From IMG/VR virus record IMGVR_UViG_3300050120_000210, positions 32,001 to 96,000 of that record: a stretch of DNA of 64,000 nucleotides. One strand, 5' to 3'. A model generated the notes under the pieces. That model was not told the DNA's origin and did no database searches. It saw only the letters and a list, made by a program, of their open reading frames with translations. The stretch comes from a virus. Below are positions 1-64,000 of the stretch, in pieces; the stretch's first letter is position 1; the number at the start of each line of letters is the position of its first letter. Made by a program: the position numbers and the translations under genes.

Positions 1-2
1 CC

Positions 3-554
3 TTACAATCCCCAGTGGGTGTTGCAGCGAGCCTCATAGAGATCGCCCGCTCCCACTTCGATCTGTTCGCCGTTCGGGGATTTCTTGTGGGTCTTCGGCG
101 CGGGTTGAGCGCACACGGTGCAGTTGGCCTGAAGCTTCTTCACTTCGTCGGCCATAGCGATCAGTCGAGCGGTGACGTTGAACGGTTCACCCTGCCAATC
201 CATGTCTAGTCCGCTGACCACCACATCGGTGCCGGTCGCGAGCAACTGACGAACTTGTTCGACCACATCACCATGGAAATGTGGTTCTTGGAAAAACTGA
301 ACCTCGTCGATGCAGACCATATCGGCGTCGGCCGCCAGAAGATCGATTTGATCCCAACTGGTGATCGCTTTGGCTTCAGTCGCCAATTTGTCGTGCGAGA
401 CGATCTTGGTCGCAGAATAGCGATCATCCAGAGCCGGTTTAACGACCAGCACGGCTTTGCTCCACAGATTGCGAGCAACGATGATGCGCTTAAGGATTTC
501 GGTGGTCTTGCCCGCATACATGGGGCCGCAGATGACCGTCAGGTGGCCATACAT
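3..554 (-). CDS. tdk: Thymidine kinase
   Basis: GPMYAGKT P-loop, IDEVQF, GLDMD, C-terminal CxxC and YEARC zinc site; start moved to ATG 554 (MYGHL). Confidence 0.95.
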   Translation of the reverse strand: MYGHLTVICGPMYAGKTTEILKRIIVARNLWSKAVLVVKPALDDRYSATKIVSHDKLATEAKAITSWDQIDLLAADADMVCIDEVQFFQEPHFHGDVVEQVRQLLATGTDVVVSGLDMDWQGEPFNVTARLIAMADEVKKLQANCTVCAQPAPKTHKKSPNGEQIEVGAGDLYEARCNTHWGL

Positions 555-558
555 GGGG

Positions 559-732
559 TTAGGCATCCAATAGCTGGCAAAGTGCAGCACGAAGCTTCAC
601 GGCCTCTGGGCTGCCTTCAGGAGCCCTCGTAAGGGCGTCACGAAGTGCCTGTCCGGCTTCGCGCAACACGACAGCCGTCCGGCGCTCGCGTTCGAGTTCG
701 AGCAGTTGTTCGTCTATGCTCTTACGCCGCAT
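559..732 (-). CDS. Small hypothetical protein, 57 aa (MRRKSIDEQLLELERE...), not in ORF track
   Basis: Open frame read by hand; fills the gap between co-oriented genes. Confidence 0.6.
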   Translation of the reverse strand: MRRKSIDEQLLELERERRTAVVLREAGQALRDALTRAPEGSPEAVKLRAALCQLLDA

Positions 733-1330
733 CACGTTCGCTCCGAACGATGGCGTCGAACACGTTGTGCCAGCTTTTCACCCGACGAAGATCGGCGGGA
801 AAATCAGGCAGATTGATCGTGGTCAGATCGTTGTAGGGACGTTCGAGCAGGAACGCCTTGTGGCCAAGCGCCGCCCCTGCGAATGCATGACCCGCGTTGT
901 CTTCGACCCACCATGTGGGTTGGAACTTGCTCAGATAGTCCACCTTGGGCTTCAGGAGCCCCGTGCAGTGGACATCGAGCCACGGGATGCCAAAGGCTTC
1001 CTCTAGGTTCTTACGGCGACAGGCGGTCACTTCCGGGCCATCCACGCATGACGAGATCGCCACGAACTGGTGACCCATCTTGTGCAGGACCGGGATCACA
1101 GCGAGAGCGTCTTCTTCGGGCGGAATGGTTCCGAAGAACTCGGGGTTGGTCGAAAACTCGATCACGAGTTCATCGACATGATCGCGATGGCAACCAATCG
1201 CATCCTGAATAGAGCCACCGTCACGAATGGATTGCGTGAGAGTGTAACCCTTCTCTTCGACAGCCCACTTCTGGAACGCATCAGCGAACTTCAGAATGGT
1301 GTCGTCAATGTCGGTCAGAATGATTGCCAC
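722..1330 (-). CDS. HAD-superfamily 5'(3')-deoxyribonucleotidase-like protein
   Basis: N-terminal DIDDT HAD motif I, VEDN motif IV. Confidence 0.8.
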   Translation of the reverse strand: MAIILTDIDDTILKFADAFQKWAVEEKGYTLTQSIRDGGSIQDAIGCHRDHVDELVIEFSTNPEFFGTIPPEEDALAVIPVLHKMGHQFVAISSCVDGPEVTACRRKNLEEAFGIPWLDVHCTGLLKPKVDYLSKFQPTWWVEDNAGHAFAGAALGHKAFLLERPYNDLTTINLPDFPADLRRVKSWHNVFDAIVRSERDAA

Positions 1331-1359
1331 GAATATCTTCCACGTTTGAAAATGGGTAG

Positions 1360-1387
1360 AAAGGGCGGCCCGAATAGACCGCCCTCA
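1360..1387 (-). terminator. Rho-independent terminator-like hairpin
   Basis: GAGGGCGG...CCGCCCT stem followed by short T tract on minus strand, just after stop at 1390. Confidence 0.55.
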
Positions 1388-1389
1388 CA

Positions 1390-1833
1390 TCACGCTGCGC
1401 TGTAGACGCCGTCCGAGATGTTCTTATCGACGACCTTCTGCGCGAGGCGCGACAGCCAGATGTCCATGGCTTCGGCGACTTGAGGCCGGTATTTTTCCAT
1501 GTAGTGCTGGACGACTTCTTGGTCAGAGGCGCCCGCGAAACCGTTCTTCACGCAGACACCCTTCATCACGTCGATGATGACGTTGGCGTTGATCTGATGC
1601 GTGGTGTTCACGCGATCCACGACACCAGCCTTTTCGAAGCTGGCCATGTTGCCAGTGACATCGGCCCAGCCCTTGACGGCGGTGTTGACGCCCTTCGCCG
1701 GGCGGCGGGTCATCTCGATGACGAGGAACGGACGGTTCCGCAGATACCGTTCAGTGCGAGGGATTTGGACCGCGTCGGCGGGTGCATTCGGATCGGCGGC
1801 AACTTTAGATTTCGTGGTCAAAATAATCTCCAA
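1390..1833 (-). CDS. Hypothetical protein
   Basis: Long ORF tiling with neighbours. Confidence 0.7.
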   Translation of the reverse strand: MEIILTTKSKVAADPNAPADAVQIPRTERYLRNRPFLVIEMTRRPAKGVNTAVKGWADVTGNMASFEKAGVVDRVNTTHQINANVIIDVMKGVCVKNGFAGASDQEVVQHYMEKYRPQVAEAMDIWLSRLAQKVVDKNISDGVYSAA

Positions 1834-1839
1834 AAATAA

Positions 1840-2025
1840 TCAAGCAGTCAGATTAGGGAAGCCATACGGCCTAGTGAGCCGATCTTCTTTCTCTCTGGCG
1901 AACCTCTTACAAATAGCAGTGATCTCGTCTTTGGCGGTAATTCTTTCGACTCTATAGTCCGTGTATCGAACCGTCACTGAGCCGTCGTCATGGTGGTCAA
2001 TATAGTGCACCGGGACTGGACGCAT
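1840..2025 (-). CDS. Small hypothetical protein
   Basis: ORF abuts clamp loader stop. Confidence 0.5.
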   Translation of the reverse strand: MRPVPVHYIDHHDDGSVTVRYTDYRVERITAKDEITAICKRFAREKEDRLTRPYGFPNLTA

Positions 2026-2970
2026 TTACTTGCCCTGTGCAACGTGCGTGAGTTCCACGAGGCAGGCGGCGAGGTTTATCTCGGCGTCGGCGACATGGGC
2101 ATGGTTCACCAAGGCCCGGCGAATCACGAGCAGGGCCTCGTCTTGTTGGTCTTCACCTGCACCCCAGAGATCGAGGTTGCGATAGAAGTAGCGGAAGATG
2201 TCGGGATATTCTTCCAACTGAGCCTGCGAGACGATCAGTTTCCGAGCCTCGGTGAAACGTCGGGCCTTGAACAGCGCCGCCATCTCCAAGAGATAGTCCT
2301 TGCCATCGGTTTGCTCTTCAGCCGAAGGCGGGGCCGCCAGCTTGCCAGCTTGAGTGTGTTGCTGAAGCAGACCGATGCACTTGCGAAGATCGGGATAGGT
2401 GATCGACACATAGCCGAGCAAATCTTCGATCTCGAAGCTCACGTTCTCTCGTGTCAGGATTTCCCCAGCACGCGCCGTATATTCGTCCCGGTCGAGAGCC
2501 GAGAACTTCATTTCCTGCACGCGCGAATGGATCGCCGGAGCGATGCGGTTCGGGTGGTTGCAAGTCAGGATGAAGCGGCAGCTTGCCTCGAATTTCTCCA
2601 TCTCACCACGCAGGAAGCGTTGCGAAAGGGGGCTGAGACTGTCGGCTTCGTCGAGAAGGACGTATTTGAAACCTGTGTCGTTCAGCGCATAGGTCGAGGC
2701 GAAATTGACGATCTGGGCTTGGACTTCGTCGATCTTCCGCGCCCGGCTCGCATTGATTTCGAGAATGTCACCCTTCGGGATGCCCAGCATTCGAAGCAGG
2801 AGTTTGGCGAGCGAAGTTTTGCCGGTGCCGGGCTTCCCAGACAGCAAGATGTGCGGAAGGGCGCCATCGGCAACCCACTCCGCAACCTTCTTACGTTGGG
2901 TGTCGTCCTGCCAGACGTATTCGTCCGGGCTGATCGGCCGATAGACTTCGACCCACAACTTCACGCTCAT
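2026..2970 (-). CDS. Clamp loader AAA+ subunit (RFC small subunit / T4 gp44-like)
   Basis: WVEVYRP RFC box II, GKPGTGKT, LEINAS, LDEAD, FILTCN, PDLRK. Confidence 0.93.
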   Translation of the reverse strand: MSVKLWVEVYRPISPDEYVWQDDTQRKKVAEWVADGALPHILLSGKPGTGKTSLAKLLLRMLGIPKGDILEINASRARKIDEVQAQIVNFASTYALNDTGFKYVLLDEADSLSPLSQRFLRGEMEKFEASCRFILTCNHPNRIAPAIHSRVQEMKFSALDRDEYTARAGEILTRENVSFEIEDLLGYVSITYPDLRKCIGLLQQHTQAGKLAAPPSAEEQTDGKDYLLEMAALFKARRFTEARKLIVSQAQLEEYPDIFRYFYRNLDLWGAGEDQQDEALLVIRRALVNHAHVADAEINLAACLVELTHVAQGK

Positions 2971-3014
2971 CAAAATCTCGCAATCGAATATGGTTTACCA
3001 AATATGGTTAAGGC

Positions 3015-3413
3015 TTACCACCGCTTGGGCGCGACGCTAATTTCTTTTTTCGCATCGGGTGCGATTTCCGAGTCCGGCTTCTCGTCACTCACGACCAGAG
3101 CCGCCTCGGGATAGTCGATCCGCCAGACATCGACTTCGCCGTCTGCGAGTTCGATGGTGATGCGATTGGTCCACCGGCCGTGTTCGACCAGCACCCATTC
3201 ACCGACGCTGATGTCCTCGACATCGGCTCCGACAGCCCAAACCTTCGCCCAGCGGGCACGAATGCCACGGTTGGTCATGTTGTCGTCGAGAACAATGAGA
3301 CCACCCTTGGTGACTCGGTCGCCACGGTCGATTTCAGTGACGAAGACCTTGCCCTTATAGGGCTTGAAGGCACTAGCCTTGATACGAGTAGCAGACGTAG
3401 AGTAATTGGACAT
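3015..3413 (-). CDS. groES: GroES-like co-chaperonin
   Basis: KP...V, TKGGLIV mobile loop, VWAVG, VGEWVL. Confidence 0.8.
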   Translation of the reverse strand: MSNYSTSATRIKASAFKPYKGKVFVTEIDRGDRVTKGGLIVLDDNMTNRGIRARWAKVWAVGADVEDISVGEWVLVEHGRWTNRITIELADGEVDVWRIDYPEAALVVSDEKPDSEIAPDAKKEISVAPKRW

Positions 3414-3473
3414 GAAATACCTTCAGAAACAATATACTCAAAATACTGTCTGAGGCTGTCAGAAGTCAAAATG

Positions 3474-3500
3474 AAAAAGGCTGACCCGAAGGCCAGCCTT
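3474..3500 (-). terminator. Rho-independent terminator
   Basis: AAGGCTG/CAGCCTT stem with T tract on minus strand. Confidence 0.7.
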
Positions 3501-3525
3501 AAACTTGTTTCTCTCGTGAGAAATC

Positions 3526-3888
3526 TTACTTCTTGGGGAACATCGCGGCTGCGGCGGCGGCGGCAGCTTCTTGAGCCGTCTCCACTTTCGCGGCCTTCTT
3601 CGTGGCGGCATCAGCTTCAGCGGCGATGACAGCAGTCTTGACATCGTCTTCGCCAGCTTTGGCGGCGCCGAAGTCCTTCATAGCTTCCATCAACGCTTCT
3701 GCGGCGTTGTGATCCTTCGTGAAGACCATGATCGCGCCTGCGAGGGCGCCACCGACCGAAACGATCAGCGCGGCTTGATTGGGGTCGAGAGACATGCCCG
3801 TAGAGGCGAGCAAGGTGACGGCACCCACCCAAGTGGAACGCTCAGCGAGACGGGCGAGAACCCAATCTAGAATAACAGAGAAGTCCAT
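3526..3888 (-). CDS. Membrane protein, holin-like
   Basis: RLAERSTWVG followed by two hydrophobic helices and a charged Ala-rich tail. Confidence 0.55.
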   Translation of the reverse strand: MDFSVILDWVLARLAERSTWVGAVTLLASTGMSLDPNQAALIVSVGGALAGAIMVFTKDHNAAEALMEAMKDFGAAKAGEDDVKTAVIAAEADAATKKAAKVETAQEAAAAAAAAMFPKK

Positions 3889-3900
3889 TGTGTGTTGTCC

Positions 3901-4251
3901 TTAGTTGTCCCGATCCTCGATTTTTCTTTTCCGGGGCGGGGTCGGGGCCGCTTCGGACTGTTTGGCCTCCGGGGCAGCGTCAAGCTTCGGGAGATGCTTC
4001 GCCGCTGCTTCCGCAGGGCTAACAAACACTTCACTCGAAATGTCTCGTAGGGCGACTTGCTTCACAGCCTTGGGGTTCGAAGCATAGTATTCCTGTGCAA
4101 CTTGCTCGCGACGCTTAACGATTTCGCCACGGGCGCCAAGAATGTCTCCGCGCGCGTTCATCGAAGCGTTTCCAAGCGCAATTGCTTTTTCATTCTTCGA
4201 GATCAACTGGCTCATGTCGAGCGTGTGACCGCGCATTGTTCTAACCTTCAT
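3901..4251 (-). CDS. Conserved phage hypothetical protein (GN..MNARGD motif), late gene
   Basis: ORF; TAAATA box upstream at 4283-4288. Confidence 0.65.
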   Translation of the reverse strand: MKVRTMRGHTLDMSQLISKNEKAIALGNASMNARGDILGARGEIVKRREQVAQEYYASNPKAVKQVALRDISSEVFVSPAEAAAKHLPKLDAAPEAKQSEAAPTPPRKRKIEDRDN

Positions 4252-4308
4252 GTAATTCACTCCAATGACATGTGTATGCTGTTATTTATCTTGGCTCCCG
4301 GCATTTCG

Positions 4309-4337
4309 TTGACGAGATCGGAAAAATTGGCTAGAGG
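4309..4337 (+). promoter_or_regulatory. Sigma70-type early promoter
   Basis: TTGACG-17nt-TAGAGG directly before ATG 4343. Confidence 0.55.
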
Positions 4338-4342
4338 GCGTC

Positions 4343-4627
4343 ATGGTTGCGAGTCTCGAAGACAATCGGCGGAAGACCCTGTCGGCGCTCGCCCGGACCT
4401 TGGGAAGACGCCCGTTTTCTGTCATCATTCCGATACTGCCCACCGTCGAGCTTCGTTACGCGAAGGAGCAAGAATGCGAACAGTTCATTGCTGATTCGTG
4501 CAAGCACGGGCTCTGGGCGTTCACGCTGTGGGATTCCGATGAGGATCGGATCAACCAGACCATCAGGATCACTTACTATTTCGAAGATGAACGCGACGCG
4601 ATCCACTTCAAGATGCGGTTTTCATGA
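4343..4627 (+). CDS. Small protein, 'F.DE.DA..FK..F' C-terminal family
   Basis: Ends YYFEDERDAIHFKMRFS. Confidence 0.75.
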   Translation: MVASLEDNRRKTLSALARTLGRRPFSVIIPILPTVELRYAKEQECEQFIADSCKHGLWAFTLWDSDEDRINQTIRITYYFEDERDAIHFKMRFS

Positions 4628-4851
4628 GTTGGCTAGTGAAACGCGAGGGGCAGCGAGTTCGCCCCGTAGATTTCAACAACGTGCCGCACACGCTCGTCGA
4701 AATCAGCCACGGCCGCAGTATGGATGCCGAAAACCAGTGGCTAGCTGAAAACACCACTAAAATGTGGGCGAGGACGCGCTTCGAGCATCATGTGATCTAC
4801 ATGTTCGAGAACGACACAGAGGCCCTGCATTTCAAGATGCGGTTCGGTTAA
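4624..4851 (+). CDS. Small protein, 'F.DE.DA..FK..F' C-terminal family
   Basis: Ends YMFENDTEALHFKMRFG; ATGA overlap with previous gene. Confidence 0.75.
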   Translation: MSWLVKREGQRVRPVDFNNVPHTLVEISHGRSMDAENQWLAENTTKMWARTRFEHHVIYMFENDTEALHFKMRFG

Positions 4852-5174
4852 GGGAACGCCATCTTCAGCATGTAGAGAGCGTGTTCATCAATGATGCAGT
4901 GATGGGAAACGCAAAGAGAGAAGAAATCTTGGTCGCGCTTGTCGTTTACCCAATAAGGCAGCCTGACGCCCATACGTCGAACTTGAAAGAACAATTCCCC
5001 GTCAAATACGTCTTTGCCAACCCCAAATCGGTCGGGGATTACACTTGTGCGTCGTCCTCGGTGAGGTTTTGTCCACGCGACAGCGAGGGCCAATTTCGCA
5101 TTACGCGATTTGGATTCGTAAATCTCTGACAGTTCGCCGATGAGGAACTGTCCGTCGTTGAATACGTCAATCAT
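4848..5174 (-). CDS. Hypothetical protein
   Basis: ATGA-coupled ORF; C-terminus DEHALYMLKMAFP weakly resembles the paralog families. Confidence 0.55.
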   Translation of the reverse strand: MIDVFNDGQFLIGELSEIYESKSRNAKLALAVAWTKPHRGRRTSVIPDRFGVGKDVFDGELFFQVRRMGVRLPYWVNDKRDQDFFSLCVSHHCIIDEHALYMLKMAFP

Positions 5175-5698
5175 TTCAGGAAATCGTGCACGTCCAAGCC
5201 GTAACGGATTGGATCGATTTTATGGACGCCGATCAGGAAAAGCACGTAGCTCGCGACGCTTGATCCCCGACCAACTCCCCAGACGATCTTGTTCGCTCGG
5301 AAATGATCCACGAGGAACATCATCAGTTGGAGAAGCGGCACAAGGCCGCGTTCCTCGAACAAGTTCATCTCGACATTCACTCGATCACGGCAAACGTCGT
5401 CCTTGCACATTTCTTCCAAGAGGAAACGGCGAACGTCGATGCGTTGAATGTCATCCGAGATGAACCACGTCGCGGCCCGATGCGCGTGTTCTTCTTCGGG
5501 AGTGCGTTCCATAGGACCGGGCGACTGGACAAGATATTCCGTCTTGTCGAACTCGCTGCACCACCGATTATACTCGTCAACCAGCGGGCCGCCTTCGATG
5601 AGCAGTGTCGAAATGTCGATGCCTTTCAGCACCAAATCGGAGACAATGTCCGGCTGCACGACGGTGCGGCCCCAAGCGTCAACGGTCCTAGCGATCAT
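5171..5698 (-). CDS. Short DNA polymerase III alpha (DnaE)-like fragment
   Basis: WGVGRGSSVASYVLFLIGVHKIDPIRYGL matches the DnaE GRGS block; only 175 aa. Confidence 0.8.
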   Translation of the reverse strand: MIARTVDAWGRTVVQPDIVSDLVLKGIDISTLLIEGGPLVDEYNRWCSEFDKTEYLVQSPGPMERTPEEEHAHRAATWFISDDIQRIDVRRFLLEEMCKDDVCRDRVNVEMNLFEERGLVPLLQLMMFLVDHFRANKIVWGVGRGSSVASYVLFLIGVHKIDPIRYGLDVHDFLK

Positions 5699-5713
5699 GG
5701 GTGGTTTCCGAGA

Positions 5714-6424
5714 TTAGTCGTCTTCACCCTTACTCTTACCACCATCAATGACCGTTGGCCTAAATTCTGGTCGAACAATTTTGCCGCTGGTCTCAGTCGT
5801 CTTCTTTGGCTTGTCCAAGAAGTCGAAATTGAACGCCCATGCAGGTTTCACCGTCAGGTCCGCGTCCTCCGGCGGCAGCACGTCGAGCGTGGAGCCGTCA
5901 TCGCGATCCCACCACGGCTTGTCGAAATAGGTCCGTTCACCAACCCAGTCGGCGATCCTCGGTAGAACGGCGCTGGAATCACCCACGAAGGTGAACTGAA
6001 GTCCAAGCGAATTGTCGGACTTCACCTTCACGGGGCCGAAAGCCATGGCGGCGCCAGCGAGCGCCTGAAGTTTTGCTTGGAAAATGGCAGCCAAGTGCTG
6101 GTCGTCCGGCTCTTCCGGCGTCACCACGAGGACATTACCCACACGGGTGTGACCCACTTCTTCGTCGATGAACATCTGAATGGCAGCGGAGTTCTCATGA
6201 GAGAACACGATGCTCTTGCTGATGACGTTGTCCAACCACCAGCGCATCTTGTTGAAGGCTCGCTCGATGTGGTTTTCTTCGGCGGTGTCCATCGGAATGA
6301 ACTCCATCTCGAACTTGAGCGTGCTTGGCACGAGGATGTTTTCGATTACTCGAACAATTTTGATCTCAAAGACAAAGTGGGTGTAGATTTCGGGGGAGAA
6401 ATCGTCGTCATCATCGTCTTCCAT
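5714..6424 (-). CDS. Hypothetical protein
   Basis: Long coupled ORF. Confidence 0.7.
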   Translation of the reverse strand: MEDDDDDDFSPEIYTHFVFEIKIVRVIENILVPSTLKFEMEFIPMDTAEENHIERAFNKMRWWLDNVISKSIVFSHENSAAIQMFIDEEVGHTRVGNVLVVTPEEPDDQHLAAIFQAKLQALAGAAMAFGPVKVKSDNSLGLQFTFVGDSSAVLPRIADWVGERTYFDKPWWDRDDGSTLDVLPPEDADLTVKPAWAFNFDFLDKPKKTTETSGKIVRPEFRPTVIDGGKSKGEDD

Positions 6425-6837
6425 CACTTGTCCTTATCGTCTTCATCCGGCCTGTCGTGCTGCGGGAAGTGCGGTTGCTGTTGTGGGGGAGTTGAGGTTT
6501 TGGTGAGCGTAAGGCGCTCGCGGCCGATCTTCCGACGATTGACCATGCGCTCGTCTTTTTCGTCATCGACTTTCTTGCGACGATGTTCCTGTGCGAGATC
6601 GGGTTCGGTTTCGATGATCTCGGGGAACATCTTCTGGCGCTCTTGGAACATCATTTTCAGCACACGATCTCGGCGTTCGGCTTCGATAGCTCCGATCATC
6701 GCGTAGAGTTGGCCCGACATATCGCCAGACATGCTGAAACGAGCGGCCCAACCAAGGCGCCTCGAAAGCTCTCCTTGGCGGTTGAGCAACTCATCGTCGC
6801 TCATCGCAGACGGGTTGAAACCGGGAATATCGAACAT
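6424..6837 (-). CDS. Hypothetical protein
   Basis: ORF; TAAATA box at 6892-6897. Confidence 0.65.
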   Translation of the reverse strand: MFDIPGFNPSAMSDDELLNRQGELSRRLGWAARFSMSGDMSGQLYAMIGAIEAERRDRVLKMMFQERQKMFPEIIETEPDLAQEHRRKKVDDEKDERMVNRRKIGRERLTLTKTSTPPQQQPHFPQHDRPDEDDKDK

Positions 6838-6908
6838 GCTTGTGTATACCAACTTCAGACCGAGGAACCAATATTCCTACGAGCGTCTAAGTATTTATGT
6901 GAGGCGTT

Positions 6909-7138
6909 TTAGGACTTTGGGCGTTTCGGTAGAGGTTTCACGAAAGCTGGATTGGTCACGCGGTAGTGAGTTCCACAGCAAGAGCAGTAGAAATCGAAGT
7001 ATCGAAAAATCATTCCAGTCATGTGAATGTCAGACACATTGCCGCATTCGCAGCTAAACCGCATTGGCCCCAAGGCCATATTGGTCTGTTGTGTTGGAAC
7101 TGCTTTTGGCTTGCGGCCGGGAAAGTCGATGATCTCCA
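6909..7138 (-). CDS. Small zinc-ribbon protein
   Basis: CECG and CSCCG motifs; TAAATA at 7185-7190. Confidence 0.55.
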
Positions 7139-7225
7139 TAACGCATACGCTTAGTGGTTTACCCACATCTCACTATTGTGAAAATATTTAGATCGCGACG
7201 GAGAGGAGATAAGTGCCACGAGAGA

Positions 7226-8368
7226 TCAATTCGTCTTGGTTAAAGATGCAGTAAAATCACTGACATAGGCGTTACTGTCGGTGTTATTGAAGACAGTGAT
7301 GTGGTGACCAACCGTCACGCCGGACGTTCCGTAGCCTCCGAAGACAAAAAACACGGTGTCTCCGTTGTTCACGGTAACTGTCGTGGAGGTGTTCCCCGTG
7401 AGCATCGCCCCGGCCACAGAGCCATTCACATAGACTTGGAACTGCTCTCCGGTGTCCATGGCGGTGCCGGAGGTGATAAGCAAGGTGATCGGCTGGTTCA
7501 CACCGTTGACGGTCTGTGTGGTGCTCGTAGCGGCAATCGACGTGCCGGGCAGCGTGGTATCGTCCGTGGGTCCACTGGCGCCGAAACTGCTCCAAGCCAT
7601 TGGACCCAATGTCACATCCGGCGTGATCGCAGAGAATTGTCCGCCGAAGAAGTCTGAGAAGTTGATTGTTCCAGAGGTTGGGATACGAGAGTTCGTCGGC
7701 GTATCCGCGACGTAGCTGCCACCGCGATAGTAATTTTTCAACTTGATGGGCGTCGGGCCACCGAACTCAGTCTGAAGGTCTTTGAGGTGGATTTCGGCGA
7801 AAAACTTGAAGCTGACAAGTTTGAAACTAGCGTCTGAGTTGTCAGCGGACGGATTAGAACCACCCGTGCCGAGCCCAACATCAAGTTGGCGGCGATTGAA
7901 GCGACAGCGCACCCGAACGTTCAAGGCGCTGGGGGCGACCCAATAAGGACGCAGGGTATAAGCAGTTCCGGGGTTCCAAGTGCTGGTGTCGTAGGATGAT
8001 AGATTTCCCGAACTGCTCTGGAAACCGGGGCCGGAAGTTGATCCAGTCATGCTGATCGCCGATCCGGCGGTGACGTTGATGAAGCCCGGCTTGACGAACG
8101 AATCGGCACCGGAGTCGAGCTTGATGACCACCAGTTCGAGAGTGTATCGGCGGCCTGCCGTGGTCGTCAGGAGTTGTTTGTAGCTGACGGTGGGAGAATA
8201 GGTCGCGTTGCTCTGATAACTGCCGCCAGAGAACGCACCCTCGGCGCCGTTGGTATAGTCATGCGGTGTGCCCGTGTTTGCTTCACCGGTTGCGTCCAAT
8301 GGAATTGGACCAGTCCATGAAGGAGCATCCATTGTGCCCGGAAAAAACGGCGGGAGCGTAGTAGTCAT
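7226..8368 (-). CDS. Putative virion fibre/adhesin protein
   Basis: Thr/Gly/Ser-rich beta protein; LQTEFGG...YYRGG...PTSGTINFSDFFG motif typical of phage fibre-tip proteins; TAAATA at 8374-8379. Confidence 0.6.
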   Translation of the reverse strand: MTTTLPPFFPGTMDAPSWTGPIPLDATGEANTGTPHDYTNGAEGAFSGGSYQSNATYSPTVSYKQLLTTTAGRRYTLELVVIKLDSGADSFVKPGFINVTAGSAISMTGSTSGPGFQSSSGNLSSYDTSTWNPGTAYTLRPYWVAPSALNVRVRCRFNRRQLDVGLGTGGSNPSADNSDASFKLVSFKFFAEIHLKDLQTEFGGPTPIKLKNYYRGGSYVADTPTNSRIPTSGTINFSDFFGGQFSAITPDVTLGPMAWSSFGASGPTDDTTLPGTSIAATSTTQTVNGVNQPITLLITSGTAMDTGEQFQVYVNGSVAGAMLTGNTSTTVTVNNGDTVFFVFGGYGTSGVTVGHHITVFNNTDSNAYVSDFTASLTKTN

Positions 8369-8392
8369 GCCAATATTTATGACGGCTTTTCG

Positions 8393-8421
8393 TTGACCAA
8401 AGTGAGGTCTGGTTCTATTCT
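8393..8421 (+). promoter_or_regulatory. Sigma70-type early promoter
   Basis: TTGACC-17nt-TATTCT. Confidence 0.65.
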
Positions 8422-8455
8422 ATAAATCGACCACAGCCTTGAATGGAGAAGGGCG

Positions 8456-9508
8456 ATGCAAGTTCGATCTGCCGACCGCCAAGTCCTTCTCACGAGGGAC
8501 GTATTTCGCGAAGGCGTGTTCGCCCGCGATGGCCACAAATGCGTGTTCTGCGACAAACCGGCCGTAGACGCCCATCACATCCTCGAACGACGCCTATTCG
8601 TCTCGCCCGGCGAGCAAGGCGGCTACTTCATGAACAACGGTGCGTCGGTGTGTGGCGAGCATCACATGGCCTGTGAGATGACCACCATCTCCGTAGAGGA
8701 CGTGCGAATCGCCTGCGGGATCACCAAGCCCGTGATCCCTGCCCATCTCTATTCGGACCATGTTTACGATAAATGGGGCAACGTCGTACTGCCCGATGGC
8801 CGCCGCCTGAAGGGCGAACTGTTCAACGACGCCAGCGTTCAAAAGGTGTTGGGCATGGGCGGCGTGCTCGATCTCTTCACGCATTGGGTGAAATACCCCC
8901 GGACCCATCATCTGCCTTGGTCGGAAGGTCTGACCGAAGATGACCGGATGCTCGACACGCTCGATCACTATCGCGGCAAGCGCGTGATTGTGACTGAGAA
9001 GATGGATGGTGAAAACACCACCATGTATCAGGACTACATCCACGCCCGCAGCTTGGATGGTCGAAATCATTCCTCGCGCAACTGGGTCAAGAACTATTGG
9101 GGCCAGATTTGCGGTGACATTCCCGTGGACTGGCGGCTGTGCGGCGAGAACCTCTTCGCCAAGCATTCGATCACCTACGATGCCCTGCCGACGTATTTCA
9201 TGGGTTTCTCGATGTGGAATGACCGCAACGAGTGCCTGTCGTGGGACGAAACCATCGAATGGTTCACCCTGCTCGGTGTCACGCCGGTGCCAGTGCTGTT
9301 CGACGGCATCTTCGACGAGGCAAAAATCAAGGCGTTGTTCAACGTCAAGGATTGGGAACATCGCGAGGGCTATGTCCTGCGGATCGCCGATGGGTTTACC
9401 TATGGCGAGTTCCGCACTTCGGTATCGAAGTTCGTTCGGAAAAATCATGTCCAAACTGTGAAGCATTGGATGCACGGCAAGCCTGTTGAACAGAATGGGC
9501 TAGCCTGA
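8456..9508 (+). CDS. HNH-like domain fused to ATP-dependent RNA ligase
   Basis: N-terminal RDGHKCVFC...DAHHI...N..SVC..HH; C-terminal KYPRTHHLPWS, EKMDGEN, GENL, EGYVLR, KFVR. Confidence 0.85.
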   Translation: MQVRSADRQVLLTRDVFREGVFARDGHKCVFCDKPAVDAHHILERRLFVSPGEQGGYFMNNGASVCGEHHMACEMTTISVEDVRIACGITKPVIPAHLYSDHVYDKWGNVVLPDGRRLKGELFNDASVQKVLGMGGVLDLFTHWVKYPRTHHLPWSEGLTEDDRMLDTLDHYRGKRVIVTEKMDGENTTMYQDYIHARSLDGRNHSSRNWVKNYWGQICGDIPVDWRLCGENLFAKHSITYDALPTYFMGFSMWNDRNECLSWDETIEWFTLLGVTPVPVLFDGIFDEAKIKALFNVKDWEHREGYVLRIADGFTYGEFRTSVSKFVRKNHVQTVKHWMHGKPVEQNGLA

Positions 9509-10215
9509 TGGACCTGAACGCTCTCGAACTCCGTGTGAAGAAAAAAGTCTCGGTGCTCTATCACGAGAAACACCCGGAACCGGGTGTGATCGTCGATGTC
9601 CCCGATTTCGACGCACGGATGGGTCGCCTACGGGCTTTCCAGCGGAACCTACGCGGCCATCGCGAGATCATGACGGCGCGGAAGAAGCGCGCCGATTACG
9701 TGGCCAGTCAGGTTGCCGTGCTGTGGGAACTTTCCCGCGCTCTGGCGGATGGAAAGCGTATCATGGCGTTCGACGTGGAACGCACGCTGTCGGAGATCAC
9801 GCAAGAAGTCGGCGTGACGACCTTCCGTCGTGGCGAAGGTTTTCGATCCTTCAACTTCCGAGTCGAAGGGGCGCCCAAGCGCGCCATGTCCTTTGCTTTT
9901 GGCAACTCCGATGTGATGCCGTGGGAAGAGATGAAACGCCGCCTCATGCTGGAAGGTGAACAGTCGGATTTCTATGTCGGCCATAGCATCGCGACCGACT
10001 TCGAGCATCTGAAGAGCAAGGGTCTACGCCTGCCGTTCCGGCCGATCATGGACACGTTCCATGCTTCCTGTCTCGTAGAGGAACGGGAGGGTGGCAAGCT
10101 GGGCGAACTCTGTGAATATCTTGGTGTGGACGCCAGTCGGCCGCACGGCGGTGGCAACGATGCTCGATACAATATGGAACTAGCCCTCGCCATGGTCGAT
10201 GCCTATGTCTCTTGA
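9508..10215 (+). CDS. DEDDh 3'-5' exonuclease
   Basis: AFDVE, VGHS..TD, DT, H.GGNDA motifs. Confidence 0.8.
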   Translation: MDLNALELRVKKKVSVLYHEKHPEPGVIVDVPDFDARMGRLRAFQRNLRGHREIMTARKKRADYVASQVAVLWELSRALADGKRIMAFDVERTLSEITQEVGVTTFRRGEGFRSFNFRVEGAPKRAMSFAFGNSDVMPWEEMKRRLMLEGEQSDFYVGHSIATDFEHLKSKGLRLPFRPIMDTFHASCLVEEREGGKLGELCEYLGVDASRPHGGGNDARYNMELALAMVDAYVS

Positions 10216-10465
10216 AGCGGCACAGTCTCGCTGCGACACCCTGAACATGCTGTTCAAGATGTATGAGATCAATTTGGTCTCGTCCTACAAGGACAGCGCC
10301 AGACGGCCATGGCGCCTTTCGGTCTCGAAAAACAAAACCGAGAAGCTGTTCACACTGACGACGGGCAACGGCCCGCAAATTCGGTTCTTCTGGTCGGGGA
10401 CGCAGATGGAAAACTACGCCCACCGACTCATTCGTCTCGTGCAGTCTCGTGCCGATGCTGAATGA
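10199..10465 (+). CDS. Hypothetical protein (paralog of next gene)
   Basis: Shares RRP(W/F)RL and LN.L.KM blocks with 10449-10889. Confidence 0.6.
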   Translation: MPMSLEAAQSRCDTLNMLFKMYEINLVSSYKDSARRPWRLSVSKNKTEKLFTLTTGNGPQIRFFWSGTQMENYAHRLIRLVQSRADAE

Positions 10466-10889
10466 TCGTCGTATCCCCACCGGCGACGAGCACGAGCGTA
10501 TTCGAGCGTGCAATGAACGCCTGACTCCTTTGGGTCTCAAGGCGTTTTTCTTTTCGAAAGATGGCCCAAATGGATCACGCCGCCCGTTCCGGTTGACGCG
10601 CAATGGGCGGACGGATTCAATGCGCTACTTCACGACCATCGACGCTCTGGAAAGATATACCGACCGGGTGTTCACCGAGCAGGATCAAGTTCAAAAACTG
10701 AACGTCTTGCTGAAGATGTTCGATACCGGATACAAAACACAGATCATTTGGAAAAGTAACAAGTGCGAATATGAACTGAGTCCATCGGCTTCATATTCCG
10801 GGCGACCGAAAATGACCTTTCTATCTATTCGACAGTTGCTTGCGCGGGCTCAACGAATGATGGAAGAGCATCAAAAACTCGATGTCTGA
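10449..10889 (+). CDS. Hypothetical protein
   Basis: Coupled ORF. Confidence 0.6.
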   Translation: MPMLNDRRIPTGDEHERIRACNERLTPLGLKAFFFSKDGPNGSRRPFRLTRNGRTDSMRYFTTIDALERYTDRVFTEQDQVQKLNVLLKMFDTGYKTQIIWKSNKCEYELSPSASYSGRPKMTFLSIRQLLARAQRMMEEHQKLDV

Positions 10890-11181
10890 TTGTGAACTCT
10901 GCACCCGAGAACTCGTGCTCGGCCCGAGTATCGACGAACACCACCTGATTCCCAAACTGAAGGGCGGGAAACGTGGACCGACCGTGATTATCCACAAGGT
11001 CTGTCACGCGAAAATCCACTCGATTTTCACGGAATCCGAGCTTGCCCGCATCTACAACACCATCGAAAAGCTTCTAGAACACCCAGAAATAGAGAAATTC
11101 GTTAAATGGGTTTCTAAGAAGCATCCCGAGTTTTATGAGTCGAGCCGAGAGAGTAACGGCAAGCGTCGGAAGCGACGCTAA
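10882..11181 (+). CDS. Small HNH endonuclease
   Basis: CELC..., EHHLIPK..GG, H..CH..IH. Confidence 0.85.
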   Translation: MSDCELCTRELVLGPSIDEHHLIPKLKGGKRGPTVIIHKVCHAKIHSIFTESELARIYNTIEKLLEHPEIEKFVKWVSKKHPEFYESSRESNGKRRKRR

Positions 11182-11186
11182 TTTGG

Positions 11187-11214
11187 TTGACCCCTTCGAA
11201 ATCTGTGGGATACT
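11187..11214 (+). promoter_or_regulatory. Sigma70-type early promoter
   Basis: TTGACC-16nt-GATACT upstream of GGAGG RBS. Confidence 0.55.
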
Positions 11215-11242
11215 CAAGTTCTAGTCCGCAGCGGAGGTCCCC

Positions 11243-11683
11243 ATGAAAGTCGCCATTTACCAGATGACCGTTGGTGCCCTCCGCAACCGCTACGATGACG
11301 CCGGTCGCAGGCTCGTCGATGAAGCCGCTGGCATCGTCCTTCGCGGCGTGGCCGAAAATCGCTACGTCTACAGCGGTCGCGTGAAGTTCGACGATCCGAT
11401 GATCGGCGAGGGCGATGCCCGTCAGCATGACTGGGCCGTCGCCATGGAGAAGGCGTTCTACGCCACTCAGAACGATTGCGCTGAGACCGGTCGTTGGACC
11501 GGCAACGAAAGCACCATCTATTCGGCCGCCGAGCGCCAGCGTTCGACCATGGTCGGCGACATCTTCGTCTATGGCGAAGACGCGTGGGTCGTGGCTTCCT
11601 GCGGCTTCAAGAAACTTCCGGCTCCGGTCGGCAAGGCGTTGGTTGAGGGCGCGAAGCCCGGCAACGCCATGGACGACATGTAG
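11243..11683 (+). CDS. Hypothetical protein, YodL-like motif
   Basis: RSTMVGDIF...VASCGF; strong RBS. Confidence 0.6.
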   Translation: MKVAIYQMTVGALRNRYDDAGRRLVDEAAGIVLRGVAENRYVYSGRVKFDDPMIGEGDARQHDWAVAMEKAFYATQNDCAETGRWTGNESTIYSAAERQRSTMVGDIFVYGEDAWVVASCGFKKLPAPVGKALVEGAKPGNAMDDM

Positions 11684-11694
11684 GAGAACCAGAC

Positions 11695-12027
11695 ATGACC
11701 ACGCGCAAGAAAATCATCTTCGGCTTCGCCACGTTCTACCTCGTGTGCGGCCTGACCGTCTCGTCCCTGCTCGCCTACGCTCTGCCCGCGACGAGCATCT
11801 CCGGTCGGCTCTATCTGATCGTCATCTGGCCAGCGATGGTTTCGGCTGGCAGTTTCCACACGCCTACCCCGCCGATCCCGGCGTGGTGCTTCAGCTTCTC
11901 CGGCGGCAAGGAACTCGATCAATGGATTCCCTTCGCGGGTCTGATGCTGGGCATGGCGATCTTTTTGGTCCTGCTGTTCACCGGCAAGATCAAAATCGGC
12001 AACGGTCTGCGTATCCGTAGCAAGTGA
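11695..12027 (+). CDS. Membrane protein
   Basis: Three hydrophobic segments; AGGAG RBS. Confidence 0.65.
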   Translation: MTTRKKIIFGFATFYLVCGLTVSSLLAYALPATSISGRLYLIVIWPAMVSAGSFHTPTPPIPAWCFSFSGGKELDQWIPFAGLMLGMAIFLVLLFTGKIKIGNGLRIRSK

Positions 12028-13118
12028 CCGACCTTCTCAACGATTTCGCTGCGGCGGCCGAGAAGGAAAAGCACCTCCAATGCTATCGGGGGCTGATCCG
12101 CCGAGCGCGCCCCTATACGCTCGATGACGACGCCACTGCGTTGATTACGGAACTGGCGTCCGGCCCGACGATCAACGACAAGCTGTCGATCTATCGCATC
12201 CTCGCCCGTCTCCCGTTTGACGTGGTCTGGCTCGAACTGAACTACGATGCCCGCTACTACGCCCGCGTGGCGCTGGGCACATCGGTCGGTGAGAAGCCCA
12301 AGGATGTTCCCGACCGCATGGGCTGGCTCATGGAGCGCGTCACAGACACGGTGTGGCGAGCGACCACCATCATCCGATATGGTAAGGGCGTGACCGAGAG
12401 TGGCCGCCAAGTCGATACCTTCGGCTGCACCCATGTCATCTCGACGGAAGGCCCCCTAGAGTTCCGCTCGTTCGTCCGAGACCCTGTCCTGCGTCAAGCG
12501 GTCAAAGAGATCAACGAACCCGAACCCGACCGCGAAGCGTCCATGATCGCGGCGCTGATGTGGGGTTTCGGTGAGAGCGCGAACACGGCGGTCCATAACG
12601 GCCAAAAGATGATGCACATCGGCCTGCCGAGCCACCTCAACAAATCCAACGCCGTTGATCTGCCCGCCTCGTGGGAACCCATGATGGAGAAGGTCAGCAA
12701 GGGTGTGACAAGCGTGAAGCTCGCCCGCACCAAAGAGTTCATGATGACCTCGGCGGTTGAGCTTCAGGGCGACCTTCGTTTTCTGATGGCGGCGTTGGCT
12801 ACCCTCAACGAAGTGCCGATCACTTATGCCGATTTCAAGCCGAAGGGCTCGCGCCGCATCGGCGGCGGCATCAAGGAATATCTGGTCAACCGCATCGTGA
12901 CCATCGCCATCCCGAAGAAATATGGCCGCACCAACAAAGTCATGAAGATGCTTCGTCTGGCCGAAGTGCGGATGCGGCGCCACGAGGTGTCCGGCTACTG
13001 GAAGCGTGTGCGCTTCGGTGACGGCCGGGTCGAACGTCGGTGGATCAATGAATATATGCGCGGTGACGCCGGACTGGGTTTCGTGCGGCAAGAACGCGAA
13101 GTCGTGGAGTCCAAGTGA
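12024..13118 (+). CDS. Phage hypothetical protein
   Basis: 364-aa coupled ORF; C-terminal RRHEVSGYW...RWI..Y.RGD block. Confidence 0.75.
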   Translation: MTDLLNDFAAAAEKEKHLQCYRGLIRRARPYTLDDDATALITELASGPTINDKLSIYRILARLPFDVVWLELNYDARYYARVALGTSVGEKPKDVPDRMGWLMERVTDTVWRATTIIRYGKGVTESGRQVDTFGCTHVISTEGPLEFRSFVRDPVLRQAVKEINEPEPDREASMIAALMWGFGESANTAVHNGQKMMHIGLPSHLNKSNAVDLPASWEPMMEKVSKGVTSVKLARTKEFMMTSAVELQGDLRFLMAALATLNEVPITYADFKPKGSRRIGGGIKEYLVNRIVTIAIPKKYGRTNKVMKMLRLAEVRMRRHEVSGYWKRVRFGDGRVERRWINEYMRGDAGLGFVRQEREVVESK

Positions 13119-13885
13119 TGCTCGAATCAACTTTCAACCGTGGCCTGCTGTGGACCTATTGGAAGACCGCACACGCCCAATTGGGCGTGGCCCTCGGTGA
13201 TAGAGGCCAAGACGAGTTCAATACGATCCTTGCGGCCTATAAAGCCAAGGGTCGGAAGTATCATGGCATCAAGCATCTGGTGCACGGGCTTGACATGATC
13301 CGTCAAATCCAACGGTCGCTGCTGGATTTGGGAACCAGTTTCGCGCGCATTGGTCCCAGCGTGGACATGCAACCGCAAACCGGTCTCACGTTCCGTGAGA
13401 TGGCGCTGCTGGTGCTCGCGTTTTTCTATCACGACATCATCTACGACGTGTCTCGTAAGGACAACGAAGTGATGAGCGCCAAGCGGGCGCGAGAATATCT
13501 GTCGGCGTTCCTGCGCGAGGACGAACTCCTGCGGATCGACGTTTTGATCCATGCGACGGCCGACCATCAGAACTCCGACGTGACCGACCCACTGTGGCCG
13601 CTTATGAACGACGGCGATCTCGCGATCATGGCGGCGAAGCGGCCGATCTACGAGCAGTATGGGAAGAAGGTTTGGCAGGAATATCGCGCCATCGTCAAAC
13701 GCCTGCCGTTCGTGACGGGGCGGGCGGACTTCATCAAGAAGTTCGGCTCAAAGCCCATCTTCCGCACGGAGTTCATGATGGGTCGCAAAGAAGAGATCGC
13801 GAAAGAAAATCTCTTTTGGGAATATGCTCGTCTAGTCAAAGAGGCCGACGAGTTGATGGCAGCCCACGCGAATGGCGCCCCGTAA
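13115..13885 (+). CDS. HD-superfamily metal-dependent phosphohydrolase
   Basis: RKYHGIKH, FYHDIIY, NE..SA, D.DLAI motifs. Confidence 0.85.
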   Translation: MMLESTFNRGLLWTYWKTAHAQLGVALGDRGQDEFNTILAAYKAKGRKYHGIKHLVHGLDMIRQIQRSLLDLGTSFARIGPSVDMQPQTGLTFREMALLVLAFFYHDIIYDVSRKDNEVMSAKRAREYLSAFLREDELLRIDVLIHATADHQNSDVTDPLWPLMNDGDLAIMAAKRPIYEQYGKKVWQEYRAIVKRLPFVTGRADFIKKFGSKPIFRTEFMMGRKEEIAKENLFWEYARLVKEADELMAAHANGAP

Positions 13886-13927
13886 AGGGCGCCACCACGT
13901 AGTCATATGCCATTCTTGCTCAGTCGC

Positions 13928-14314
13928 TTAGGCAGCGGCGGGAGCGGCAACCATCGCCGCCTTGGCTTCGAAAGCCAGAGCGTCGATTTCGGCCTTGAAC
14001 GCTGCGACCATGCGGTCCAGCGCGTCAATCGCCATCGGGGTCAGAACGGTGCCTGCGGGCACGTAGTGTGCGAGCGCAGCGGAAATGGCGGGGGTGATGG
14101 CAGTCAGGCCGACATCCAGAGCCGCCTTCATGGCCGTGTCACCCATATCAACTGCGTTGGACGCAGCTTGCTTCAGGTCGGGCAGGATGGCGTTGATTGC
14201 ATCATGCAGGGGCGCGGGGAGGTGATTCACGAGGGCCACGGCGTCGGCTTCGATCTTGGCAGCAGCGTCAGAGAAGCTGAGCTTGCCATGCAGGACTTCA
14301 GTAAGGATGGACAT
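13928..14314 (-). CDS. Ala-rich hypothetical late protein
   Basis: GGAG RBS; TAAATA at 14345-14350. Confidence 0.65.
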   Translation of the reverse strand: MSILTEVLHGKLSFSDAAAKIEADAVALVNHLPAPLHDAINAILPDLKQAASNAVDMGDTAMKAALDVGLTAITPAISAALAHYVPAGTVLTPMAIDALDRMVAAFKAEIDALAFEAKAAMVAAPAAA

Positions 14315-14451
14315 ATTGGGTCTCCAAAGGAATGGTTATGACCCTATTTATCTCGCCATTCCGAGCAGCCGTTCGTAAGGGCAAAATCGTTAATTAGTGA
14401 CTCGTTGACCAGATCAGCGGTATGGTGAAGGCATTCAAATGAGCTATTTCG

Positions 14452-15045
14452 ATGCCCAAACCCATTCAAAAAAGCAAAATCCAGTTCGCTCTTCGTGCGG
14501 CCGACAAAACATATTGGGACGGCCGTAGTCGCCGAAGATTGCGTCACGGCGCCATGGCCGCATGGTATCCGAAACTGAGCGCAGTGCCGACTTTTTGGTC
14601 TACTCAGAAAAAAGCGGCCTCGCAGTGGAAGAAGTATGAGCTTGAGCGACTATGCGGTGAAGATGTGCCGCCGCTGCACTTGGTTCAATACAAGCTGGAA
14701 GCCGTCGAGACGAACGAGATCATTCTCCAAGTCAGTTTCGCCGACACGGTCTACGAGCGCATCAAGCGCGCGCATGGCCTAGATTTCTCGCAAGCGTTCC
14801 TGAAGGTCACCAAGGAATGTGACTCGAAACGAGAGCAAATCGAAGAATATAAGTATGCGTTCCGCCGTCGCGGCGCGACGAAAACCATCATCGAAGAACA
14901 AATGCCGGAAGCGATCTCTTATGGCTTTGTCACCATCGTGAAATCTGAACGAGACTGGGTCTACGCACGAATGTTGCTCGGAAGCCAGTTCACGGAACAC
15001 TGGGAAATGGCTCCGTTCTATGATATAAATACGCCACTCGGCTAA
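14452..15045 (+). CDS. Hypothetical protein
   Basis: ORF after GTTGACC element near 14405; ends KSERDWVYARMLLG. Confidence 0.65.
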   Translation: MPKPIQKSKIQFALRAADKTYWDGRSRRRLRHGAMAAWYPKLSAVPTFWSTQKKAASQWKKYELERLCGEDVPPLHLVQYKLEAVETNEIILQVSFADTVYERIKRAHGLDFSQAFLKVTKECDSKREQIEEYKYAFRRRGATKTIIEEQMPEAISYGFVTIVKSERDWVYARMLLGSQFTEHWEMAPFYDINTPLG

Positions 15046-15088
15046 TGTCAGCCGAGCTTAGGAGGTTGTCTATGTCACTGCGGGACGC

Positions 15089-15919
15089 TTGACGCGCCGG
15101 TTCGAAACTTTCTGCGAGACGCGAGGGATTTCGTTCCACCACGAGGATCACGTTCGATCCTATGATTCCACGACGCTGTTCTGCCCGGCGGGTATGCAGC
15201 AGTTCAAATCCCAGTTCCGAGACCCCAACTACCGGGGAACCGTCTCGAACATTCAGGGATGTCTACGCCTCAATGATCTCGATGAGATCGGCGACGGCAC
15301 CCACCTACTCCACTTCGACATGATGGGCTTGTTCTCCTTCCGCGAACTCAGCGTTCAGGATGCGGTGAACTTTTGGTTCGATTTCCTTGAAGAGATCGGC
15401 CTACGTCCAGACACGGTCACGATCCACCCAGATCGTATGGAGGAGTGGCGCGGGCTCTACGACGGCCGCAACGTCATCGTGAAGCCCGATGTGGAATGCA
15501 TCTGGTCGGACGGTGAAATCGGCGGCTATTGCACCGAGTTCTACATCGACGGTGTCGAGATCGGGAACATCGTCAACACCAACGGCGATTGCATCGACGT
15601 GGGCTTCGGCCTTGACCGTCTGTTGTTGTTCCTCGGAGATATCCCACCAGACAGGATCACCGTGCTCCAACGCGGGATCGGCCAGATTATCAAGTCGGGT
15701 TTCGTGCCGGGCAATAAGCAACAGGGCTACACCCTTCGGCGCCTGTTGCGACTTCTAGTGCGTGAGGGAGGCGATCTAGATCATCCGTTCTTCGAAGAAG
15801 AGCGGGTCCGGCAAAATCTTTTGAGAGAAAAGTTTGAGCGCCTGTCGCCCAAACATGGGGACAAACCACCAGAGTGGTGGATGGACACCCACGGTATCGA
15901 GGTATCCGACTTCAGGTAA
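15089..15919 (+). CDS. Truncated alanyl-tRNA synthetase-like protein (aminoacylation core only)
   Basis: TLFCPAGMQQFK, Q.CLR.NDLDEIGD.TH...F.M.G.F, EIGN, IDVGFGLDR, GYTLRRLLR; true start may be ATG 15072 in another frame. Confidence 0.88.
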   Translation: MTRRFETFCETRGISFHHEDHVRSYDSTTLFCPAGMQQFKSQFRDPNYRGTVSNIQGCLRLNDLDEIGDGTHLLHFDMMGLFSFRELSVQDAVNFWFDFLEEIGLRPDTVTIHPDRMEEWRGLYDGRNVIVKPDVECIWSDGEIGGYCTEFYIDGVEIGNIVNTNGDCIDVGFGLDRLLLFLGDIPPDRITVLQRGIGQIIKSGFVPGNKQQGYTLRRLLRLLVREGGDLDHPFFEEERVRQNLLREKFERLSPKHGDKPPEWWMDTHGIEVSDFR

Positions 15920-16121
15920 GGTATCGGCTCCGGTTAGCATCGTTCTGACCGGAGTCGTATCCCCGACCAAACTCGGAAGCCAGTGCGGCGTTCAACGCGG
16001 CGGCTGTGCGCTGAGCCTGAGCTTCCAGCGGAACCGACAGTTCGAGGCCAATGTGCTTCCCGTGATAGAGGATGCACCAGCGCCCAGCGTCGTTTCGATC
16101 AGTGGTATAAGGCTCGCTCAT
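15912..16121 (-). CDS. Small hypothetical protein
   Basis: ORF; TAAATA at 16128-16133. Confidence 0.55.
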   Translation of the reverse strand: MSEPYTTDRNDAGRWCILYHGKHIGLELSVPLEAQAQRTAAALNAALASEFGRGYDSGQNDANRSRYLT

Positions 16122-16130
16122 ACCCCTTAT

Positions 16131-16388
16131 TTATATCGGCTTAGAACCCTTCCGCAGGCCCTTCAGGGCCTCAGTCACAATTGCCGCACCTACTGGGTCC
16201 ACTGGCATCTCCGGCACTTTCTCGGGATCGCAGTTGAGGCCCATTTCCTCAAGTTGGCGGCGGACGATCAAGAAGTCCTGACCCCACCACGCGTCATCAC
16301 CCTCGATACCGCGCTCGACCATGCTGAAGATCAGAGACCAGACGGAGTTGCGGAACTCTTCGTATGAAAGTTCAGTTTTCTTCGTCAT
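16131..16388 (-). CDS. Small hypothetical protein
   Basis: Tiles leftward operon. Confidence 0.6.
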   Translation of the reverse strand: MTKKTELSYEEFRNSVWSLIFSMVERGIEGDDAWWGQDFLIVRRQLEEMGLNCDPEKVPEMPVDPVGAAIVTEALKGLRKGSKPI

Positions 16389-17157
16389 ATTTCGCCTTCT
16401 CCTTGACGATGGCTTCGACCATGAACTTCCCGAGCATGGTGTAACCGTTTTCGTTGAAGTCCTGCGATCCGGCGCCGGGCGTCGGCATCAGTGCCTTGCG
16501 AAGGGCGTTCATGCCCATGAACACTTGCCACAGGTTCAGAAGGTCTTCGAGATTTTGCTCCCTCTGCGCGTCGGACATATCGCGTCTACCAAGCATCGGA
16601 TTGAGTTGATTCTTCAGAGGCCAGATGGGCATTTCGCCAGTATTGAAAATGCGGCCCATTTCCTCTCGCAAAGTCCAAATATGATGCTGGTTTTCTTCGT
16701 TCTCGGCGCCAATATGGATCGCGATCTCAGAATCAAGTGCATGAAACTTATCGCGTTTCATGGCGATGCTTTGTCCGACCGTGGTGGGCATGTCGGCGCC
16801 CCACGAGTCGATGGGCATGTCCTTCAACATCTGAAACGCGTCTTCACGGATCATCCATTGAAAATAGTTCGGCGGAAACTCGGGGTTGTCGTCTTCCTCT
16901 TTGACGAGACCGACGCCGATAGACAGAGCAGAATTGAAGAACCGCTCTTCCTCTCCTTCATCGAAATCGACCCAACCGTAATCGTTGTATTTCCCCTTGG
17001 TGAGAATGGTGATCGGCTGGAACAGATCGAACGCACGATATAGCGATGAGTTACCCGACTCTTTCTGAGGTGTGAGTTTGATCGCCATGATGCGAACCGG
17101 CTCGGGATACACAATCGCAAGACCGGTCAGCCCACAAGTTTCATGCCAGCAACCCAT
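16372..17157 (-). CDS. Phage hypothetical protein (MGCWHETCGLTGL N-terminus)
   Basis: Long coupled ORF. Confidence 0.75.
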   Translation of the reverse strand: MGCWHETCGLTGLAIVYPEPVRIMAIKLTPQKESGNSSLYRAFDLFQPITILTKGKYNDYGWVDFDEGEEERFFNSALSIGVGLVKEEDDNPEFPPNYFQWMIREDAFQMLKDMPIDSWGADMPTTVGQSIAMKRDKFHALDSEIAIHIGAENEENQHHIWTLREEMGRIFNTGEMPIWPLKNQLNPMLGRRDMSDAQREQNLEDLLNLWQVFMGMNALRKALMPTPGAGSQDFNENGYTMLGKFMVEAIVKEKAKYDEEN

Positions 17158-17501
17158 TACGTCCTCATCTTTTCTAGAAGTTCGCCGTGCTCTCTGGCGC
17201 GACGAAGGCGGTGCATCAGGAGATTTTCGTATTCGTGAAACGGAAGCCCCAAACGCTCATACATCGGCCGCAACTTGTTCTGCGCTCGTTCGAAGTGATG
17301 ATTATACCATAGCGCGAGAACTTCGCCACGAGTGGGGTTATCGACTGCCGCGAGGTTCGTCAAACCGTCTGTGTATTTGATGAAGTGCTGAATTGTCTTA
17401 CGCGCGGCGGCATCGTTGTTCGCCAACTTGAGAGCGGCGACCAACAGACGGCTCGCGCGTGAAGTCGTCGAGAAATAGTGCTCGTCGAGGGTGACCGTCA
17501 C
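17157..17501 (-). CDS. Hypothetical protein
   Basis: GTGA overlap with upstream stop gives start 17501. Confidence 0.6.
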   Translation of the reverse strand: MTVTLDEHYFSTTSRASRLLVAALKLANNDAAARKTIQHFIKYTDGLTNLAAVDNPTRGEVLALWYNHHFERAQNKLRPMYERLGLPFHEYENLLMHRLRRAREHGELLEKMRT

Positions 17502-17872
17502 CTGAAGACTTTCGGCTCCATGTTGACTTTCCAGCCCACCGCGAAAGGTGTCCACCCACATTCGGCAATTACCTTGTTGCTGTCCACGGGCTTCCGCCCA
17601 GCCTCGCGGTCGATGGACCATGTGATATGATAGGTGCCCCCGATGGGACGCTCCACGGAGCCGTTGATCCGAACGATCAACGCTTGAACACCCAGACCAT
17701 CGTCGGCGAACCCAATGATTTCGGCTTCAACTTCGTCGGGTGTGGCCAGTGTCGTCAGATCACCAAGCTCGGCGGTGACATGATGCGCGATGACATCGGG
17801 ATAGGCAGGCGCGATCATGCTCAGGAGACGATCCCGATCCGATCCGGCGAGTTCCCATCCAGAATAAGCCAT
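17498..17872 (-). CDS. 2H phosphoesterase
   Basis: Two HxT motifs (HHVT and YHITW) about 50 aa apart. Confidence 0.75.
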   Translation of the reverse strand: MAYSGWELAGSDRDRLLSMIAPAYPDVIAHHVTAELGDLTTLATPDEVEAEIIGFADDGLGVQALIVRINGSVERPIGGTYHITWSIDREAGRKPVDSNKVIAECGWTPFAVGWKVNMEPKVFR

Positions 17873-17936
17873 TGGCACCTCCCAAGTGAAGCACCAACAT
17901 ATCGCGGAAGTCGATTTTGTCTACCAAATAAGTGGT

Positions 17937-18143
17937 TTACGACTTCTTCTCTTCGGCAACCTCTTCGTCGGCCTTGTCTTTCTTTTTGGTCTTGGTTTTC
18001 TTATTGATGCGGACCCGAACGTGCACGAATCGGAAAATCCGAGCGATGGCCGCGATAATCAAGAAACAGGCCACGAAGTGCCAGAAACCGCCGGACACGC
18101 TATAGGTGACCAACCATTCTACGAGTTCTTTGATCGCTTCCAT
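17937..18143 (-). CDS. Small membrane protein
   Basis: One TM helix plus basic tail. Confidence 0.55.
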   Translation of the reverse strand: MEAIKELVEWLVTYSVSGGFWHFVACFLIIAAIARIFRFVHVRVRINKKTKTKKKDKADEEVAEEKKS

Positions 18144-18658
18144 CAGGCGGCAACCACGTCGGCTTCAACCCCATCGGGGATGAGCCCGTCGAAAAGATAA
18201 ACGACCGGCTGCCAGTTCTTGGATTCCTCTTCGAGGATTTCGGCGATCACTGACCATTTGCCCTGAGCCAATCCGGCGCCGATCAGAGGAAGAGCCATGG
18301 CCACCGGCGGCGAGAAATCGAAAGACTTGATCGACTTGGCGTGTTCGTCGATTTTCTTCATCGCTTCGCGCAATCCTGCGTAGCTGACGTAGACGACGCC
18401 CGGCTCGCGGCCGTAGAACTCTTGCGAGATGACGTTGACGACGGTCTTGGCCAGAGCGGCGCTCGGAACCCAGATCACTTCACCGACCTTGAGACCCTGA
18501 TCCTCGTAGACCTTGCGGTAATCCGAGAACACTTTCTCGTCGGCATCGCGCAGCAGCTTGGCGACCCCGGAGCCCATGACACCTTGGGCGTTGCACCCTT
18601 GAATGATGAACTTCTCTTCCGCCTTGAGCAGATCACCGTGCTTGTAGATGATTTTCAT
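18143..18658 (-). CDS. Macrodomain ADP-ribose hydrolase (Poa1p/TARG1-like)
   Basis: GDLL, QGCNAQGVMGSGVAK, PLIGAGLAQGKW; start at MKIIYK. Confidence 0.9.
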   Translation of the reverse strand: MKIIYKHGDLLKAEEKFIIQGCNAQGVMGSGVAKLLRDADEKVFSDYRKVYEDQGLKVGEVIWVPSAALAKTVVNVISQEFYGREPGVVYVSYAGLREAMKKIDEHAKSIKSFDFSPPVAMALPLIGAGLAQGKWSVIAEILEEESKNWQPVVYLFDGLIPDGVEADVVAA

Positions 18659-18996
18659 TTTCCGTCCTCGATCTCGGCCATCTTGCGTTTGAACCAAGCG
18701 TCCTGCTTGGCATGTTTCCGGCGGAAATGCAGTCGCATAGCTTGCCGCATGTCCCATCCATCGATGTAACCGCAGAAAACGGCCACGAACATCAATCCGG
18801 CGCCCTGCCACCACGGGATGATTTTACCGTCGAGCGCCGACGCATAGATCGTCAAGAAGGCGGCGCCGCCAACGACCAAGCTCCATTTCATCCGCCAGAG
18901 GTTCCAGAAAATGAACCAGATGATCGTCCACGCGACGATCTGAATCTCTTGTAGGAGATTGAAGTGGATTTTCGTAGGTTCCGTCACGTCTGTCAT
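18655..18996 (-). CDS. Membrane protein
   Basis: Three hydrophobic segments. Confidence 0.6.
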   Translation of the reverse strand: MTDVTEPTKIHFNLLQEIQIVAWTIIWFIFWNLWRMKWSLVVGGAAFLTIYASALDGKIIPWWQGAGLMFVAVFCGYIDGWDMRQAMRLHFRRKHAKQDAWFKRKMAEIEDGK

Positions 18997-19280
18997 TACC
19001 ACGCCTTGGCAGGGGCTTGCTTCGATAGTACCCAACGCACCTCGCTATTGGACCATCGGGCGTAGAAGTACCCTTTTCCCTCGTCGTCCAACAGGGCTTT
19101 CTCGGCATCAGTAAGGTCTTGATGCTTCAGACCCATCCGGCCTTCGCGATAGACCACCGCATCGTCGGCCAGCATGTCGTAGACAACCTTGACGACATAG
19201 GTTGCTTCTTCACGAGCACGGCGCTCTTTTTCTTCCGTGATGGTTTTTGGCCGGGCGGCCCAGTTGATGCGTTGGGTCAT
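18996..19280 (-). CDS. Hypothetical protein
   Basis: ATGA-coupled ORF starting MTQRINW. Confidence 0.6.
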   Translation of the reverse strand: MTQRINWAARPKTITEEKERRAREEATYVVKVVYDMLADDAVVYREGRMGLKHQDLTDAEKALLDDEGKGYFYARWSNSEVRWVLSKQAPAKAW

Positions 19281-19738
19281 GACTTTCCCGATTGGAGGCG
19301 AGCCCGAATCTTCGTCAGGCGAGAACAAAACTCGCGCTCGGTCAACACGGTTTCACGCGCATCATTTTTGCCGATTGCATGGGTCAGGTTGGACGAACCG
19401 GTCGCCAGTAGCGCCCGACGAAACCCGTCGTTCTCTGCCAATGCGTCGAACGCATCATCCAACAGAGTTTGATATTCGTCGCCGTGACGATCAAAGGCGA
19501 CACCGGCCCACCAAAGGGTCTGTCGCTGTTTCCACGCCTTGTTGCGTTTCTGGCCACGACGTTTCGCGGCGAGACCGACGAGCTTGCAGACTTCGACTTG
19601 GATGTGGACCTTGTCGAACTTGAACGCCTGAACCAGTCCTTCCATGGAGTTGCACTCCACCCCTCGGAAGACGAAGGGATGTGGGGAGAAATTGCTCAGT
19701 TTGTCTGCGGGCCAGCCTTTGCCCGAGCCAATGTCCAT
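19277..19738 (-). CDS. NADAR-family protein (T4 gp30.3-like)
   Basis: LSNFSPHPF...SMEGLVQAFKF...QTLWW.G...ALLATG..LTH.IG...TVLTE.EF. Confidence 0.85.
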   Translation of the reverse strand: MDIGSGKGWPADKLSNFSPHPFVFRGVECNSMEGLVQAFKFDKVHIQVEVCKLVGLAAKRRGQKRNKAWKQRQTLWWAGVAFDRHGDEYQTLLDDAFDALAENDGFRRALLATGSSNLTHAIGKNDARETVLTEREFCSRLTKIRARLQSGKS

Positions 19739-20002
19739 TATGAGTCCGCCTTGACCAAGAAACGATCTGCGGCCACTGCACGGACCATGCCAGAAAAGAA
19801 TGGCGTCATGAACTCGACGGCAAGAGCGTGGGCCTTGCCGACCATGTAGCTATCGACGATCTCTCCCGAATACGAACCGATCATCCCGATCATGGCATCG
19901 TCTTCGTTGGCCGAATGCTCGGGATTGAAGCGTGCACGACGGCCGATCCACGCCTTAGCCTGTTCTTCGGTCTCGGCTACTGGAACGATCTCGGAAGACA
20001 TG
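19738..20002 (-). CDS. Small hypothetical protein
   Basis: Coupled ORF. Confidence 0.55.
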
Positions 20003-20059
20003 ATTTCGCTTTCGGAAAATCTCGTATGCGAAAACATTTACGACCATATAATCTAATGG

Positions 20060-20548
20060 TCAAGTTGCTTCGCCTGCTACCACTGCCTGTTGAACGCGAG
20101 CACGCAGCCTATACATATTGTAGATGTATTCCCACTCGGTCAGCGTTGTCCGTGTTGGATCATGATGTCCAATAACGTGGGTCAACAAGTCCACGCCAGT
20201 CTCGAACAAAGACTGGCGGAAGATTGGGTTTTGATCGAAGCAGGCATCGTAACCGCGTTCGATCAAGGTATGGAATTCACGAGACAATCTCGGATATGCC
20301 TTACCTCTCCACCACAGGGTTTGGGTATCTCGCCAGTCGTTCCCAACCTGTCCGACTTTGTAGGCTCTGTAGCCCACAAGAACTGCGATCATTTCTTGTT
20401 CTTCAAGCCCTTCGAACTTGAGAGATTGCAGCCAGCCTTCGATCCCGCCGCACTGAACGCCATCCATGACGAAGGGATATGACGCGAAGTTAGAAAGCGC
20501 CTTTCCGAGCCCGCCATTTCGGGAACCAAGATCGAGAATTGCAGTCAT
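20060..20548 (-). CDS. Second NADAR-family protein (T4 gp30.3-like)
   Basis: LSNFASYPF...IEGWLQSLKF...QTLWWRG...LTHVIG...TTLTE.E. Confidence 0.85.
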   Translation of the reverse strand: MTAILDLGSRNGGLGKALSNFASYPFVMDGVQCGGIEGWLQSLKFEGLEEQEMIAVLVGYRAYKVGQVGNDWRDTQTLWWRGKAYPRLSREFHTLIERGYDACFDQNPIFRQSLFETGVDLLTHVIGHHDPTRTTLTEWEYIYNMYRLRARVQQAVVAGEAT

Positions 20549-20747
20549 CTAGCCACCTCTAGAAACAAGATAGCCCCCATCTATTGTGGGGTCAAAATTC
20601 AACATTATGATAACCGACGATTTCATGCGGGTGCCGGTTTTCCATTAACAACCTTGAACTTTTTTCTTGACGAACGGTTGACAGCAAATGCAGGCCAAGT
20701 TACTTGCTGAAATCCCTACCGCTGCTTTCCAACAGGAGTGCCCTTAT

Positions 20748-21335
20748 ATGCAGCAATCGGAAGGCGGAAACGCCCAATTCAAGACTGAGATGGCCGTGAG
20801 CATGTTCAATGCTTACGCGGCCAACAACCACGTCGCCGCCACGGAAATTCCGGGTCTCATGGCGACCTTCTCCAAGGAACTGGACGTTCTGATGAACGTG
20901 GCGGCCCCCGCCACCGAACTGGAAAAGAAGGAACCTGCGGTCGCGATCCGCAAGTCCGTCACCCCGGATCACATCATCGACCTGTTCACCGGCCGCAAGT
21001 TCAAGTCCCTGAAGCGTTACCTCCGCACGTCGCACAACATGACGCCGGAGCAGTATCGCGCCTACTGGAACCTGCCGAAGGACTACCCGATGGTCGCCCC
21101 GGCCTACGCGCAACGTCGTTCCGACCTCGCGAAGTCCATGGGTCTCGGCCAAGGTGGGCGCCAGCCCGCCAAGACGGCTCCCGCCGCCGCTGAAGCGCCG
21201 AAGGCTCCCAAGGCCGCCGCCCCCAAGAAGGCCGCTGCCCCGAAAGCTCCGAAAGCCGCCAAGGCCCCGAAGGCTCCCGCTGCTGCCGCCGCTCCGGCTG
21301 AAGCTCCGGCCGCGTCGGAAACCGTCGCTTCCTAA
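20748..21335 (+). CDS. mucR: MucR/Ros family regulator with Ala/Lys/Pro-rich tail
   Basis: PAVAIRKSVTPD, KFKSLKR.L...MTPEQYR..W.LP.DYPMVAP.Y...RS.LAK.MGLG; AGGAG RBS before ATG 20748. Confidence 0.92.
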   Translation: MQQSEGGNAQFKTEMAVSMFNAYAANNHVAATEIPGLMATFSKELDVLMNVAAPATELEKKEPAVAIRKSVTPDHIIDLFTGRKFKSLKRYLRTSHNMTPEQYRAYWNLPKDYPMVAPAYAQRRSDLAKSMGLGQGGRQPAKTAPAAAEAPKAPKAAAPKKAAAPKAPKAAKAPKAPAAAAAPAEAPAASETVAS

Positions 21336-21361
21336 GCGCCAGTTTCGATCCTACCAAGACA

Positions 21362-21392
21362 GAGGCCGCCGGGGTGACTCGGCGGCCTTTTT
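21362..21392 (+). terminator. Rho-independent terminator
   Basis: GGCCGCCG/CGGCGGCC stem followed by TTTTT. Confidence 0.85.
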
Positions 21393-21490
21393 CGTGCCTG
21401 AAATTATATTTGGACTTTGCTTACGGCCGTGCTAAATAGAATCTAACAGTGGGAACAAACTCACTGGCCATACACATAGAAGGATTTTCT

Positions 21491-22645
21491 ATGGCCCATA
21501 TCACCCGTGCGCGGGAACATGACATTTGCGTCTTCATTGGACGCTTTCAACCCTTGCACGCTGGACATATGGGCGTGATTCTCAAGGCGTTGGAATACGC
21601 CGAGTTCCTCTTCATTCTCATCGGCTCTGCCAACGTCGCCCGTCGTCCTGACGCCAATCCCTTTTTCGCGGCCGAACGCATCGAGATGCTGCTCGCGTCT
21701 CTGCCGCCAGAGGCGCGCGAGCGAGTGATCTTCATTCCCATGGAAGATAGTGACTACGAAACTATCGATTGGGTGAATGCGGTCAACCGCGCCGTGACGA
21801 CCGAAGCGATCAAGATCATGGGCAAGCTCGATTCGAGCATCAGCCTGATCGGCCACTCCAAAGACCACACGTCTTTCTACCTGAAGCTCTTCCCGCAGTG
21901 GAACACTATCGACGTGGTGTCTTCTCGTCCCCTCGACGCGACCATACTGCGGAATCAGTTCTTCACGGGCAACACGGCTGTCGTCGATAACATGTTCCGC
22001 TACGCCGTGGAAAACCAAGACATCCCGCTAGGCGCCATCAACTGGCTGCGAGACTTCCAAAAACTGGATGTCTATGGCGAACTCGTCGAAGAGATGGAGT
22101 TCTATCGATCCTGTCACGCCCGTTGGGATGCGGAATCGTGGCCTGCGAGCCGCAACACTGTCACCGGTGATGCTCTGATTCTGCAATCCAACCATGTCCT
22201 GCTGATCCAGCGCGGTGAGTTCCCTCAGAAGGGAACGTGGGGTATGCCCGGCGGCCACACCAATACGAACGAAACTGTTGCCGATTCTGCGCTGCGCGAA
22301 GGCTACGAAGAGACCGGCATCAAAGTGCCCAAGATCGTTTTCGAAAAGGCGTTCGTCGGCAAAGACTATTTCGATGCTCCCCGCCGCGATCCGCGTGGCC
22401 GGTATATCGGACACGTCTTCATGTATCACTTGCAACCTTCGGCGCCGTCCTACGACACCACCAAGTCGCCTGTGGAGAACCGTCGCCGGGTGAAGGACGC
22501 GTTGTCTCTGCCGAAGGTGAAGGGCATGGACGACGCCATGGGTGCCAAGTGGTGGCACCTCGACGACCTCAAGCGGTCTGAGATGTTCTTGGACCACTAT
22601 TCCATCATTCGCAAAATGACTGCCCAGTTCGGGAAGGGAAATTAA
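21491..22645 (+). CDS. nadM: Bifunctional NMN/NaMN adenylyltransferase - ADP-ribose pyrophosphatase (NadM-Nudix)
   Basis: GRFQPLHAGH, GSA..NPF...ER, GHSKD.TSFYL..FPQW; Nudix box GG.....E.....ALREGYEETGI; RDPRGR; FLDH. Confidence 0.93.
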   Translation: MAHITRAREHDICVFIGRFQPLHAGHMGVILKALEYAEFLFILIGSANVARRPDANPFFAAERIEMLLASLPPEARERVIFIPMEDSDYETIDWVNAVNRAVTTEAIKIMGKLDSSISLIGHSKDHTSFYLKLFPQWNTIDVVSSRPLDATILRNQFFTGNTAVVDNMFRYAVENQDIPLGAINWLRDFQKLDVYGELVEEMEFYRSCHARWDAESWPASRNTVTGDALILQSNHVLLIQRGEFPQKGTWGMPGGHTNTNETVADSALREGYEETGIKVPKIVFEKAFVGKDYFDAPRRDPRGRYIGHVFMYHLQPSAPSYDTTKSPVENRRRVKDALSLPKVKGMDDAMGAKWWHLDDLKRSEMFLDHYSIIRKMTAQFGKGN

Positions 22646-22646
22646 A

Positions 22647-24008
22647 ATGGACTTCGCGAAACGCGCACATGACCACAGCTTCCACATCGACCCCATCGTG
22701 CGGTCGCTGTTCGACACCGATTTCTACAAGCCGCTGATGCACCAGTTCATCTGGTCGCGCCACCCGAACACGCAGGTTACGTTCGGCGTGACCAACCGCA
22801 CGAAAGACGTGCCGCTCGCCGATATCATCGACGAGGGCGAACTGCGTGAGCAACTCGACCATGTCAAGTCGCTGACCTACACGAAATCGGAACTCATCAA
22901 CCTGAAAGGCCAGTCCTACTACGGTCAAGAGGGCATCTTCCGGCCGGGTTACATCGACTTCCTGCGGACCTTCCGCATGGGCGACTATAATCTCGAACGC
23001 GAGCGCGCGTTCAACGGCGGCGTGGGCTACGACACCGGCCAGTTCCGGTTGGAGTTCGACGACAAGTGGACGCACAGCAGCCCTTGGGAACTGCACTCGC
23101 TGACCGTCGTCAATGAACTTCGCAACCGGGCGCTCATGAAGTCGATGAGCAAGTCCGAACTGGACATCATGTATGCCCGCGCCAAGGTGAAGCTATACGC
23201 CAAGCTGAAGGCTCTGGCCGACGACCCGGCCCTCGAAGGCATCAGCGTCTCCGACTTCGGCACCCGCCGTCGCCATTCGTTCCTCTGGCAGGAATATGTC
23301 GTGCAGATGATGGCCGAAGTTCTCGGAGACCGGTTCGGCGGCACCTCGAACGTCTTCCTCGCCATGAAGCATGGTTTCGAAGCGCGGGGCACCAACGCGC
23401 ACGAACTGCCGATGGTCTACGCGGCTCTGGCCAAGAACGATGAAGAACTCGCGCAGGCGCCCTACAAGCTGTGCCACGACTGGGAGGCCGATGTTCGCGG
23501 CCCGCTGCAAATCATGCTGCCCGACACTTTCGGCACCACGGGGTTCCTGAAGAACGCCCCGCACGGCATGGCTGACTGGGCGGGTGCGCGCCCGGACTCC
23601 AAGAAAGCCAAACCCGCCATCGAAGAACTGATCGCTTACTGGGAATACCATTCCAAGGACCCGAAAACGAAGTTGGTCATCCCGAGCGATGGCCTCGACG
23701 TTCGTGTCCCCGGCTATGAGCCGCAGGGCGAAGACATCCCGACCATCTATCGCGAGTTCAAGGGCCGTGTTCGGATGTCGTTCGGTTGGGGAACGCTGGC
23801 GACCAATGACTTCGTCGGCTGCCATCCGAATCAAGCCGACTACATGAAGCCCGTCAGCCTCGTGTGCAAGGTGAAGTCGGCCGAAGGTCGCCCGGCGGTC
23901 AAGCTGTCGGACAACTACAACAAGGCCACTGGCCCCGCTGAAGAGATCGAACGCTATCGCCGCGTCTTCGGTATCGAAGGGCTGGCTGGCGTCCCGGTCA
24001 CCGTCTGA
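22647..24008 (+). CDS. pncB: Nicotinate phosphoribosyltransferase
   Basis: DTDFYK, SDFGTRRRHS, GTSNV, GTNAHE (phospho-His), PDTFG, RPDS, SDGL, FGWGT, KLSDN. Confidence 0.93.
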   Translation: MDFAKRAHDHSFHIDPIVRSLFDTDFYKPLMHQFIWSRHPNTQVTFGVTNRTKDVPLADIIDEGELREQLDHVKSLTYTKSELINLKGQSYYGQEGIFRPGYIDFLRTFRMGDYNLERERAFNGGVGYDTGQFRLEFDDKWTHSSPWELHSLTVVNELRNRALMKSMSKSELDIMYARAKVKLYAKLKALADDPALEGISVSDFGTRRRHSFLWQEYVVQMMAEVLGDRFGGTSNVFLAMKHGFEARGTNAHELPMVYAALAKNDEELAQAPYKLCHDWEADVRGPLQIMLPDTFGTTGFLKNAPHGMADWAGARPDSKKAKPAIEELIAYWEYHSKDPKTKLVIPSDGLDVRVPGYEPQGEDIPTIYREFKGRVRMSFGWGTLATNDFVGCHPNQADYMKPVSLVCKVKSAEGRPAVKLSDNYNKATGPAEEIERYRRVFGIEGLAGVPVTV

Positions 24009-24018
24009 GGAAAGAAAC

Positions 24019-24264
24019 ATGCATACCAAAGTCGAACGCAAGTTCACCCTCGACGAAGCGGACATCAAAGCCATCGTGGCGGCTCATCTGAGCACGCTCG
24101 GCGATCTTTCTGTCTCGCCGGAACAAGTCATCATCCACATCAAGGACAGCACGCCGTATGGCGGGGGAGGTGATGATGGAAAGCCTGCCGTGCTCACGGT
24201 GACGGCAGTTATCGAAGAACCGCCCGGCCCGTTTCTGCTGTCAGCGCATAGGACTCGCCGGTAA
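24019..24264 (+). CDS. Small hypothetical protein
   Basis: GAGG RBS; inside NAD operon. Confidence 0.6.
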   Translation: MHTKVERKFTLDEADIKAIVAAHLSTLGDLSVSPEQVIIHIKDSTPYGGGGDDGKPAVLTVTAVIEEPPGPFLLSAHRTRR

Positions 24265-24275
24265 GGCGATTATCG

Positions 24276-24303
24276 TTGACCAAATCAATATTCAAGATAG
24301 CCT
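24276..24303 (+). promoter_or_regulatory. Internal sigma70-type promoter for pncA-nadE
   Basis: TTGACC-16nt-TAGCCT. Confidence 0.5.
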
Positions 24304-24327
24304 CTGAATAGAGGCAGAAGGATCAAA

Positions 24328-24966
24328 ATGAACAAGATTGCAATCAAGCAAGGGACCGACATTCTGGGTTCCATCGACCAGCAGGTTGACTTTGGCGACG
24401 ACGGCAAGCTGCCGGTCGCCGGTGGCAAGGCCACGGTCGAACCCACCAATCGTGTGGGCAAGAAGTTTCGGCGCGCGTTCAAATCGCAGGATTGGCACCC
24501 GGCCGACCACGGTTCGTTCGCCAGTCAACACGGCGTGGCCCCCTTCACGATGATTAAGTTGGGTGGTCTCGATCAAGTCGCGTGGACGGATCACTGCGTG
24601 CAGGGCACCGAAGGCGCCGAGTTCCTCCCCGGCCTCGATCTGCCAAACACCGTACTGGTCGTCCGCAAGGGCATGAACCGGATGATCGACAGTTACTCGG
24701 CGTTCTTCGAGAACGATGGCACGACGCCGACCGGCCTGAACGGCGCGCTGGCCGAACTCGGAATCAAGCGCATCTTCCTGACTGGTTTGGCCCGCAACTT
24801 CTGCGTTGCCTTCACGGCGCTGGATGCCATTCGGCTTGGTTACGAAGTCTTCATCTTCGAAGACGCCGTCGCCTCGATCCAAGATGGCTCGGACGAGGCT
24901 ATGACCGAAAAACTACTCGCCGCTGGCGTGAAGCTCATCACCACGGCCGACATCGAGGGGATTTGA
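24328..24966 (+). CDS. pncA: Nicotinamidase/pyrazinamidase
   Basis: DQQVDF..G.L.V, QDWHP..H.SF, W.DHCVQGT.GA, KG...DSYSAF, GLA.NFCV catalytic Cys. Confidence 0.93.
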   Translation: MNKIAIKQGTDILGSIDQQVDFGDDGKLPVAGGKATVEPTNRVGKKFRRAFKSQDWHPADHGSFASQHGVAPFTMIKLGGLDQVAWTDHCVQGTEGAEFLPGLDLPNTVLVVRKGMNRMIDSYSAFFENDGTTPTGLNGALAELGIKRIFLTGLARNFCVAFTALDAIRLGYEVFIFEDAVASIQDGSDEAMTEKLLAAGVKLITTADIEGI

Positions 24967-24967
24967 G

Positions 24968-25618
24968 ATGACCGAATCGTTCGAAAGCAAATTCACCAAA
25001 ATCGGTGACGTGACGCTTCCCTACTATGCGGGAACCCGCGTCATGATGCTCCCGGTCATCATCGGCAACGAGGCCAGCATTCCCGATCTGCTGGCCGGTG
25101 AATGGAAGGCGACCTTCCATGAACTGTCCGAACTCGCCAATCCCGCCCACAAGGGCAAGGTTGGTTACCTGACCATCGACGAGAAAATTGTTCAACCTGC
25201 CAAGACCCATCGCCGCGAAGGCAAACACGTCGATGGCGTGTTCCAAGGCAGCACCGGTAGCTGGGGCGGCGGTGGAGGATGGGGCTCCGTGGGCAACGGT
25301 ATGATTACCGTCGCCTCGCACCCCGGTTGTCGTGCGTGGAACCAAACCTTCATCGGTCGCACCGGATACGAAGGCGAATGCGATCACCTCGCCGACCAGT
25401 GCGAAGGTGAAGGCACGCTGTTTGGCGCCGGTGAAGTGTTCTGGGTGGATGGATTGTGCGTCCATGAGTCGGTGGCCATGACGCGGCCGACTCCGCGCCA
25501 GTTCGTGCGACTCTCGCTGCCGTCGAATGCGGCGTGGTTCGAGGGCTACACAGAAAATCCGCTGGGCGTGCTTCCCACCGGCCCGATCCTCCCGCGCCGT
25601 TCGTTCATGGACGCCTGA
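24968..25618 (+). CDS. Putative 2OG-Fe(II)/cupin-fold oxygenase
   Basis: HRREGKHVDG (HxD), distal VHES and R.F.R. Confidence 0.55.
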   Translation: MTESFESKFTKIGDVTLPYYAGTRVMMLPVIIGNEASIPDLLAGEWKATFHELSELANPAHKGKVGYLTIDEKIVQPAKTHRREGKHVDGVFQGSTGSWGGGGGWGSVGNGMITVASHPGCRAWNQTFIGRTGYEGECDHLADQCEGEGTLFGAGEVFWVDGLCVHESVAMTRPTPRQFVRLSLPSNAAWFEGYTENPLGVLPTGPILPRRSFMDA

Positions 25619-25620
25619 AT

Positions 25621-25932
25621 ATGACGGCTCCCGCACTTCATTCCTTTGAATATGCGCTGGTGGTGGTGTCTCAACGCCTGCTGCCGTCCGCATATCCGAC
25701 TGAAGTTGCGCGGGAGCTTTCCACCGTGCTCAACCGAGAAGTCAGCATCCCGCAAGTCGTGCTCTCGCTGAACCGGCTTGAGGAAAATGGCTTCGTGGTC
25801 ACCACGATCAGCGAAGCCCGGCCCGTTCGCGGTGGCCGTAAGCGGCGGATGATCTATGTCACGAAGTCCGGCGCGGATGCTGCGGTTCAGACGCGTGATT
25901 TCTACAATAACCTTCAGTTCGAGAAGGACTAA
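25621..25932 (+). CDS. PadR-like winged-helix regulator
   Basis: AY..EV..EL, L.RLEENG.V, GGR.RR...VT..G. Confidence 0.8.
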   Translation: MTAPALHSFEYALVVVSQRLLPSAYPTEVARELSTVLNREVSIPQVVLSLNRLEENGFVVTTISEARPVRGGRKRRMIYVTKSGADAAVQTRDFYNNLQFEKD

Positions 25933-25935
25933 AAA

Positions 25936-27705
25936 ATGAAGATCAAGATCGCCGTCGTGCAATTCAATCCCAAGGTGGGAGCACTGGAAGACAACGCCGC
26001 CCGGATGCTCGGACTGTATTCGGCCGCCGCCGTGTCCGGCGCCGATCTCGTCGTGTTCCCCGAATGCGCGCTCACTGGCTATCCGCTGGAAGACCTCGTG
26101 TTGCGTCACAGCTTCATGGACGCCGTGGTCGTGGAATCGAAGGCGTTCATCGACGCGGTTTATGCCACCGGCCTGAAAGCATCCGTGATCTTTGGTACGC
26201 CCATCCACGGTGTGGCCATCAACGGCGATGATCGGTCGGGCAATGGCGCCATCCTGTTTGATCCCACCACGGGCAAATGGGAATCGGTTCTCAAATACGA
26301 ACTGCCGAATTACGGCGTGTTCGACGAGAAGCGCATTTTCCAACGCGGCGAAGACCCGATCCATACCATTGAATGGCGTGGCAAGAAAATCGGCCTGATG
26401 ATCTGCGAAGACGCGTGGTTCTCGACCGTCACGAATCGGCTCTACACGGATGACGCCGTCTTCCTCATCTCGATCAACGGTTCGCCGTTCGAGTCCGGCA
26501 AGAACGTCATCCGCCACAACGTCGTCAAGGAACGGATGAACGAAACCGGCCTGCCGTTCCTCTACGTGAACATGGTCGGTGGACAAGACGAACTGGTGTT
26601 CGACGGTGGGTCTTTCCTCTACGACAGCAACGGTCTGCAAGAGGCTCCCTACTTCGAAGATGGTCTCTTCTTTTTCGACACAGAAATCACCGAAGAGAAA
26701 CGATCCCAGTCGATGTCGTGGGGTGATCCGCCACCTCCGGCAATCATGACCTTCACCGACTTCCCAACCATCGTTCCCACCGGCATCGGCGCGATCTACC
26801 AAGCCTGCGTGCTCGGTCTGCGGGACTACGTGACCAAGCAGGGTTTCAAGAGCGTCTTGCTGGGATATTCCGGCGGGGTGGACTCCGGTATCGTCGCCGC
26901 CATGGCCTGCGATGCTCTGGGTCACGAGAACGTTCTGTTGGTCCGTCTACCCTCCAATTTCTCATCGGACGGTTCGCTCACCGACGCCGCTGATGGGGCC
27001 AAGCGGCTCGGTGCGGCGATGCGGACGATCTACATCGAAGGGATCGTCAACGAACTGCGGCGGTCCTACACCACGGCGACATACGGTCATGACGAAAACG
27101 CGCCGGGTGCTTCACAGTTGGACAAGCACCTCGAAGGTGTGGCCGACGAGAACATCCAAGCTCGCGCTCGCGGGACCGTCCTGATGGCCATCAGCAATCA
27201 GGAAGGCCATATGCTCTTGACCACCGGCAACAAGTCGGAAGTCAGCGTGGGCTATTCGACGCTCTACGGCGACATGTCGGGCGGCTTCAATCCGATCAAG
27301 GATTGCTACAAGGTCACGGTCTGGGACCTCTGCCGCTGGCGGAACGCCTTGACCGCTCAGCAAATCCGCGACTTCGGGTTCATGGGCGCGGCGACGGAGG
27401 TTGTGCCGGAAGCAATCATCGTCAAGCCGCCGTCCGCCGAACTTCGGCCGGACCAACAAGACAGTGACAGCCTTCCCGCCTATCCGATTCTCGACGCGAT
27501 GCTGAAGGCGATGATCGAAGACGAACTTAGCGTCAACGAGATCGTTGACAAGCTGGGTCTTGATATCGACTTGGTCAAACGCATCCGGCGACTGGTGGAC
27601 AACGCAGAATACAAGCGCCGTCAAGCGGCGCCGGGCGTGAAGATCACCAGCAAGATTCACGGCCGGGATCGTCGCTACCCCATCGTCAACGCGTGGAGGA
27701 ACTGA
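25936..27705 (+). CDS. nadE: Glutamine-dependent NAD+ synthetase
   Basis: Nitrilase domain triad (FPE, K..LPNYGVFDEKR, ICED); synthetase SGGVDS, ENIQAR.RG, TGNKSE..VGY.TLYGD, KPPSAEL, EYKRRQ. Confidence 0.96.
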   Translation: MKIKIAVVQFNPKVGALEDNAARMLGLYSAAAVSGADLVVFPECALTGYPLEDLVLRHSFMDAVVVESKAFIDAVYATGLKASVIFGTPIHGVAINGDDRSGNGAILFDPTTGKWESVLKYELPNYGVFDEKRIFQRGEDPIHTIEWRGKKIGLMICEDAWFSTVTNRLYTDDAVFLISINGSPFESGKNVIRHNVVKERMNETGLPFLYVNMVGGQDELVFDGGSFLYDSNGLQEAPYFEDGLFFFDTEITEEKRSQSMSWGDPPPPAIMTFTDFPTIVPTGIGAIYQACVLGLRDYVTKQGFKSVLLGYSGGVDSGIVAAMACDALGHENVLLVRLPSNFSSDGSLTDAADGAKRLGAAMRTIYIEGIVNELRRSYTTATYGHDENAPGASQLDKHLEGVADENIQARARGTVLMAISNQEGHMLLTTGNKSEVSVGYSTLYGDMSGGFNPIKDCYKVTVWDLCRWRNALTAQQIRDFGFMGAATEVVPEAIIVKPPSAELRPDQQDSDSLPAYPILDAMLKAMIEDELSVNEIVDKLGLDIDLVKRIRRLVDNAEYKRRQAAPGVKITSKIHGRDRRYPIVNAWRN

Positions 27706-27863
27706 TGGCCAGATTGACCGGCTTGGGGAAGGCCATCGTGTTTGTTGGCGGGGCGGTGACCATCGTGTTTTTTATGACGTTGGTGGTCCAAACTCACGGC
27801 CATAAACCAGACGCCAGTAGTGCTCTGTGGTTTATGAGCGGCATGATAAACGCAGCGGGTTGA
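27705..27863 (+). CDS. Small membrane protein, 52 aa, not in ORF track
   Basis: TGATG overlap with nadE; one TM helix. Confidence 0.55.
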   Translation: MARLTGLGKAIVFVGGAVTIVFFMTLVVQTHGHKPDASSALWFMSGMINAAG

Positions 27864-27865
27864 CC

Positions 27866-28249
27866 ATGAGCAAATCAAAAAACTGGCCAGCCAACGACGC
27901 ACCGATGGACTTCGAAAGCTTGACCAAGCCCCTCGTCCGGGCAATGCGTTTCGCCTACAAGCTGCGGCGCCAGAATCGCGACAAGGACATCCCGTGGACT
28001 GGGCCGGAAATCGGCGAGCGTGAGCGGGCAACGTGCCTGTCACCGTCCACCCAACTGTCGTCCGAGAACATGATCTATTCGGAAGACGAACAGGGCCGCG
28101 ACGGTCTCGAAGAGATCATCGGGCTGGCGCTTCGCATCGGCATCGAGCAGGGTCGTCGGATCACCATGGGAAGCCCGGAGATCAAGATGATGGAGACCCA
28201 GCTTCTTCTCTGGAAGCATGGCGTCCCGTTCAAAGACTTCAATGTCTGA
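27866..28249 (+). CDS. Hypothetical protein
   Basis: ORF from MSKSKNW. Confidence 0.65.
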   Translation: MSKSKNWPANDAPMDFESLTKPLVRAMRFAYKLRRQNRDKDIPWTGPEIGERERATCLSPSTQLSSENMIYSEDEQGRDGLEEIIGLALRIGIEQGRRITMGSPEIKMMETQLLLWKHGVPFKDFNV

Positions 28250-28559
28250 CGATCACATTCTGGTCGAAGTCACGATCAAGCGGCGGCAACATGCAAAGCT
28301 TTTTCGGTGGCTGGACAAGAACACACCCGGATGGTCATTGGGGCTACGTCCCGAGCGTGTGGACTATTACTACGAAATCGTCGAAGAATACGACTTCGAC
28401 GAACCCGAGCAGTTGATCGAATACCTGCGCGGCTCTCACAAGCGCGGCCTGATGAACAGCATGAAGACAGATCGACCCTTGATCTGGCTGACACCGGAGC
28501 AAGGCGTCGTCATGAAGCTGTTCTGGGAAGGCGATTGCCAGCTTTACAAGTCGCCCTAG
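28242..28559 (+). CDS. Small protein, divergent FK..F family member
   Basis: WLDKN..GW core; ends EQGVVMKLFWEG. Confidence 0.6.
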   Translation: MSDDHILVEVTIKRRQHAKLFRWLDKNTPGWSLGLRPERVDYYYEIVEEYDFDEPEQLIEYLRGSHKRGLMNSMKTDRPLIWLTPEQGVVMKLFWEGDCQLYKSP

Positions 28560-28909
28560 GCGAGCATTTTCGCGAAAATCAATGCCTGTTCGAAGGCTTC
28601 GCGGTCGCCGGTGAACTCGATGTTCTGGACGACGGTCATGCTTTGTCGGCTGTTCGGAGAGGCCATCACGAAGCGTGTGCGATTCGCATTCAGAACCAAA
28701 TGGGTGGGGTAGCCTTTGGGCAGATCAAAGCTGATCCGCCAGTTCTCTGACCAGATGAGACCGGCCGGAAGTCGATGTTCGAAAGGATCGGCGACGATGC
28801 ACATGACGCGCACGCCGCCGATGTTTTCCATGAACCCGCCGCGCGCCATCTGGTCCCCGGCTGACACGAGGTTCAGCATAAGAACCAGATCGGCGGACGA
28901 CGGGTTCAT
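28556..28909 (-). CDS. 'GD..F..D..L.RM' C-terminal family protein
   Basis: Ends FTGDREAFEQALIFAKMLA. Confidence 0.6.
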   Translation of the reverse strand: MNPSSADLVLMLNLVSAGDQMARGGFMENIGGVRVMCIVADPFEHRLPAGLIWSENWRISFDLPKGYPTHLVLNANRTRFVMASPNSRQSMTVVQNIEFTGDREAFEQALIFAKMLA

Positions 28910-28911
28910 TT

Positions 28912-29622
28912 TTAGGCCGCCGGATCGTCGGCGAGATCGGCCTTATACTTCGCGAACATGCTGTGCGAAATTTTCTGGAAGAGCGCACCCAGCCGACGAT
29001 AGAGACGCGTAATCGGATCGTTGATGAGCGTCCACACGCCTGAGAACGGCCAGTAGGACATCCAGAAAATGATCCGACCTTTGTTCTTGTCGGCCGAAGG
29101 CGGGAAGTCCCGCAGTTCGAAGCTCTGGTTGGAGGCATAATGTTGGAACAGTGCCTTGTCGAATCCAGCGGGCTTCACATTCAGGCGGGCAACCTCGGCC
29201 TTGTAGCTTTCCTCGTTGGCCTCGGTGCGTGCGGTCGAACCGCGACCCAGAGGATACTTGTCGCTCGCGGCGCGAGTGGCCACCGTCAAGCGGAAAGCAT
29301 CGGCGCGTTCTTCGAATTCGGCGCGCATCTTTTCGTATTTGTCACGGGCGCGGAGGACGTAGAAGAACCACTTCACGAAGCCCCAGACGATGCCGATCAG
29401 CACGTAGGCGCCAATGTCGATGGCCAGATCAACGGGGTGGGAGATCACCCACGGAAGCAGGCGTTTGTCGCCAAAGGCCACGAAGACGCCAATGGTGATG
29501 AGCACGGTCATCAGGGCGCCGACTGCCTTCTCATTCTCGATGAGGTAGAGCAGGAAAAGCGAAGGGAAGAGCAGCGCGCACCAGAACCACGGCGTGCCGA
29601 AGAGGAGAAAGGCAAAAATCAT
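28912..29622 (-). CDS. Membrane protein
   Basis: Several TM helices plus soluble insert. Confidence 0.7.
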   Translation of the reverse strand: MIFAFLLFGTPWFWCALLFPSLFLLYLIENEKAVGALMTVLITIGVFVAFGDKRLLPWVISHPVDLAIDIGAYVLIGIVWGFVKWFFYVLRARDKYEKMRAEFEERADAFRLTVATRAASDKYPLGRGSTARTEANEESYKAEVARLNVKPAGFDKALFQHYASNQSFELRDFPPSADKNKGRIIFWMSYWPFSGVWTLINDPITRLYRRLGALFQKISHSMFAKYKADLADDPAA

Positions 29623-29682
29623 GGGTGTCCCCCGTTGAATTTAACCAAGCCTAACGCGGCTTTTGGGGATTTGCAAGATGGT

Positions 29683-30687
29683 TTACGAAATGACGAAACC
29701 CTCGTTGGACGCGTTCAATATTCGCTGACCAAGCCAGTGAACGTCCTTAACGTTCAGCGAATTACCGATAGCTTTGTAACGGACGGTGTCCGAAGCCATT
29801 CCTCGGCCGAACGGCACGAGTGTGTGATTGTCGGGCATTCCCATAAGCCGCTCGCACTCCAACGGCGATAGCTGACGGACATGCGGTGAGACTCCGTCGT
29901 CGATCAATGCAAAAGCCTTGTCAGAGCCCCCAGTAGAGGCGCGGAGGCAATTGGCCACCTCGTCACCGATCTCAAGCTCTTCGCCGTCTACGCGCCCTCT
30001 GAAGGCTACTGTGAACGCGCGCGATCCAGAGCGAGCTTCAAGAGCAGCGGCAAGTGCTTTCCGCGAGCGATCAGGTGTTGGTAGAGCTTCTGTGCCCGAC
30101 CTTTCTTCAAAAAGTATCCTCCGTGGATCGGCCCCGTCTCTAGGACAGGCCACAAGGAAGACGCGCTCGCGTCGTTGCGGAACTCCTGAGTGTTTGGCGT
30201 CAAGGAGCCGCCAAGCGATGTTTCGACGGGGTCCAGACACACAACCAGCGTGCGTCCATCCTTCCCCTGCTGGGACCAGCGGAGTGTCTTCTCCGGCCAA
30301 CGCTGCAAGTAGGCATCCAAAGGCATTGTTTTTGTCACTCAAAATTCCCTTCACGTTCTCGAAGCAGACGAACGGAGGGTTGATGTCGTCAGCCAAATTA
30401 CAGAAGCTCAGTGTCAGGGCGCCACGGGGATCGGCCGCGCCAGCGCGCCTACCGGCCAGAGAGAACGCCTGACAGGGAGTCGATCCCCACAGGATATCCA
30501 CCTTGTCGGCCCATTCTTTCCCGTCGATCTTGGTCAAGTCCCCAAGGTCCGGCACATGCGGCCAACGATAGGCTAGAACAGCCTTGGGGAACGGTTCGAT
30601 CTCGGAGAAAGCCACAGGCGTGAAGCCAAGCGGCTCCCACGCCAGAGAGACCGCATCAACGCCGCTGCATACGGTGAGGTAGCGCAT
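29683..30687 (-). CDS. C5-cytosine DNA methyltransferase (alpha chain)
   Basis: CSG motif I, GSTPCQAFS, ENV, PQRRERVF, ECERLMG.P, YKAIGNS. Confidence 0.93.
   Translation of the reverse strand: MRYLTVCSGVDAVSLAWEPLGFTPVAFSEIEPFPKAVLAYRWPHVPDLGDLTKIDGKEWADKVDILWGSTPCQAFSLAGRRAGAADPRGALTLSFCNLADDINPPFVCFENVKGILSDKNNAFGCLLAALAGEDTPLVPAGEGWTHAGCVSGPRRNIAWRLLDAKHSGVPQRRERVFLVACPRDGADPRRILFEERSGTEALPTPDRSRKALAAALEARSGSRAFTVAFRGRVDGEELEIGDEVANCLRASTGGSDKAFALIDDGVSPHVRQLSPLECERLMGMPDNHTLVPFGRGMASDTVRYKAIGNSLNVKDVHWLGQRILNASNEGFVIS
30006..30338 (-). CDS. Nested out-of-frame methyltransferase beta chain (M.EcoHK31I beta-like)
   Basis: Same-strand alternative frame inside the MTase; T.NT.EF.NDA.ASSL..VLETG...YFL...RGK.LP.LL..AL resembles known beta polypeptides. 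Confidence 0.7.
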   Translation of the reverse strand: MTKTMPLDAYLQRWPEKTLRWSQQGKDGRTLVVCLDPVETSLGGSLTPNTQEFRNDASASSLWPVLETGPIHGGYFLKKGRAQKLYQHLIARGKHLPLLLKLALDRARSQ

Positions 30688-30688
30688 C

Positions 30689-31369
30689 TTAGGACAGACT
30701 TTTCCCTTGCTTATGTTTGCGCTCTTTTGGGAGTTGATCCAAAAGGTCGTTGACCAATGTCTGGCGATACCGAATAGCGTCGTTCATCGCTGCACTGGCG
30801 TCCGTATCCAGATAGTATCTCGTGACGCGCAGGAGCATTTCTTGCTGATGCAAAAGATAGTTGTCCAATTTGCTTTGATCCGCGATATCATCATCGGGCA
30901 GAAGTTGGATGACGTTGCACGTAGGAATTTCCACCACGCGCTTTGCAGGCTTAGGACGATAGGCGGCCATAATTGGATGTCCGTCATCCATATATTGTCG
31001 GGTAACTTGTTCTTCGATCCGACTGAGTTCGTCTTTGTTGCTGCCCGGCGATGGGTAAATCATCGCATATGCGATTTCGGCTGGGTCAATTTTCTGCTTC
31101 GCCATCGGGTCGGATCGTCCACAAGTGAGGTGACGTTGAATACGCCCACCCATTCCCTGCGTAGATTCGATACATTGGCCAACGTAGAAAACGCGCCGAG
31201 TTGCATCGGCGAGAGCATAAACCCCGGCCTTCTTAATATCGGGATGATGAAGGGCCGTGAGTTTGAAATTTTGCTTATTGGCGAAGTCCCGCTTCAAGTC
31301 ACCAACGGGCATCGGGGCTTCTAAAGAGACTTTATTTTCAGTCTCCGCCGAATCTGTAATCTTGACCAA
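30689..31369 (-). CDS. GIY-YIG endonuclease
   Basis: GVYAL...FYVGQ...RIQRH...E; more AT-rich than flanks. Confidence 0.75.
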   Translation of the reverse strand: MVKITDSAETENKVSLEAPMPVGDLKRDFANKQNFKLTALHHPDIKKAGVYALADATRRVFYVGQCIESTQGMGGRIQRHLTCGRSDPMAKQKIDPAEIAYAMIYPSPGSNKDELSRIEEQVTRQYMDDGHPIMAAYRPKPAKRVVEIPTCNVIQLLPDDDIADQSKLDNYLLHQQEMLLRVTRYYLDTDASAAMNDAIRYRQTLVNDLLDQLPKERKHKQGKSLS

Positions 31370-31434
31370 TCTAATACGCTCATCGAAAGATAATGAGCCA
31401 TTAGTAACAGTTCATATTTTCGTTTACCATATTT

Positions 31435-31794
31435 TCAGGAGATGTGGTCTTCATCGTCCCAATCGCAGGCGCTCATCATCAGGATCGTCATGTCCCGCAT
31501 GAATTCCCGGTCGCCGGTGAGGGATGGGGTGAACATCTCGAACTGATTGGCGAAGGCCGTGAAGATGTTCTCTGGGTCGGACTCTTCGACCGGTTCACGT
31601 AGATTGAAACCCAACGTCCAGCCCTGCCCAACGAGCATATACCGCTCGAACCCGGCCCAATGGCTGTTGACATACAGATAGAGATGAACGCCGCCCAGCA
31701 CGAGCATTTCGCGGCTATGTGGCGATGTCCGCGAGAACAGCGTCTCGCAAACCTTGAGAACGAACTCGGGCGTGGTTTCGGCAAAGGCGATCAC
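31435..31794 (-). CDS. 'D..LLRM' C-terminal family protein
   Basis: Ends GDREFMRDMTILMMS. Confidence 0.65.
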   Translation of the reverse strand: MIAFAETTPEFVLKVCETLFSRTSPHSREMLVLGGVHLYLYVNSHWAGFERYMLVGQGWTLGFNLREPVEESDPENIFTAFANQFEMFTPSLTGDREFMRDMTILMMSACDWDDEDHIS

Positions 31795-31910
31795 AGCGGC
31801 ATCCGCCGTTGTTTCGTCATTCTTGCGGCCCCGACTTCATTCGATGTTCGAACGCCTAGCACAGTGCTACCACACAAAAACTGATCTATGTTAGTCATAT
31901 GCTTTGGGTG

Positions 31911-32294
31911 TTATCTGCCAGCAAAAATATGTTCGATTCCAAACATACGGAGAAGCGTCAGGTCTCTATCGATGGCTTCTCGATTTGCCACTTCAATTCC
32001 AACCAACGGCCGCGACACGCCTTCCCACCAAACATTCATGAGTGCAGGCGGAACGCGGCCCCCAGTCGGCATCACTTTCTGCCCTTTGTGCAAAGCAATG
32101 ACGACCTCCCAATCTCGCCCACTTACTTTGAACTTGTCCACATCGAAATTGCCAGTGAACCAAACTTTTTCGTAGGTAAGTTGAATCCCGGCCAGCGCAT
32201 ATTTTTTGCGCGCTTCTATGCTCTTCGTCGAATTGTCTTTTACGAACTCGACGAGATTGAGGAAAAGTTTGTGGTCCTTCTTCCGGTCGATCAT
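31911..32294 (-). CDS. 'D..LLRM' C-terminal family protein
   Basis: Ends EAIDRDLTLLRMFG. Confidence 0.7.
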   Translation of the reverse strand: MIDRKKDHKLFLNLVEFVKDNSTKSIEARKKYALAGIQLTYEKVWFTGNFDVDKFKVSGRDWEVVIALHKGQKVMPTGGRVPPALMNVWWEGVSRPLVGIEVANREAIDRDLTLLRMFGIEHIFAGR

Positions 32295-32587
32295 TTTTCG
32301 ACCGCCATACGAACGTAGATCAGGTCTCGGTGGCAAGCATCTACGTCCCCGATGATCTCAAAGGAGGCGAGGCCAGACCTGTCACCGATGGTCTCGAACT
32401 CGACTGCCCAATTCGAATTGGGACACACGAGCATGAACAGGTCCGGCTTCTCCGTGGCGGCGATATCGAACCGCATTCCACAGAACTCGGCCGAGCGACG
32501 GCGGGATGGCTGCGTGGTTCCTGTTTCACGAACAAACCTCGTGATCTGTCTGGCCAGATCGGCAAACTCTTCTGACAATGCGGCCAT
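32291..32587 (-). CDS. 'D..LLRM' C-terminal family protein
   Basis: Ends GDVDACHRDLIYVRMA. Confidence 0.7.
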   Translation of the reverse strand: MAALSEEFADLARQITRFVRETGTTQPSRRRSAEFCGMRFDIAATEKPDLFMLVCPNSNWAVEFETIGDRSGLASFEIIGDVDACHRDLIYVRMAVEK

Positions 32588-33075
32588 TATTGGACCTCCC
32601 ACAGCGGGATCATCAGACGCAAAATCGCCATTTCCCGACGATAGCTATCCTCGTAAGTCTCATAGCCACCACTACCGCGCACCTTGAATCCAAAGATAAA
32701 GCGAGATCGATTTCCGCCACAGAGATAGGCCCACTCCACCTCATCGAACGCTCGGTCATAATAGTGGCCCTGACCTCGCTGCGTGTTCCCCGGAGGAAAA
32801 TTGCTTCCGACGAATTGCAGATACCAACCATCGCCATGAAGTCGATAGCTGAGCGTGTAGCCGTTCTCCATGTAATCTCGTTTCACCTCGAAACGAAGTT
32901 TGATGCCCATGAGATTACTCTCGAAGGCACGCGAATAGCCGCCCATCGTATAGACGTAGGGTCCTTCAACTTCCTCACCGGAGAGACACACCGCATTGCA
33001 GATCATCGCGATCTGTTTGATGGAGGGTCCTTCGAGAACCGGATCGCCCGCGCCTTCGAGATGGGTTCTGCTCAT
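32587..33075 (-). CDS. 'D..LLRM' C-terminal family protein
   Basis: Start MSRTHL; ends DSYRREMAILRLM. Confidence 0.65.
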   Translation of the reverse strand: MSRTHLEGAGDPVLEGPSIKQIAMICNAVCLSGEEVEGPYVYTMGGYSRAFESNLMGIKLRFEVKRDYMENGYTLSYRLHGDGWYLQFVGSNFPPGNTQRGQGHYYDRAFDEVEWAYLCGGNRSRFIFGFKVRGSGGYETYEDSYRREMAILRLMIPLWEVQ

Positions 33076-33476
33076 CGCTGCCACTCCGATTCGAACATCC
33101 GAAGGAGTGACGAGTCGTGAACGTAGGCATCGTAATCGCCTTCGATTCGATCTATCTGCAAGCGCCCTTCGACGGGACTGGCAACGACTTTTCGGCCACC
33201 ACCAAAACCAAAATCGCGCGTCCCTCTGCACAGGATGCCAACCCGATCTAGGTCTTGATGGATGTCTACGAGATGGAAATTGATCGACCAGCGCAATGTG
33301 CAATCAGGTATGATGCCCTCACGCCGCCTGATCGCAAATCCTTTCCGCCCAGACGATCTCCAAGTTTCGTTGAAAAACTCCATGCCTCCGATCACCGCCA
33401 TAGGTATGTCGGTGTGCAGACCGTCTCCGGTCTTGAAAATGAAGTTGTAGAGGGAGGCGATTTCATGGGGTTCCAT
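33072..33476 (-). CDS. 'D..LLRM' C-terminal family protein
   Basis: Start MEPHEI; ends GDYDAYVHDSSLLRMFESEW. Confidence 0.7.
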   Translation of the reverse strand: MEPHEIASLYNFIFKTGDGLHTDIPMAVIGGMEFFNETWRSSGRKGFAIRRREGIIPDCTLRWSINFHLVDIHQDLDRVGILCRGTRDFGFGGGRKVVASPVEGRLQIDRIEGDYDAYVHDSSLLRMFESEWQR

Positions 33477-33912
33477 ATTCGGCCCATTCGCCAGAGAACA
33501 TACGGAGCAGCACCCAGTCGCGCTCGAAGCGTTGTTGGGTGGTATAGATTTCAAGAACCGGGTTCCACATCATCGCATCGTGGATCACCGTCGCGGGTGG
33601 CAATTTTTCACGAGTTCCTCGGCCGCTCGGTCCCACAACGTATTTCACCAGACCGTAATGAAGCGTGGGGACTTTCACCTTTACCCCACCGGAGCTTTGC
33701 CCACGGACATTCACCGTGGCTCCGATCCGCCAATTCGGGCACGAGAGCGCGATCTGCGTTCCCTTCTCGCGGAACACCAGATTGATCCCGAACATGTTGC
33801 GTGAGCAGATCATGAAGTTGCGCTTGCCGCGCCGCCACACGTTATCGACCGCCACTCCACACATGAGCGCGCCGATTTCTTTTTCATCCAAGAGGAACGG
33901 TAAATCAGCCAT
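33463..33912 (-). CDS. 'D..LLRM' C-terminal family protein
   Basis: Start MADLPF; ends RFERDWVLLRMFSGEW. Confidence 0.7.
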   Translation of the reverse strand: MADLPFLLDEKEIGALMCGVAVDNVWRRGKRNFMICSRNMFGINLVFREKGTQIALSCPNWRIGATVNVRGQSSGGVKVKVPTLHYGLVKYVVGPSGRGTREKLPPATVIHDAMMWNPVLEIYTTQQRFERDWVLLRMFSGEWAEYGTP

Positions 33913-34222
33913 CGAAAAACATCTTGAATAGGACGGCATCTTCGCCCCGGTCGAATTCGAAAATGAACGGCACACCCGTCAGTCGAATCGCCTGCACGAG
34001 CGGGGTGTTCTTGAATTTTTCATGAGCCTCCATACCGGCCGCGATACCTTGCTCGGTCGCATCGCGCGCATACCACCGCCAACCGCGCGCGGCATTTTCG
34101 GCCAGCCACGCTTCGATGCGCTTGAACTCCGCGTCAATCTCGACCGGCGTACCATCTACCGCACAGATCGCGAGATATTGCAGATGTGCGCGGGGCTCGT
34201 GGATACCAAGAAAACGGATCAT
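33905..34222 (-). CDS. FK..F C-terminal family protein
   Basis: Start MIRFLG; WLAEN..RGW core; ends FEFDRGEDAVLFKMFFDG. Confidence 0.7.
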   Translation of the reverse strand: MIRFLGIHEPRAHLQYLAICAVDGTPVEIDAEFKRIEAWLAENAARGWRWYARDATEQGIAAGMEAHEKFKNTPLVQAIRLTGVPFIFEFDRGEDAVLFKMFFDG

Positions 34223-34623
34223 AGCCACTCCGAATCGAACATGCGGAGCAGGGTCATTTCCTTCTGGAACTTGTCCGGGCTGATGATGCACAGCGTGTGC
34301 ACGCACAGGCGCTTGTTGAACTCGGCCGGATCGATGAACCGGTTCCACGGCGCCAGAAACAACCAGACCATTTCCGAAGCCACGTCGTCGGCCATGTTGC
34401 GCGGACGCTGTCGGGTCACTTGGAACGACAGCATCCAGCCGTTGCCGGTAAGCGAGAGAATGGAGAGACCCTTCTCGTGGAACGTTTGCCGCACGCGCAA
34501 CGTCACGCCTGCGATATTGCCCTCGGTGATGAAAAGAAGCCCATGCTTCGTCCACTGGGCATCACGGGTCACAGCGTTGATGACGCCGATAACTTCCGAC
34601 AGTTTTGCACCATGCAGGTTCAT
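34219..34623 (-). CDS. 'D..LLRM' C-terminal family protein
   Basis: Ends KFQKEMTLLRMFDSEW. Confidence 0.7.
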   Translation of the reverse strand: MNLHGAKLSEVIGVINAVTRDAQWTKHGLLFITEGNIAGVTLRVRQTFHEKGLSILSLTGNGWMLSFQVTRQRPRNMADDVASEMVWLFLAPWNRFIDPAEFNKRLCVHTLCIISPDKFQKEMTLLRMFDSEWL

Positions 34624-35126
34624 CAGGCTTCTCCCTGCACACGCATTTCAAGTTCGATGCCAGTTATGCCTTCGGCGACCAGCTTTTCGCGCAAGGCGAT
34701 CTGGCGTTGAAATTTCTCATAGCCGAAGCGGCGCGGGGTGACCGGAAGCTCGTTTCCGTAGATCGAAAACGGTTCGTTGTCACCGACGATGATCGTCTTT
34801 TTGGTCTCCAACAATGCGTGGAAACCTTCGCCCAAATGCTTATCGATCTCGGTCGCAAAATCTTTGAAGATCGATTGCTTGAAGCGAACTCCCGAACAGA
34901 TCAGACCGGAAATCAATTCCCGCTGCCCGTGTTCCCGCCGCATGACGACTCGCATTTCGGCCCCGTGATACTGGGTGCCATACATGCCCGACCAGACGGA
35001 CGAACCCGGCACCCAGAGCAGCAGCAAATCTTGAGTCCTCGCGAGTACACGGACGCGCGGGGCGTAGTTGCAGCCGTTCACGGCGCCCTTGATGATCTCT
35101 TGATCGACTGTGCGAAAATTGCTCAT
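34623..35126 (-). CDS. Hypothetical protein
   Basis: Coupled ORF. Confidence 0.65.
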   Translation of the reverse strand: MSNFRTVDQEIIKGAVNGCNYAPRVRVLARTQDLLLLWVPGSSVWSGMYGTQYHGAEMRVVMRREHGQRELISGLICSGVRFKQSIFKDFATEIDKHLGEGFHALLETKKTIIVGDNEPFSIYGNELPVTPRRFGYEKFQRQIALREKLVAEGITGIELEMRVQGEA

Positions 35127-35500
35127 CAGAACTTCATGTCTCTGAGACGGTGAACCTCGACCTTGCCCGGCGTGAGAACGTAGAAGCCAAACTCATCGAG
35201 AGAGAACACCAGCTTTCCAGCGGTCATCGCATCGGCGATGATCTTCGCACTTTCGCTGCACCATGAGCCGTAAATGGGGGCCATGGTGCTGTAGATGCCC
35301 TCGCGATATTGCGAGTTGAAGACCTTCACGTTGCCGAGCTTCGAGCACTTCAGGAAGCCCCTGAAGGTCGGGTTGGATACGGCGTTCTGAACATAGCCCT
35401 CGGCCAGTTCACAACCGCTCTTGAGAAGTGTGGCGTTCAGGGCATCAATGTCCCCGAACACCACGCCTTCGCTTTGCTTGACCGATAGAAAGTCCCGCAT
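35126..35500 (-). CDS. Hypothetical protein
   Basis: Start MRDFLS directly after upstream stop. Confidence 0.6.
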   Translation of the reverse strand: MRDFLSVKQSEGVVFGDIDALNATLLKSGCELAEGYVQNAVSNPTFRGFLKCSKLGNVKVFNSQYREGIYSTMAPIYGSWCSESAKIIADAMTAGKLVFSLDEFGFYVLTPGKVEVHRLRDMKF

Positions 35501-35501
35501 A

Positions 35502-36848
35502 TCAGGCCGCCATCGCCTTAGCGCCCCACGGCAGGCCGTAGTTGCCCGCACAGGTCTTACCGTAGCCCACCGCCGTCGAACGGGCGTCGTCGAGGCCACG
35601 GTTGCAGAAGCAGCATTGGCCGGTCAGCTTGCCGTAGGCAGCCGCCGTGCCAGCCGGGTCCTTGGACAGATTGGAGAGCAGGGCGACCAGCGAAGTCATC
35701 GTGCCGCCTTGCACGGCGTTGGACTTCGTCCACTCGCCCTGCGGGGTCACCCGGCCGAACCAGATGTTGTTGTCGAAGGAACCACCATCGGTGATGTTGA
35801 CCGCGCCCTTGTGGGCCGAGCGGTCACCGGCGACCGACAGGACGATGGGTTGGCCGTCCGGCAGGGCCAGACGAATCTTCGGCCACTTCAGGTTCTTGGC
35901 GCCCAGCGTCATCAGTTCGATGACACCCTTGAAGTCGCCCACGTCCAAGGTCTTCGGACCTTGGTTGGCGCGGGCCTTGTTGTTGAAGTAGACGCCGACG
36001 ATGGACGCGCACAGTCCGGCCGAGCGGGGCTCCATCATGGTCGCATCGGCGATCACCGTGATGTTGTGCTCGTAGTCGGACAGTTCGGTCTTCTCGCGCA
36101 GGCTCGACGCCCAGTTCAGGGCTTCGGCGGCGAGTTGACGTTCGGCATCGCCGAACGGATGGGCGACCGGGTCCATGGTGAAGTAGGACCACGCATGTTC
36201 ACGAGACGCCGTCAGGTTGGGGTTCTCGTAGGCGGCCTTGCCCGACACCCAGCCATGACGAAGAACGGCGCGGGCGGCACACACCGCGAACTCTTCAACG
36301 GCGATCCAGCGCATGTCCTGCGGAGTGATCGAGCCCAGTTGGTAAGCGCCACGACCGCACTCATAGGCATAGCCCAGCAGTTCGGCGAGTTTGGCGATCT
36401 TCATGGGATCGTGGCCGAAGAAATCCTTCAGACAGGTCGAACCGACTTGCTTGAACTCTCCGGTCTCGTCATTCCGCACCACGAAGGTGTCGCGACGAAA
36501 GCGGTTCACGTTGCAGTGGTCACAGCGGGTGTTGACGGCGGTGCGGTAGGCGTCCGGCAGGGAGCCCGCGTTCGGGACCATACGGATGATTGTGCCGGTG
36601 TCGTTCGAGTGGTCGAGGCGGGCGACGAAGGTCCAGCCGTTGAGCTTCGGCACTTCGGCGGTCAGCATCACCGAGTAGACGCGATGCGTCTTGCCATCGG
36701 CGAGTTCTTTTTCTTCGTGGCTGAACGTGAAGGGACGGATTTCCGAGCCGATCAGCTTGACCGACTTCTTGGAGAGCTTGGCGATCTGCGCTTCGAACTT
36801 GGCCATGTTCTCGGCCGGGATTTCGAAGAGGGTGCGAAGGTCTTCCAT
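35502..36848 (-). CDS. Zinc-finger protein with C-terminal DUF6011-like domain
   Basis: CDHC...R.R...QVGSTC; YGKLTGQCCFCNRGLDD..S...GYG..CA; TTGACG promoter-like element near 36890-36912. Confidence 0.75.
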   Translation of the reverse strand: MEDLRTLFEIPAENMAKFEAQIAKLSKKSVKLIGSEIRPFTFSHEEKELADGKTHRVYSVMLTAEVPKLNGWTFVARLDHSNDTGTIIRMVPNAGSLPDAYRTAVNTRCDHCNVNRFRRDTFVVRNDETGEFKQVGSTCLKDFFGHDPMKIAKLAELLGYAYECGRGAYQLGSITPQDMRWIAVEEFAVCAARAVLRHGWVSGKAAYENPNLTASREHAWSYFTMDPVAHPFGDAERQLAAEALNWASSLREKTELSDYEHNITVIADATMMEPRSAGLCASIVGVYFNNKARANQGPKTLDVGDFKGVIELMTLGAKNLKWPKIRLALPDGQPIVLSVAGDRSAHKGAVNITDGGSFDNNIWFGRVTPQGEWTKSNAVQGGTMTSLVALLSNLSKDPAGTAAAYGKLTGQCCFCNRGLDDARSTAVGYGKTCAGNYGLPWGAKAMAA

Positions 36849-36925
36849 GTGATGAATCTCCGTGCCGTTTTTGCTTATGACACGAATCTACCACCGAACC
36901 GAAGTCCGTCAACAATATTGCGACC

Positions 36926-37240
36926 CTAACCCTCGAAGTGGAGTTTGAACAAAAGTAGGTCCGAAAATGAAGCGAACTCCATAGTGGTTATGTAGTGACC
37001 CAGTATCATTTCACCCTTGGGTTCTATCTTGATGTAGTGTTCTTTACACCATGCCACGATCTCGGGGCTGAACGTATGCGTAGTGAACACGCTGGGACCA
37101 ATTTGTTGACGATTCGTCGTCATCCAACCTTCTTTTGGAAAAATAGCATTTTTTTCTAGCAACACGGGGGCAAGATCAGCCATGGCCTTGTCCCAATCTC
37201 TTCTCCACTTCTTGGATGCCGTGGGAATATCGTCGTCCAT
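36926..37240 (-). CDS. FK..F C-terminal family protein
   Basis: WCKEH core; ends EFASFSDLLLFKLHFEG. Confidence 0.7.
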   Translation of the reverse strand: MDDDIPTASKKWRRDWDKAMADLAPVLLEKNAIFPKEGWMTTNRQQIGPSVFTTHTFSPEIVAWCKEHYIKIEPKGEMILGHYITTMEFASFSDLLLFKLHFEG

Positions 37241-37479
37241 CATCCGAACCGCAACTTGAAATGGATGGCGTCTCGCTCATCGGCGAAGCAGAACTCCATG
37301 CGTCTCTGGACGCTGTCCATAGCCCAATCGCCCAACGAACATTCTTTCTCGATGAACTCGACCATGCCCCGATCTTCGCCCATGGCGATGTGAACTGCCT
37401 CGATATCCGTGCGAATGACAAACGGAAGCGGCGGCCTTCGCCACCGTTGTTGAGCAGAGACTTGTTTACCCGGCCTCAT
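37240..37479 (-). CDS. FK..F C-terminal family protein
   Basis: Ends FCFADERDAIHFKLRFG. Confidence 0.7.
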   Translation of the reverse strand: MRPGKQVSAQQRWRRPPLPFVIRTDIEAVHIAMGEDRGMVEFIEKECSLGDWAMDSVQRRMEFCFADERDAIHFKLRFG

Positions 37480-37666
37480 AGATCAACTCATCGAAGAAGA
37501 TTTTGAAGGTGGCAGCCCGTGACTTCGTCGGGATGTGAAAAATCACGCCCCCGGCGACTTCATGATCGAAGGTGGATTTGGCGCCGCACACGTCATAAAC
37601 TCCGGCCATCTGTCGCATTTGCTCTATCTGAGCATCATCGACCGGTTTGGCCTTGAAGACATACAC
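37466..37666 (-). CDS. FK..F C-terminal family protein
   Basis: Ends KSRAATFKIFFD. Confidence 0.6.
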   Translation of the reverse strand: MYVFKAKPVDDAQIEQMRQMAGVYDVCGAKSTFDHEVAGGVIFHIPTKSRAATFKIFFDELIYEAG

Positions 37667-37668
37667 GA

Positions 37669-37845
37669 CTATGTGGCGAGTTCTTCAGCGAGCACTTCCG
37701 CTGCCACGGTCTTCACGTAGTTCGACCAACGCACGCGGTCGTCCCACGGCGCCGCCGCGAACGGCGGATAGCGTTCGCTGTCGCGATGATAGCCGTCGTT
37801 GGCTCGTTGAATGATGGCTTCGGCAATCTCTTCGGGAGTTTTCAT
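37669..37845 (-). CDS. Small hypothetical protein
   Basis: Start MKTPEE with GGAG RBS and ATGA overlap. Confidence 0.55.
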   Translation of the reverse strand: MKTPEEIAEAIIQRANDGYHRDSERYPPFAAAPWDDRVRWSNYVKTVAAEVLAEELAT

Positions 37846-38090
37846 ATCGGCTCCGGTGGGCGCTGGTTGTTGTCGAACATGTCTTGGATTTCGCGCGAAC
37901 GCTGCTGTGCTAGATCGTGTGGTGGTTGACCGAAGCCACAGGCTGTATTCGACAACCTCACCCACTTCTGTTTCCAGACGTTCCATTCCCACATGTCATA
38001 GGACTTGCTGCCGTCTTCAAGGACGCGTTCTTTGATCGCCGTCCAGCGGAACTGCGCGACAACTGTCGATTTTGCCTTGGCCTTGGTCAT
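37842..38090 (-). CDS. Small hypothetical protein
   Basis: Follows TTGACC-16nt-TAAACT promoter (38098-38125). Confidence 0.6.
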   Translation of the reverse strand: MTKAKAKSTVVAQFRWTAIKERVLEDGSKSYDMWEWNVWKQKWVRLSNTACGFGQPPHDLAQQRSREIQDMFDNNQRPPEPI

Positions 38091-38121
38091 GGCGGGCAGT
38101 TTACGCGAATTTAGGAAATGG

Positions 38122-38535
38122 TCAACGAACTACAGTTTGTCGGAGACTGGTGCCGAACTGCTCGACAAACTCTTTGGCACGAGACGTTTCGGTCACAACA
38201 GGGATTGCCTCGGCGCCGTGGTCGCGCATCCATGCGTAGCGATGGCGGCCGTTGGTGAAAGTGACATTGCCTCGCGCACCAAACCCGACCTCAGACATCT
38301 CTACGGGCTCTCCACCCTTCACCCATGTATCGAAGCGGCCAGCGATACCGTTCTCTGAGCCCTGTGGGCCAACGTAGAAACCACGATCAAATTTGAATGA
38401 CGCGTCCAGCTTGGCGACATCCACCCACACAATAGTTTCTGTGCCTTCTTCCAATGCGGCACGGCACGCCTTCGGCGGTTTCCATTGGATCAGAAGTCCG
38501 GCGGCCTGATCTTCAAAGAGTTCGAAGACTCTCAT
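38122..38535 (-). CDS. MRxxE-leader protein with ParB/Srx-like domain
   Basis: MRVFELFE; FTNGRHR...G...IPV. Confidence 0.7.
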   Translation of the reverse strand: MRVFELFEDQAAGLLIQWKPPKACRAALEEGTETIVWVDVAKLDASFKFDRGFYVGPQGSENGIAGRFDTWVKGGEPVEMSEVGFGARGNVTFTNGRHRYAWMRDHGAEAIPVVTETSRAKEFVEQFGTSLRQTVVR

Positions 38536-39245
38536 CGACGAGCCGGGCGGGCCAGAAGTCGGCCGCCATCATAGTCGTATGCCACGGCTAATTCTTCAAC
38601 AGTGTTCACAAGTTGCACGTTGTCTTCGTCGTGTGGGACCGGAGACACGTAAACAACCTCGAACTGCGGCGACAGGACCATTCGTTTCCAGAGAGAAGCG
38701 CCTTCATCTGTTTGCATTTCATCAGCTTCAAGCCAATCACAGACGTTGTTCATCAACCAAGCATACAGCACGAGCGCAATACCTTTCCCGGCATATGCGC
38801 GGTCAATGCGGACACTCGACACTTGCAAGCTTATACCACCATTGCCGTCGATGTCGGCCGATACCGAGCCAAAGGTGCCCGTTAGGTAGCCCACGGGTGT
38901 GATGTCGTCGAACACCACGTAGAATGCGGTGACGGCATCTTCGATAACGGGCACTTGCTCATCGCTCTCATCGTCGTTGCGATCTCGCGGGCGGGCGACG
39001 GAGAACCCAAGGCCCGGAAGCTCTCCCACGCGAACCATGGGCGTCTTGTCGCCAAATGGCGTGGCGCCCGGCTTCACACGGCGAGGAAGATCGGGGAACA
39101 ACAATGGCTGGCGAGGGTCTTCTTTGCCCGGCACGCCCATTTTTTCTGGCGAGAAATCACCAACTTGATCGTCCCACTCGTCGCTGAGATCAGAAACAAG
39201 CTGAATCTCACTGAGTGGTTGTTGGAAGAGTTCGAGCAAACGCAT
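38532..39245 (-). CDS. MRxxE-leader protein with GNAT-like domain
   Basis: MRLLELF; V.IDRAYAGKGIA..LY acetyl-CoA motif; QT..G..LW. Confidence 0.7.
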   Translation of the reverse strand: MRLLELFQQPLSEIQLVSDLSDEWDDQVGDFSPEKMGVPGKEDPRQPLLFPDLPRRVKPGATPFGDKTPMVRVGELPGLGFSVARPRDRNDDESDEQVPVIEDAVTAFYVVFDDITPVGYLTGTFGSVSADIDGNGGISLQVSSVRIDRAYAGKGIALVLYAWLMNNVCDWLEADEMQTDEGASLWKRMVLSPQFEVVYVSPVPHDEDNVQLVNTVEELAVAYDYDGGRLLARPARR

Positions 39246-39249
39246 CCGA

Positions 39250-39257
39250 TATTTAGC
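39250..39257 (-). promoter_or_regulatory. Late-promoter-like GCTAAATA box, 4 nt before ATG
   Basis: GCTAAATATCGGATGCG, identical to the site at 55815. Confidence 0.65.
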
Positions 39258-39258
39258 G

Positions 39259-39415
39259 AAAAAGCCCCGGAGATCACTCCCCGAGGCTCTTGCGATTTAC
39301 AGGACTTCGCCCTTACCACAGATGTGCAGACGATGGCCGAAGGGAGTCCCGTCTTGACTTTCGTCGCCCGTGTCACAAGTCCGGCTGCGTCAGAACTGCC
39401 ATCGTCTGTTTTCCA
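39259..39415 (-). ncRNA. Candidate structured RNA / regulatory leader
   Basis: Promoter-like TTGCCT-17nt-TAGCGT, interleaved helices, terminator at 39259-39287, no credible ORF. Confidence 0.4.
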
Positions 39416-39451
39416 CGACCAACGCTATAAAATCTGGTTAACGAAGGCAAG

Positions 39452-39478
39452 AAAAAAGGGCGGCCCGAAGACCGCCCT
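39452..39478 (-). terminator. Rho-independent terminator
   Basis: GGGCGG/CCGCCC stem with TTCG loop and T6 tract. Confidence 0.8.
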
Positions 39479-39505
39479 CTCAACCTTGTGATCCGGGCAA
39501 TCCCT

Positions 39506-39925
39506 TTAGTAGGGACGGCCGTATTGATCGTAGCGATAGCCGGGCGGTGCGTAGGCCGGATTGTAGTTCGGGGCGGCGTAGACCGGGCCGTTGTCGAAGA
39601 TGTTCTCGATGATCCCGGTGGCGATGGCCGCGAGCACGATGTCACCGGCGTCGGTGCGGTAGTAGGCGTAGCCGCGCGGCGGAACGCGATAGCCGTAACG
39701 GTAGTAGTCGTTCACGATGTAGCGACGATCACGGAACTGGAAGGGGAGCGATTCGCCCCGCGCCCAGCGATGCTGTTCGTAGCGTTGGCCGTCACGGCGG
39801 TCGGCGTCGTGGCGCTCGCCATCACGACGGTTGTATTCGGTGTGGCCATACGGTTGAGCCGTGGCTACGGTCGCGCCCAGCGTCAGGGCGCTGGCAGCGA
39901 CGATGAGGAGAGTCTTGTTGAACAT
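39506..39925 (-). CDS. RcnB-family periplasmic protein
   Basis: Signal peptide; W.RGE.LP...V.DY..YG...PP.GY.Y.R...D.VL.AIATG.I. Confidence 0.85.
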   Translation of the reverse strand: MFNKTLLIVAASALTLGATVATAQPYGHTEYNRRDGERHDADRRDGQRYEQHRWARGESLPFQFRDRRYIVNDYYRYGYRVPPRGYAYYRTDAGDIVLAAIATGIIENIFDNGPVYAAPNYNPAYAPPGYRYDQYGRPY

Positions 39926-40004
39926 TTCGGTCCCTTTGAAAGTTAGAGCTTCACCTTAGCACGGTTCGGCTGAACCTGCACAGTATGTCTCGTTAATCTG
40001 TCGT

Positions 40005-40322
40005 TCACAGATGCTTGGAGCCGAGATGTTGATACAGGTTGAAGAGCGCCGAGTGTGCGGCGTGAGCCAACCCGAAGGCTTCTTTGTCCAGCAAGATGGC
40101 CGGATGTTCAACAAGATGACGATCCACGGAGTCCATGAGGACAGACGCCGTATGAAGCGCCTCATGGTAGCTGAAGGTTCCGGGGATATTATCCTCGGGG
40201 ACGATGCCCGGATCGTATTTGCCCTGTTCGTCTTCGCTGCCCAGATTGTCGATGGCTTCGCGCCTCGATGCTTCGATCTCGGCCGGAGTGAACTTAATTC
40301 GACGGGTCCTTGAGCGTTTCAC
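40005..40322 (-). CDS. Hypothetical protein
   Basis: ORF; HEALH...L..LYQ..G. Confidence 0.6.
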   Translation of the reverse strand: MKRSRTRRIKFTPAEIEASRREAIDNLGSEDEQGKYDPGIVPEDNIPGTFSYHEALHTASVLMDSVDRHLVEHPAILLDKEAFGLAHAAHSALFNLYQHLGSKHL

Positions 40323-40596
40323 TTTGATCCTTGATGGCTTGTGCGATGGCGGCGAGCGCCGCTTGCGGGCTCTTGAATTGCCCGCTCAGTCGCGGGGTCA
40401 TCAGAGCAATGTGGATGAGGTTTGGACCGAACATGCGGACCAGTCCATTGGGCGGGAAACGCCCATTACCGGCGCCCTCAAAACGGTTCGTTCGTCTACG
40501 AGCGGCGGGGCGCTCTCGATAGGTATGCTCAGCGCAAAGCAGCATCGCAACCTGTTGGTAGAAGCGTTCTTCTACCCCAAAATCTTTTTCATTCAT
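40294..40596 (-). CDS. Hypothetical protein
   Basis: ORF; TAAATA at 40606-40611. Confidence 0.6.
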   Translation of the reverse strand: MNEKDFGVEERFYQQVAMLLCAEHTYRERPAARRRTNRFEGAGNGRFPPNGLVRMFGPNLIHIALMTPRLSGQFKSPQAALAAIAQAIKDQSETLKDPSN

Positions 40597-40631
40597 TCTG
40601 CGTCCTATTTAGACGCAGGAAGAGACAATAG

Positions 40632-41357
40632 TCAAGCCATCTCCGCGTTTTCTTCTTCGTATTCTTGCATCTCCTTGATCCACTCTCTCCACGTCCGTTG
40701 AGCAGGACGGTCGAATTGGAAACCAAGTTGCTTCATCTTCGTGCGAAACTGGCGAGCGCCCAGCGAAGAATGATCTTCAAATCTCGTCTGTTCGAATTGG
40801 TTGCCGACGATCTTGAAACGATACCACGTCAAGCGTCGAGCATTCTCGTCGGACCTGTGCCAATGTTTGTGAATCATGTCCGAGATCAGCTTGGCGATTG
40901 CTCGACCTTCTTCCGCATCCTTGATCTTGCTGCTCAGTTTCGAGATGACGTTCTCCCCAGCATCGTCGTAGTCGATTCGGGTCATCTCGATCTGGCCAGC
41001 CTCACAGAATGCCAAGAAACTTTCGAACTTGTCATCGTCAGCGTGCCCACAGGCTTCGAGTTCGGAGAAATTGTCGAATCCAGTATAGTTCTGCATCGAC
41101 AACAGAACGTTGGCTTTGAAGTCGAGGACGACCAGACCGTAGCCCAGCGGGGCCAACGGAGCATCCTCGTGCATCGGTGTGCCGTCGCGCTCCATAACTT
41201 CCCGACATTCTTTGTAATGGGTGCGAACAGCATCTTCATCACGGTCGAGCATGACTTGCTTCGTCTTGATGAGATACGGCAACGGATTCGTCCACACATC
41301 CATGCAGCCCACTTCTCCATTAGAGAAACGCGTTGCGAAGGCGACAGCCCCACCCAT
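40632..41357 (-). CDS. Hypothetical protein
   Basis: Long coupled ORF. Confidence 0.7.
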   Translation of the reverse strand: MGGAVAFATRFSNGEVGCMDVWTNPLPYLIKTKQVMLDRDEDAVRTHYKECREVMERDGTPMHEDAPLAPLGYGLVVLDFKANVLLSMQNYTGFDNFSELEACGHADDDKFESFLAFCEAGQIEMTRIDYDDAGENVISKLSSKIKDAEEGRAIAKLISDMIHKHWHRSDENARRLTWYRFKIVGNQFEQTRFEDHSSLGARQFRTKMKQLGFQFDRPAQRTWREWIKEMQEYEEENAEMA

Positions 41358-42016
41358 TATTTCTGCCTCTGGTAGGCGTCGCTGCGGGCTTCCTTGACCA
41401 TGTCGGTGAGATTGTCGAACATGGGGATGCCGTAGCGTTCGCAGACGATGTCCACGTTGCCTTTGCGATAGAACCCGTTAGGGCATGAGACGTAGGTGCC
41501 GAAACCTCGGCGATTGGCCGCGACGATCCCAAGCTCCATGAGCGTGATCGGCGACTTGGTGTTCGGGTCGAAATGGAAGACGATGATGTCGGCCTTGTCG
41601 ATCATGTCCAACTCCCAGTTCACCTGACAGTTGAACTCGGGACAGTCGATTTTCTGTTCCCACTCGGGGTTCCAGTCGTCGCGGCGAGGATTGAAGATCA
41701 CAGACGTGACCGACTCAAGTTCGGTAATCACCACCGGTTGCCAGTCTTCGGCCGCCCCCATCTCAATGCTTCCCGCGAGGAAAACAGAGGGCGCCTTCGT
41801 GCGCGGCGGCTTGAAGCGATAGATCGGAGGTTGGACGATGAGCGCGGTCATAGGCTTGACCTTAGTTGCGCGTATTTTTTTGGTCAACGACAATTTCGGT
41901 TGGCCACCCCAACGAGCGAATGCCGCTTTCTGAGCGATCTCGCGGCGGCGCGTTGGTGAGAGCGACTTCGCCCGTGCATTACCCCCGGCGACCTTCACTG
42001 GGTCTTTGGGCGACAT
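41357..42016 (-). CDS. Nucleoside 2-deoxyribosyltransferase-like protein with basic N-terminal extension (alternative start 41851)
   Basis: VFLAGSI...DWQ, NPRR, QV.WE...AD, SPITL.ELG, Y.RKGNV. Confidence 0.8.
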   Translation of the reverse strand: MSPKDPVKVAGGNARAKSLSPTRRREIAQKAAFARWGGQPKLSLTKKIRATKVKPMTALIVQPPIYRFKPPRTKAPSVFLAGSIEMGAAEDWQPVVITELESVTSVIFNPRRDDWNPEWEQKIDCPEFNCQVNWELDMIDKADIIVFHFDPNTKSPITLMELGIVAANRRGFGTYVSCPNGFYRKGNVDIVCERYGIPMFDNLTDMVKEARSDAYQRQK

Positions 42017-42366
42017 CACGCAAACTGCGATAATCGGCGGGCCGTCATCTTCAGACGTTTGCCTTCGATCTCGGCGTGCGGCGCCAGATAGACGAGGGTC
42101 ATCACCCGCTGAGATAGACTGTAGATGAGCACGGCGTCATCTCGTAGATGACAATGCCAGAAACCGGTGAGATCGCCGATCATCCGGCGGTCATGTTTGC
42201 CGTACCGAGCGGTCAAAGGATCGCGAATTTTGGTCTCGACGAACTTGTTGAGCTTGGTTCGTATGTCGGGGAACGTGGTCGCCATACGACCTACGCTGTC
42301 CTCGAACAGATCGCTCTTGGATAATCGCCACGCGGATACAGGCGATGAGACTAACGCTAAGGACAT
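42016..42366 (-). CDS. RelE/YafQ-like mRNA interferase
   Basis: D....G.LTGFWHCHLRDDAVLIY...L....H. Confidence 0.7.
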   Translation of the reverse strand: MSLALVSSPVSAWRLSKSDLFEDSVGRMATTFPDIRTKLNKFVETKIRDPLTARYGKHDRRMIGDLTGFWHCHLRDDAVLIYSLSQRVMTLVYLAPHAEIEGKRLKMTARRLSQFA

Positions 42367-42472
42367 GAGCCACCCGGCAGAGATGGAAGAAGGTCCGAAG
42401 AGTGTCGCCGATTCGAAAACGAGTTGCAAGACGCAATTTCGATGACGCTGCCCGAAAGACGCTAAATAGTCG

Positions 42473-43039
42473 GTGAGCCAGATCATCCATCCCGATATTG
42501 CGACGTATTTTCATGATGACCATGCTCATGTCCTTGACGAAGAATACTACAAGGACATCATGGTCAAAGTGGACCCCAATTGGCTACCCCACAATGACTA
42601 CTCCAAACTGATCCCCTACGTTCGATATGTTGCGACGAAGTCCAACATCATGAAGTTTTTCGTTCCGAACAAATACAACGGATGGAACACTTACGTTCAG
42701 TTCGTCGAATGGCAGGAACAAGTTGTCGATCTGGACCTGAAGGCCAACGAAGCTGCTCGGCTCCTGCTATGGGCGGGTAACATCCGGGTTCACTGCCCAT
42801 GCCCGGCATTCAAGTTCTGGGGGATGCAATACATCATGACGCAAAAGAATGCTGCGATCATCCCCGAGGTGCGCTATCCGCACATTCGGAACCCCCAACT
42901 CAAGGGCGTCGTGTGCAAGCACCTGAACCGCACGCTGAAAGTTCTACCGTTCCACCTTGGTGACATGGCCGGGTCGATCAAGGAACAGCGCAAGGCCATC
43001 GAAGCGGTCGCTAACGACGGGCACGTCCACGCTCACTAG
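42473..43039 (+). CDS. SWIM-type zinc-finger late protein
   Basis: V.CPCPAF.FWG...NP...G.VCKHL; GCTAAATA 4 nt before GTG. Confidence 0.7.
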   Translation: MSQIIHPDIATYFHDDHAHVLDEEYYKDIMVKVDPNWLPHNDYSKLIPYVRYVATKSNIMKFFVPNKYNGWNTYVQFVEWQEQVVDLDLKANEAARLLLWAGNIRVHCPCPAFKFWGMQYIMTQKNAAIIPEVRYPHIRNPQLKGVVCKHLNRTLKVLPFHLGDMAGSIKEQRKAIEAVANDGHVHAH

Positions 43040-43040
43040 A

Positions 43041-43481
43041 CTAGACTGGCCAATCCAAAGTCATTCGATTCGGATCGATATGCAGGCTGGTTTTCTCAAG
43101 AATATCCATACCGACGACGATGTCAGACAGCAGTTGCTCACAGACGCAAGCCTCTTCCATGGCAGTGATGCCAATCGTAGAACCGTTGGTCGATGACATC
43201 TGAATTTCAACGAAACGTGTTCTCGCCCGGCCATGAGCCGACGATGACCAACCACCAGTTGCGTGAATCAACGGCTTCGTTTTACCACGATAGGCCGTCA
43301 GCAGACGGGGATGAAATCTCGTGGCCGATGCTCCGGTATCAATGAACGCGATGATATCTTGCCATTGGTCGAAATCATCAAATCGAAGCCGAAGTTTTGC
43401 TCGCACCAATCGTCTTGCGATTTGGGGCAGCACACTATTGAACGACGTGATTTCGTAATCGATAGGAACTCTGTCCACGAT
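43041..43481 (-). CDS. Retropepsin-like aspartyl protease
   Basis: FIDTGAS and IVVGMDIL motifs. Confidence 0.7.
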   Translation of the reverse strand: MVDRVPIDYEITSFNSVLPQIARRLVRAKLRLRFDDFDQWQDIIAFIDTGASATRFHPRLLTAYRGKTKPLIHATGGWSSSAHGRARTRFVEIQMSSTNGSTIGITAMEEACVCEQLLSDIVVGMDILEKTSLHIDPNRMTLDWPV

Positions 43482-43529
43482 CACCCCCATTTCTGTTCTC
43501 TTTTAGGTGAGGGCAGTGGGAGCATCAAC

Positions 43530-43558
43530 AAAAAAGGCCGGGAGATTTTCCCGGCCTT
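43530..43558 (-). terminator. Rho-independent terminator
   Basis: AAGGCCGGGA/TCCCGGCCTT stem plus T tract. Confidence 0.8.
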
Positions 43559-43562
43559 CTTG

Positions 43563-44396
43563 CTATTTGCGGATCGTCCAAGCGTCGCAGGACAAGTTTG
43601 GATTTTCGAGGTAGGCGGCCGGAATCCAGAAGTTGCCAGCATCACCCCAATCTTCACCCCACGAGTTGCGAACCTCGTAGTAGTCACCGCCATTGATGTC
43701 GGTGTTGTAGCCGATCACGCAAACAGCGTGACCACCGGCGACCGAATCGTTACGGGTCGGCATCGGGACGAAGCCCGTGCGAGCCACTTCATCGGTTTCG
43801 AAGCTGCTATAGATAGTGATGCCCGTGATGAACGGGTGACCCTGTGCCAAGCAGTTACGGAAGTCAGTGCGGTTCTCAAGACGCGAGTATTCAACGGCGC
43901 GGCCTTGATCGGCTTCTTGAAGGACCGGCGGTGGGGGTTGGATCGTGAACTTGCTCTCGTCGTAAGGCCAATCGGCTTCCAGAGCCGCACCTTGGTTCAC
44001 GAGGACTTGGATCGCGTCGCGGATGAAAGCGCCATTGTCGCTGGCGACCGTGCCTTCCATCATGCGTTCGCAGTAGTAGATTTGGAGACGCGAGTAAGGA
44101 CCACCGCCATGGACAAACGCCCACATGGCGCCAGAGGCGTTGGCAGTGCAGGAACCGAGTTGACCTTGATTGAAGACCGGCGGCATGTGGCCGCGCAGGC
44201 TGATGGCCAGCGGGAAGCCATCCGCGCCCATGCCGGTCGGGCCGACGACGGCAGTGACGTTGTGGACCGCAGTCGGATCGACCGGGGCGACGACGGCCTT
44301 TAGGGCTTGAGCTTCCGGCGAATGAACGTCGCGATAGAAGAGATCGCGGAAATCAGGAAGGTCCGGCTTCCAACCGTATTTTGCAATGGAACGCAT
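43563..44396 (-). CDS. Papain-like (C1A) cysteine peptidase
   Basis: YGW.PD..D.RD, QGQLGSCTA, GGHAV..IGY, RNSWG..WGD.G; TAAATA at 44424-44429. Confidence 0.92.
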   Translation of the reverse strand: MRSIAKYGWKPDLPDFRDLFYRDVHSPEAQALKAVVAPVDPTAVHNVTAVVGPTGMGADGFPLAISLRGHMPPVFNQGQLGSCTANASGAMWAFVHGGGPYSRLQIYYCERMMEGTVASDNGAFIRDAIQVLVNQGAALEADWPYDESKFTIQPPPPVLQEADQGRAVEYSRLENRTDFRNCLAQGHPFITGITIYSSFETDEVARTGFVPMPTRNDSVAGGHAVCVIGYNTDINGGDYYEVRNSWGEDWGDAGNFWIPAAYLENPNLSCDAWTIRK

Positions 44397-44707
44397 TTAC
44401 TTTCACCAAGTTCGAGGTGAGAGTATTTAATGGGCTGCGCTCGATCAAAAAGTGCATATACTTTCATCGCGGCAAGGAACCGCGCTGCCTCTGCACTATA
44501 GAATTTCCACCCATCTTGTGCCGGATTGTGCCCAGATGCCAAGCTCATTGCTTTGGCAATCGCTTCAATCTCTTCGGGTGGGAATGTAGTCTTGTTTTTC
44601 TTAGCCCAACGGCTGTCCGAAATTGTCACCGCAACGACCAGTGCGACAAGGCCAAGAAGTAATCCGGCCATCACAAGCAGCGGCACATAGGAGAGAAATT
44701 CTTTCAT
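44300..44707 (-). CDS. Membrane-anchored hypothetical protein
   Basis: Start MKEFLS; N-terminal TM; 3' end overlaps peptidase gene. Confidence 0.45.
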   Translation of the reverse strand: MKEFLSYVPLLVMAGLLLGLVALVVAVTISDSRWAKKNKTTFPPEEIEAIAKAMSLASGHNPAQDGWKFYSAEAARFLAAMKVYALFDRAQPIKYSHLELGESKCVPLQNTVGSRTFLISAISSIATFIRRKLKP

Positions 44708-44940
44708 CGAGCGAAATGCCGCCAGATGGTGCGGACGCCAATCGCCCACGGCCCAACGACCAGTGCCGCGAAGACGATCAGGCCGCCGACGTAGTAGACG
44801 TTCGTGAAGATGATCTTGCCGTCTTCGAGGCGGCGTTGGCCCCACGAAAATTTTGCCCGGCGTTCTTTCTCTTGTTCGGCCCAGAGGTGCACAAATAGCG
44901 CCGGGGCTCTCACGGCATCCGATAAGTCGATTTTTCTCAT
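44704..44940 (-). CDS. Small membrane protein
   Basis: Start MRKIDL; C-terminal TM. Confidence 0.55.
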   Translation of the reverse strand: MRKIDLSDAVRAPALFVHLWAEQEKERRAKFSWGQRRLEDGKIIFTNVYYVGGLIVFAALVVGPWAIGVRTIWRHFAR

Positions 44941-45404
44941 GCGATCCTTTCTTTGCGCGGGAAACGGGCTGCTAGCACCAACAGGGCTGGATTTTCCGGC
45001 GGGAGTGTCTTTGCCCATTCTAGCAGCTTCGCCTTGCCGATGCGACGATCAGAGGCACGGAGAATGTCACCAAGCTCCCACTGATCGTTCGTCAGATCAT
45101 CGAACAGTTCCTCGCGCGGCCGACTGACGTAGTCGTCAAGCGTGAAGCTGGCGAAGCACTGATTATCCAGCCAGTAGCGGATAGCAGGAAGACGCGTATC
45201 CTGATTCTTCGATCCGGTAATGAACTTGCCCGGAAATTCCCAGATGATCTCGCGGTTCAGACGTACATTGTAGTAGGGCAGTTCGTAGCTGCTGTGGTTT
45301 GTCTGGTATCGATAGGACGTGCATTGCATATCGACACCTAATCCTTCGACGAAGAAGGATTCGATGAGCTTCTTGCGCTTGCTCCAAGGGGTATGGCGAC
45401 TCAT
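44937..45404 (-). CDS. Hypothetical protein (WSK.KK...DRRIGK pattern)
   Basis: Coupled ORF. Confidence 0.65.
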   Translation of the reverse strand: MSRHTPWSKRKKLIESFFVEGLGVDMQCTSYRYQTNHSSYELPYYNVRLNREIIWEFPGKFITGSKNQDTRLPAIRYWLDNQCFASFTLDDYVSRPREELFDDLTNDQWELGDILRASDRRIGKAKLLEWAKTLPPENPALLVLAARFPRKERIA

Positions 45405-45922
45405 TCCAATCCTGACAATTTGTCACCAAGTTCTACGCGGATCATGGTCATGTCGTTCTCGAAGAACTCCTGTGACCCACGAAACTCAGCAAGATAAACT
45501 TCACCATACTTCAAGACATAGAAGATTGCCATTTCTGATGAGTTCTGTGACATCTTGCCGGGGTAATTTCCTTCCCTAGCACGTTCGAAGTCATCGAAGA
45601 AACCGGGCATGAAAGTCATACTCGCAACTTCGATGTGATGCAGGTTGCCTCTCATGTCTTTGACAGTATTGACCAAATTCTCACGAGGCATCCGCAGACC
45701 GATATCAATGGCCCATCGACCGGGTGATCGAACCATGTGCTCATGCGGTTCACCCGGCGACGTGCTCACATCTCCCAAATTCGTGCGATATTCTCGCCCG
45801 AGCAGATGGGCGTAAACTACTCGGCTTGCCTGCCGCCGCCCAGTCTTCAGCAGATAACGCATGAAGACACGAAGATCGGCCAGCATCGGATAATCCTTGC
45901 TGAGCAACACCCGCGCCTTCAT
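45401..45922 (-). CDS. Distal 'G..F..D...IR' C-terminal family protein
   Basis: Start MKARVL; ends GSQEFFENDMTMIRVE. Confidence 0.6.
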   Translation of the reverse strand: MKARVLLSKDYPMLADLRVFMRYLLKTGRRQASRVVYAHLLGREYRTNLGDVSTSPGEPHEHMVRSPGRWAIDIGLRMPRENLVNTVKDMRGNLHHIEVASMTFMPGFFDDFERAREGNYPGKMSQNSSEMAIFYVLKYGEVYLAEFRGSQEFFENDMTMIRVELGDKLSGLE

Positions 45923-45929
45923 GTGATCG

Positions 45930-48740
45930 TTATTCAATGGGGGTCGCGTCCCAATGGGCAACCGCATCCGCATCCCGCGCCGACAAATCGGGGTAGCGAG
46001 GGTCGCTCCCGACATCGGTCGTGATCCGCCGCGAGCGAGCGCACTTCGTGCCTTCGGCCGGAAGAACCAAGATCGACACTTCTTCGGCCAGAGCGATGAC
46101 CGCTTGGCTCGTGCGGAACACATCCTCCGCTTCGATCCCGTCGAACGCATCGAACAGGTCTTGCGGGAGATACACGATCACCTTCGCATCGAGCGCCGAG
46201 CCGATCTCCTTGGCCGCCCGCTTCTCTTCGAGAACCGGCGTGACCAACGACAGGACGTGGCGGACCTTCGTCCAGCGTTCGTTCTCGACCGCACACATGG
46301 GGGCTTGAGCGCCCATATGGGGAGTTGGACCGAATCGCCCAGCGAGCCCCGGCATTTGCATGTGGTCGCTCATTTCGGCCACGGTATAGGGCAGGATCGG
46401 CGCCAGCCATTGGGCCATAACCGACACGATATGGAACAACGTCGCGCGACAGGCCAGACGACGGACACTGTCCGATCTGTCACAATAAAGCGCGTCCTTG
46501 CGGATGTCGAAGTAGAACGCCGACAGATCATTCGTGCTGAAATCAAGCAGCAATTTGCAGACATCGTTGAACCGATATTCACGATATGCAGCTTCAATTT
46601 GCGGCGTCAATTCATGCAGCAAATAGAGCATGTATTTTTCGAGCGGAGGATACTCATAGAAGAGATCATCGCGGGTCTCGCCGGGGCCGTCACCAAATCC
46701 CTGCAAATTGCTCACGAGATAGCGCAGCGTGTTCCGCAGCCGCTTATACATGCTGGCCGTAGTCTTGAGGATTTCGTCACCGACGCGGGTATCCTGCGTG
46801 TAGTCGCCCAACGCGACCCACAGACGCAACACGTCAGTGCCGTATTTCTTAGCCTCGACAAGAGGATCAACGACGTTGCCCTCGCTCTTCGACATTTTCT
46901 TCCCCTTGTCGTCGAGGACGAAGCCATGGGTCAGAACTGAGCGGAACGGAAGCGCGTCCGCCATTGCAACGCCGACAAGCGCGGACGATCCGAACCAGCC
47001 ACGCGCCTGATCGGAGCCTTCGAGATAGAGATCGGCGGGTGGATTATCGTCGCCTGTCAACAGATGGCTGCACCCACTATCGAACCAGACATCGAGCACA
47101 TCCATGACCATCTCGAACTCGTGTTCGCGGCCCGCGTATTCCGTGTGCGCGAACCATTCCGCGATACTGAACTTCCACCAAGCATCACCGCCGTGAGCGG
47201 TGAAGGCGTTGTTGATCTTGGAGTTCAGTGCATCACTGAGCAACGGCTTACCCGTTTCCTTGTTCAGGAAAATCGCCATGGGCGTCCCCCAAACACGTTG
47301 GCGGCTAACCAACCAGTCAGGCCGGGACTCGACGGCCGCCCGCAAGCGATTGCCGCCGGACTCCGGCAGGAAGGTCACGTCTTCCAGTTCGCGCAGCGCA
47401 TTCACGCGGATGTCTTCAATGGCATCCATCGAAATGAACCACTGCGGCGTAGTGCGGTAGATCAGCGGCGCCTTGGAACGCCACGAATGCGGATAGTTGA
47501 TCGTCACTTTCTCGGACGAGAGCACGGTTTCGTTGACCGCCAAGAGCTTGATGATCTTCGCGTTCGTGAACTCGAAGATGTAGTCGCCCTTCGGCGTCTG
47601 CTCCAAGACTGACACTCCGGCCAATCCATGCACGTTCGATGTGTAGCGACCATCACCGCCCACGGTGGTTGGCACTTCTCCGAGGCGCGCTTCGTTCCAG
47701 CAAACAAAATCTTCGGGACCATGCTCTGGTGCAATGTGGACGAGGCCCGTCCCGGTGTCCGACGTGACGTGCTTGGCCGGGATCAGCGGCACGGAAAAAT
47801 GGAAACCACCGTCCTCGAACGCGCCACGAAGCGGATGCTCGCACGTCACTCCAACGGGGTTGAAATCTTCGACGAAGTCATATTCCGTCACCTTGATCGC
47901 GGCCATGGTTGCTTCAACCAGAGCTTTAGCCATGACGAGTTTATCGCCAACAGAAACGCTCTCGTTCGCGCTGGCAGTGACCTTGTAGGTGCCGTATTCG
48001 ATGGCAGGGTTGTAGGCCACAGCCCGGTTGGCAGGCAGTGTCCAAGGCGTCGTCGTCCAGATCACCACGCTGGTGTCTGCCAGACCTTCCAACCAGAATC
48101 GAACGTGCACCGAGGTTACACGAATATCGGCTTTCACCACTTCCGCTTCAGCAAGCGCCGTTTCTTCCACTACGCTCCACAGCACTGGCTTCACGCCGCG
48201 ATAGAGCATGTTGGACATCATCATCATGTGAAGCGTCTGAGAGATGGTCGCTTCGGATTTGAAGTCCATCGTCAAGTAGGGGTTGTTCCAGTCACCGACC
48301 ACACCGAGCGACTTGAACTGCGTGCGCTGAGCATCCACCCAGCCTTTCGCATAGTCGCGGCAAAGCTGGCGAAACTCCGGCGCCGTGTAGTCAGATTTGT
48401 TTTGCCCTGCGGCGAGCAGGTTCTTTTCAACTTGCCACTCGATGGGCAGTCCATGGCAATCCCAGCCCGGAATATACTCGACGTTCTGGCCAGCCGCCCA
48501 GCGCGAACGCACGACGAAATCCTTGAGGATTTTGTTGAGTGCGTGGCCCATGTGGATGTCACCGTTGGCGTAGGGCGGCCCGTCGTGCAGCACGAAGGTT
48601 GCCCGGCCCCGCCACCGGATGCTCATCTCGTCTTCGTAGTGACTCGCGAACCGAGCACGAATCCCCGCCTCGTCCTTAACCCCTTGAAGGGAAAAGTCCG
48701 TCTTCGGCAGGAAAAGTGTCTCTTTGTAATCGCGGGTCAT
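45930..48740 (-). CDS. ileS: Isoleucine--tRNA ligase (type 1)
   Basis: LHDGPPYANG.IHMGH, PGWDCHGLPIE, IWTTTPWTLP editing domain, DW..SRQR.WG, EGSDQ.RGWF, KMSKS. Confidence 0.97.
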   Translation of the reverse strand: MTRDYKETLFLPKTDFSLQGVKDEAGIRARFASHYEDEMSIRWRGRATFVLHDGPPYANGDIHMGHALNKILKDFVVRSRWAAGQNVEYIPGWDCHGLPIEWQVEKNLLAAGQNKSDYTAPEFRQLCRDYAKGWVDAQRTQFKSLGVVGDWNNPYLTMDFKSEATISQTLHMMMMSNMLYRGVKPVLWSVVEETALAEAEVVKADIRVTSVHVRFWLEGLADTSVVIWTTTPWTLPANRAVAYNPAIEYGTYKVTASANESVSVGDKLVMAKALVEATMAAIKVTEYDFVEDFNPVGVTCEHPLRGAFEDGGFHFSVPLIPAKHVTSDTGTGLVHIAPEHGPEDFVCWNEARLGEVPTTVGGDGRYTSNVHGLAGVSVLEQTPKGDYIFEFTNAKIIKLLAVNETVLSSEKVTINYPHSWRSKAPLIYRTTPQWFISMDAIEDIRVNALRELEDVTFLPESGGNRLRAAVESRPDWLVSRQRVWGTPMAIFLNKETGKPLLSDALNSKINNAFTAHGGDAWWKFSIAEWFAHTEYAGREHEFEMVMDVLDVWFDSGCSHLLTGDDNPPADLYLEGSDQARGWFGSSALVGVAMADALPFRSVLTHGFVLDDKGKKMSKSEGNVVDPLVEAKKYGTDVLRLWVALGDYTQDTRVGDEILKTTASMYKRLRNTLRYLVSNLQGFGDGPGETRDDLFYEYPPLEKYMLYLLHELTPQIEAAYREYRFNDVCKLLLDFSTNDLSAFYFDIRKDALYCDRSDSVRRLACRATLFHIVSVMAQWLAPILPYTVAEMSDHMQMPGLAGRFGPTPHMGAQAPMCAVENERWTKVRHVLSLVTPVLEEKRAAKEIGSALDAKVIVYLPQDLFDAFDGIEAEDVFRTSQAVIALAEEVSILVLPAEGTKCARSRRITTDVGSDPRYPDLSARDADAVAHWDATPIE

Positions 48741-48763
48741 TGGCACTCCAATATCAATCGGCA

Positions 48764-48792
48764 ATTATCGGTTTCGTTTACGAATTTGTCAA
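48764..48792 (-). promoter_or_regulatory. Sigma70-type promoter for ileS
   Basis: TTGACA-17nt-GATAAT. Confidence 0.75.
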
Positions 48793-49058
48793 CGAACCAA
48801 ACCGTGGCTTCGGAGCAATTTTGTCAGACGTTGCGAGTGGGTGTAGAACACCTCTTCGCGCATTGGGCGGGGCGCCACAGTTTCGTAAAGAGCCAGTCTG
48901 GCGCCATCGTTGCGATACATCTCCAAACCGGCAAGCGTCTTGCGATCCGAAGTGCAAACCAGCACGAGATAGTTTCGCACGAGAGCCGCAGATAGATCAT
49001 GCTCCATGGCGTAGACCATCGCGATCTTGTCGATGGTGAGCTTGTCCTCCGGGCTCAT
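48789..49058 (-). CDS. Small hypothetical protein
   Basis: Coupled ORF. Confidence 0.55.
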   Translation of the reverse strand: MSPEDKLTIDKIAMVYAMEHDLSAALVRNYLVLVCTSDRKTLAGLEMYRNDGARLALYETVAPRPMREEVFYTHSQRLTKLLRSHGLVR

Positions 49059-49384
49059 AGCGGCACCAAATCGTAGGGATGCGGCACTTCGCCGTTGAGG
49101 AAGGCGGCGGCGTCGCGCTGGCGATCCGTTGTGGCCTGCGCGCGCTCATTGGTGGACCAACCGTTGATGCCCACTGCCTGAATGAGGCCAGCGCGGAGTA
49201 GACGCATCAGCGACAAGCGGACGCGCTCATAGGCATCTTCGAACGGCATCCCTTGCTCTTCCAGCAGACGCACGTAGAAAATCTTGCCCACGCCTCCCGG
49301 CCGGTAGACATCGTTCATTTTTTCCATGAGGGCGTGAGTATCGGTCTTGGCGACGATCCACACGTCGAGTTCGTCGTCCGTCAT
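49055..49384 (-). CDS. Hypothetical protein
   Basis: ATGA-coupled ORF. Confidence 0.6.
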   Translation of the reverse strand: MTDDELDVWIVAKTDTHALMEKMNDVYRPGGVGKIFYVRLLEEQGMPFEDAYERVRLSLMRLLRAGLIQAVGINGWSTNERAQATTDRQRDAAAFLNGEVPHPYDLVPL

Positions 49385-49722
49385 GGCGTCAGCATCGACG
49401 GCGTGATCCCGAGCACCGGGAACGTGTTTTCGAACTGGACTACATCCGAGAAACGTTCCAGCAGGACGAAGTAATCGGCATCGCCGTGGTTATGCAGACG
49501 CACGGCGGGGTGATCCTTGTAGGGGAAGTCATTTCCCATGTGCCAACGACCCTGCGTGTTGTCGAACAGCCATTGGCTGACTTCCATTTGGAACATGCAG
49601 AAATCGAAACCCGGCTTATCGGAAGCCTCAAGACGGAAGCAATAGAACCCGTCGTCGAGACCGGCATAACCGATATCGAACTTTCCGGGGTGGTTCACGT
49701 CGTATGGGTTCGCTGTGCTCAT
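49381..49722 (-). CDS. Hypothetical protein, possible FK..F family relative
   Basis: WLFDN..GRW core; ..FSDVVQFENTF. Confidence 0.6.
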   Translation of the reverse strand: MSTANPYDVNHPGKFDIGYAGLDDGFYCFRLEASDKPGFDFCMFQMEVSQWLFDNTQGRWHMGNDFPYKDHPAVRLHNHGDADYFVLLERFSDVVQFENTFPVLGITPSMLTP

Positions 49723-49867
49723 GACCAAACTATGCCATGGAAATGGTTTTCGTCAACGAAAATGGTCATCTTTTCGGCGACCAGTGTTCGATATATGACA
49801 GTAACGTGAAGTTGTAAAAATGTGATCTGAGAATCAATAGCTCAGCTTAGAATTGCCATCAGGTTCG

Positions 49868-49875
49868 TATAAATA
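49868..49875 (+). promoter_or_regulatory. T4-type late promoter TATAAATA
   Basis: Exact TATAAATA in intergenic region. Confidence 0.65.
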
Positions 49876-49941
49876 TTCGCGGACCCCAATCCACGCCCGC
49901 CGATCTCGATTTCTCAACCAGTAAACCCTTTTGGGAGCCGT

Positions 49942-50856
49942 ATGCACCCGTCGCAGCTTCATGTAATCAGCGTCATTTCTAACCCGGTGCGGTATAAATC
50001 GCGCACCCGTCTATTTCAAGACTTCATGAACCGCAATCAGACTAGCGGTGCGACACATTGGTATATCGAGGCCGCGTTCGGAGATCGCCCGTTTGAGGTG
50101 ACCAACGCCCTCGATCCCCACCACATTCAGGTCCGCTGCGATCATGAAATCTGGATCAAAGAGAACATGGTCAACAAGGCCGTGTCCATGCTGCCGAAAG
50201 ATTGGGAATACGTCATGTGGATGGACGGCGACATCGAGTTCGTCCGGCCGAACTGGCAGATCGAAGTCCTCGAAGCCCTTCAGCACTATTCCGTTGTCCA
50301 ACCTTTCAGCCACGCGCTAGACATGGGTCCGAACTTTGAGGGCCTGACCGAGAAGCTCGCCACGAGCTTCGCCTACTGCCTGAACTCTGGAATGCAGTTC
50401 GACGCCAAGTACGGCCCGCACTGGCACCCCGGCTATACGTGGGCATGGCGCCGAGACGCATGGGATTCCGTGGGCGGCATGATCGACCTCGCTATCTGCG
50501 GTTCCGGCGATGACCACATGGCCAAGGGTCTGATCGGCAAAGCGGATCGTTCGCTGCCGAAAGGTCTGCATCCGAACTACACCCACATGGTCAAGCAGTG
50601 GGAAGAACGCGCCGTGCGTCACATCAAGCAGAACATCGGCCACGTTCCCGGCACGATCTTGCACCACTTCCACGGCTTCAAGAAAGATCGCAACTACTGG
50701 AACCGCTGGGATATCCTGAAGAACAACCAATACGACCCCTACACCGACGTGTGCAAGGATTCCCAAGGAATGCTGCAACTGGTGGACAACGGGAAATATG
50801 GCCTGCGAGATGGTCTGCGGAACTACTTCCGCGAGCGCAAAGAAGACCTGATCTAA
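49942..50856 (+). CDS. GT-A fold glycosyltransferase-like protein
   Basis: WIKEN..N, WMDGD (DxD), G..WA.RR....GG, GSGD, H..HG. Confidence 0.7.
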   Translation: MHPSQLHVISVISNPVRYKSRTRLFQDFMNRNQTSGATHWYIEAAFGDRPFEVTNALDPHHIQVRCDHEIWIKENMVNKAVSMLPKDWEYVMWMDGDIEFVRPNWQIEVLEALQHYSVVQPFSHALDMGPNFEGLTEKLATSFAYCLNSGMQFDAKYGPHWHPGYTWAWRRDAWDSVGGMIDLAICGSGDDHMAKGLIGKADRSLPKGLHPNYTHMVKQWEERAVRHIKQNIGHVPGTILHHFHGFKKDRNYWNRWDILKNNQYDPYTDVCKDSQGMLQLVDNGKYGLRDGLRNYFRERKEDLI

Positions 50857-51056
50857 ATCAGTGTCGGCGAAAAACCAAGAAAATGAGGCCCACCAGTGCG
50901 ACGAGCAGGGTGGGCTTCACTACATCTGGGGTATGTTCAGTCGTGAGGTGCTGAAACTCTGGGTGGTTCGACAGCGAGGGTTTGCTCTTGAGCATCCGAA
51001 GTTGATGGAGACGCTTGCGCGAAAACTTGGGTTTGATGATTTCGGTCATGCTACAC

Positions 51057-51260
51057 CTAGCCGTTGGGGCAACCTTCCGATGTCATGAGTGAACTCGCCA
51101 CATCGTCAAACGGGTAATGTTCGTCTTCATAAGCGCAGATCGCATCGGCGAGAGTGTTGAAGAAATCACTCTCGGGCGTGCCGAGCATCGGCTCGCGGCG
51201 GAAGAACCCTTCAACCAACTGCATAGCTACCTGATACTCTGCTTCGTCGAGGAGGATCAT
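51057..51260 (-). CDS. HigA antitoxin N-terminal-domain-like protein (no HTH)
   Basis: E.EY..A........GTPE.D....L...I.AYE.EHYP. Confidence 0.65.
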   Translation of the reverse strand: MILLDEAEYQVAMQLVEGFFRREPMLGTPESDFFNTLADAICAYEDEHYPFDDVASSLMTSEGCPNG

Positions 51261-52387
51261 TTGTAGTGACTATACCCTTTCACGACGCCGACCTTCATGC
51301 GGCTTTTTGGCACGATCACAAGCGGATCGTATTGCCCGATGAGTTGATCCGGCATGTCTTCCGGCGTCCACGCATCGTATTCCCATTTTGTGGTGTCCGA
51401 TCTGGGTGAGCCACGCATCTTGGTTCTCCCAAGCGCCTCCGTATCGAAGTTGCTATACCAGTAATCATGGTTTGCATCGTGATTCAATTTTTCCAGTTCG
51501 TCGGTGAAGGTCTTCACTTCTTCACGATTGGTGAATTGATGCTCTTCACGAGTAGCATCTTCTTCATCGTCCCACTTGTGGGATTTAGAGTAGGTGAGTT
51601 CGAACACGGCTGGCGTTCGAAATAGGATGACGCACGGGAACCGCTTGCCGCCTTCTTTGGCGACCATGGCGGCTCTATGGCGTCCTTCGTGACCCTCTAC
51701 TTGCCCGGTCGCGTGAGTCACGATCAGGAAAGGCATGTTATACATGTTCTTGTTGAAGGATGTATCCGTGCCTTGGTCATAGTCCCTCACCGAGAGAGCA
51801 AACTTGTCCTTGTAGATTTGTTGGACTTCGCTCTCCGGGGTCGTCAGTCGGATGAAGTCGTTGGGGTCCATGACCACGACTAGAGCGGCATATTCGCCAC
51901 GCATCCCGTTGACGACACCTTTACGTAGTGGCAGGCGGGCGTCTTCGTCCAATTCAGGTTCGCCCAGTGCCTTTCGACGCATCGCCTCATACTCTTCGCG
52001 ATCATCGTCATCCCAGTCTTGCTCGACGTAGCGAACCAGCACGCCGCCGCTGTGATGATCGTCTCTCATGAAGCCGAAACGTTCGTAGAAGATTTTGTTC
52101 CGGCCGGAAGACGGTAGGACATAGAGATTGAAGTCGGCCTCGTCTGCCTTCTGGCAAAGGTAGGTCATGAACTTCGTTCCGGCGCCGGTGCCCATATCGT
52201 GCTTGGCGTTCAGGTCCGTCATCTCTATTTCCGGGGCATGATAGGCCGGGTAGCGGAACCGGGCATCAATGCCGATTGACCGACCGTAGCGGGTGACATC
52301 GGCGATCATGTTGCGGGCGCGCTGTTCGGCTTCGTCTCGATCATCGAGCCGCCCTTCGATCACACGCATGATATCCCGCATATCCAT
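51257..52387 (-). CDS. Late protein: GNAT-like plus ParB-like domains, MR..E-type leader
   Basis: G.GAGT..M..L...AD...FYERFGF; GHEGRHRA; TAAATA at 52393-52398. Confidence 0.7.
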   Translation of the reverse strand: MDMRDIMRVIEGRLDDRDEAEQRARNMIADVTRYGRSIGIDARFRYPAYHAPEIEMTDLNAKHDMGTGAGTKFMTYLCQKADEADFNLYVLPSSGRNKIFYERFGFMRDDHHSGGVLVRYVEQDWDDDDREEYEAMRRKALGEPELDEDARLPLRKGVVNGMRGEYAALVVVMDPNDFIRLTTPESEVQQIYKDKFALSVRDYDQGTDTSFNKNMYNMPFLIVTHATGQVEGHEGRHRAAMVAKEGGKRFPCVILFRTPAVFELTYSKSHKWDDEEDATREEHQFTNREEVKTFTDELEKLNHDANHDYWYSNFDTEALGRTKMRGSPRSDTTKWEYDAWTPEDMPDQLIGQYDPLVIVPKSRMKVGVVKGYSHYK

Positions 52388-52513
52388 GCACTTATTTAGG
52401 GATTCCATATCTCGGGTTGCTCCCTCGCGCCAACCGTCCGGTTAGGATGCGAAAGAATTTGGTAAACGAAACTCGCCGGTGTTACGTTCTGGGGATTAAC
52501 TAAGGTATCTCGC

Positions 52514-52960
52514 ATGACGGCAGAAGTCATTGACGTGGATTTTTCGTCCACAAGAACCGATTCGGTTTCTGAATATTTGGCACGTATCCGCAAGCTGGAA
52601 GAACAGCTTGCGGCATCGTTGCTTGGTGCTCGTCTTCTTGAAGAACGAAATTCAAAGCTTGTTCTTGAAAACAAGACACTGAGTAATCTAGTGTCGAGTG
52701 TTCGTTTGTTGGTTTCACCCGAAACAACAGTGATTTCGAAGCAACCACGCAAATACAATAGAATACTTCCAACATCCAAGAATAGAAAATTGATTTCTTA
52801 CAAGAAATTCACGGATGCTGTTGTGGCCAAGTGGGAAATTGATCCTTCTAATATTAAACAAGTGGCAAAATATACTGGAATTACCTATGGCACAATTCGT
52901 CGCTGGCGGATTGCTGGGGAAGCACCAGAAATGGCAATTCAACTTATCGATGAGGCATAA
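52514..52960 (+). CDS. Coiled-coil plus HTH protein
   Basis: QVAKYTGITYGTIRRW...G.AP; AT-rich. Confidence 0.65.
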   Translation: MTAEVIDVDFSSTRTDSVSEYLARIRKLEEQLAASLLGARLLEERNSKLVLENKTLSNLVSSVRLLVSPETTVISKQPRKYNRILPTSKNRKLISYKKFTDAVVAKWEIDPSNIKQVAKYTGITYGTIRRWRIAGEAPEMAIQLIDEA

Positions 52961-52962
52961 TT

Positions 52963-54882
52963 ATGCAATTTACACAAAGCAGTGAACGAATCGGCGTTAA
53001 CGAACACAACGCATCCAGCTACGTTTCAGCCAAATTTTCGGCAATGGGCGTCGGTATGATCGGTCGCGAATCGACCAAAAACATCGACGAAGCTCCCAGC
53101 GCAGATTGGGAAACCACTCGACTGGCCTACATTGAGCCGGTCTTCGAAGTGGAAGGACACACCGCACCAAAGCTCGCCGTTTTCAATACGTGCGGTGTTG
53201 GCTTCGCGGGTGACGACCTCGCTGATTTGATGGAAGCCGGAGCTTCCACAAAGCTCCTGCAAGCACAGGGTGGCACGAACCACGGCGAGGGCCTGAAATA
53301 TGCCTCGTGCAAGTTCAACGAACTTGGCATTGTGGTGACCAGCCGCAAAGGCGACGTGATTACGCGAGTTAAGCTCTTCAAGGGCAGTGATGGTCTTTTC
53401 CATCGCGCCATGTATCTCGCGCCCGGCCTTCGGCAACGCTATCTGAATCTCGGGCCGGGCGATCTGAGCGCGGAAGATACCGTGCGATATGAACGCCCCG
53501 GTGATTTCTACGACGTGAAGTTCTTGGGCAACGCCACGGATCAGAACACGTTTGAGAATCCGTATGGTGTTGCGAACCCCGAACAGGATGTGATTCTCAA
53601 GGAAATCACCACACGATTTTCTATCATCGGATACATGTGCCCAAAGGCGCTGCGTCTGATTTATCGGGAACAAGATGGCACGGAAACTGTTGTTCGTTCC
53701 TTCTCGGATGCGGTGTGCGACCCCTCCATCAAGTTCGAGCCTACGAAAGACCCAGTGACGGGTATTGAAGTTGATTTCTACTACTACGACGACTCCAAAA
53801 CCAAAATCAATCCCTTCGAGAAGTTCTTTGGTCACCAAGGTTCGCGAATTGCGCTGGAATACCGTGGTGAACAATTTGATGTTCTTCAGGGCAAGGATTG
53901 GTCCAACAAATCCGGCCAATACGGATTCGGTGGAATGGGTCGTAATATCAGCATCATCATTCGTGTGCCGGGTTGCAGCGACAATGATGATCGCACGTCA
54001 TTGCTGGTCAACAGTGTTCCGGTCACTACCAAAGATTATATCAGCGAAATCCAATCTCTCATGCCGATTTGGATGGAAGATTTGATCCGCAACAATCGGC
54101 CAAAGGCCGAAAAGGATTTGCAGTCCGAATTCCAAAAGTTGCTTGATTCGCTGACGATGATTTCAGCCACCCAGTCTGCAACTGGTTCGGTGAGCGTTAC
54201 TCAGCAAGTTCAGGCGACCGTGACCAAGGGTCCGCCGCGCGGCCCAGTTATCAATCCCGGCGTCAGTCATCCCGGCGCCAAAACGCCCGGCGACGGAACC
54301 GGGACGGTCACTCAACCGAACGTCCTCGCCACTGTGACTATGAGCGGCCCGCAGTCCAAACAAGTCACAGCACCCGATGTGTCATGGGTTCTCAACCTGT
54401 CTGGTTTCATCGATCTTCAGGGTAAGGGTAGCATGTTCACCAAAGGGAGTGCCTACTATTACATGAACGAGAATTTCCCGGTCATCGACAATCTGATTAA
54501 TCAGGTTTTGGTGAATTACGCTGCGCGTAGCACCAAAGCCGTTATCGGAGACGACGAGATTTATGAAATCACTCGCAACGAAGTGAAGGTCCACTGCGCG
54601 CGAGTGGTCGGGCGCTACATCGCTCGAAATCTCGCCAAGGTGAGCAATTTGGCCTATTCCGAAACGGACATTTATCGCCACGGTCTGTCAATTACGGCTC
54701 TTACGACGGTTTTCGAAAGCTGTCTTGAAGATGCGGCCGACGTTTGGAATCGTTTGCGCGGCACAACCGCATGGACGCACCGCATCGCCAAACTTAACAG
54801 CGTCACCAAGAAAGCCCACGTATCACCGGAAGACATCGACAAGGTCGTCCCGTTCGATGCACCAACGGCCCTCACCGCCTAA
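52963..54882 (+). CDS. Divergent GHKL (Hsp90/MORC-like) ATPase-domain protein
   Basis: RE..KN..EA, N..GVGF, NHGEGLK spaced as in GHKL motifs I-III. Confidence 0.6.
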   Translation: MQFTQSSERIGVNEHNASSYVSAKFSAMGVGMIGRESTKNIDEAPSADWETTRLAYIEPVFEVEGHTAPKLAVFNTCGVGFAGDDLADLMEAGASTKLLQAQGGTNHGEGLKYASCKFNELGIVVTSRKGDVITRVKLFKGSDGLFHRAMYLAPGLRQRYLNLGPGDLSAEDTVRYERPGDFYDVKFLGNATDQNTFENPYGVANPEQDVILKEITTRFSIIGYMCPKALRLIYREQDGTETVVRSFSDAVCDPSIKFEPTKDPVTGIEVDFYYYDDSKTKINPFEKFFGHQGSRIALEYRGEQFDVLQGKDWSNKSGQYGFGGMGRNISIIIRVPGCSDNDDRTSLLVNSVPVTTKDYISEIQSLMPIWMEDLIRNNRPKAEKDLQSEFQKLLDSLTMISATQSATGSVSVTQQVQATVTKGPPRGPVINPGVSHPGAKTPGDGTGTVTQPNVLATVTMSGPQSKQVTAPDVSWVLNLSGFIDLQGKGSMFTKGSAYYYMNENFPVIDNLINQVLVNYAARSTKAVIGDDEIYEITRNEVKVHCARVVGRYIARNLAKVSNLAYSETDIYRHGLSITALTTVFESCLEDAADVWNRLRGTTAWTHRIAKLNSVTKKAHVSPEDIDKVVPFDAPTALTA

Positions 54883-54883
54883 T

Positions 54884-54912
54884 GAAAGGCCCCCGGATTT
54901 CGGGGGCCTTTC
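54884..54912 (+). terminator. Rho-independent terminator
   Basis: GAAAGGCCCCCG/CGGGGGCCTTTC perfect stem. Confidence 0.85.
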
Positions 54913-55027
54913 TCTTGGTCCATGTCACGCTCCCCGTCTATAGAGTGAGGGCTTGTTACCCACCGCCGTCTATGATGGTAGAGGGAGACTGTCTCGCCCT
55001 CGGACTAGATATCAGGAGGACGACATC

Positions 55028-55246
55028 ATGGGTTGGATCAGCAAGCGGTTCTCACAGAACCGAAGCAAGTGGGGCAAGACGATCTCGGAGGAAAAGCGCC
55101 GAGCGCCTCTCCGCAGGATCGTGCATGTCATTCGCGCTCGCGAAAGTTTGTTCGACAGCGATTGGGTCGAACTGGAATGCGGGCATCAGGTTCACGCATT
55201 CGGCGACATCCGCGCACGATGCGTGAAATGTCTCAGACAGCCTTGA
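55028..55246 (+). CDS. Small zinc-binding protein
   Basis: AGGAGG RBS; LECGH...RC..C. Confidence 0.65.
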   Translation: MGWISKRFSQNRSKWGKTISEEKRRAPLRRIVHVIRARESLFDSDWVELECGHQVHAFGDIRARCVKCLRQP

Positions 55247-55263
55247 AGAGAATCGTGAGCAAT

Positions 55264-55290
55264 AAAAAAGGCCGGGCGAACCCGGCCTTC
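55264..55290. terminator. Terminator between convergent genes
   Basis: AAGGCCGGG/CCCGGCCTT stem flanked by an A tract. Confidence 0.75.
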
Positions 55291-55310
55291 TCTATTTTCG
55301 GTCGAAGACC

Positions 55311-55745
55311 TTACTTCTTCTTCGAACCGGCGTCGTCTTGGCTCGGCGCCGCCGGACGTTCCGGGCGGTGACCAGCTTCGAGGATCGGCATGGCGCCCTC
55401 GGTCGGCACGTAGATGATCTGATCGTGCGACGTGGCGAGGTTGTTGATGTAGAGGTAACGGAGGTAGTCCTCGTTGCCCTTCAGGCCGTCGCCGATGATC
55501 TTGTTGGCGTCGCGGACACCTTCAGCCCGGCGGACTTCCGCCTTGGCTTCGTAGTCGGCGCTTTCATACTTCGCCTTCGCCGTCTGGACGGCGACTTGCT
55601 TGCTGGCTTCGGCCTTGGCCAACTCGGCTTGCCCTTCCATCTTGGAAGTGTAGACGTTGTAGGACGGGCAGCCATATAGACCGGTGCCGACGCAGGCCAG
55701 AACGACGAAGAGCACGATGGCTCCGAGCTTGATGATTTGGGACAA
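55311..55745 (-). CDS. Membrane protein, band-7/SPFH-like coiled coil
   Basis: N-terminal TM; G.AELA.AE; YLRYL...IYVPTE...PILEA. Confidence 0.7.
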   Translation of the reverse strand: MSQIIKLGAIVLFVVLACVGTGLYGCPSYNVYTSKMEGQAELAKAEASKQVAVQTAKAKYESADYEAKAEVRRAEGVRDANKIIGDGLKGNEDYLRYLYINNLATSHDQIIYVPTEGAMPILEAGHRPERPAAPSQDDAGSKKK

Positions 55746-55826
55746 AACGGGGTCTCCTTTGAGTTGAACTTAATTGGACCCTATCCTGAGTTTCAATCTG
55801 GTCAACGAAAATGCGCTAAATATCGG

Positions 55827-56948
55827 ATGCGCTATCACGAGATCACCGAGGCCATTGCCAATCCGCCCCGTGCTCTGGGCGCTTACGTGCGTAAACGCAT
55901 CTCCGAACTCAAGTCCATCGTCTCCGCAAGAGATCGCGCAGCCCAGATCGTTTCCGCAAACGAAAAACTTGGCGAGCCAATGCTGAATTATTTTCTGCGA
56001 TATGGATCGGACAATGTCGAAGCGGCAAACGACCTCGGCTATGCGATCCATATCGCCAAGAACCTAGATCGCTATCGCCCGCTCGATCAACTGCTTTCCA
56101 ATTTGGAAGCGTTCCTCGCGCACGGCCACGAGTTTCGTCGCTACGTGCTGAACTCATTCGCCTATGCGGAGCCGATCCCAGAAGATGCAAAAAAAACATT
56201 CTCGGTTCTTGACACGGCTGAGGTTGGCGCCGAAAAATACGGCTTCAAACCGAACGACCCCGACAACGCCAAAGACGAGGAGTTCGTAGCGGCCATGGCA
56301 TTGCTTGAAGGTTTGCGACTTTTCGACGGAGCCTATCAGAAAGGCGAAACACTCTGGGCGGACGTGAGCCACAAAATTGGGCTCATCGGTCGTGGTCGCC
56401 CGGAGCATGATGCTGTTGAGACACTCTACCACGCCACGGCGTTTGTTCCTGAGATTTTGAGAGACGGTTTTGCGGCCGAACGCCCACTGGATCGGCGCGG
56501 CCTCGGAAACCTTGGCGAAGTGAACGCCACCATCTCCTTCACCCACGATCTCGACTTGGCGCGCAATCTAATGCGCTCGCTCAAGGAAATCTGGATGATT
56601 GCCCACGGTCAATTGAAGGCACGGCAGATCGTCAGTTGGATTCGCATCGAGGGGTTGGAGAAGCAAGTCAGTGGGATGTATCCCCACGGGACCAACCTCG
56701 ACGCCCTGAACACACCGGAAGAAGCCGTCACACTCTATCGTTACTGGCTTGCGTTCTCGAAGATGCGTGTCGATCCCACGTTCGTTTCACCAGAACGTCT
56801 TCTCACGGTGATGGCTGATCGGAAAGAGTCCGACATCGGCGTGTTGGTCTGCGAAGTCGAGATCAGCATGAAGGATGAATATTTCGCGGGAGAATCGGAG
56901 TTCCGTTTGACGCCGGACAAAGTCCTATCGGTCAAACGCCAGTTCTAA
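55827..56948 (+). CDS. MRxxE-leader protein with ADP-ribosyltransferase-like C-terminal domain
   Basis: MRYHEITE; LYHAT...I..DGF, ISFT.D...A, ESE; GCTAAATA 4 nt before ATG. Confidence 0.65.
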   Translation: MRYHEITEAIANPPRALGAYVRKRISELKSIVSARDRAAQIVSANEKLGEPMLNYFLRYGSDNVEAANDLGYAIHIAKNLDRYRPLDQLLSNLEAFLAHGHEFRRYVLNSFAYAEPIPEDAKKTFSVLDTAEVGAEKYGFKPNDPDNAKDEEFVAAMALLEGLRLFDGAYQKGETLWADVSHKIGLIGRGRPEHDAVETLYHATAFVPEILRDGFAAERPLDRRGLGNLGEVNATISFTHDLDLARNLMRSLKEIWMIAHGQLKARQIVSWIRIEGLEKQVSGMYPHGTNLDALNTPEEAVTLYRYWLAFSKMRVDPTFVSPERLLTVMADRKESDIGVLVCEVEISMKDEYFAGESEFRLTPDKVLSVKRQF

Positions 56949-57574
56949 GCGCACGAGTGCCCCATGCGAAAACCCATGTTGGCAAACTTTTGCTGAAGAC
57001 GTTTTCCTTCGAGTTCGTTCATCATCCTGAATGACCACTGATTGATCTGCGTCTCCACGCCGCCGCGTGGCAGTGACTTACCGACGTTGGCGAACGTTTG
57101 CTCAATTTCCAACATCTCGCGATAGTCCAAATCGTGCTCCCATCGCCGCCGCCAGCGAATTGGCTGGAAATCGAACGTGAACATATGACTGTGGAGACCT
57201 TGATAAGTGTGCTCTTGGCGGACACTGATGAGGCTGACCACGAAATCATTGGGCAACGTGGATCGAAACATGATTCCGTCCAACCAATCGGCGGTGGGCT
57301 CCCAGCTAAGAAACGATGTGAAACCTTCTTCCCACAAAAACGTGGCGCGTTCGCGCGTCTTGACCATCGAACCATCGGGCATATGGGTCATCTCGATGGT
57401 GACCGGAACTCCGACGTTGAAATATTCCTGAACGAGGTTCTTGTCGGTATCGACCCAGTTGTGGCCGCGTTTCCATTCGCCAACATGCAGGCCGCTGTGA
57501 GACAGACTTCGTTCGATGAACTCGGAGCCGAGAACTTCGTAGAGTAAGCGGGTCTCGACAACTTGCGAGATCAT
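56945..57574 (-). CDS. Hypothetical protein
   Basis: Coupled ORF. Confidence 0.65.
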   Translation of the reverse strand: MISQVVETRLLYEVLGSEFIERSLSHSGLHVGEWKRGHNWVDTDKNLVQEYFNVGVPVTIEMTHMPDGSMVKTRERATFLWEEGFTSFLSWEPTADWLDGIMFRSTLPNDFVVSLISVRQEHTYQGLHSHMFTFDFQPIRWRRRWEHDLDYREMLEIEQTFANVGKSLPRGGVETQINQWSFRMMNELEGKRLQQKFANMGFRMGHSCA

Positions 57575-57753
57575 GCAGCCAGCCGTTGTTTCGAGCCTTC
57601 GTAGTCGGCCCAGAATTGAATGGCCTGCTTAACGGCGTCGGCCGCGAAACCTTCTCGCAAGAGGATGCTTTCGAGATTCTTCAGCGAACGGATTTGCCGA
57701 TCTTTGGCGATCTGAACCGCAGCACGAACGGCTTCAAATACATCGTCGGGCAT
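57571..57753 (-). CDS. Small hypothetical protein
   Basis: GGAGG RBS; GTTGACC element near 57815. Confidence 0.6.
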   Translation of the reverse strand: MPDDVFEAVRAAVQIAKDRQIRSLKNLESILLREGFAADAVKQAIQFWADYEGSKQRLAA

Positions 57754-57820
57754 TCGAGCCTCCGGTCTGTTGAAAAATTCTATCCAGAACAGAAGCTACC
57801 ACCATTTAGCAAGTGGTCAA

Positions 57821-58594
57821 CTAAAAGGCGACCTCGACTAGCTTGTGACCCTTCTCGAAAATATTGGCCAATGCTTCCTTGTCGAGCATCTTGTAGAACG
57901 AGCCATCAATTTTGCGAGCGATGGGGAAACGCATCGCCATTTTGGTCCACTCCGGCGTAGCCACAGTATAGAGCCACATCTTGGTGTAGACTTTGCTCAT
58001 GCGGCCCTGCCACTTGTGCTTGATCGTTTCAAGTTCGGCATGGGCCAGCTTAGGAGAGATCAACGCGAACATGTAGGAGTTGTCGGCCTTCTGGACGAGG
58101 ATCACGCCAACGGCCTTCAGCGCCATCTCGTTGGCAAGTTCGTCGTCGGCCGTGCTGTCCTTCAACGGAACGCGAATGCCGCTGAGACGGCTGATCTCGC
58201 GCAGCTTGGACAAGAACTTCTGCCCATGATTTTCGGCCGTGTCCCCGATGTGGTAGAAATAGACGTGGATCATCTCGTGCAAAAGAATGCCGTCGATGGT
58301 CTCCGGGGTTCGTTTGAACATCGACGAAATTTGCAAGATCATGCTACCGGGCACGAGCTTGGTATAGTGTGCCATCATATGGCGCGGAGCAGCTTTGTAT
58401 TGCTTGCCGTTCCTAATTTTCACCGGGCCGGTATAAGTCGTGCGAGCTTTTACGACGCCACCGATGCCCTTCAATTGAGCAAACTCAACCGGAATCTTCG
58501 GGAGTTCACCGTTGAAATAGGCATTGTTGAACTTATCGTATGTCCCCTGAAGGTCGTAGGCTTCGGGGTTTTCGTATAGCTCACGGTAGCGCAT
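57821..58594 (-). CDS. MRxxE-leader SprT-like zinc metalloprotease
   Basis: MRYRELYE; FN..YF...LP, LLHEMIH, HG..F. Confidence 0.85.
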   Translation of the reverse strand: MRYRELYENPEAYDLQGTYDKFNNAYFNGELPKIPVEFAQLKGIGGVVKARTTYTGPVKIRNGKQYKAAPRHMMAHYTKLVPGSMILQISSMFKRTPETIDGILLHEMIHVYFYHIGDTAENHGQKFLSKLREISRLSGIRVPLKDSTADDELANEMALKAVGVILVQKADNSYMFALISPKLAHAELETIKHKWQGRMSKVYTKMWLYTVATPEWTKMAMRFPIARKIDGSFYKMLDKEALANIFEKGHKLVEVAF

Positions 58595-58601
58595 ACGATA
58601 T

Positions 58602-58781
58602 TTAGCGCGGGGAGGGCTTGCCCGGCTTGTCTCTGGTCTTGGTAGCACGGGAACCACACGTCTTACATTTCGATCCAGCCGTGACCTTATCTCGATCACA
58701 GCCCGAGCACCAAAATGATTTTGAGCGGGGCTCTCGCGAAGCTTCGCGATTGGTCAGTTCGTATTGGAAATCGTTTGACAT
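58602..58781 (-). CDS. Small zinc-ribbon protein, 59 aa, not in ORF track
   Basis: MSNDFQ...WCSGCD...CKTCG; its TAA stop is part of the next TAAATA box. Confidence 0.65.
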   Translation of the reverse strand: MSNDFQYELTNREASREPRSKSFWCSGCDRDKVTAGSKCKTCGSRATKTRDKPGKPSPR

Positions 58782-58882
58782 TGTTTTTGAGTATAGTAGA
58801 AAACGCCGGTCAACAGAACCCTGATGGACAACTCTGTTGGAACTGGTCGGGTGACTGGGCCTTTTTAACGTCGAATATCCAG

Positions 58883-58910
58883 TGGCCTCGGTGAGAAATC
58901 ACCGGGGCCA
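58883..58910 (-). terminator. Hairpin after gene 58918-60198
   Basis: TGGCC.CGGTGA/TCACCG.GGCCA inverted repeat; no clear T tract. Confidence 0.5.
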
Positions 58911-58917
58911 TTGTCGT

Positions 58918-60198
58918 TTACGCCTTGGCGAAAACCTCGTTCATGTTTTCCTCTGACGCATACATCTTCGTGCCATCGGGCAGCTTCACGTCGTGGAACG
59001 TGGTCGGGAAGCGATAGAAGAACGTCGGCCGAGACATGCGGAACGTCTGAACGTAGGATTGCACGATGGATTGCTTCACGTTGAAACTCGAACCATCGGG
59101 GAAGGCGAAGGTCAGCAACGCGGTGATGATACCCGAGTTCGTGTTGATGCTGACGACTTTCTCTTGGAAGTCCCCACCCTTGGTCGTCAGGATCGGCGCC
59201 AGCTTGGCGGTGTTCTTGTAGACGAACTCGTTCTGCATGGCTTCGACTTGCTCTTCCGCGATGCCGTCGAGCTTGGTCTGCCAATCGGCATACAGAGCCT
59301 TCGTCTGGTAATCCATGAGCATCATAATCAGAGCGGAGTCCCTCGCCATTTTCTTGGCGCGTTCCGGGTCGTTGGCCATGGAGTCGATGAAACTTTGCAC
59401 CGACTTGGTCATCCATTCGATCAGGTGGACCTTCTGGGCGGCGCGAACGTCGTTGGTCATTTCCTTCAGGAGAGCGAAGATTTTCTTGGTCTGGGCGCTC
59501 GATGACGGCGGCGGGGTGTAGGGTTTCTTCGGGTCTTGCTTGGCTTGCAGCGGCTCCATGCCCAGCAGAGCCAAAATTTGTTCCATGAAATCGGTTTCGG
59601 TGGCGGCCCACTTGAAGAACGTCTCGAACGTCGTCGGGTTGACCGCGCCGTTTTTGTAGTCTCCGCAGATTTCGTAGGTCGCGCCGTCCGACGAGGTGAC
59701 GACGTAGGCGCTGCACCACACGAAGAACTCGAAATCGATCTCGATGCGCTGATAAGAGCCGCGCTTGGACTCGGCTGCCCGGAGGTTTCGGATTTCGTAG
59801 CGGCCTTTCTTGCTCAGGTTGGCTTGCATGAGCGGAAGGACTTGTTCCTTCATCTGGGCGTAGGCGAGCTTGCTGCGGTCGTTCCAGTCGGAATCTCGCG
59901 ACGATTCCGGCGCGGGGTCGAACTCGGCGTAGTATTTTATCTCATTGGAGTGGTAGGTCTTGCCGCCATGGTTGCCATACATCTTCTTGACCATGTCGCC
60001 GAACGGCGTCGCACCGAGCACCCAGCCACCGTCTGACGGCTTGAGCACCTTGGTGTTCTCGATCTTCCAGCCTTGCAGATTGCCGATGATTTCGGTCAGA
60101 AGCTTCGCATTCAGCGCAGCAGCACCACCCTTCCGCATCTTGAGCATCATATGTTCAACGGCGGGGGTGAGGGATTCCATGATCTCGTGGGCGCGCAT
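58918..60198 (-). CDS. MRxxE-leader late protein of unknown function
   Basis: MRAHEIME; GGAGG RBS; TAAATA at 60221-60226. Confidence 0.8.
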   Translation of the reverse strand: MRAHEIMESLTPAVEHMMLKMRKGGAAALNAKLLTEIIGNLQGWKIENTKVLKPSDGGWVLGATPFGDMVKKMYGNHGGKTYHSNEIKYYAEFDPAPESSRDSDWNDRSKLAYAQMKEQVLPLMQANLSKKGRYEIRNLRAAESKRGSYQRIEIDFEFFVWCSAYVVTSSDGATYEICGDYKNGAVNPTTFETFFKWAATETDFMEQILALLGMEPLQAKQDPKKPYTPPPSSSAQTKKIFALLKEMTNDVRAAQKVHLIEWMTKSVQSFIDSMANDPERAKKMARDSALIMMLMDYQTKALYADWQTKLDGIAEEQVEAMQNEFVYKNTAKLAPILTTKGGDFQEKVVSINTNSGIITALLTFAFPDGSSFNVKQSIVQSYVQTFRMSRPTFFYRFPTTFHDVKLPDGTKMYASEENMNEVFAKA

Positions 60199-60220
60199 GA
60201 ATAGTTCCTCCGTAATGTCC

Positions 60221-60307
60221 TATTTAGAATAGCTCAGTTTGAGAGTAGCGCAAGGATAAAACAAGCATAGGTCGAGTAGAATATCGCTTTCTGGGTGGAG
60301 ATAAATA
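60221..60307. promoter_or_regulatory. Divergent pair of TAAATA late-promoter boxes
   Basis: TATTTA at 60221-60226 and TAAATA at 60302-60307. Confidence 0.6.
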
Positions 60308-60375
60308 CAAGCTCCCACACGCGTGCTGTTTGGATAAGTAAACCAAACACATCTTTGCAGAAAGTTATTACCCCC

Positions 60376-63300
60376 ATGGGCATCAAGTACGACGGTCTGA
60401 AACTTGTTTGGTTGCACCAGTTCGGGGGTTCGACGACTTTGCTGACGTGGGTCAGCCCGGATGAAGGTGATGTCGGCTCTTTTGTCGGCGGCGCCAAAGC
60501 ATTCATTCCCGCCGCAGTTCGTGTCATCAATGGCCCGCGCCCGACTTTCAGCTTGTCTTCGGGTTCTCTGCCCACGGGCCTTAGCCTCGATACTTCGAGC
60601 GGCGCGGTCTCGGGTATCCTCAACAACATCGTCGGAAGCTACTCCTACACCCTCAAGGCTCAAAGTGGTCAAGTCAGTGTTGAACGCACGTTCTCTGCAA
60701 ACGTCGCGGTCAACCAAGCACCTGTGTGGAACACTCCGGCCGGTTCGCTGGGCAGCCAATTCGACAATACGCCCGTCAACCTGACGCTCGACGCTGTCGA
60801 TCCTGAAGCTCAGCCCGTCACGTTCGCTCTGATCGCTGGTTCTCTGCCCGGCGGTCTGAACCTGTCCAACACCGGTGCGATCACCGGTCTGTTGAGCCCG
60901 GTCACCGACGACACGACGTTCTTCTTCACCCTGACCGCTTCGGATGGCGTGCTCAACACGCAACGTGCGTTCAGCTTCACTGCCCTGCTCGATCAAGCCC
61001 CGGTTTGGAGCACGCACGGCAATCTTGGCACGCCCATCGAAAGCAGTGCATTCACGTTCCCGCTGGTGGTCACTGGCGCCCGCGCTCTGACCTACACCGT
61101 CACTGGCGGCCAACTTCCCGTTGGTCTGACGTTGGATGCCAACACCGGCGTGATCTCCGGCACGACGCCCGCCGTCGCGCTCGACTCCACGTCTACTTTC
61201 ATCGTCAGCGCGTCGGATGGCGTGAAGGCTACGGCTCAAACTCTGTCCATCATCGTCAAGAAGAACCTTCCCCCGGTTTGGAGTTCGAGCGGCACGGTCG
61301 CGACTGATTTCGGCGGCAAGGCAGTCAACTTCAACCTCATCGCGGTCGATCCCAACGGTTCGTCCGTCACCTTCACGTTGGGCAATGGTTCGGTTCTGCC
61401 GGGCGACCTGACTCTGTCGAACACCGGTCTCATCAGCGGCAACCTGCCCGATGTGGTCGCGTCCACCGACTTCAGCTTCACGGCTGTTGCAAGCGATGGT
61501 CTGCTGACCACGCCTCGCGCCCTGAAGATTCGCACGCTCCTCAACCAACCTCCGGTTTGGGATACGGCTTCCGGCCTCTCCCCGGTTCTCGAAGAAATGG
61601 CGTTCACTCGCGTTGTGTCGGCTCACGACCCCGCTGGTGTCCAAGCAATTCACTATAAGCTGGCGAGTGGTTCCCTGCCCGATGGCGTGACGTTGTCCAA
61701 CAACGGCGTCATTAGCGGCACCCCCGGCACGGTGGTGTCTGACACCGAGTATGATTTCAACATCGAAGCGAACAACGGCGTCCTCGCGGCTTCGCAAGAT
61801 TTCACGCTCATCGTCGCCAAGAACGTGGCTCCGGTGTGGTCCAGCAACGCTGGCCTCATCAACACCGTCCAAGGTCTGTCGATCTATAACTATAACCTGT
61901 CGGGACACGACGGCAACGGCACCATCCCGGTCTACACTCTGACGGCTGGCGCTCTGCCGGACGGCATCTCACTGTCCACGAGCGGAACCCTGTCGGGTAC
62001 GGTCGGCAACGTCGCAAACGCCACGCAGTATGACTTCACCGTCGCTCTGAACGATGGCTTCAATGCACCAGTCGGCCGTAGTTTCTCGATCATCGTCACA
62101 CCGAACGCACTGCCGGTGTGGGTCACCAACTCGGGCACCATCGCTTCGGCTTTCGAAACGGCTCCGATCAGCGTCTTCATCAACGCGTTCGACCCGGAAG
62201 GCGCGCAGATCACCTACTACATGGTTGGTTCTTCGAAGCTGCCTGATGGCGTGTTCCTGAACGGGTCCACCGGTCTCATTTCCGGCTCCCTGCCGAACGT
62301 TACGGAAGACACTGACTTCTCGTTCAACATCTACGCGGATGACGGCACCCCGAACAACGCCCGCCGCGCTGCTCGTATTTTCACGATCCACACAGTCTTC
62401 AACTCGGCGCCCGTGTTCCAGACGCCCGCAAACCTTGGCACGAGCATCGAAGGCCGCAACTATTCGCTGCAACTGAGCGCCACTGGTGTCGGTAACGGCC
62501 CGATGATCTACACCCTGTCGTCTGGCACGTTGCCCGCTGGTCTGACCCTGTCCCGCAGTGGTCTGATCTCCGGCGTGCTTCCGGCAGCCGCAACAGATAC
62601 CGGCTACACCTTCACGGTCAATGCCTTCAACGGCATCAAGAACGCAACGCGTACCTTCACGCTGACGGTCGCCCACGATCTGCCCCCGGTGTGGACCAGC
62701 AACGCTGGCACGCTCGGCAGCTTCTTCGGCAACAACGCCTTCTCGATCCAACTGGCCTCGGCTGACCCGAATGGCGTTGGCGTCGTCTACTCGTTGGCGA
62801 ACGCCACGACTCTGCCCCACGGCGTCTCTCTGTCTACCGGTGGTTTGGTTTCCGGTTCGCTCGACATCGTCGCGAACAACACGACCTACAACTTCACCGT
62901 TCGTTCGTCGGATGGTGTCTTGAGCGCCGACCGCAGCTTCTCGCTCACCTCGCTCGCCGAAGTGGCGCCGAACTGGGTCACCCCGGCCGGTCAAATCGCA
63001 CAAGTGTTCAAGAACACGAGCTACAGCAGCTTCTTGGTCGCTGCCGATTCGCAACATCTTCCGATCACCTACACCGTTGTGTCTGGGTCTCTGCCCACTG
63101 GTCTGACGCTGAACGCCAACACCGGCTTGCTTGCCGGTATCACGGCCAACGTTAGCATCAACACCGAATACGATTTCACTGTCCGTGCATCGAACGGCAC
63201 GCTGACTTCCGACCGAGCCTTCTCGTTCGTCGTTCAATCGGTCGCAACACCAGCATGGGTCACACCGGCCGGGTCGCTGGGTTCGATCCTGTCCGGCTAC

Positions 63301-64000
63301 ACCGGTGTCTTCAGCATGGTTGCGACGGACCCGCAGGGCCTTTCGCTCACCTATAGCTTCATCTCCGGCACGTTGCCCGCTGGTCTGTCGTTCTCTGGCG
63401 GGGGCTCGGCCACCATTCAGAAGAGCAGCCCGAGCGCAACTGTTCCGGTCACGTCTTCGGATCAAACCTATAGCTTCACCGTCGAAGTCACCAACGGCTT
63501 CGTGCCGGTCCAGCGCACCTTCTCGATCACGATCCTGAAGAACCTACCGCCGGTCTGGGTTTCCCCGACTGCTGGCAGCCTCGGCACCCAAAACGAAGGC
63601 ACTTCCTTCACGGTCACCCTCGACGCAACTGACCCGGAATCGCAAGGCATCTTCTATCTGGTGTCGGCGGGTTCTCTGCCGAACGGTTTTGGCCTGAATG
63701 CCAACACCGGCGTCATCAGCGGCACCACGGGCACGGTCTCCAACACGACCACGTTCAACTTCACCATTGATGCAGACGACGGCAAGCAAACGACTTCGCG
63801 GGCCTTCAGCTTCACCACTACGTTCTCGTCCGCTCCGGCTTGGACGACGGCTTCTGGTTCTCTGGCGAGCCAACTCGAACAGACCCCGTTCTCCGTCACT
63901 GTTGCCGCCACGGCGGCTGGACAAGGTATCCACTACACGGTCGCCAACGCCAGCATTCTGCCCACCGGCTTGACCCTTGACGCAAACACGGGCGTCATCA
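60376..64000 (+). CDS. Giant Ig-like (putative Ig/cadherin-like) repeat virion protein, runs off window end; not in ORF track
   Basis: ATG 60376 (MGIKYDG...) is in frame with PTGLTLDANTGVI at the window end; about 13 repeats of ~90 aa with P.W, A.DP, G.LP.GL.L...G.ISG, F.FTV.ASDG. Confidence 0.9.
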   Translation, partial: MGIKYDGLKLVWLHQFGGSTTLLTWVSPDEGDVGSFVGGAKAFIPAAVRVINGPRPTFSLSSGSLPTGLSLDTSSGAVSGILNNIVGSYSYTLKAQSGQVSVERTFSANVAVNQAPVWNTPAGSLGSQFDNTPVNLTLDAVDPEAQPVTFALIAGSLPGGLNLSNTGAITGLLSPVTDDTTFFFTLTASDGVLNTQRAFSFTALLDQAPVWSTHGNLGTPIESSAFTFPLVVTGARALTYTVTGGQLPVGLTLDANTGVISGTTPAVALDSTSTFIVSASDGVKATAQTLSIIVKKNLPPVWSSSGTVATDFGGKAVNFNLIAVDPNGSSVTFTLGNGSVLPGDLTLSNTGLISGNLPDVVASTDFSFTAVASDGLLTTPRALKIRTLLNQPPVWDTASGLSPVLEEMAFTRVVSAHDPAGVQAIHYKLASGSLPDGVTLSNNGVISGTPGTVVSDTEYDFNIEANNGVLAASQDFTLIVAKNVAPVWSSNAGLINTVQGLSIYNYNLSGHDGNGTIPVYTLTAGALPDGISLSTSGTLSGTVGNVANATQYDFTVALNDGFNAPVGRSFSIIVTPNALPVWVTNSGTIASAFETAPISVFINAFDPEGAQITYYMVGSSKLPDGVFLNGSTGLISGSLPNVTEDTDFSFNIYADDGTPNNARRAARIFTIHTVFNSAPVFQTPANLGTSIEGRNYSLQLSATGVGNGPMIYTLSSGTLPAGLTLSRSGLISGVLPAAATDTGYTFTVNAFNGIKNATRTFTLTVAHDLPPVWTSNAGTLGSFFGNNAFSIQLASADPNGVGVVYSLANATTLPHGVSLSTGGLVSGSLDIVANNTTYNFTVRSSDGVLSADRSFSLTSLAEVAPNWVTPAGQIAQVFKNTSYSSFLVAADSQHLPITYTVVSGSLPTGLTLNANTGLLAGITANVSINTEYDFTVRASNGTLTSDRAFSFVVQSVATPAWVTPAGSLGSILSGYTGVFSMVATDPQGLSLTYSFISGTLPAGLSFSGGGSATIQKSSPSATVPVTSSDQTYSFTVEVTNGFVPVQRTFSITILKNLPPVWVSPTAGSLGTQNEGTSFTVTLDATDPESQGIFYLVSAGSLPNGFGLNANTGVISGTTGTVSNTTTFNFTIDADDGKQTTSRAFSFTTTFSSAPAWTTASGSLASQLEQTPFSVTVAATAAGQGIHYTVANASILPTGLTLDANTGVI

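Follow-up and report, generated by a model that had tools for sequence, protein, structure and literature searches.

A predicted nicotinamide-to-NAD+ salvage operon in a clade of T4-like jumbo phages

Genes for NAD+ synthesis lie side by side in a stretch of viral DNA, raising the question of which pathway they encode, whether they belong to a phage, and what use a phage would have for them. The stretch analysed (the window) covers 64,000 nucleotides, positions 32,001 to 96,000 of IMG/VR virus record IMGVR_UViG_3300050120_000210. Our analysis established the gene identities, the intactness of the motifs, the phage origin and the recurrence of the set. We read the operon as a nicotinamide-to-NAD+ salvage pathway whose likeliest job would be to sustain or restore NAD+ levels in the infected cell by re-using NAD+ cleavage products, and give this reading a probability of about 0.7.

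A sequence-only reading of the window had reported four co-oriented genes with intact catalytic motifs at 21491–27705 (+ strand), and this was borne out by profile searches and by motifs readable in the translations. NadM-Nudix, PncB, PncA and glutamine-dependent NadE are encoded in a single, tightly packed unit, which also holds three + strand open reading frames (ORFs) that the earlier reading did not list:

21405–21490, + strand: promoter-like TTGGAC-N17-TAAATA (-10 box 21433–21438) and a leader of about 55 nt before nadM
21491–22645, + strand: nadM-nudix, archaeal-type NMN/NaMN adenylyltransferase fused to an ADP-ribose pyrophosphatase (Nudix)
22647–24008, + strand: pncB, type I nicotinate phosphoribosyltransferase
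24019–24264, + strand: 81-aa ORF, lacking conservation in most related operons
24328–24966, + strand: pncA, nicotinamidase of the isochorismatase fold
24968–25618, + strand: 216-aa accessory protein, 2OG/Fe(II) dioxygenase-like, with a predicted double-stranded beta-helix fold
25618 (approximate)–25932, + strand: small ORF of about 104 aa (longest ORF from 25534), possibly a PadR-like winged-helix protein
25936–27705, + strand: nadE, glutamine-dependent NAD+ synthetase, fused glutaminase-synthetase

The operon is phage-borne and is predicted to be transcribed from its own host-type promoter. Upstream of nadM, a TTGAC-like box, a 17-nt spacer and an invariant TAAATA were kept across six syntenic loci, and a strong terminator (-28.2 kcal/mol, z -4.8) follows the upstream Ros/MucR gene. 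The nadM leader contains two hairpins, the second of which includes both the ribosome-binding site region and the AUG in its pairing. RNAalifold gave 11 pairs, 4 with compensatory changes, at a weak energy of -8.8 kcal/mol, and no Rfam family matched the leader.

Translation of nadM is assigned to ATG 21491, preceded by an AAGGA ribosome-binding site; GTG 21449 opens the longest ORF. The product carries CTP_transf_like (PF01467) and NUDIX (PF00293) domains, matches phage family phrog_395 and has 2QJO (E 7e-53) and 2QJT as its best solved structures. Its GRFQPLHAGH motif and Nudix box (G-x5-E-x7-RE-x2-EE-x-G) are both intact, and its score lies below the curated NCBIfam equivalog cut-off (281 vs 397 bits). 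PncA has an Isochorismatase domain (PF00857, E 1.7e-22) and scored 172 bits against the NCBIfam nicotinamidase model NF008623, just below the cut-off of 174; its best solved structure is nicotinamidase 2WT9 (E 1.7e-45), with DWHP, HC-QGT, RKG and FCVA aligned. NadE combines CN_hydrolase (PF00795) with NAD_synthase (PF02540), scored 610 bits against PRK13981 (NF010588, cut-off 479) and 609 bits against phrog_36784, and matched 5KHA, 3N05 and 4F4H over its full length (E about 1e-120). An apparent Glu/Lys/Cys glutaminase triad and an SGGVDS loop were recognised by eye.

Judged from its structure model, the 216-aa accessory protein resembles a 2OG/Fe(II) dioxygenase. It matched phrog_8970 (E 1e-32), and its AlphaFold2 model (pLDDT 91) gave weak Foldseek matches, mostly to Fe/2OG dioxygenases. 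The protein has 452 homologues, with His87, Asp89, His166, Arg177 and Arg181-x-Ser183 invariant; homologues occupy the identical operon slot in locus L043 and in ENA contigs, and also occur elsewhere without adjoining NAD genes. The 81-aa ORF matched nothing in Pfam or NCBIfam, and tblastn of related loci returned a single weak match, in L017. For the ORF of about 104 aa, the Pfam PadR match (E 0.032) was under the family cut-off, and there was no tblastn match in loci L001–L041.

We infer the enzyme activities, the order of the NadM and NadE steps and the physiological role from these sequences. PncA would deamidate nicotinamide to nicotinate, which PncB would combine with PRPP in an ATP-coupled reaction to give NaMN; the NadM domain would convert NaMN to NaAD in place of bacterial NadD, and glutamine-dependent NadE would amidate NaAD to NAD+. 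This is the four-enzyme route (Nam to NA to NaMN to NaAD to NAD+) put forward in the sequence-only reading, and with four intact enzymes it appears possible. The Nudix domain, earlier taken to split ADP-ribose, is of the NadM-linked ADP-ribose pyrophosphatase type by its match to 2QJO and 2QJT, and would release AMP and ribose-5-phosphate. Host Prs, or a phage Prs such as the canonical one encoded by the complete relative G001 (452 bits, cut-off 297), could return the latter to the pathway as PRPP. The window had been reported to lack a prs gene; none was found on the whole 149-kb contig fragment.

Either host NADase defences or NAD+-consuming enzymes of the phage itself could be the source of the NAD+ cleavage products. 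A counter-defence role might be proposed from the gene content. Arithmetic from textbook stoichiometry gives the route a higher ATP cost than NARP1 or NARP2, so it could be slow when facing an active NADase. A sirtuin (SIR2-family protein) is encoded by the close relatives G001 and G003, in G003 about 9 kb from pncB, which suggests that the operon may serve mainly to supply phage enzymes and not to evade defences. The literature searched contained no enzyme activity, expression or phenotype data for this or homologous phage operons, and no counter-defence experiment.

The same enzymes might instead provide general metabolic support, recycling nicotinamide from phage NAD+ consumers (the sirtuin and ADP-ribose-handling proteins) and raising NAD+ for a long, resource-hungry jumbo-phage infection, with protection against NADase defences as a side effect; we put this at somewhat under even odds. 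Besides the sirtuin, it is favoured by a Macro-domain gene and two gp30.3-family genes just upstream of the operon, syntenic in L004, L005 and L009. NAD-jumbo phages are reported to carry many NAD+-consuming enzymes, and their pathway was read as a metabolic aid (PMC11662467). PA5oct infection turns on the host pncA-pncB1-nadE operon (PMC7318152), so that a jumbo phage apparently gains from extra flux through this route even where no particular defence is named. However, no NAD+-dependent DNA ligase was found in G000, G001, G002 or G003, and metabolic and counter-defence roles are not mutually exclusive: NARP2 was first described as metabolic salvage (KVP40) and later reported to act against NADase defences (10.1101/2024.02.11.579819).

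Within the salvage reading, the last steps could also run differently, with NadE acting as an NMN synthetase (NaMN to NMN) and NadM converting NMN to NAD+ as in Francisella, or with NadM using NMN only and host NadD supplying NaAD. We consider this unlikely. Francisella has a single-domain, ammonia-type NadE as its NMN synthetase, unlike the phage, which has the fused glutaminase form. The operon does have NadM instead of NadD, the NadM family can use NMN efficiently, and the Francisella NadM-Nudix structure 2QJT is among the matches of the phage NadM. In Francisella, NadD was replaced by NadM alongside a NadE turned NMN synthetase, and some NadM-family enzymes, including that of Francisella, greatly favour NMN over NaMN (PMC3376133), so that NaMN adenylylation by the phage NadM is not assured. 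Against this order, the phage NadE exceeds the NAD+ synthase equivalog cut-off by 610 to 479 bits, and a bacterial precedent is documented in Acinetobacter, where a bifunctional NadM works with a fused glutamine-type NadE (PMC3376133).

The preferred route through nicotinate relies on the phosphoribosyltransferase being PncB, as the sequence-only reading had called it, rather than NadV, and both checks that it named, HMM searches and phylogeny, agreed. The protein has NAPRTase_N (PF17767), not NAMPT_N, followed by NAPRTase (PF04095); it scored 380.5 bits against NCBIfam PRK05321 (NF003704), only 1.5 bits above the cut-off of 379, and no NAMPT model matched in the NCBIfam search. Its best solved structure is Agrobacterium PncB 1YBE (E 4e-138), all PDB matches are NAPRTases (6/6), and alignment A1 shows no variation at His252 of the GTNAHE motif. 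The tree places the protein within PncBs of Alphaproteobacteria, chiefly of sphingomonads, to which it is about 57–59% identical. It is very improbable that the enzyme is NadV/Nampt or Namat-like and the locus an ordinary NARP2 or NARP1 variant: the shared NAPRTase superfamily fold and a weak match to the phage NAMPT family phrog_448 (31.6 bits) are all that speaks for it, whilst domains, subfamily score, structures and tree contradict it. The contig also yielded no second NAPRTase-family gene and, against the Namat version, no Prs/Adps-like gene.

The source contig, a 149,124-bp IMG/VR virus record, represents about 26% of a T4-like jumbo phage genome of roughly 570 kb. It carries a Gp23 major capsid gene (312 bits), two T4 gp30.3-family genes, a gene matching phage RNA ligase family phrog_24030, and aminoacyl-tRNA synthetase genes, which are a familiar feature of very large phages. 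Gp23 is likewise present in the syntenic relative G001, a 578-kb genome with direct terminal repeats and a completeness rating of 100%. Bacterial-type PncB, PncA and NadE and the synthetase genes would fit host chromosome or a mis-binned bacterial contig, a risk raised by the earlier reading, but this origin is scarcely credible and is contradicted by Gp23, the gp30.3-family genes and the complete syntenic phage.

We place the module in a T4-like jumbo-phage clade with genomes of about 560–580 kb, whose hosts appear to be Alphaproteobacteria. The order Ros-NadM/Nudix-PncB-PncA-NadE is kept in L004, L005, L006, L009 and L027, and in L028 without Ros. A co-occurrence survey of IMG/VR, also proposed earlier, found an adenylyltransferase, a PncA-like gene and NadE within 10 kb in 23 of the 37 PncB-bearing phage loci; the NadM-Nudix family phrog_395 itself was found in 474 phage records. 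In G001, G002 and G003 (97–100% complete), NadM is paired with PncB and no NadV was found, which runs against a published generalisation. PncB is their only NAPRTase-family gene and PnuC, looked for in G000–G003, was absent, making the operon the only recognisable pyridine-salvage route in G001–G003. Of bacterial loci, the 80 whose PncB is most similar had neither NadM-Nudix nor Gln-NadE next to it (0/80), suggesting that the operon was assembled, or at least held together, in phages.

The sequence-only reading had offered the locus as a third NARP. That name is taken by PnuC + NadR (NARP3, 2026; PMC13464706), and the implied novelty does not stand: complete jumbo-phage Preiss-Handler clusters (pncB-nadD-nadE) and a phage pncA appeared in 2024 (PMC11662467), PMC12647753 counts pncA, pncB, nadM and nadE among viral auxiliary genes, and two cultured phages, Atu_ph07 and Phosso, have equivalent gene sets, as do the 23 IMG/VR loci. 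The gene set is already known and common in related giant phages; less expected are NadM with PncB but without NadV, the 0/80 bacterial loci and the Prs of G001.

NARP1 (Adps + Namat) and NARP3 (PMC13464706) are phage routes that restore NAD+ after NADase attack and have no enzymes in common with the present operon; NARP1 re-uses ADP-ribose, which here would happen only indirectly, as ribose-5-phosphate. Closer is the NARP2/KVP40 type (NadV + NadM-Nudix; 10.1101/2024.02.11.579819; Lee et al. 2017, cited in PMC9503650), which has the same NadM-Nudix fusion, the same input (nicotinamide, PRPP, ATP) and output (NAD+), and plausibly the same selective pressure. Here PncA and PncB take the place of NadV and NadE contributes a further step, so that the route has four enzymes and deamidated intermediates.

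Sinorhizobium phage Phosso (PV764938) and Agrobacterium phage Atu_ph07 (MF403008) are cultured T4-like jumbo phages of Alphaproteobacteria with PncBs 51% identical to ours. Phosso clusters NadE, PncB, Nudix, adenylyltransferase and an isochorismatase-family hydrolase, whilst Atu_ph07 has Nudix, adenylyltransferase-like and PncA-like genes 3–5 kb from pncB and Gln-NadE elsewhere in the genome. Atu_ph07 also carries PnuC and, per its genome paper, NadR (PMC6102473). Unlike the present operon, both have Nudix and adenylyltransferase as separate genes in another order; the Phosso NadE is single-domain, and the two PncBs form separate clades in the tree.

The NAD-network genes of Acinetobacter are dispersed and cellular, whereas the present ones form one phage operon. 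That network (PncA, PncB, bifunctional NadM, fused NadE; Sorci et al. 2010, cited in PMC3376133) likewise uses NadM for NadD with a fused glutamine-type NAD synthetase, a likeness echoed by 2WT9 and 5KHA as best solved structures for the phage PncA and NadE.

The NAD-jumbo phage clusters (pncB-nadD-nadE, e.g. Kuafu_71; Microbiome 2024, PMC11662467) are likewise clustered in jumbo phages and follow the deamidated PncB/NadE route; they and the present operon are both known from sequence alone. The relatives examined here have no other recognisable salvage route, and their hosts are apparently Alphaproteobacteria rather than gut Bacteroidota. The present operon has a NadM-Nudix fusion where those clusters have NadD, its NadE is the glutamine-dependent fused form, and PncA lies inside it, so that the entry substrate would be nicotinamide, not nicotinate.

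The plus strand of the window at 21491-27705 carries closely packed genes that all run in one direction, among them those encoding NadM-Nudix, PncB, PncA and NadE. The sequence-only reading had described four co-oriented genes for NadM-Nudix, PncB, PncA and a glutamine-dependent NadE; these gene calls were right, and the motifs that it cited are present in the translations. The family assignments of the four enzymes are firm by domains and by matches to solved structures.

Features of the operon and of the region upstream of it (window coordinates)
18143-18814, minus strand: Macro-domain protein 2.6 kb upstream of the operon, weakly similar (43 bits) to the macrodomain of the antitoxin DarG
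19277-19738 and 20060-20548, minus strand: gp30.3-family (PF08010) paralogues, between the Macro-domain gene and the Ros/MucR gene
20688-21335, plus strand: Ros/MucR-family protein, its tail long and rich in Ala/Pro/Lys, directly upstream of the operon, with a strong terminator at 21364-21392
21405-21503, plus strand: promoter TTGAC-N17-TAAATA and two-hairpin leader of about 55 nt, before nadM, conserved in six loci
21491-22645, plus strand: nadM-nudix, ATG at 21491 with an AAGGA ribosome-binding site (longest ORF from GTG at 21449)
22647-24008, plus strand: pncB, NAPRTase_N and NAPRTase domains
24019-24264, plus strand: ORF of 81 aa
24328-24966, plus strand: pncA, isochorismatase fold (PF00857)
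24968-25618, plus strand: ORF of 216 aa, phrog_8970 family
about 25618-25932, plus strand: small ORF
25936-27705, plus strand: nadE, PF00795 and PF02540

Both a cytidylyltransferase-like and a NUDIX domain were detected in NadM-Nudix, and a GRFQP-x-H-x-GH-type motif (GRFQPLHAGH) and an intact Nudix box were readable in its translation. The solved NadM-Nudix structures 2QJO (E 7e-53) and 2QJT aligned with the protein along some 300 residues. Its score lay below the NCBIfam equivalog cut-off (best model NF003786, 281 bits against 397), and by sequence it is a divergent member of the family, matching phrog_395 with E 8e-61. PncA matched the nicotinamidase 2WT9 (E 1.7e-45), with alignment of the DWHP, HC-QGT, RKG and FCVA blocks, which we take to be the catalytic and metal-binding parts of a nicotinamidase; against the nicotinamidase equivalog NF008623 it scored 172 bits (cut-off 174). 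NadE consists of an N-terminal nitrilase-type glutaminase domain (PF00795) and a C-terminal NAD synthase domain (PF02540), scored 610 bits against NF010588/PRK13981 (glutamine-dependent NAD+ synthetase, cut-off 479) and had full-length PDB matches in 5KHA, 3N05 and 4F4H (E about 1e-120). The apparent Glu/Lys/Cys glutaminase triad residues and an SGGVDS motif were read by eye in its translation.

The phosphoribosyltransferase had been read from the sequence as PncB and not NadV, and HMM, domain and PDB evidence agree. PncB showed PF17767 (64 bits) followed by the PF04095 catalytic barrel (110 bits), each over its cut-off, and narrowly passed the model for type I nicotinate phosphoribosyltransferase (NF003704/PRK05321, 380.5 bits, cut-off 379). 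The closest solved structure was 1YBE (E 4e-138), and all six PDB matches were nicotinate phosphoribosyltransferases. A Pfam search found no NAMPT_N domain (PF18127) in the phage protein, its NCBIfam matches included no NAMPT model, and it scored only 31.6 bits against the phage NAMPT family phrog_448. On this HMM and PDB evidence, the PncB and NadV readings can already be told apart. GTSNV and GTNAHE are both present in the translation, and His252 of GTNAHE was invariant in the PncB alignment (A1); the conserved His of this GT-x-AHE motif is presumably the ATP-coupled phospho-histidine site. The enzyme is predicted to use nicotinate rather than nicotinamide. A single NAPRTase-family gene was found in the source contig (G000) and in each of three relatives that are 97-100% complete (G001, G002 and G003).

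In a FastTree phylogeny of 158 PncB sequences, in which support is local only and long branches call for care, the window protein fell in a well-supported clade of 12 together with those of the related loci L004 and L005. This clade was nested in a larger group that includes proteins of Allosphingosinicella, Sphingosinicella and Sphingomonas, whilst the PncB clade of phages Atu_ph07 and Phosso and a third viral clade formed separate branches. The tree position and the adjoining Ros/MucR gene suggest a host among the Alphaproteobacteria, perhaps a sphingomonad.

The source contig, of which the window spans bases 32001-96000, is an IMG/VR virus record of 149,124 bp, rated 26% complete by CheckV. 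It carries a gene for the T4 Gp23 major capsid protein (312 bits), and two T4 gp30.3-family genes lie just upstream of the operon. Its closest complete IMG/VR relative, G001 (the contig of L005), is 578,292 bp long with direct terminal repeats, a 100% completeness rating and Gp23, and holds the same operon with the gene order unchanged. The Gp23 gene, the virus record and this complete relative argue against a host chromosome, the alternative that the sequence-only reading had named. The window also contains a full-length isoleucyl-tRNA synthetase gene (45930-48764, minus strand), a short ORF whose domain resembles alanyl-tRNA synthetase (15089-15919, plus strand) and a stretch matching a phage family of RNA ligases (8456-9508, plus strand); very large phages are seen to carry translation and RNA-repair genes of this sort. 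A C-5 cytosine DNA methyltransferase gene (29683-30687, minus strand) lies 2 kb downstream of nadE, and is also found near the operon in L004 and in L043, a Logan contig.

No GenBank phage matched the operon by megablast; NadM-Nudix was found in 474 GenBank phage records and PncB in only 13, several of which resemble bacterial contamination. Several GenBank "phage" records matching PncB, PncA or NadE (Acinetobacter phage MD-2021a, Listeria phage LM and Salmonella phage S.Kent) were not counted, as they look like bacterial contamination, either carrying ileS/valS as well or being tiny contigs. In Sinorhizobium phage Phosso, NadE, PncB, Nudix, adenylyltransferase and isochorismatase-family hydrolase genes form one cluster. 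Agrobacterium phage Atu_ph07 has an annotated ADP-ribose pyrophosphatase 3-5 kb upstream of pncB, adenylyltransferase-like and PncA-like genes adjoining pncB (tblastn) and a glutamine-dependent NadE elsewhere in its genome. The 735-kb metagenomic phage LR756501 has PncA, NadE and PncB within 8 kb.

A search of IMG/VR with a single PncB query gave no loci, whilst a query with a three-sequence alignment gave 38 PncB loci. With the Atu_ph07 copy left out, NadE lay within 10 kb of PncB in 31/37 of these, a PncA-like gene in 26/37, an adenylyltransferase in 25/37 and all three together in 23/37. The exact architecture of the window recurred in L004, L005, L006, L009 and L027, without the Ros gene in L028, and in Logan and ENA contigs. 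L037 also has the four genes in compact form and was given little weight, as its record is classed as a provirus with 60% completeness and may be host DNA. In the 80 bacterial loci whose PncB is most similar, PncA adjoined PncB in 10, and neither NadM-Nudix nor a glutamine-dependent NadE was found within 8 kb in any. Given this recurrence in phages against 0/80 bacterial loci, the clustered four-enzyme set is a recurrent feature of these phages rather than a unit taken over whole from the bacteria closest in PncB. From the PncB relatives and the two cultured phages, we read this configuration as usual among a large set of giant phages whose alphaproteobacterial hosts are associated with soil and plants.

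The closest relative recovered was L043 (PncB 83% identical), which has a 345-aa NadE (3542-4579) without a glutaminase domain. As NadE in the window is a 589-aa fused form, the NadE type is exchanged even between close relatives. The contig of L028 (G003; 278,859 bp, rated 100% complete) has the same NadM-PncB-PncA-NadE order and no Gp23 match; transfer of the operon between distinct lineages of jumbo phages is possible.

A Ros/MucR gene adjoins the operon in L004, L005, L006, L009, L027 and ENA contigs also, and its product could regulate the operon or mimic a host silencer protein. A consensus promoter and terminator scan of the plus strand gave nothing useful; the terminator after Ros/MucR and the promoter of nadM, both missed by it, were read directly and then checked by folding and alignment. 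The second hairpin of the leader pairs the ribosome-binding site and AUG of nadM, with some compensatory changes, and the leader may serve to control translation. Against Rfam, the leader and intergenic region gave sub-threshold matches only, mostly over the terminator hairpin. A pseudoknot between loop and start codon was sought by eye, and no such pairing held in all six loci.

The 216-aa protein belongs to a large and highly conserved phage and prophage family (452 homologues) with invariant His-x-Asp, distal His and Arg-x-Ser. Its ORF lies between pncA and nadE in several related operons and is also present away from NAD genes. An AlphaFold2 model was confident and had a predicted beta-helix fold. 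Foldseek against the PDB gave no match to this model at E <= 0.001; the weak matches were a consistent set of Fe/2OG dioxygenases, and the modeled protein is probably a 2OG/Fe(II) dioxygenase.

NAD+ depletion is among the commonest bacterial ways to abort phage infection, and to our knowledge three phage routes for restoring NAD+ are characterised to date. By analogy with NARP2 (NadV and NadM), a counter-defence role of the operon is plausible. The boldest reading, a joint claim to which we give a probability of roughly 0.4, is that alphaproteobacterial jumbo phages would have in this operon a fourth, deamidating route of NAD+ reconstitution that does not depend on NadV. The operon would give protection from the NADase defences Thoeris, DSR, SIR2-HerA and SEFIR, recycling nicotinamide via PncA and PncB and ADP-ribose via Nudix and a phage or host Prs. 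Its conserved translational leader would tune the operon, and in some phages the 2OG/Fe(II) dioxygenase-like accessory would do so too. As G001, G002 and G003 have neither NadV nor PnuC, they possess no other recognisable pyridine-salvage route.

An equally live explanation, which is compatible with counter-defence, is that the operon feeds the phage's own NAD+ and ADP-ribose biochemistry. In its favor, two relatives encode a sirtuin, G001 at 185284-185805 and G003 about 9 kb from its operon, and the neighbors of the operon here are the Macro-domain gene with its weak DarG-like match and the two gp30.3-family genes. Searches with the latter against PDB sequences and for a Pfam NADAR domain found nothing. 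The Macro-domain gene is syntenic in L004, L005 and L009, and is itself a possible ADP-ribose-removing counter-defence gene.

For the reconstitution pathway, the most economical scheme has five steps, with every enzyme activity predicted from homology. PncA would convert nicotinamide to nicotinate, PncB would join nicotinate and PRPP to give NaMN, NadM would convert NaMN to NaAD, and NadE would use glutamine to turn NaAD into NAD+. In the fifth step the Nudix domain would split ADP-ribose into AMP and ribose-5-phosphate. Acinetobacter offers a bacterial precedent for NadM replacing NadD alongside a fused NadE. The order seen in Francisella, in which NadE makes NMN from NaMN and NadM then makes NAD+ from NMN, is also documented (PMC3376133) and could apply instead. 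In the five-step scheme PRPP would come from host Prs. No Prs gene was found on the G000 fragment; G001 encodes a canonical Prs (452 bits, cut-off 297; 322373-323287, minus strand) about 70 kb from its NAD operon and adjoining a tryptophanyl-tRNA synthetase gene.

The module would add a route without the signature enzymes Adps, Namat, NadV, PnuC and NadR, and anti-defence annotation tools keyed to these would miss it. If it were merely metabolic support, it would still be a clear case of a four-step cofactor pathway kept as a single phage operon. The idea is directly testable because there are cultured carriers, Atu_ph07 (on Agrobacterium tumefaciens) and Phosso (on Sinorhizobium meliloti). 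A literature search found no experimental test of a phage PncA/PncB/NadE module against NADase defences.

NARP1 and NARP2 were described in 10.1101/2024.02.11.579819, and that text makes no mention of PncA, PncB or NadE. The sequence-only reading had proposed a third NARP, a framing that is now outdated, since the NARP3 label belongs to PnuC and NadR (PMC13464706). Nor is the candidate pathway new as such, as modules of this kind have been reported from sequence data: Li et al. (2024) found complete salvage or Preiss-Handler pathways in 174/668 gut jumbo phages, with a clustered pncB-nadD-nadE set among their examples and phage pncA also mentioned (PMC11662467). Iyer et al. (2022) covered only NadV, NadM and NadR (PMC9503650). 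The published generalisation that phage NadM is always paired with NadV is corrected by this clade, in which NadM goes with PncB.

The operon also differs from each named pathway. For NARP1 (Prs-like Adps and NAMPT-like Namat), the G000 fragment (about 26% complete) had no Pribosyltran_N match, and its sole NAPRTase-family gene is PncB. For NARP2, NadM is present, and neither G000 nor any of the 97-100% complete G001-G003 has NadV. For NARP3, PnuC (PF04973) had no match in G000-G003. Three points keep the arrangement of interest: it differs from described clusters, on our reading it is the norm among a large set of jumbo phages infecting Alphaproteobacteria, and cultured phages make it testable. 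In contrast to the described pncB-nadD-nadE clusters, the operon here is a differing variant, with NadM-Nudix as its adenylyltransferase.
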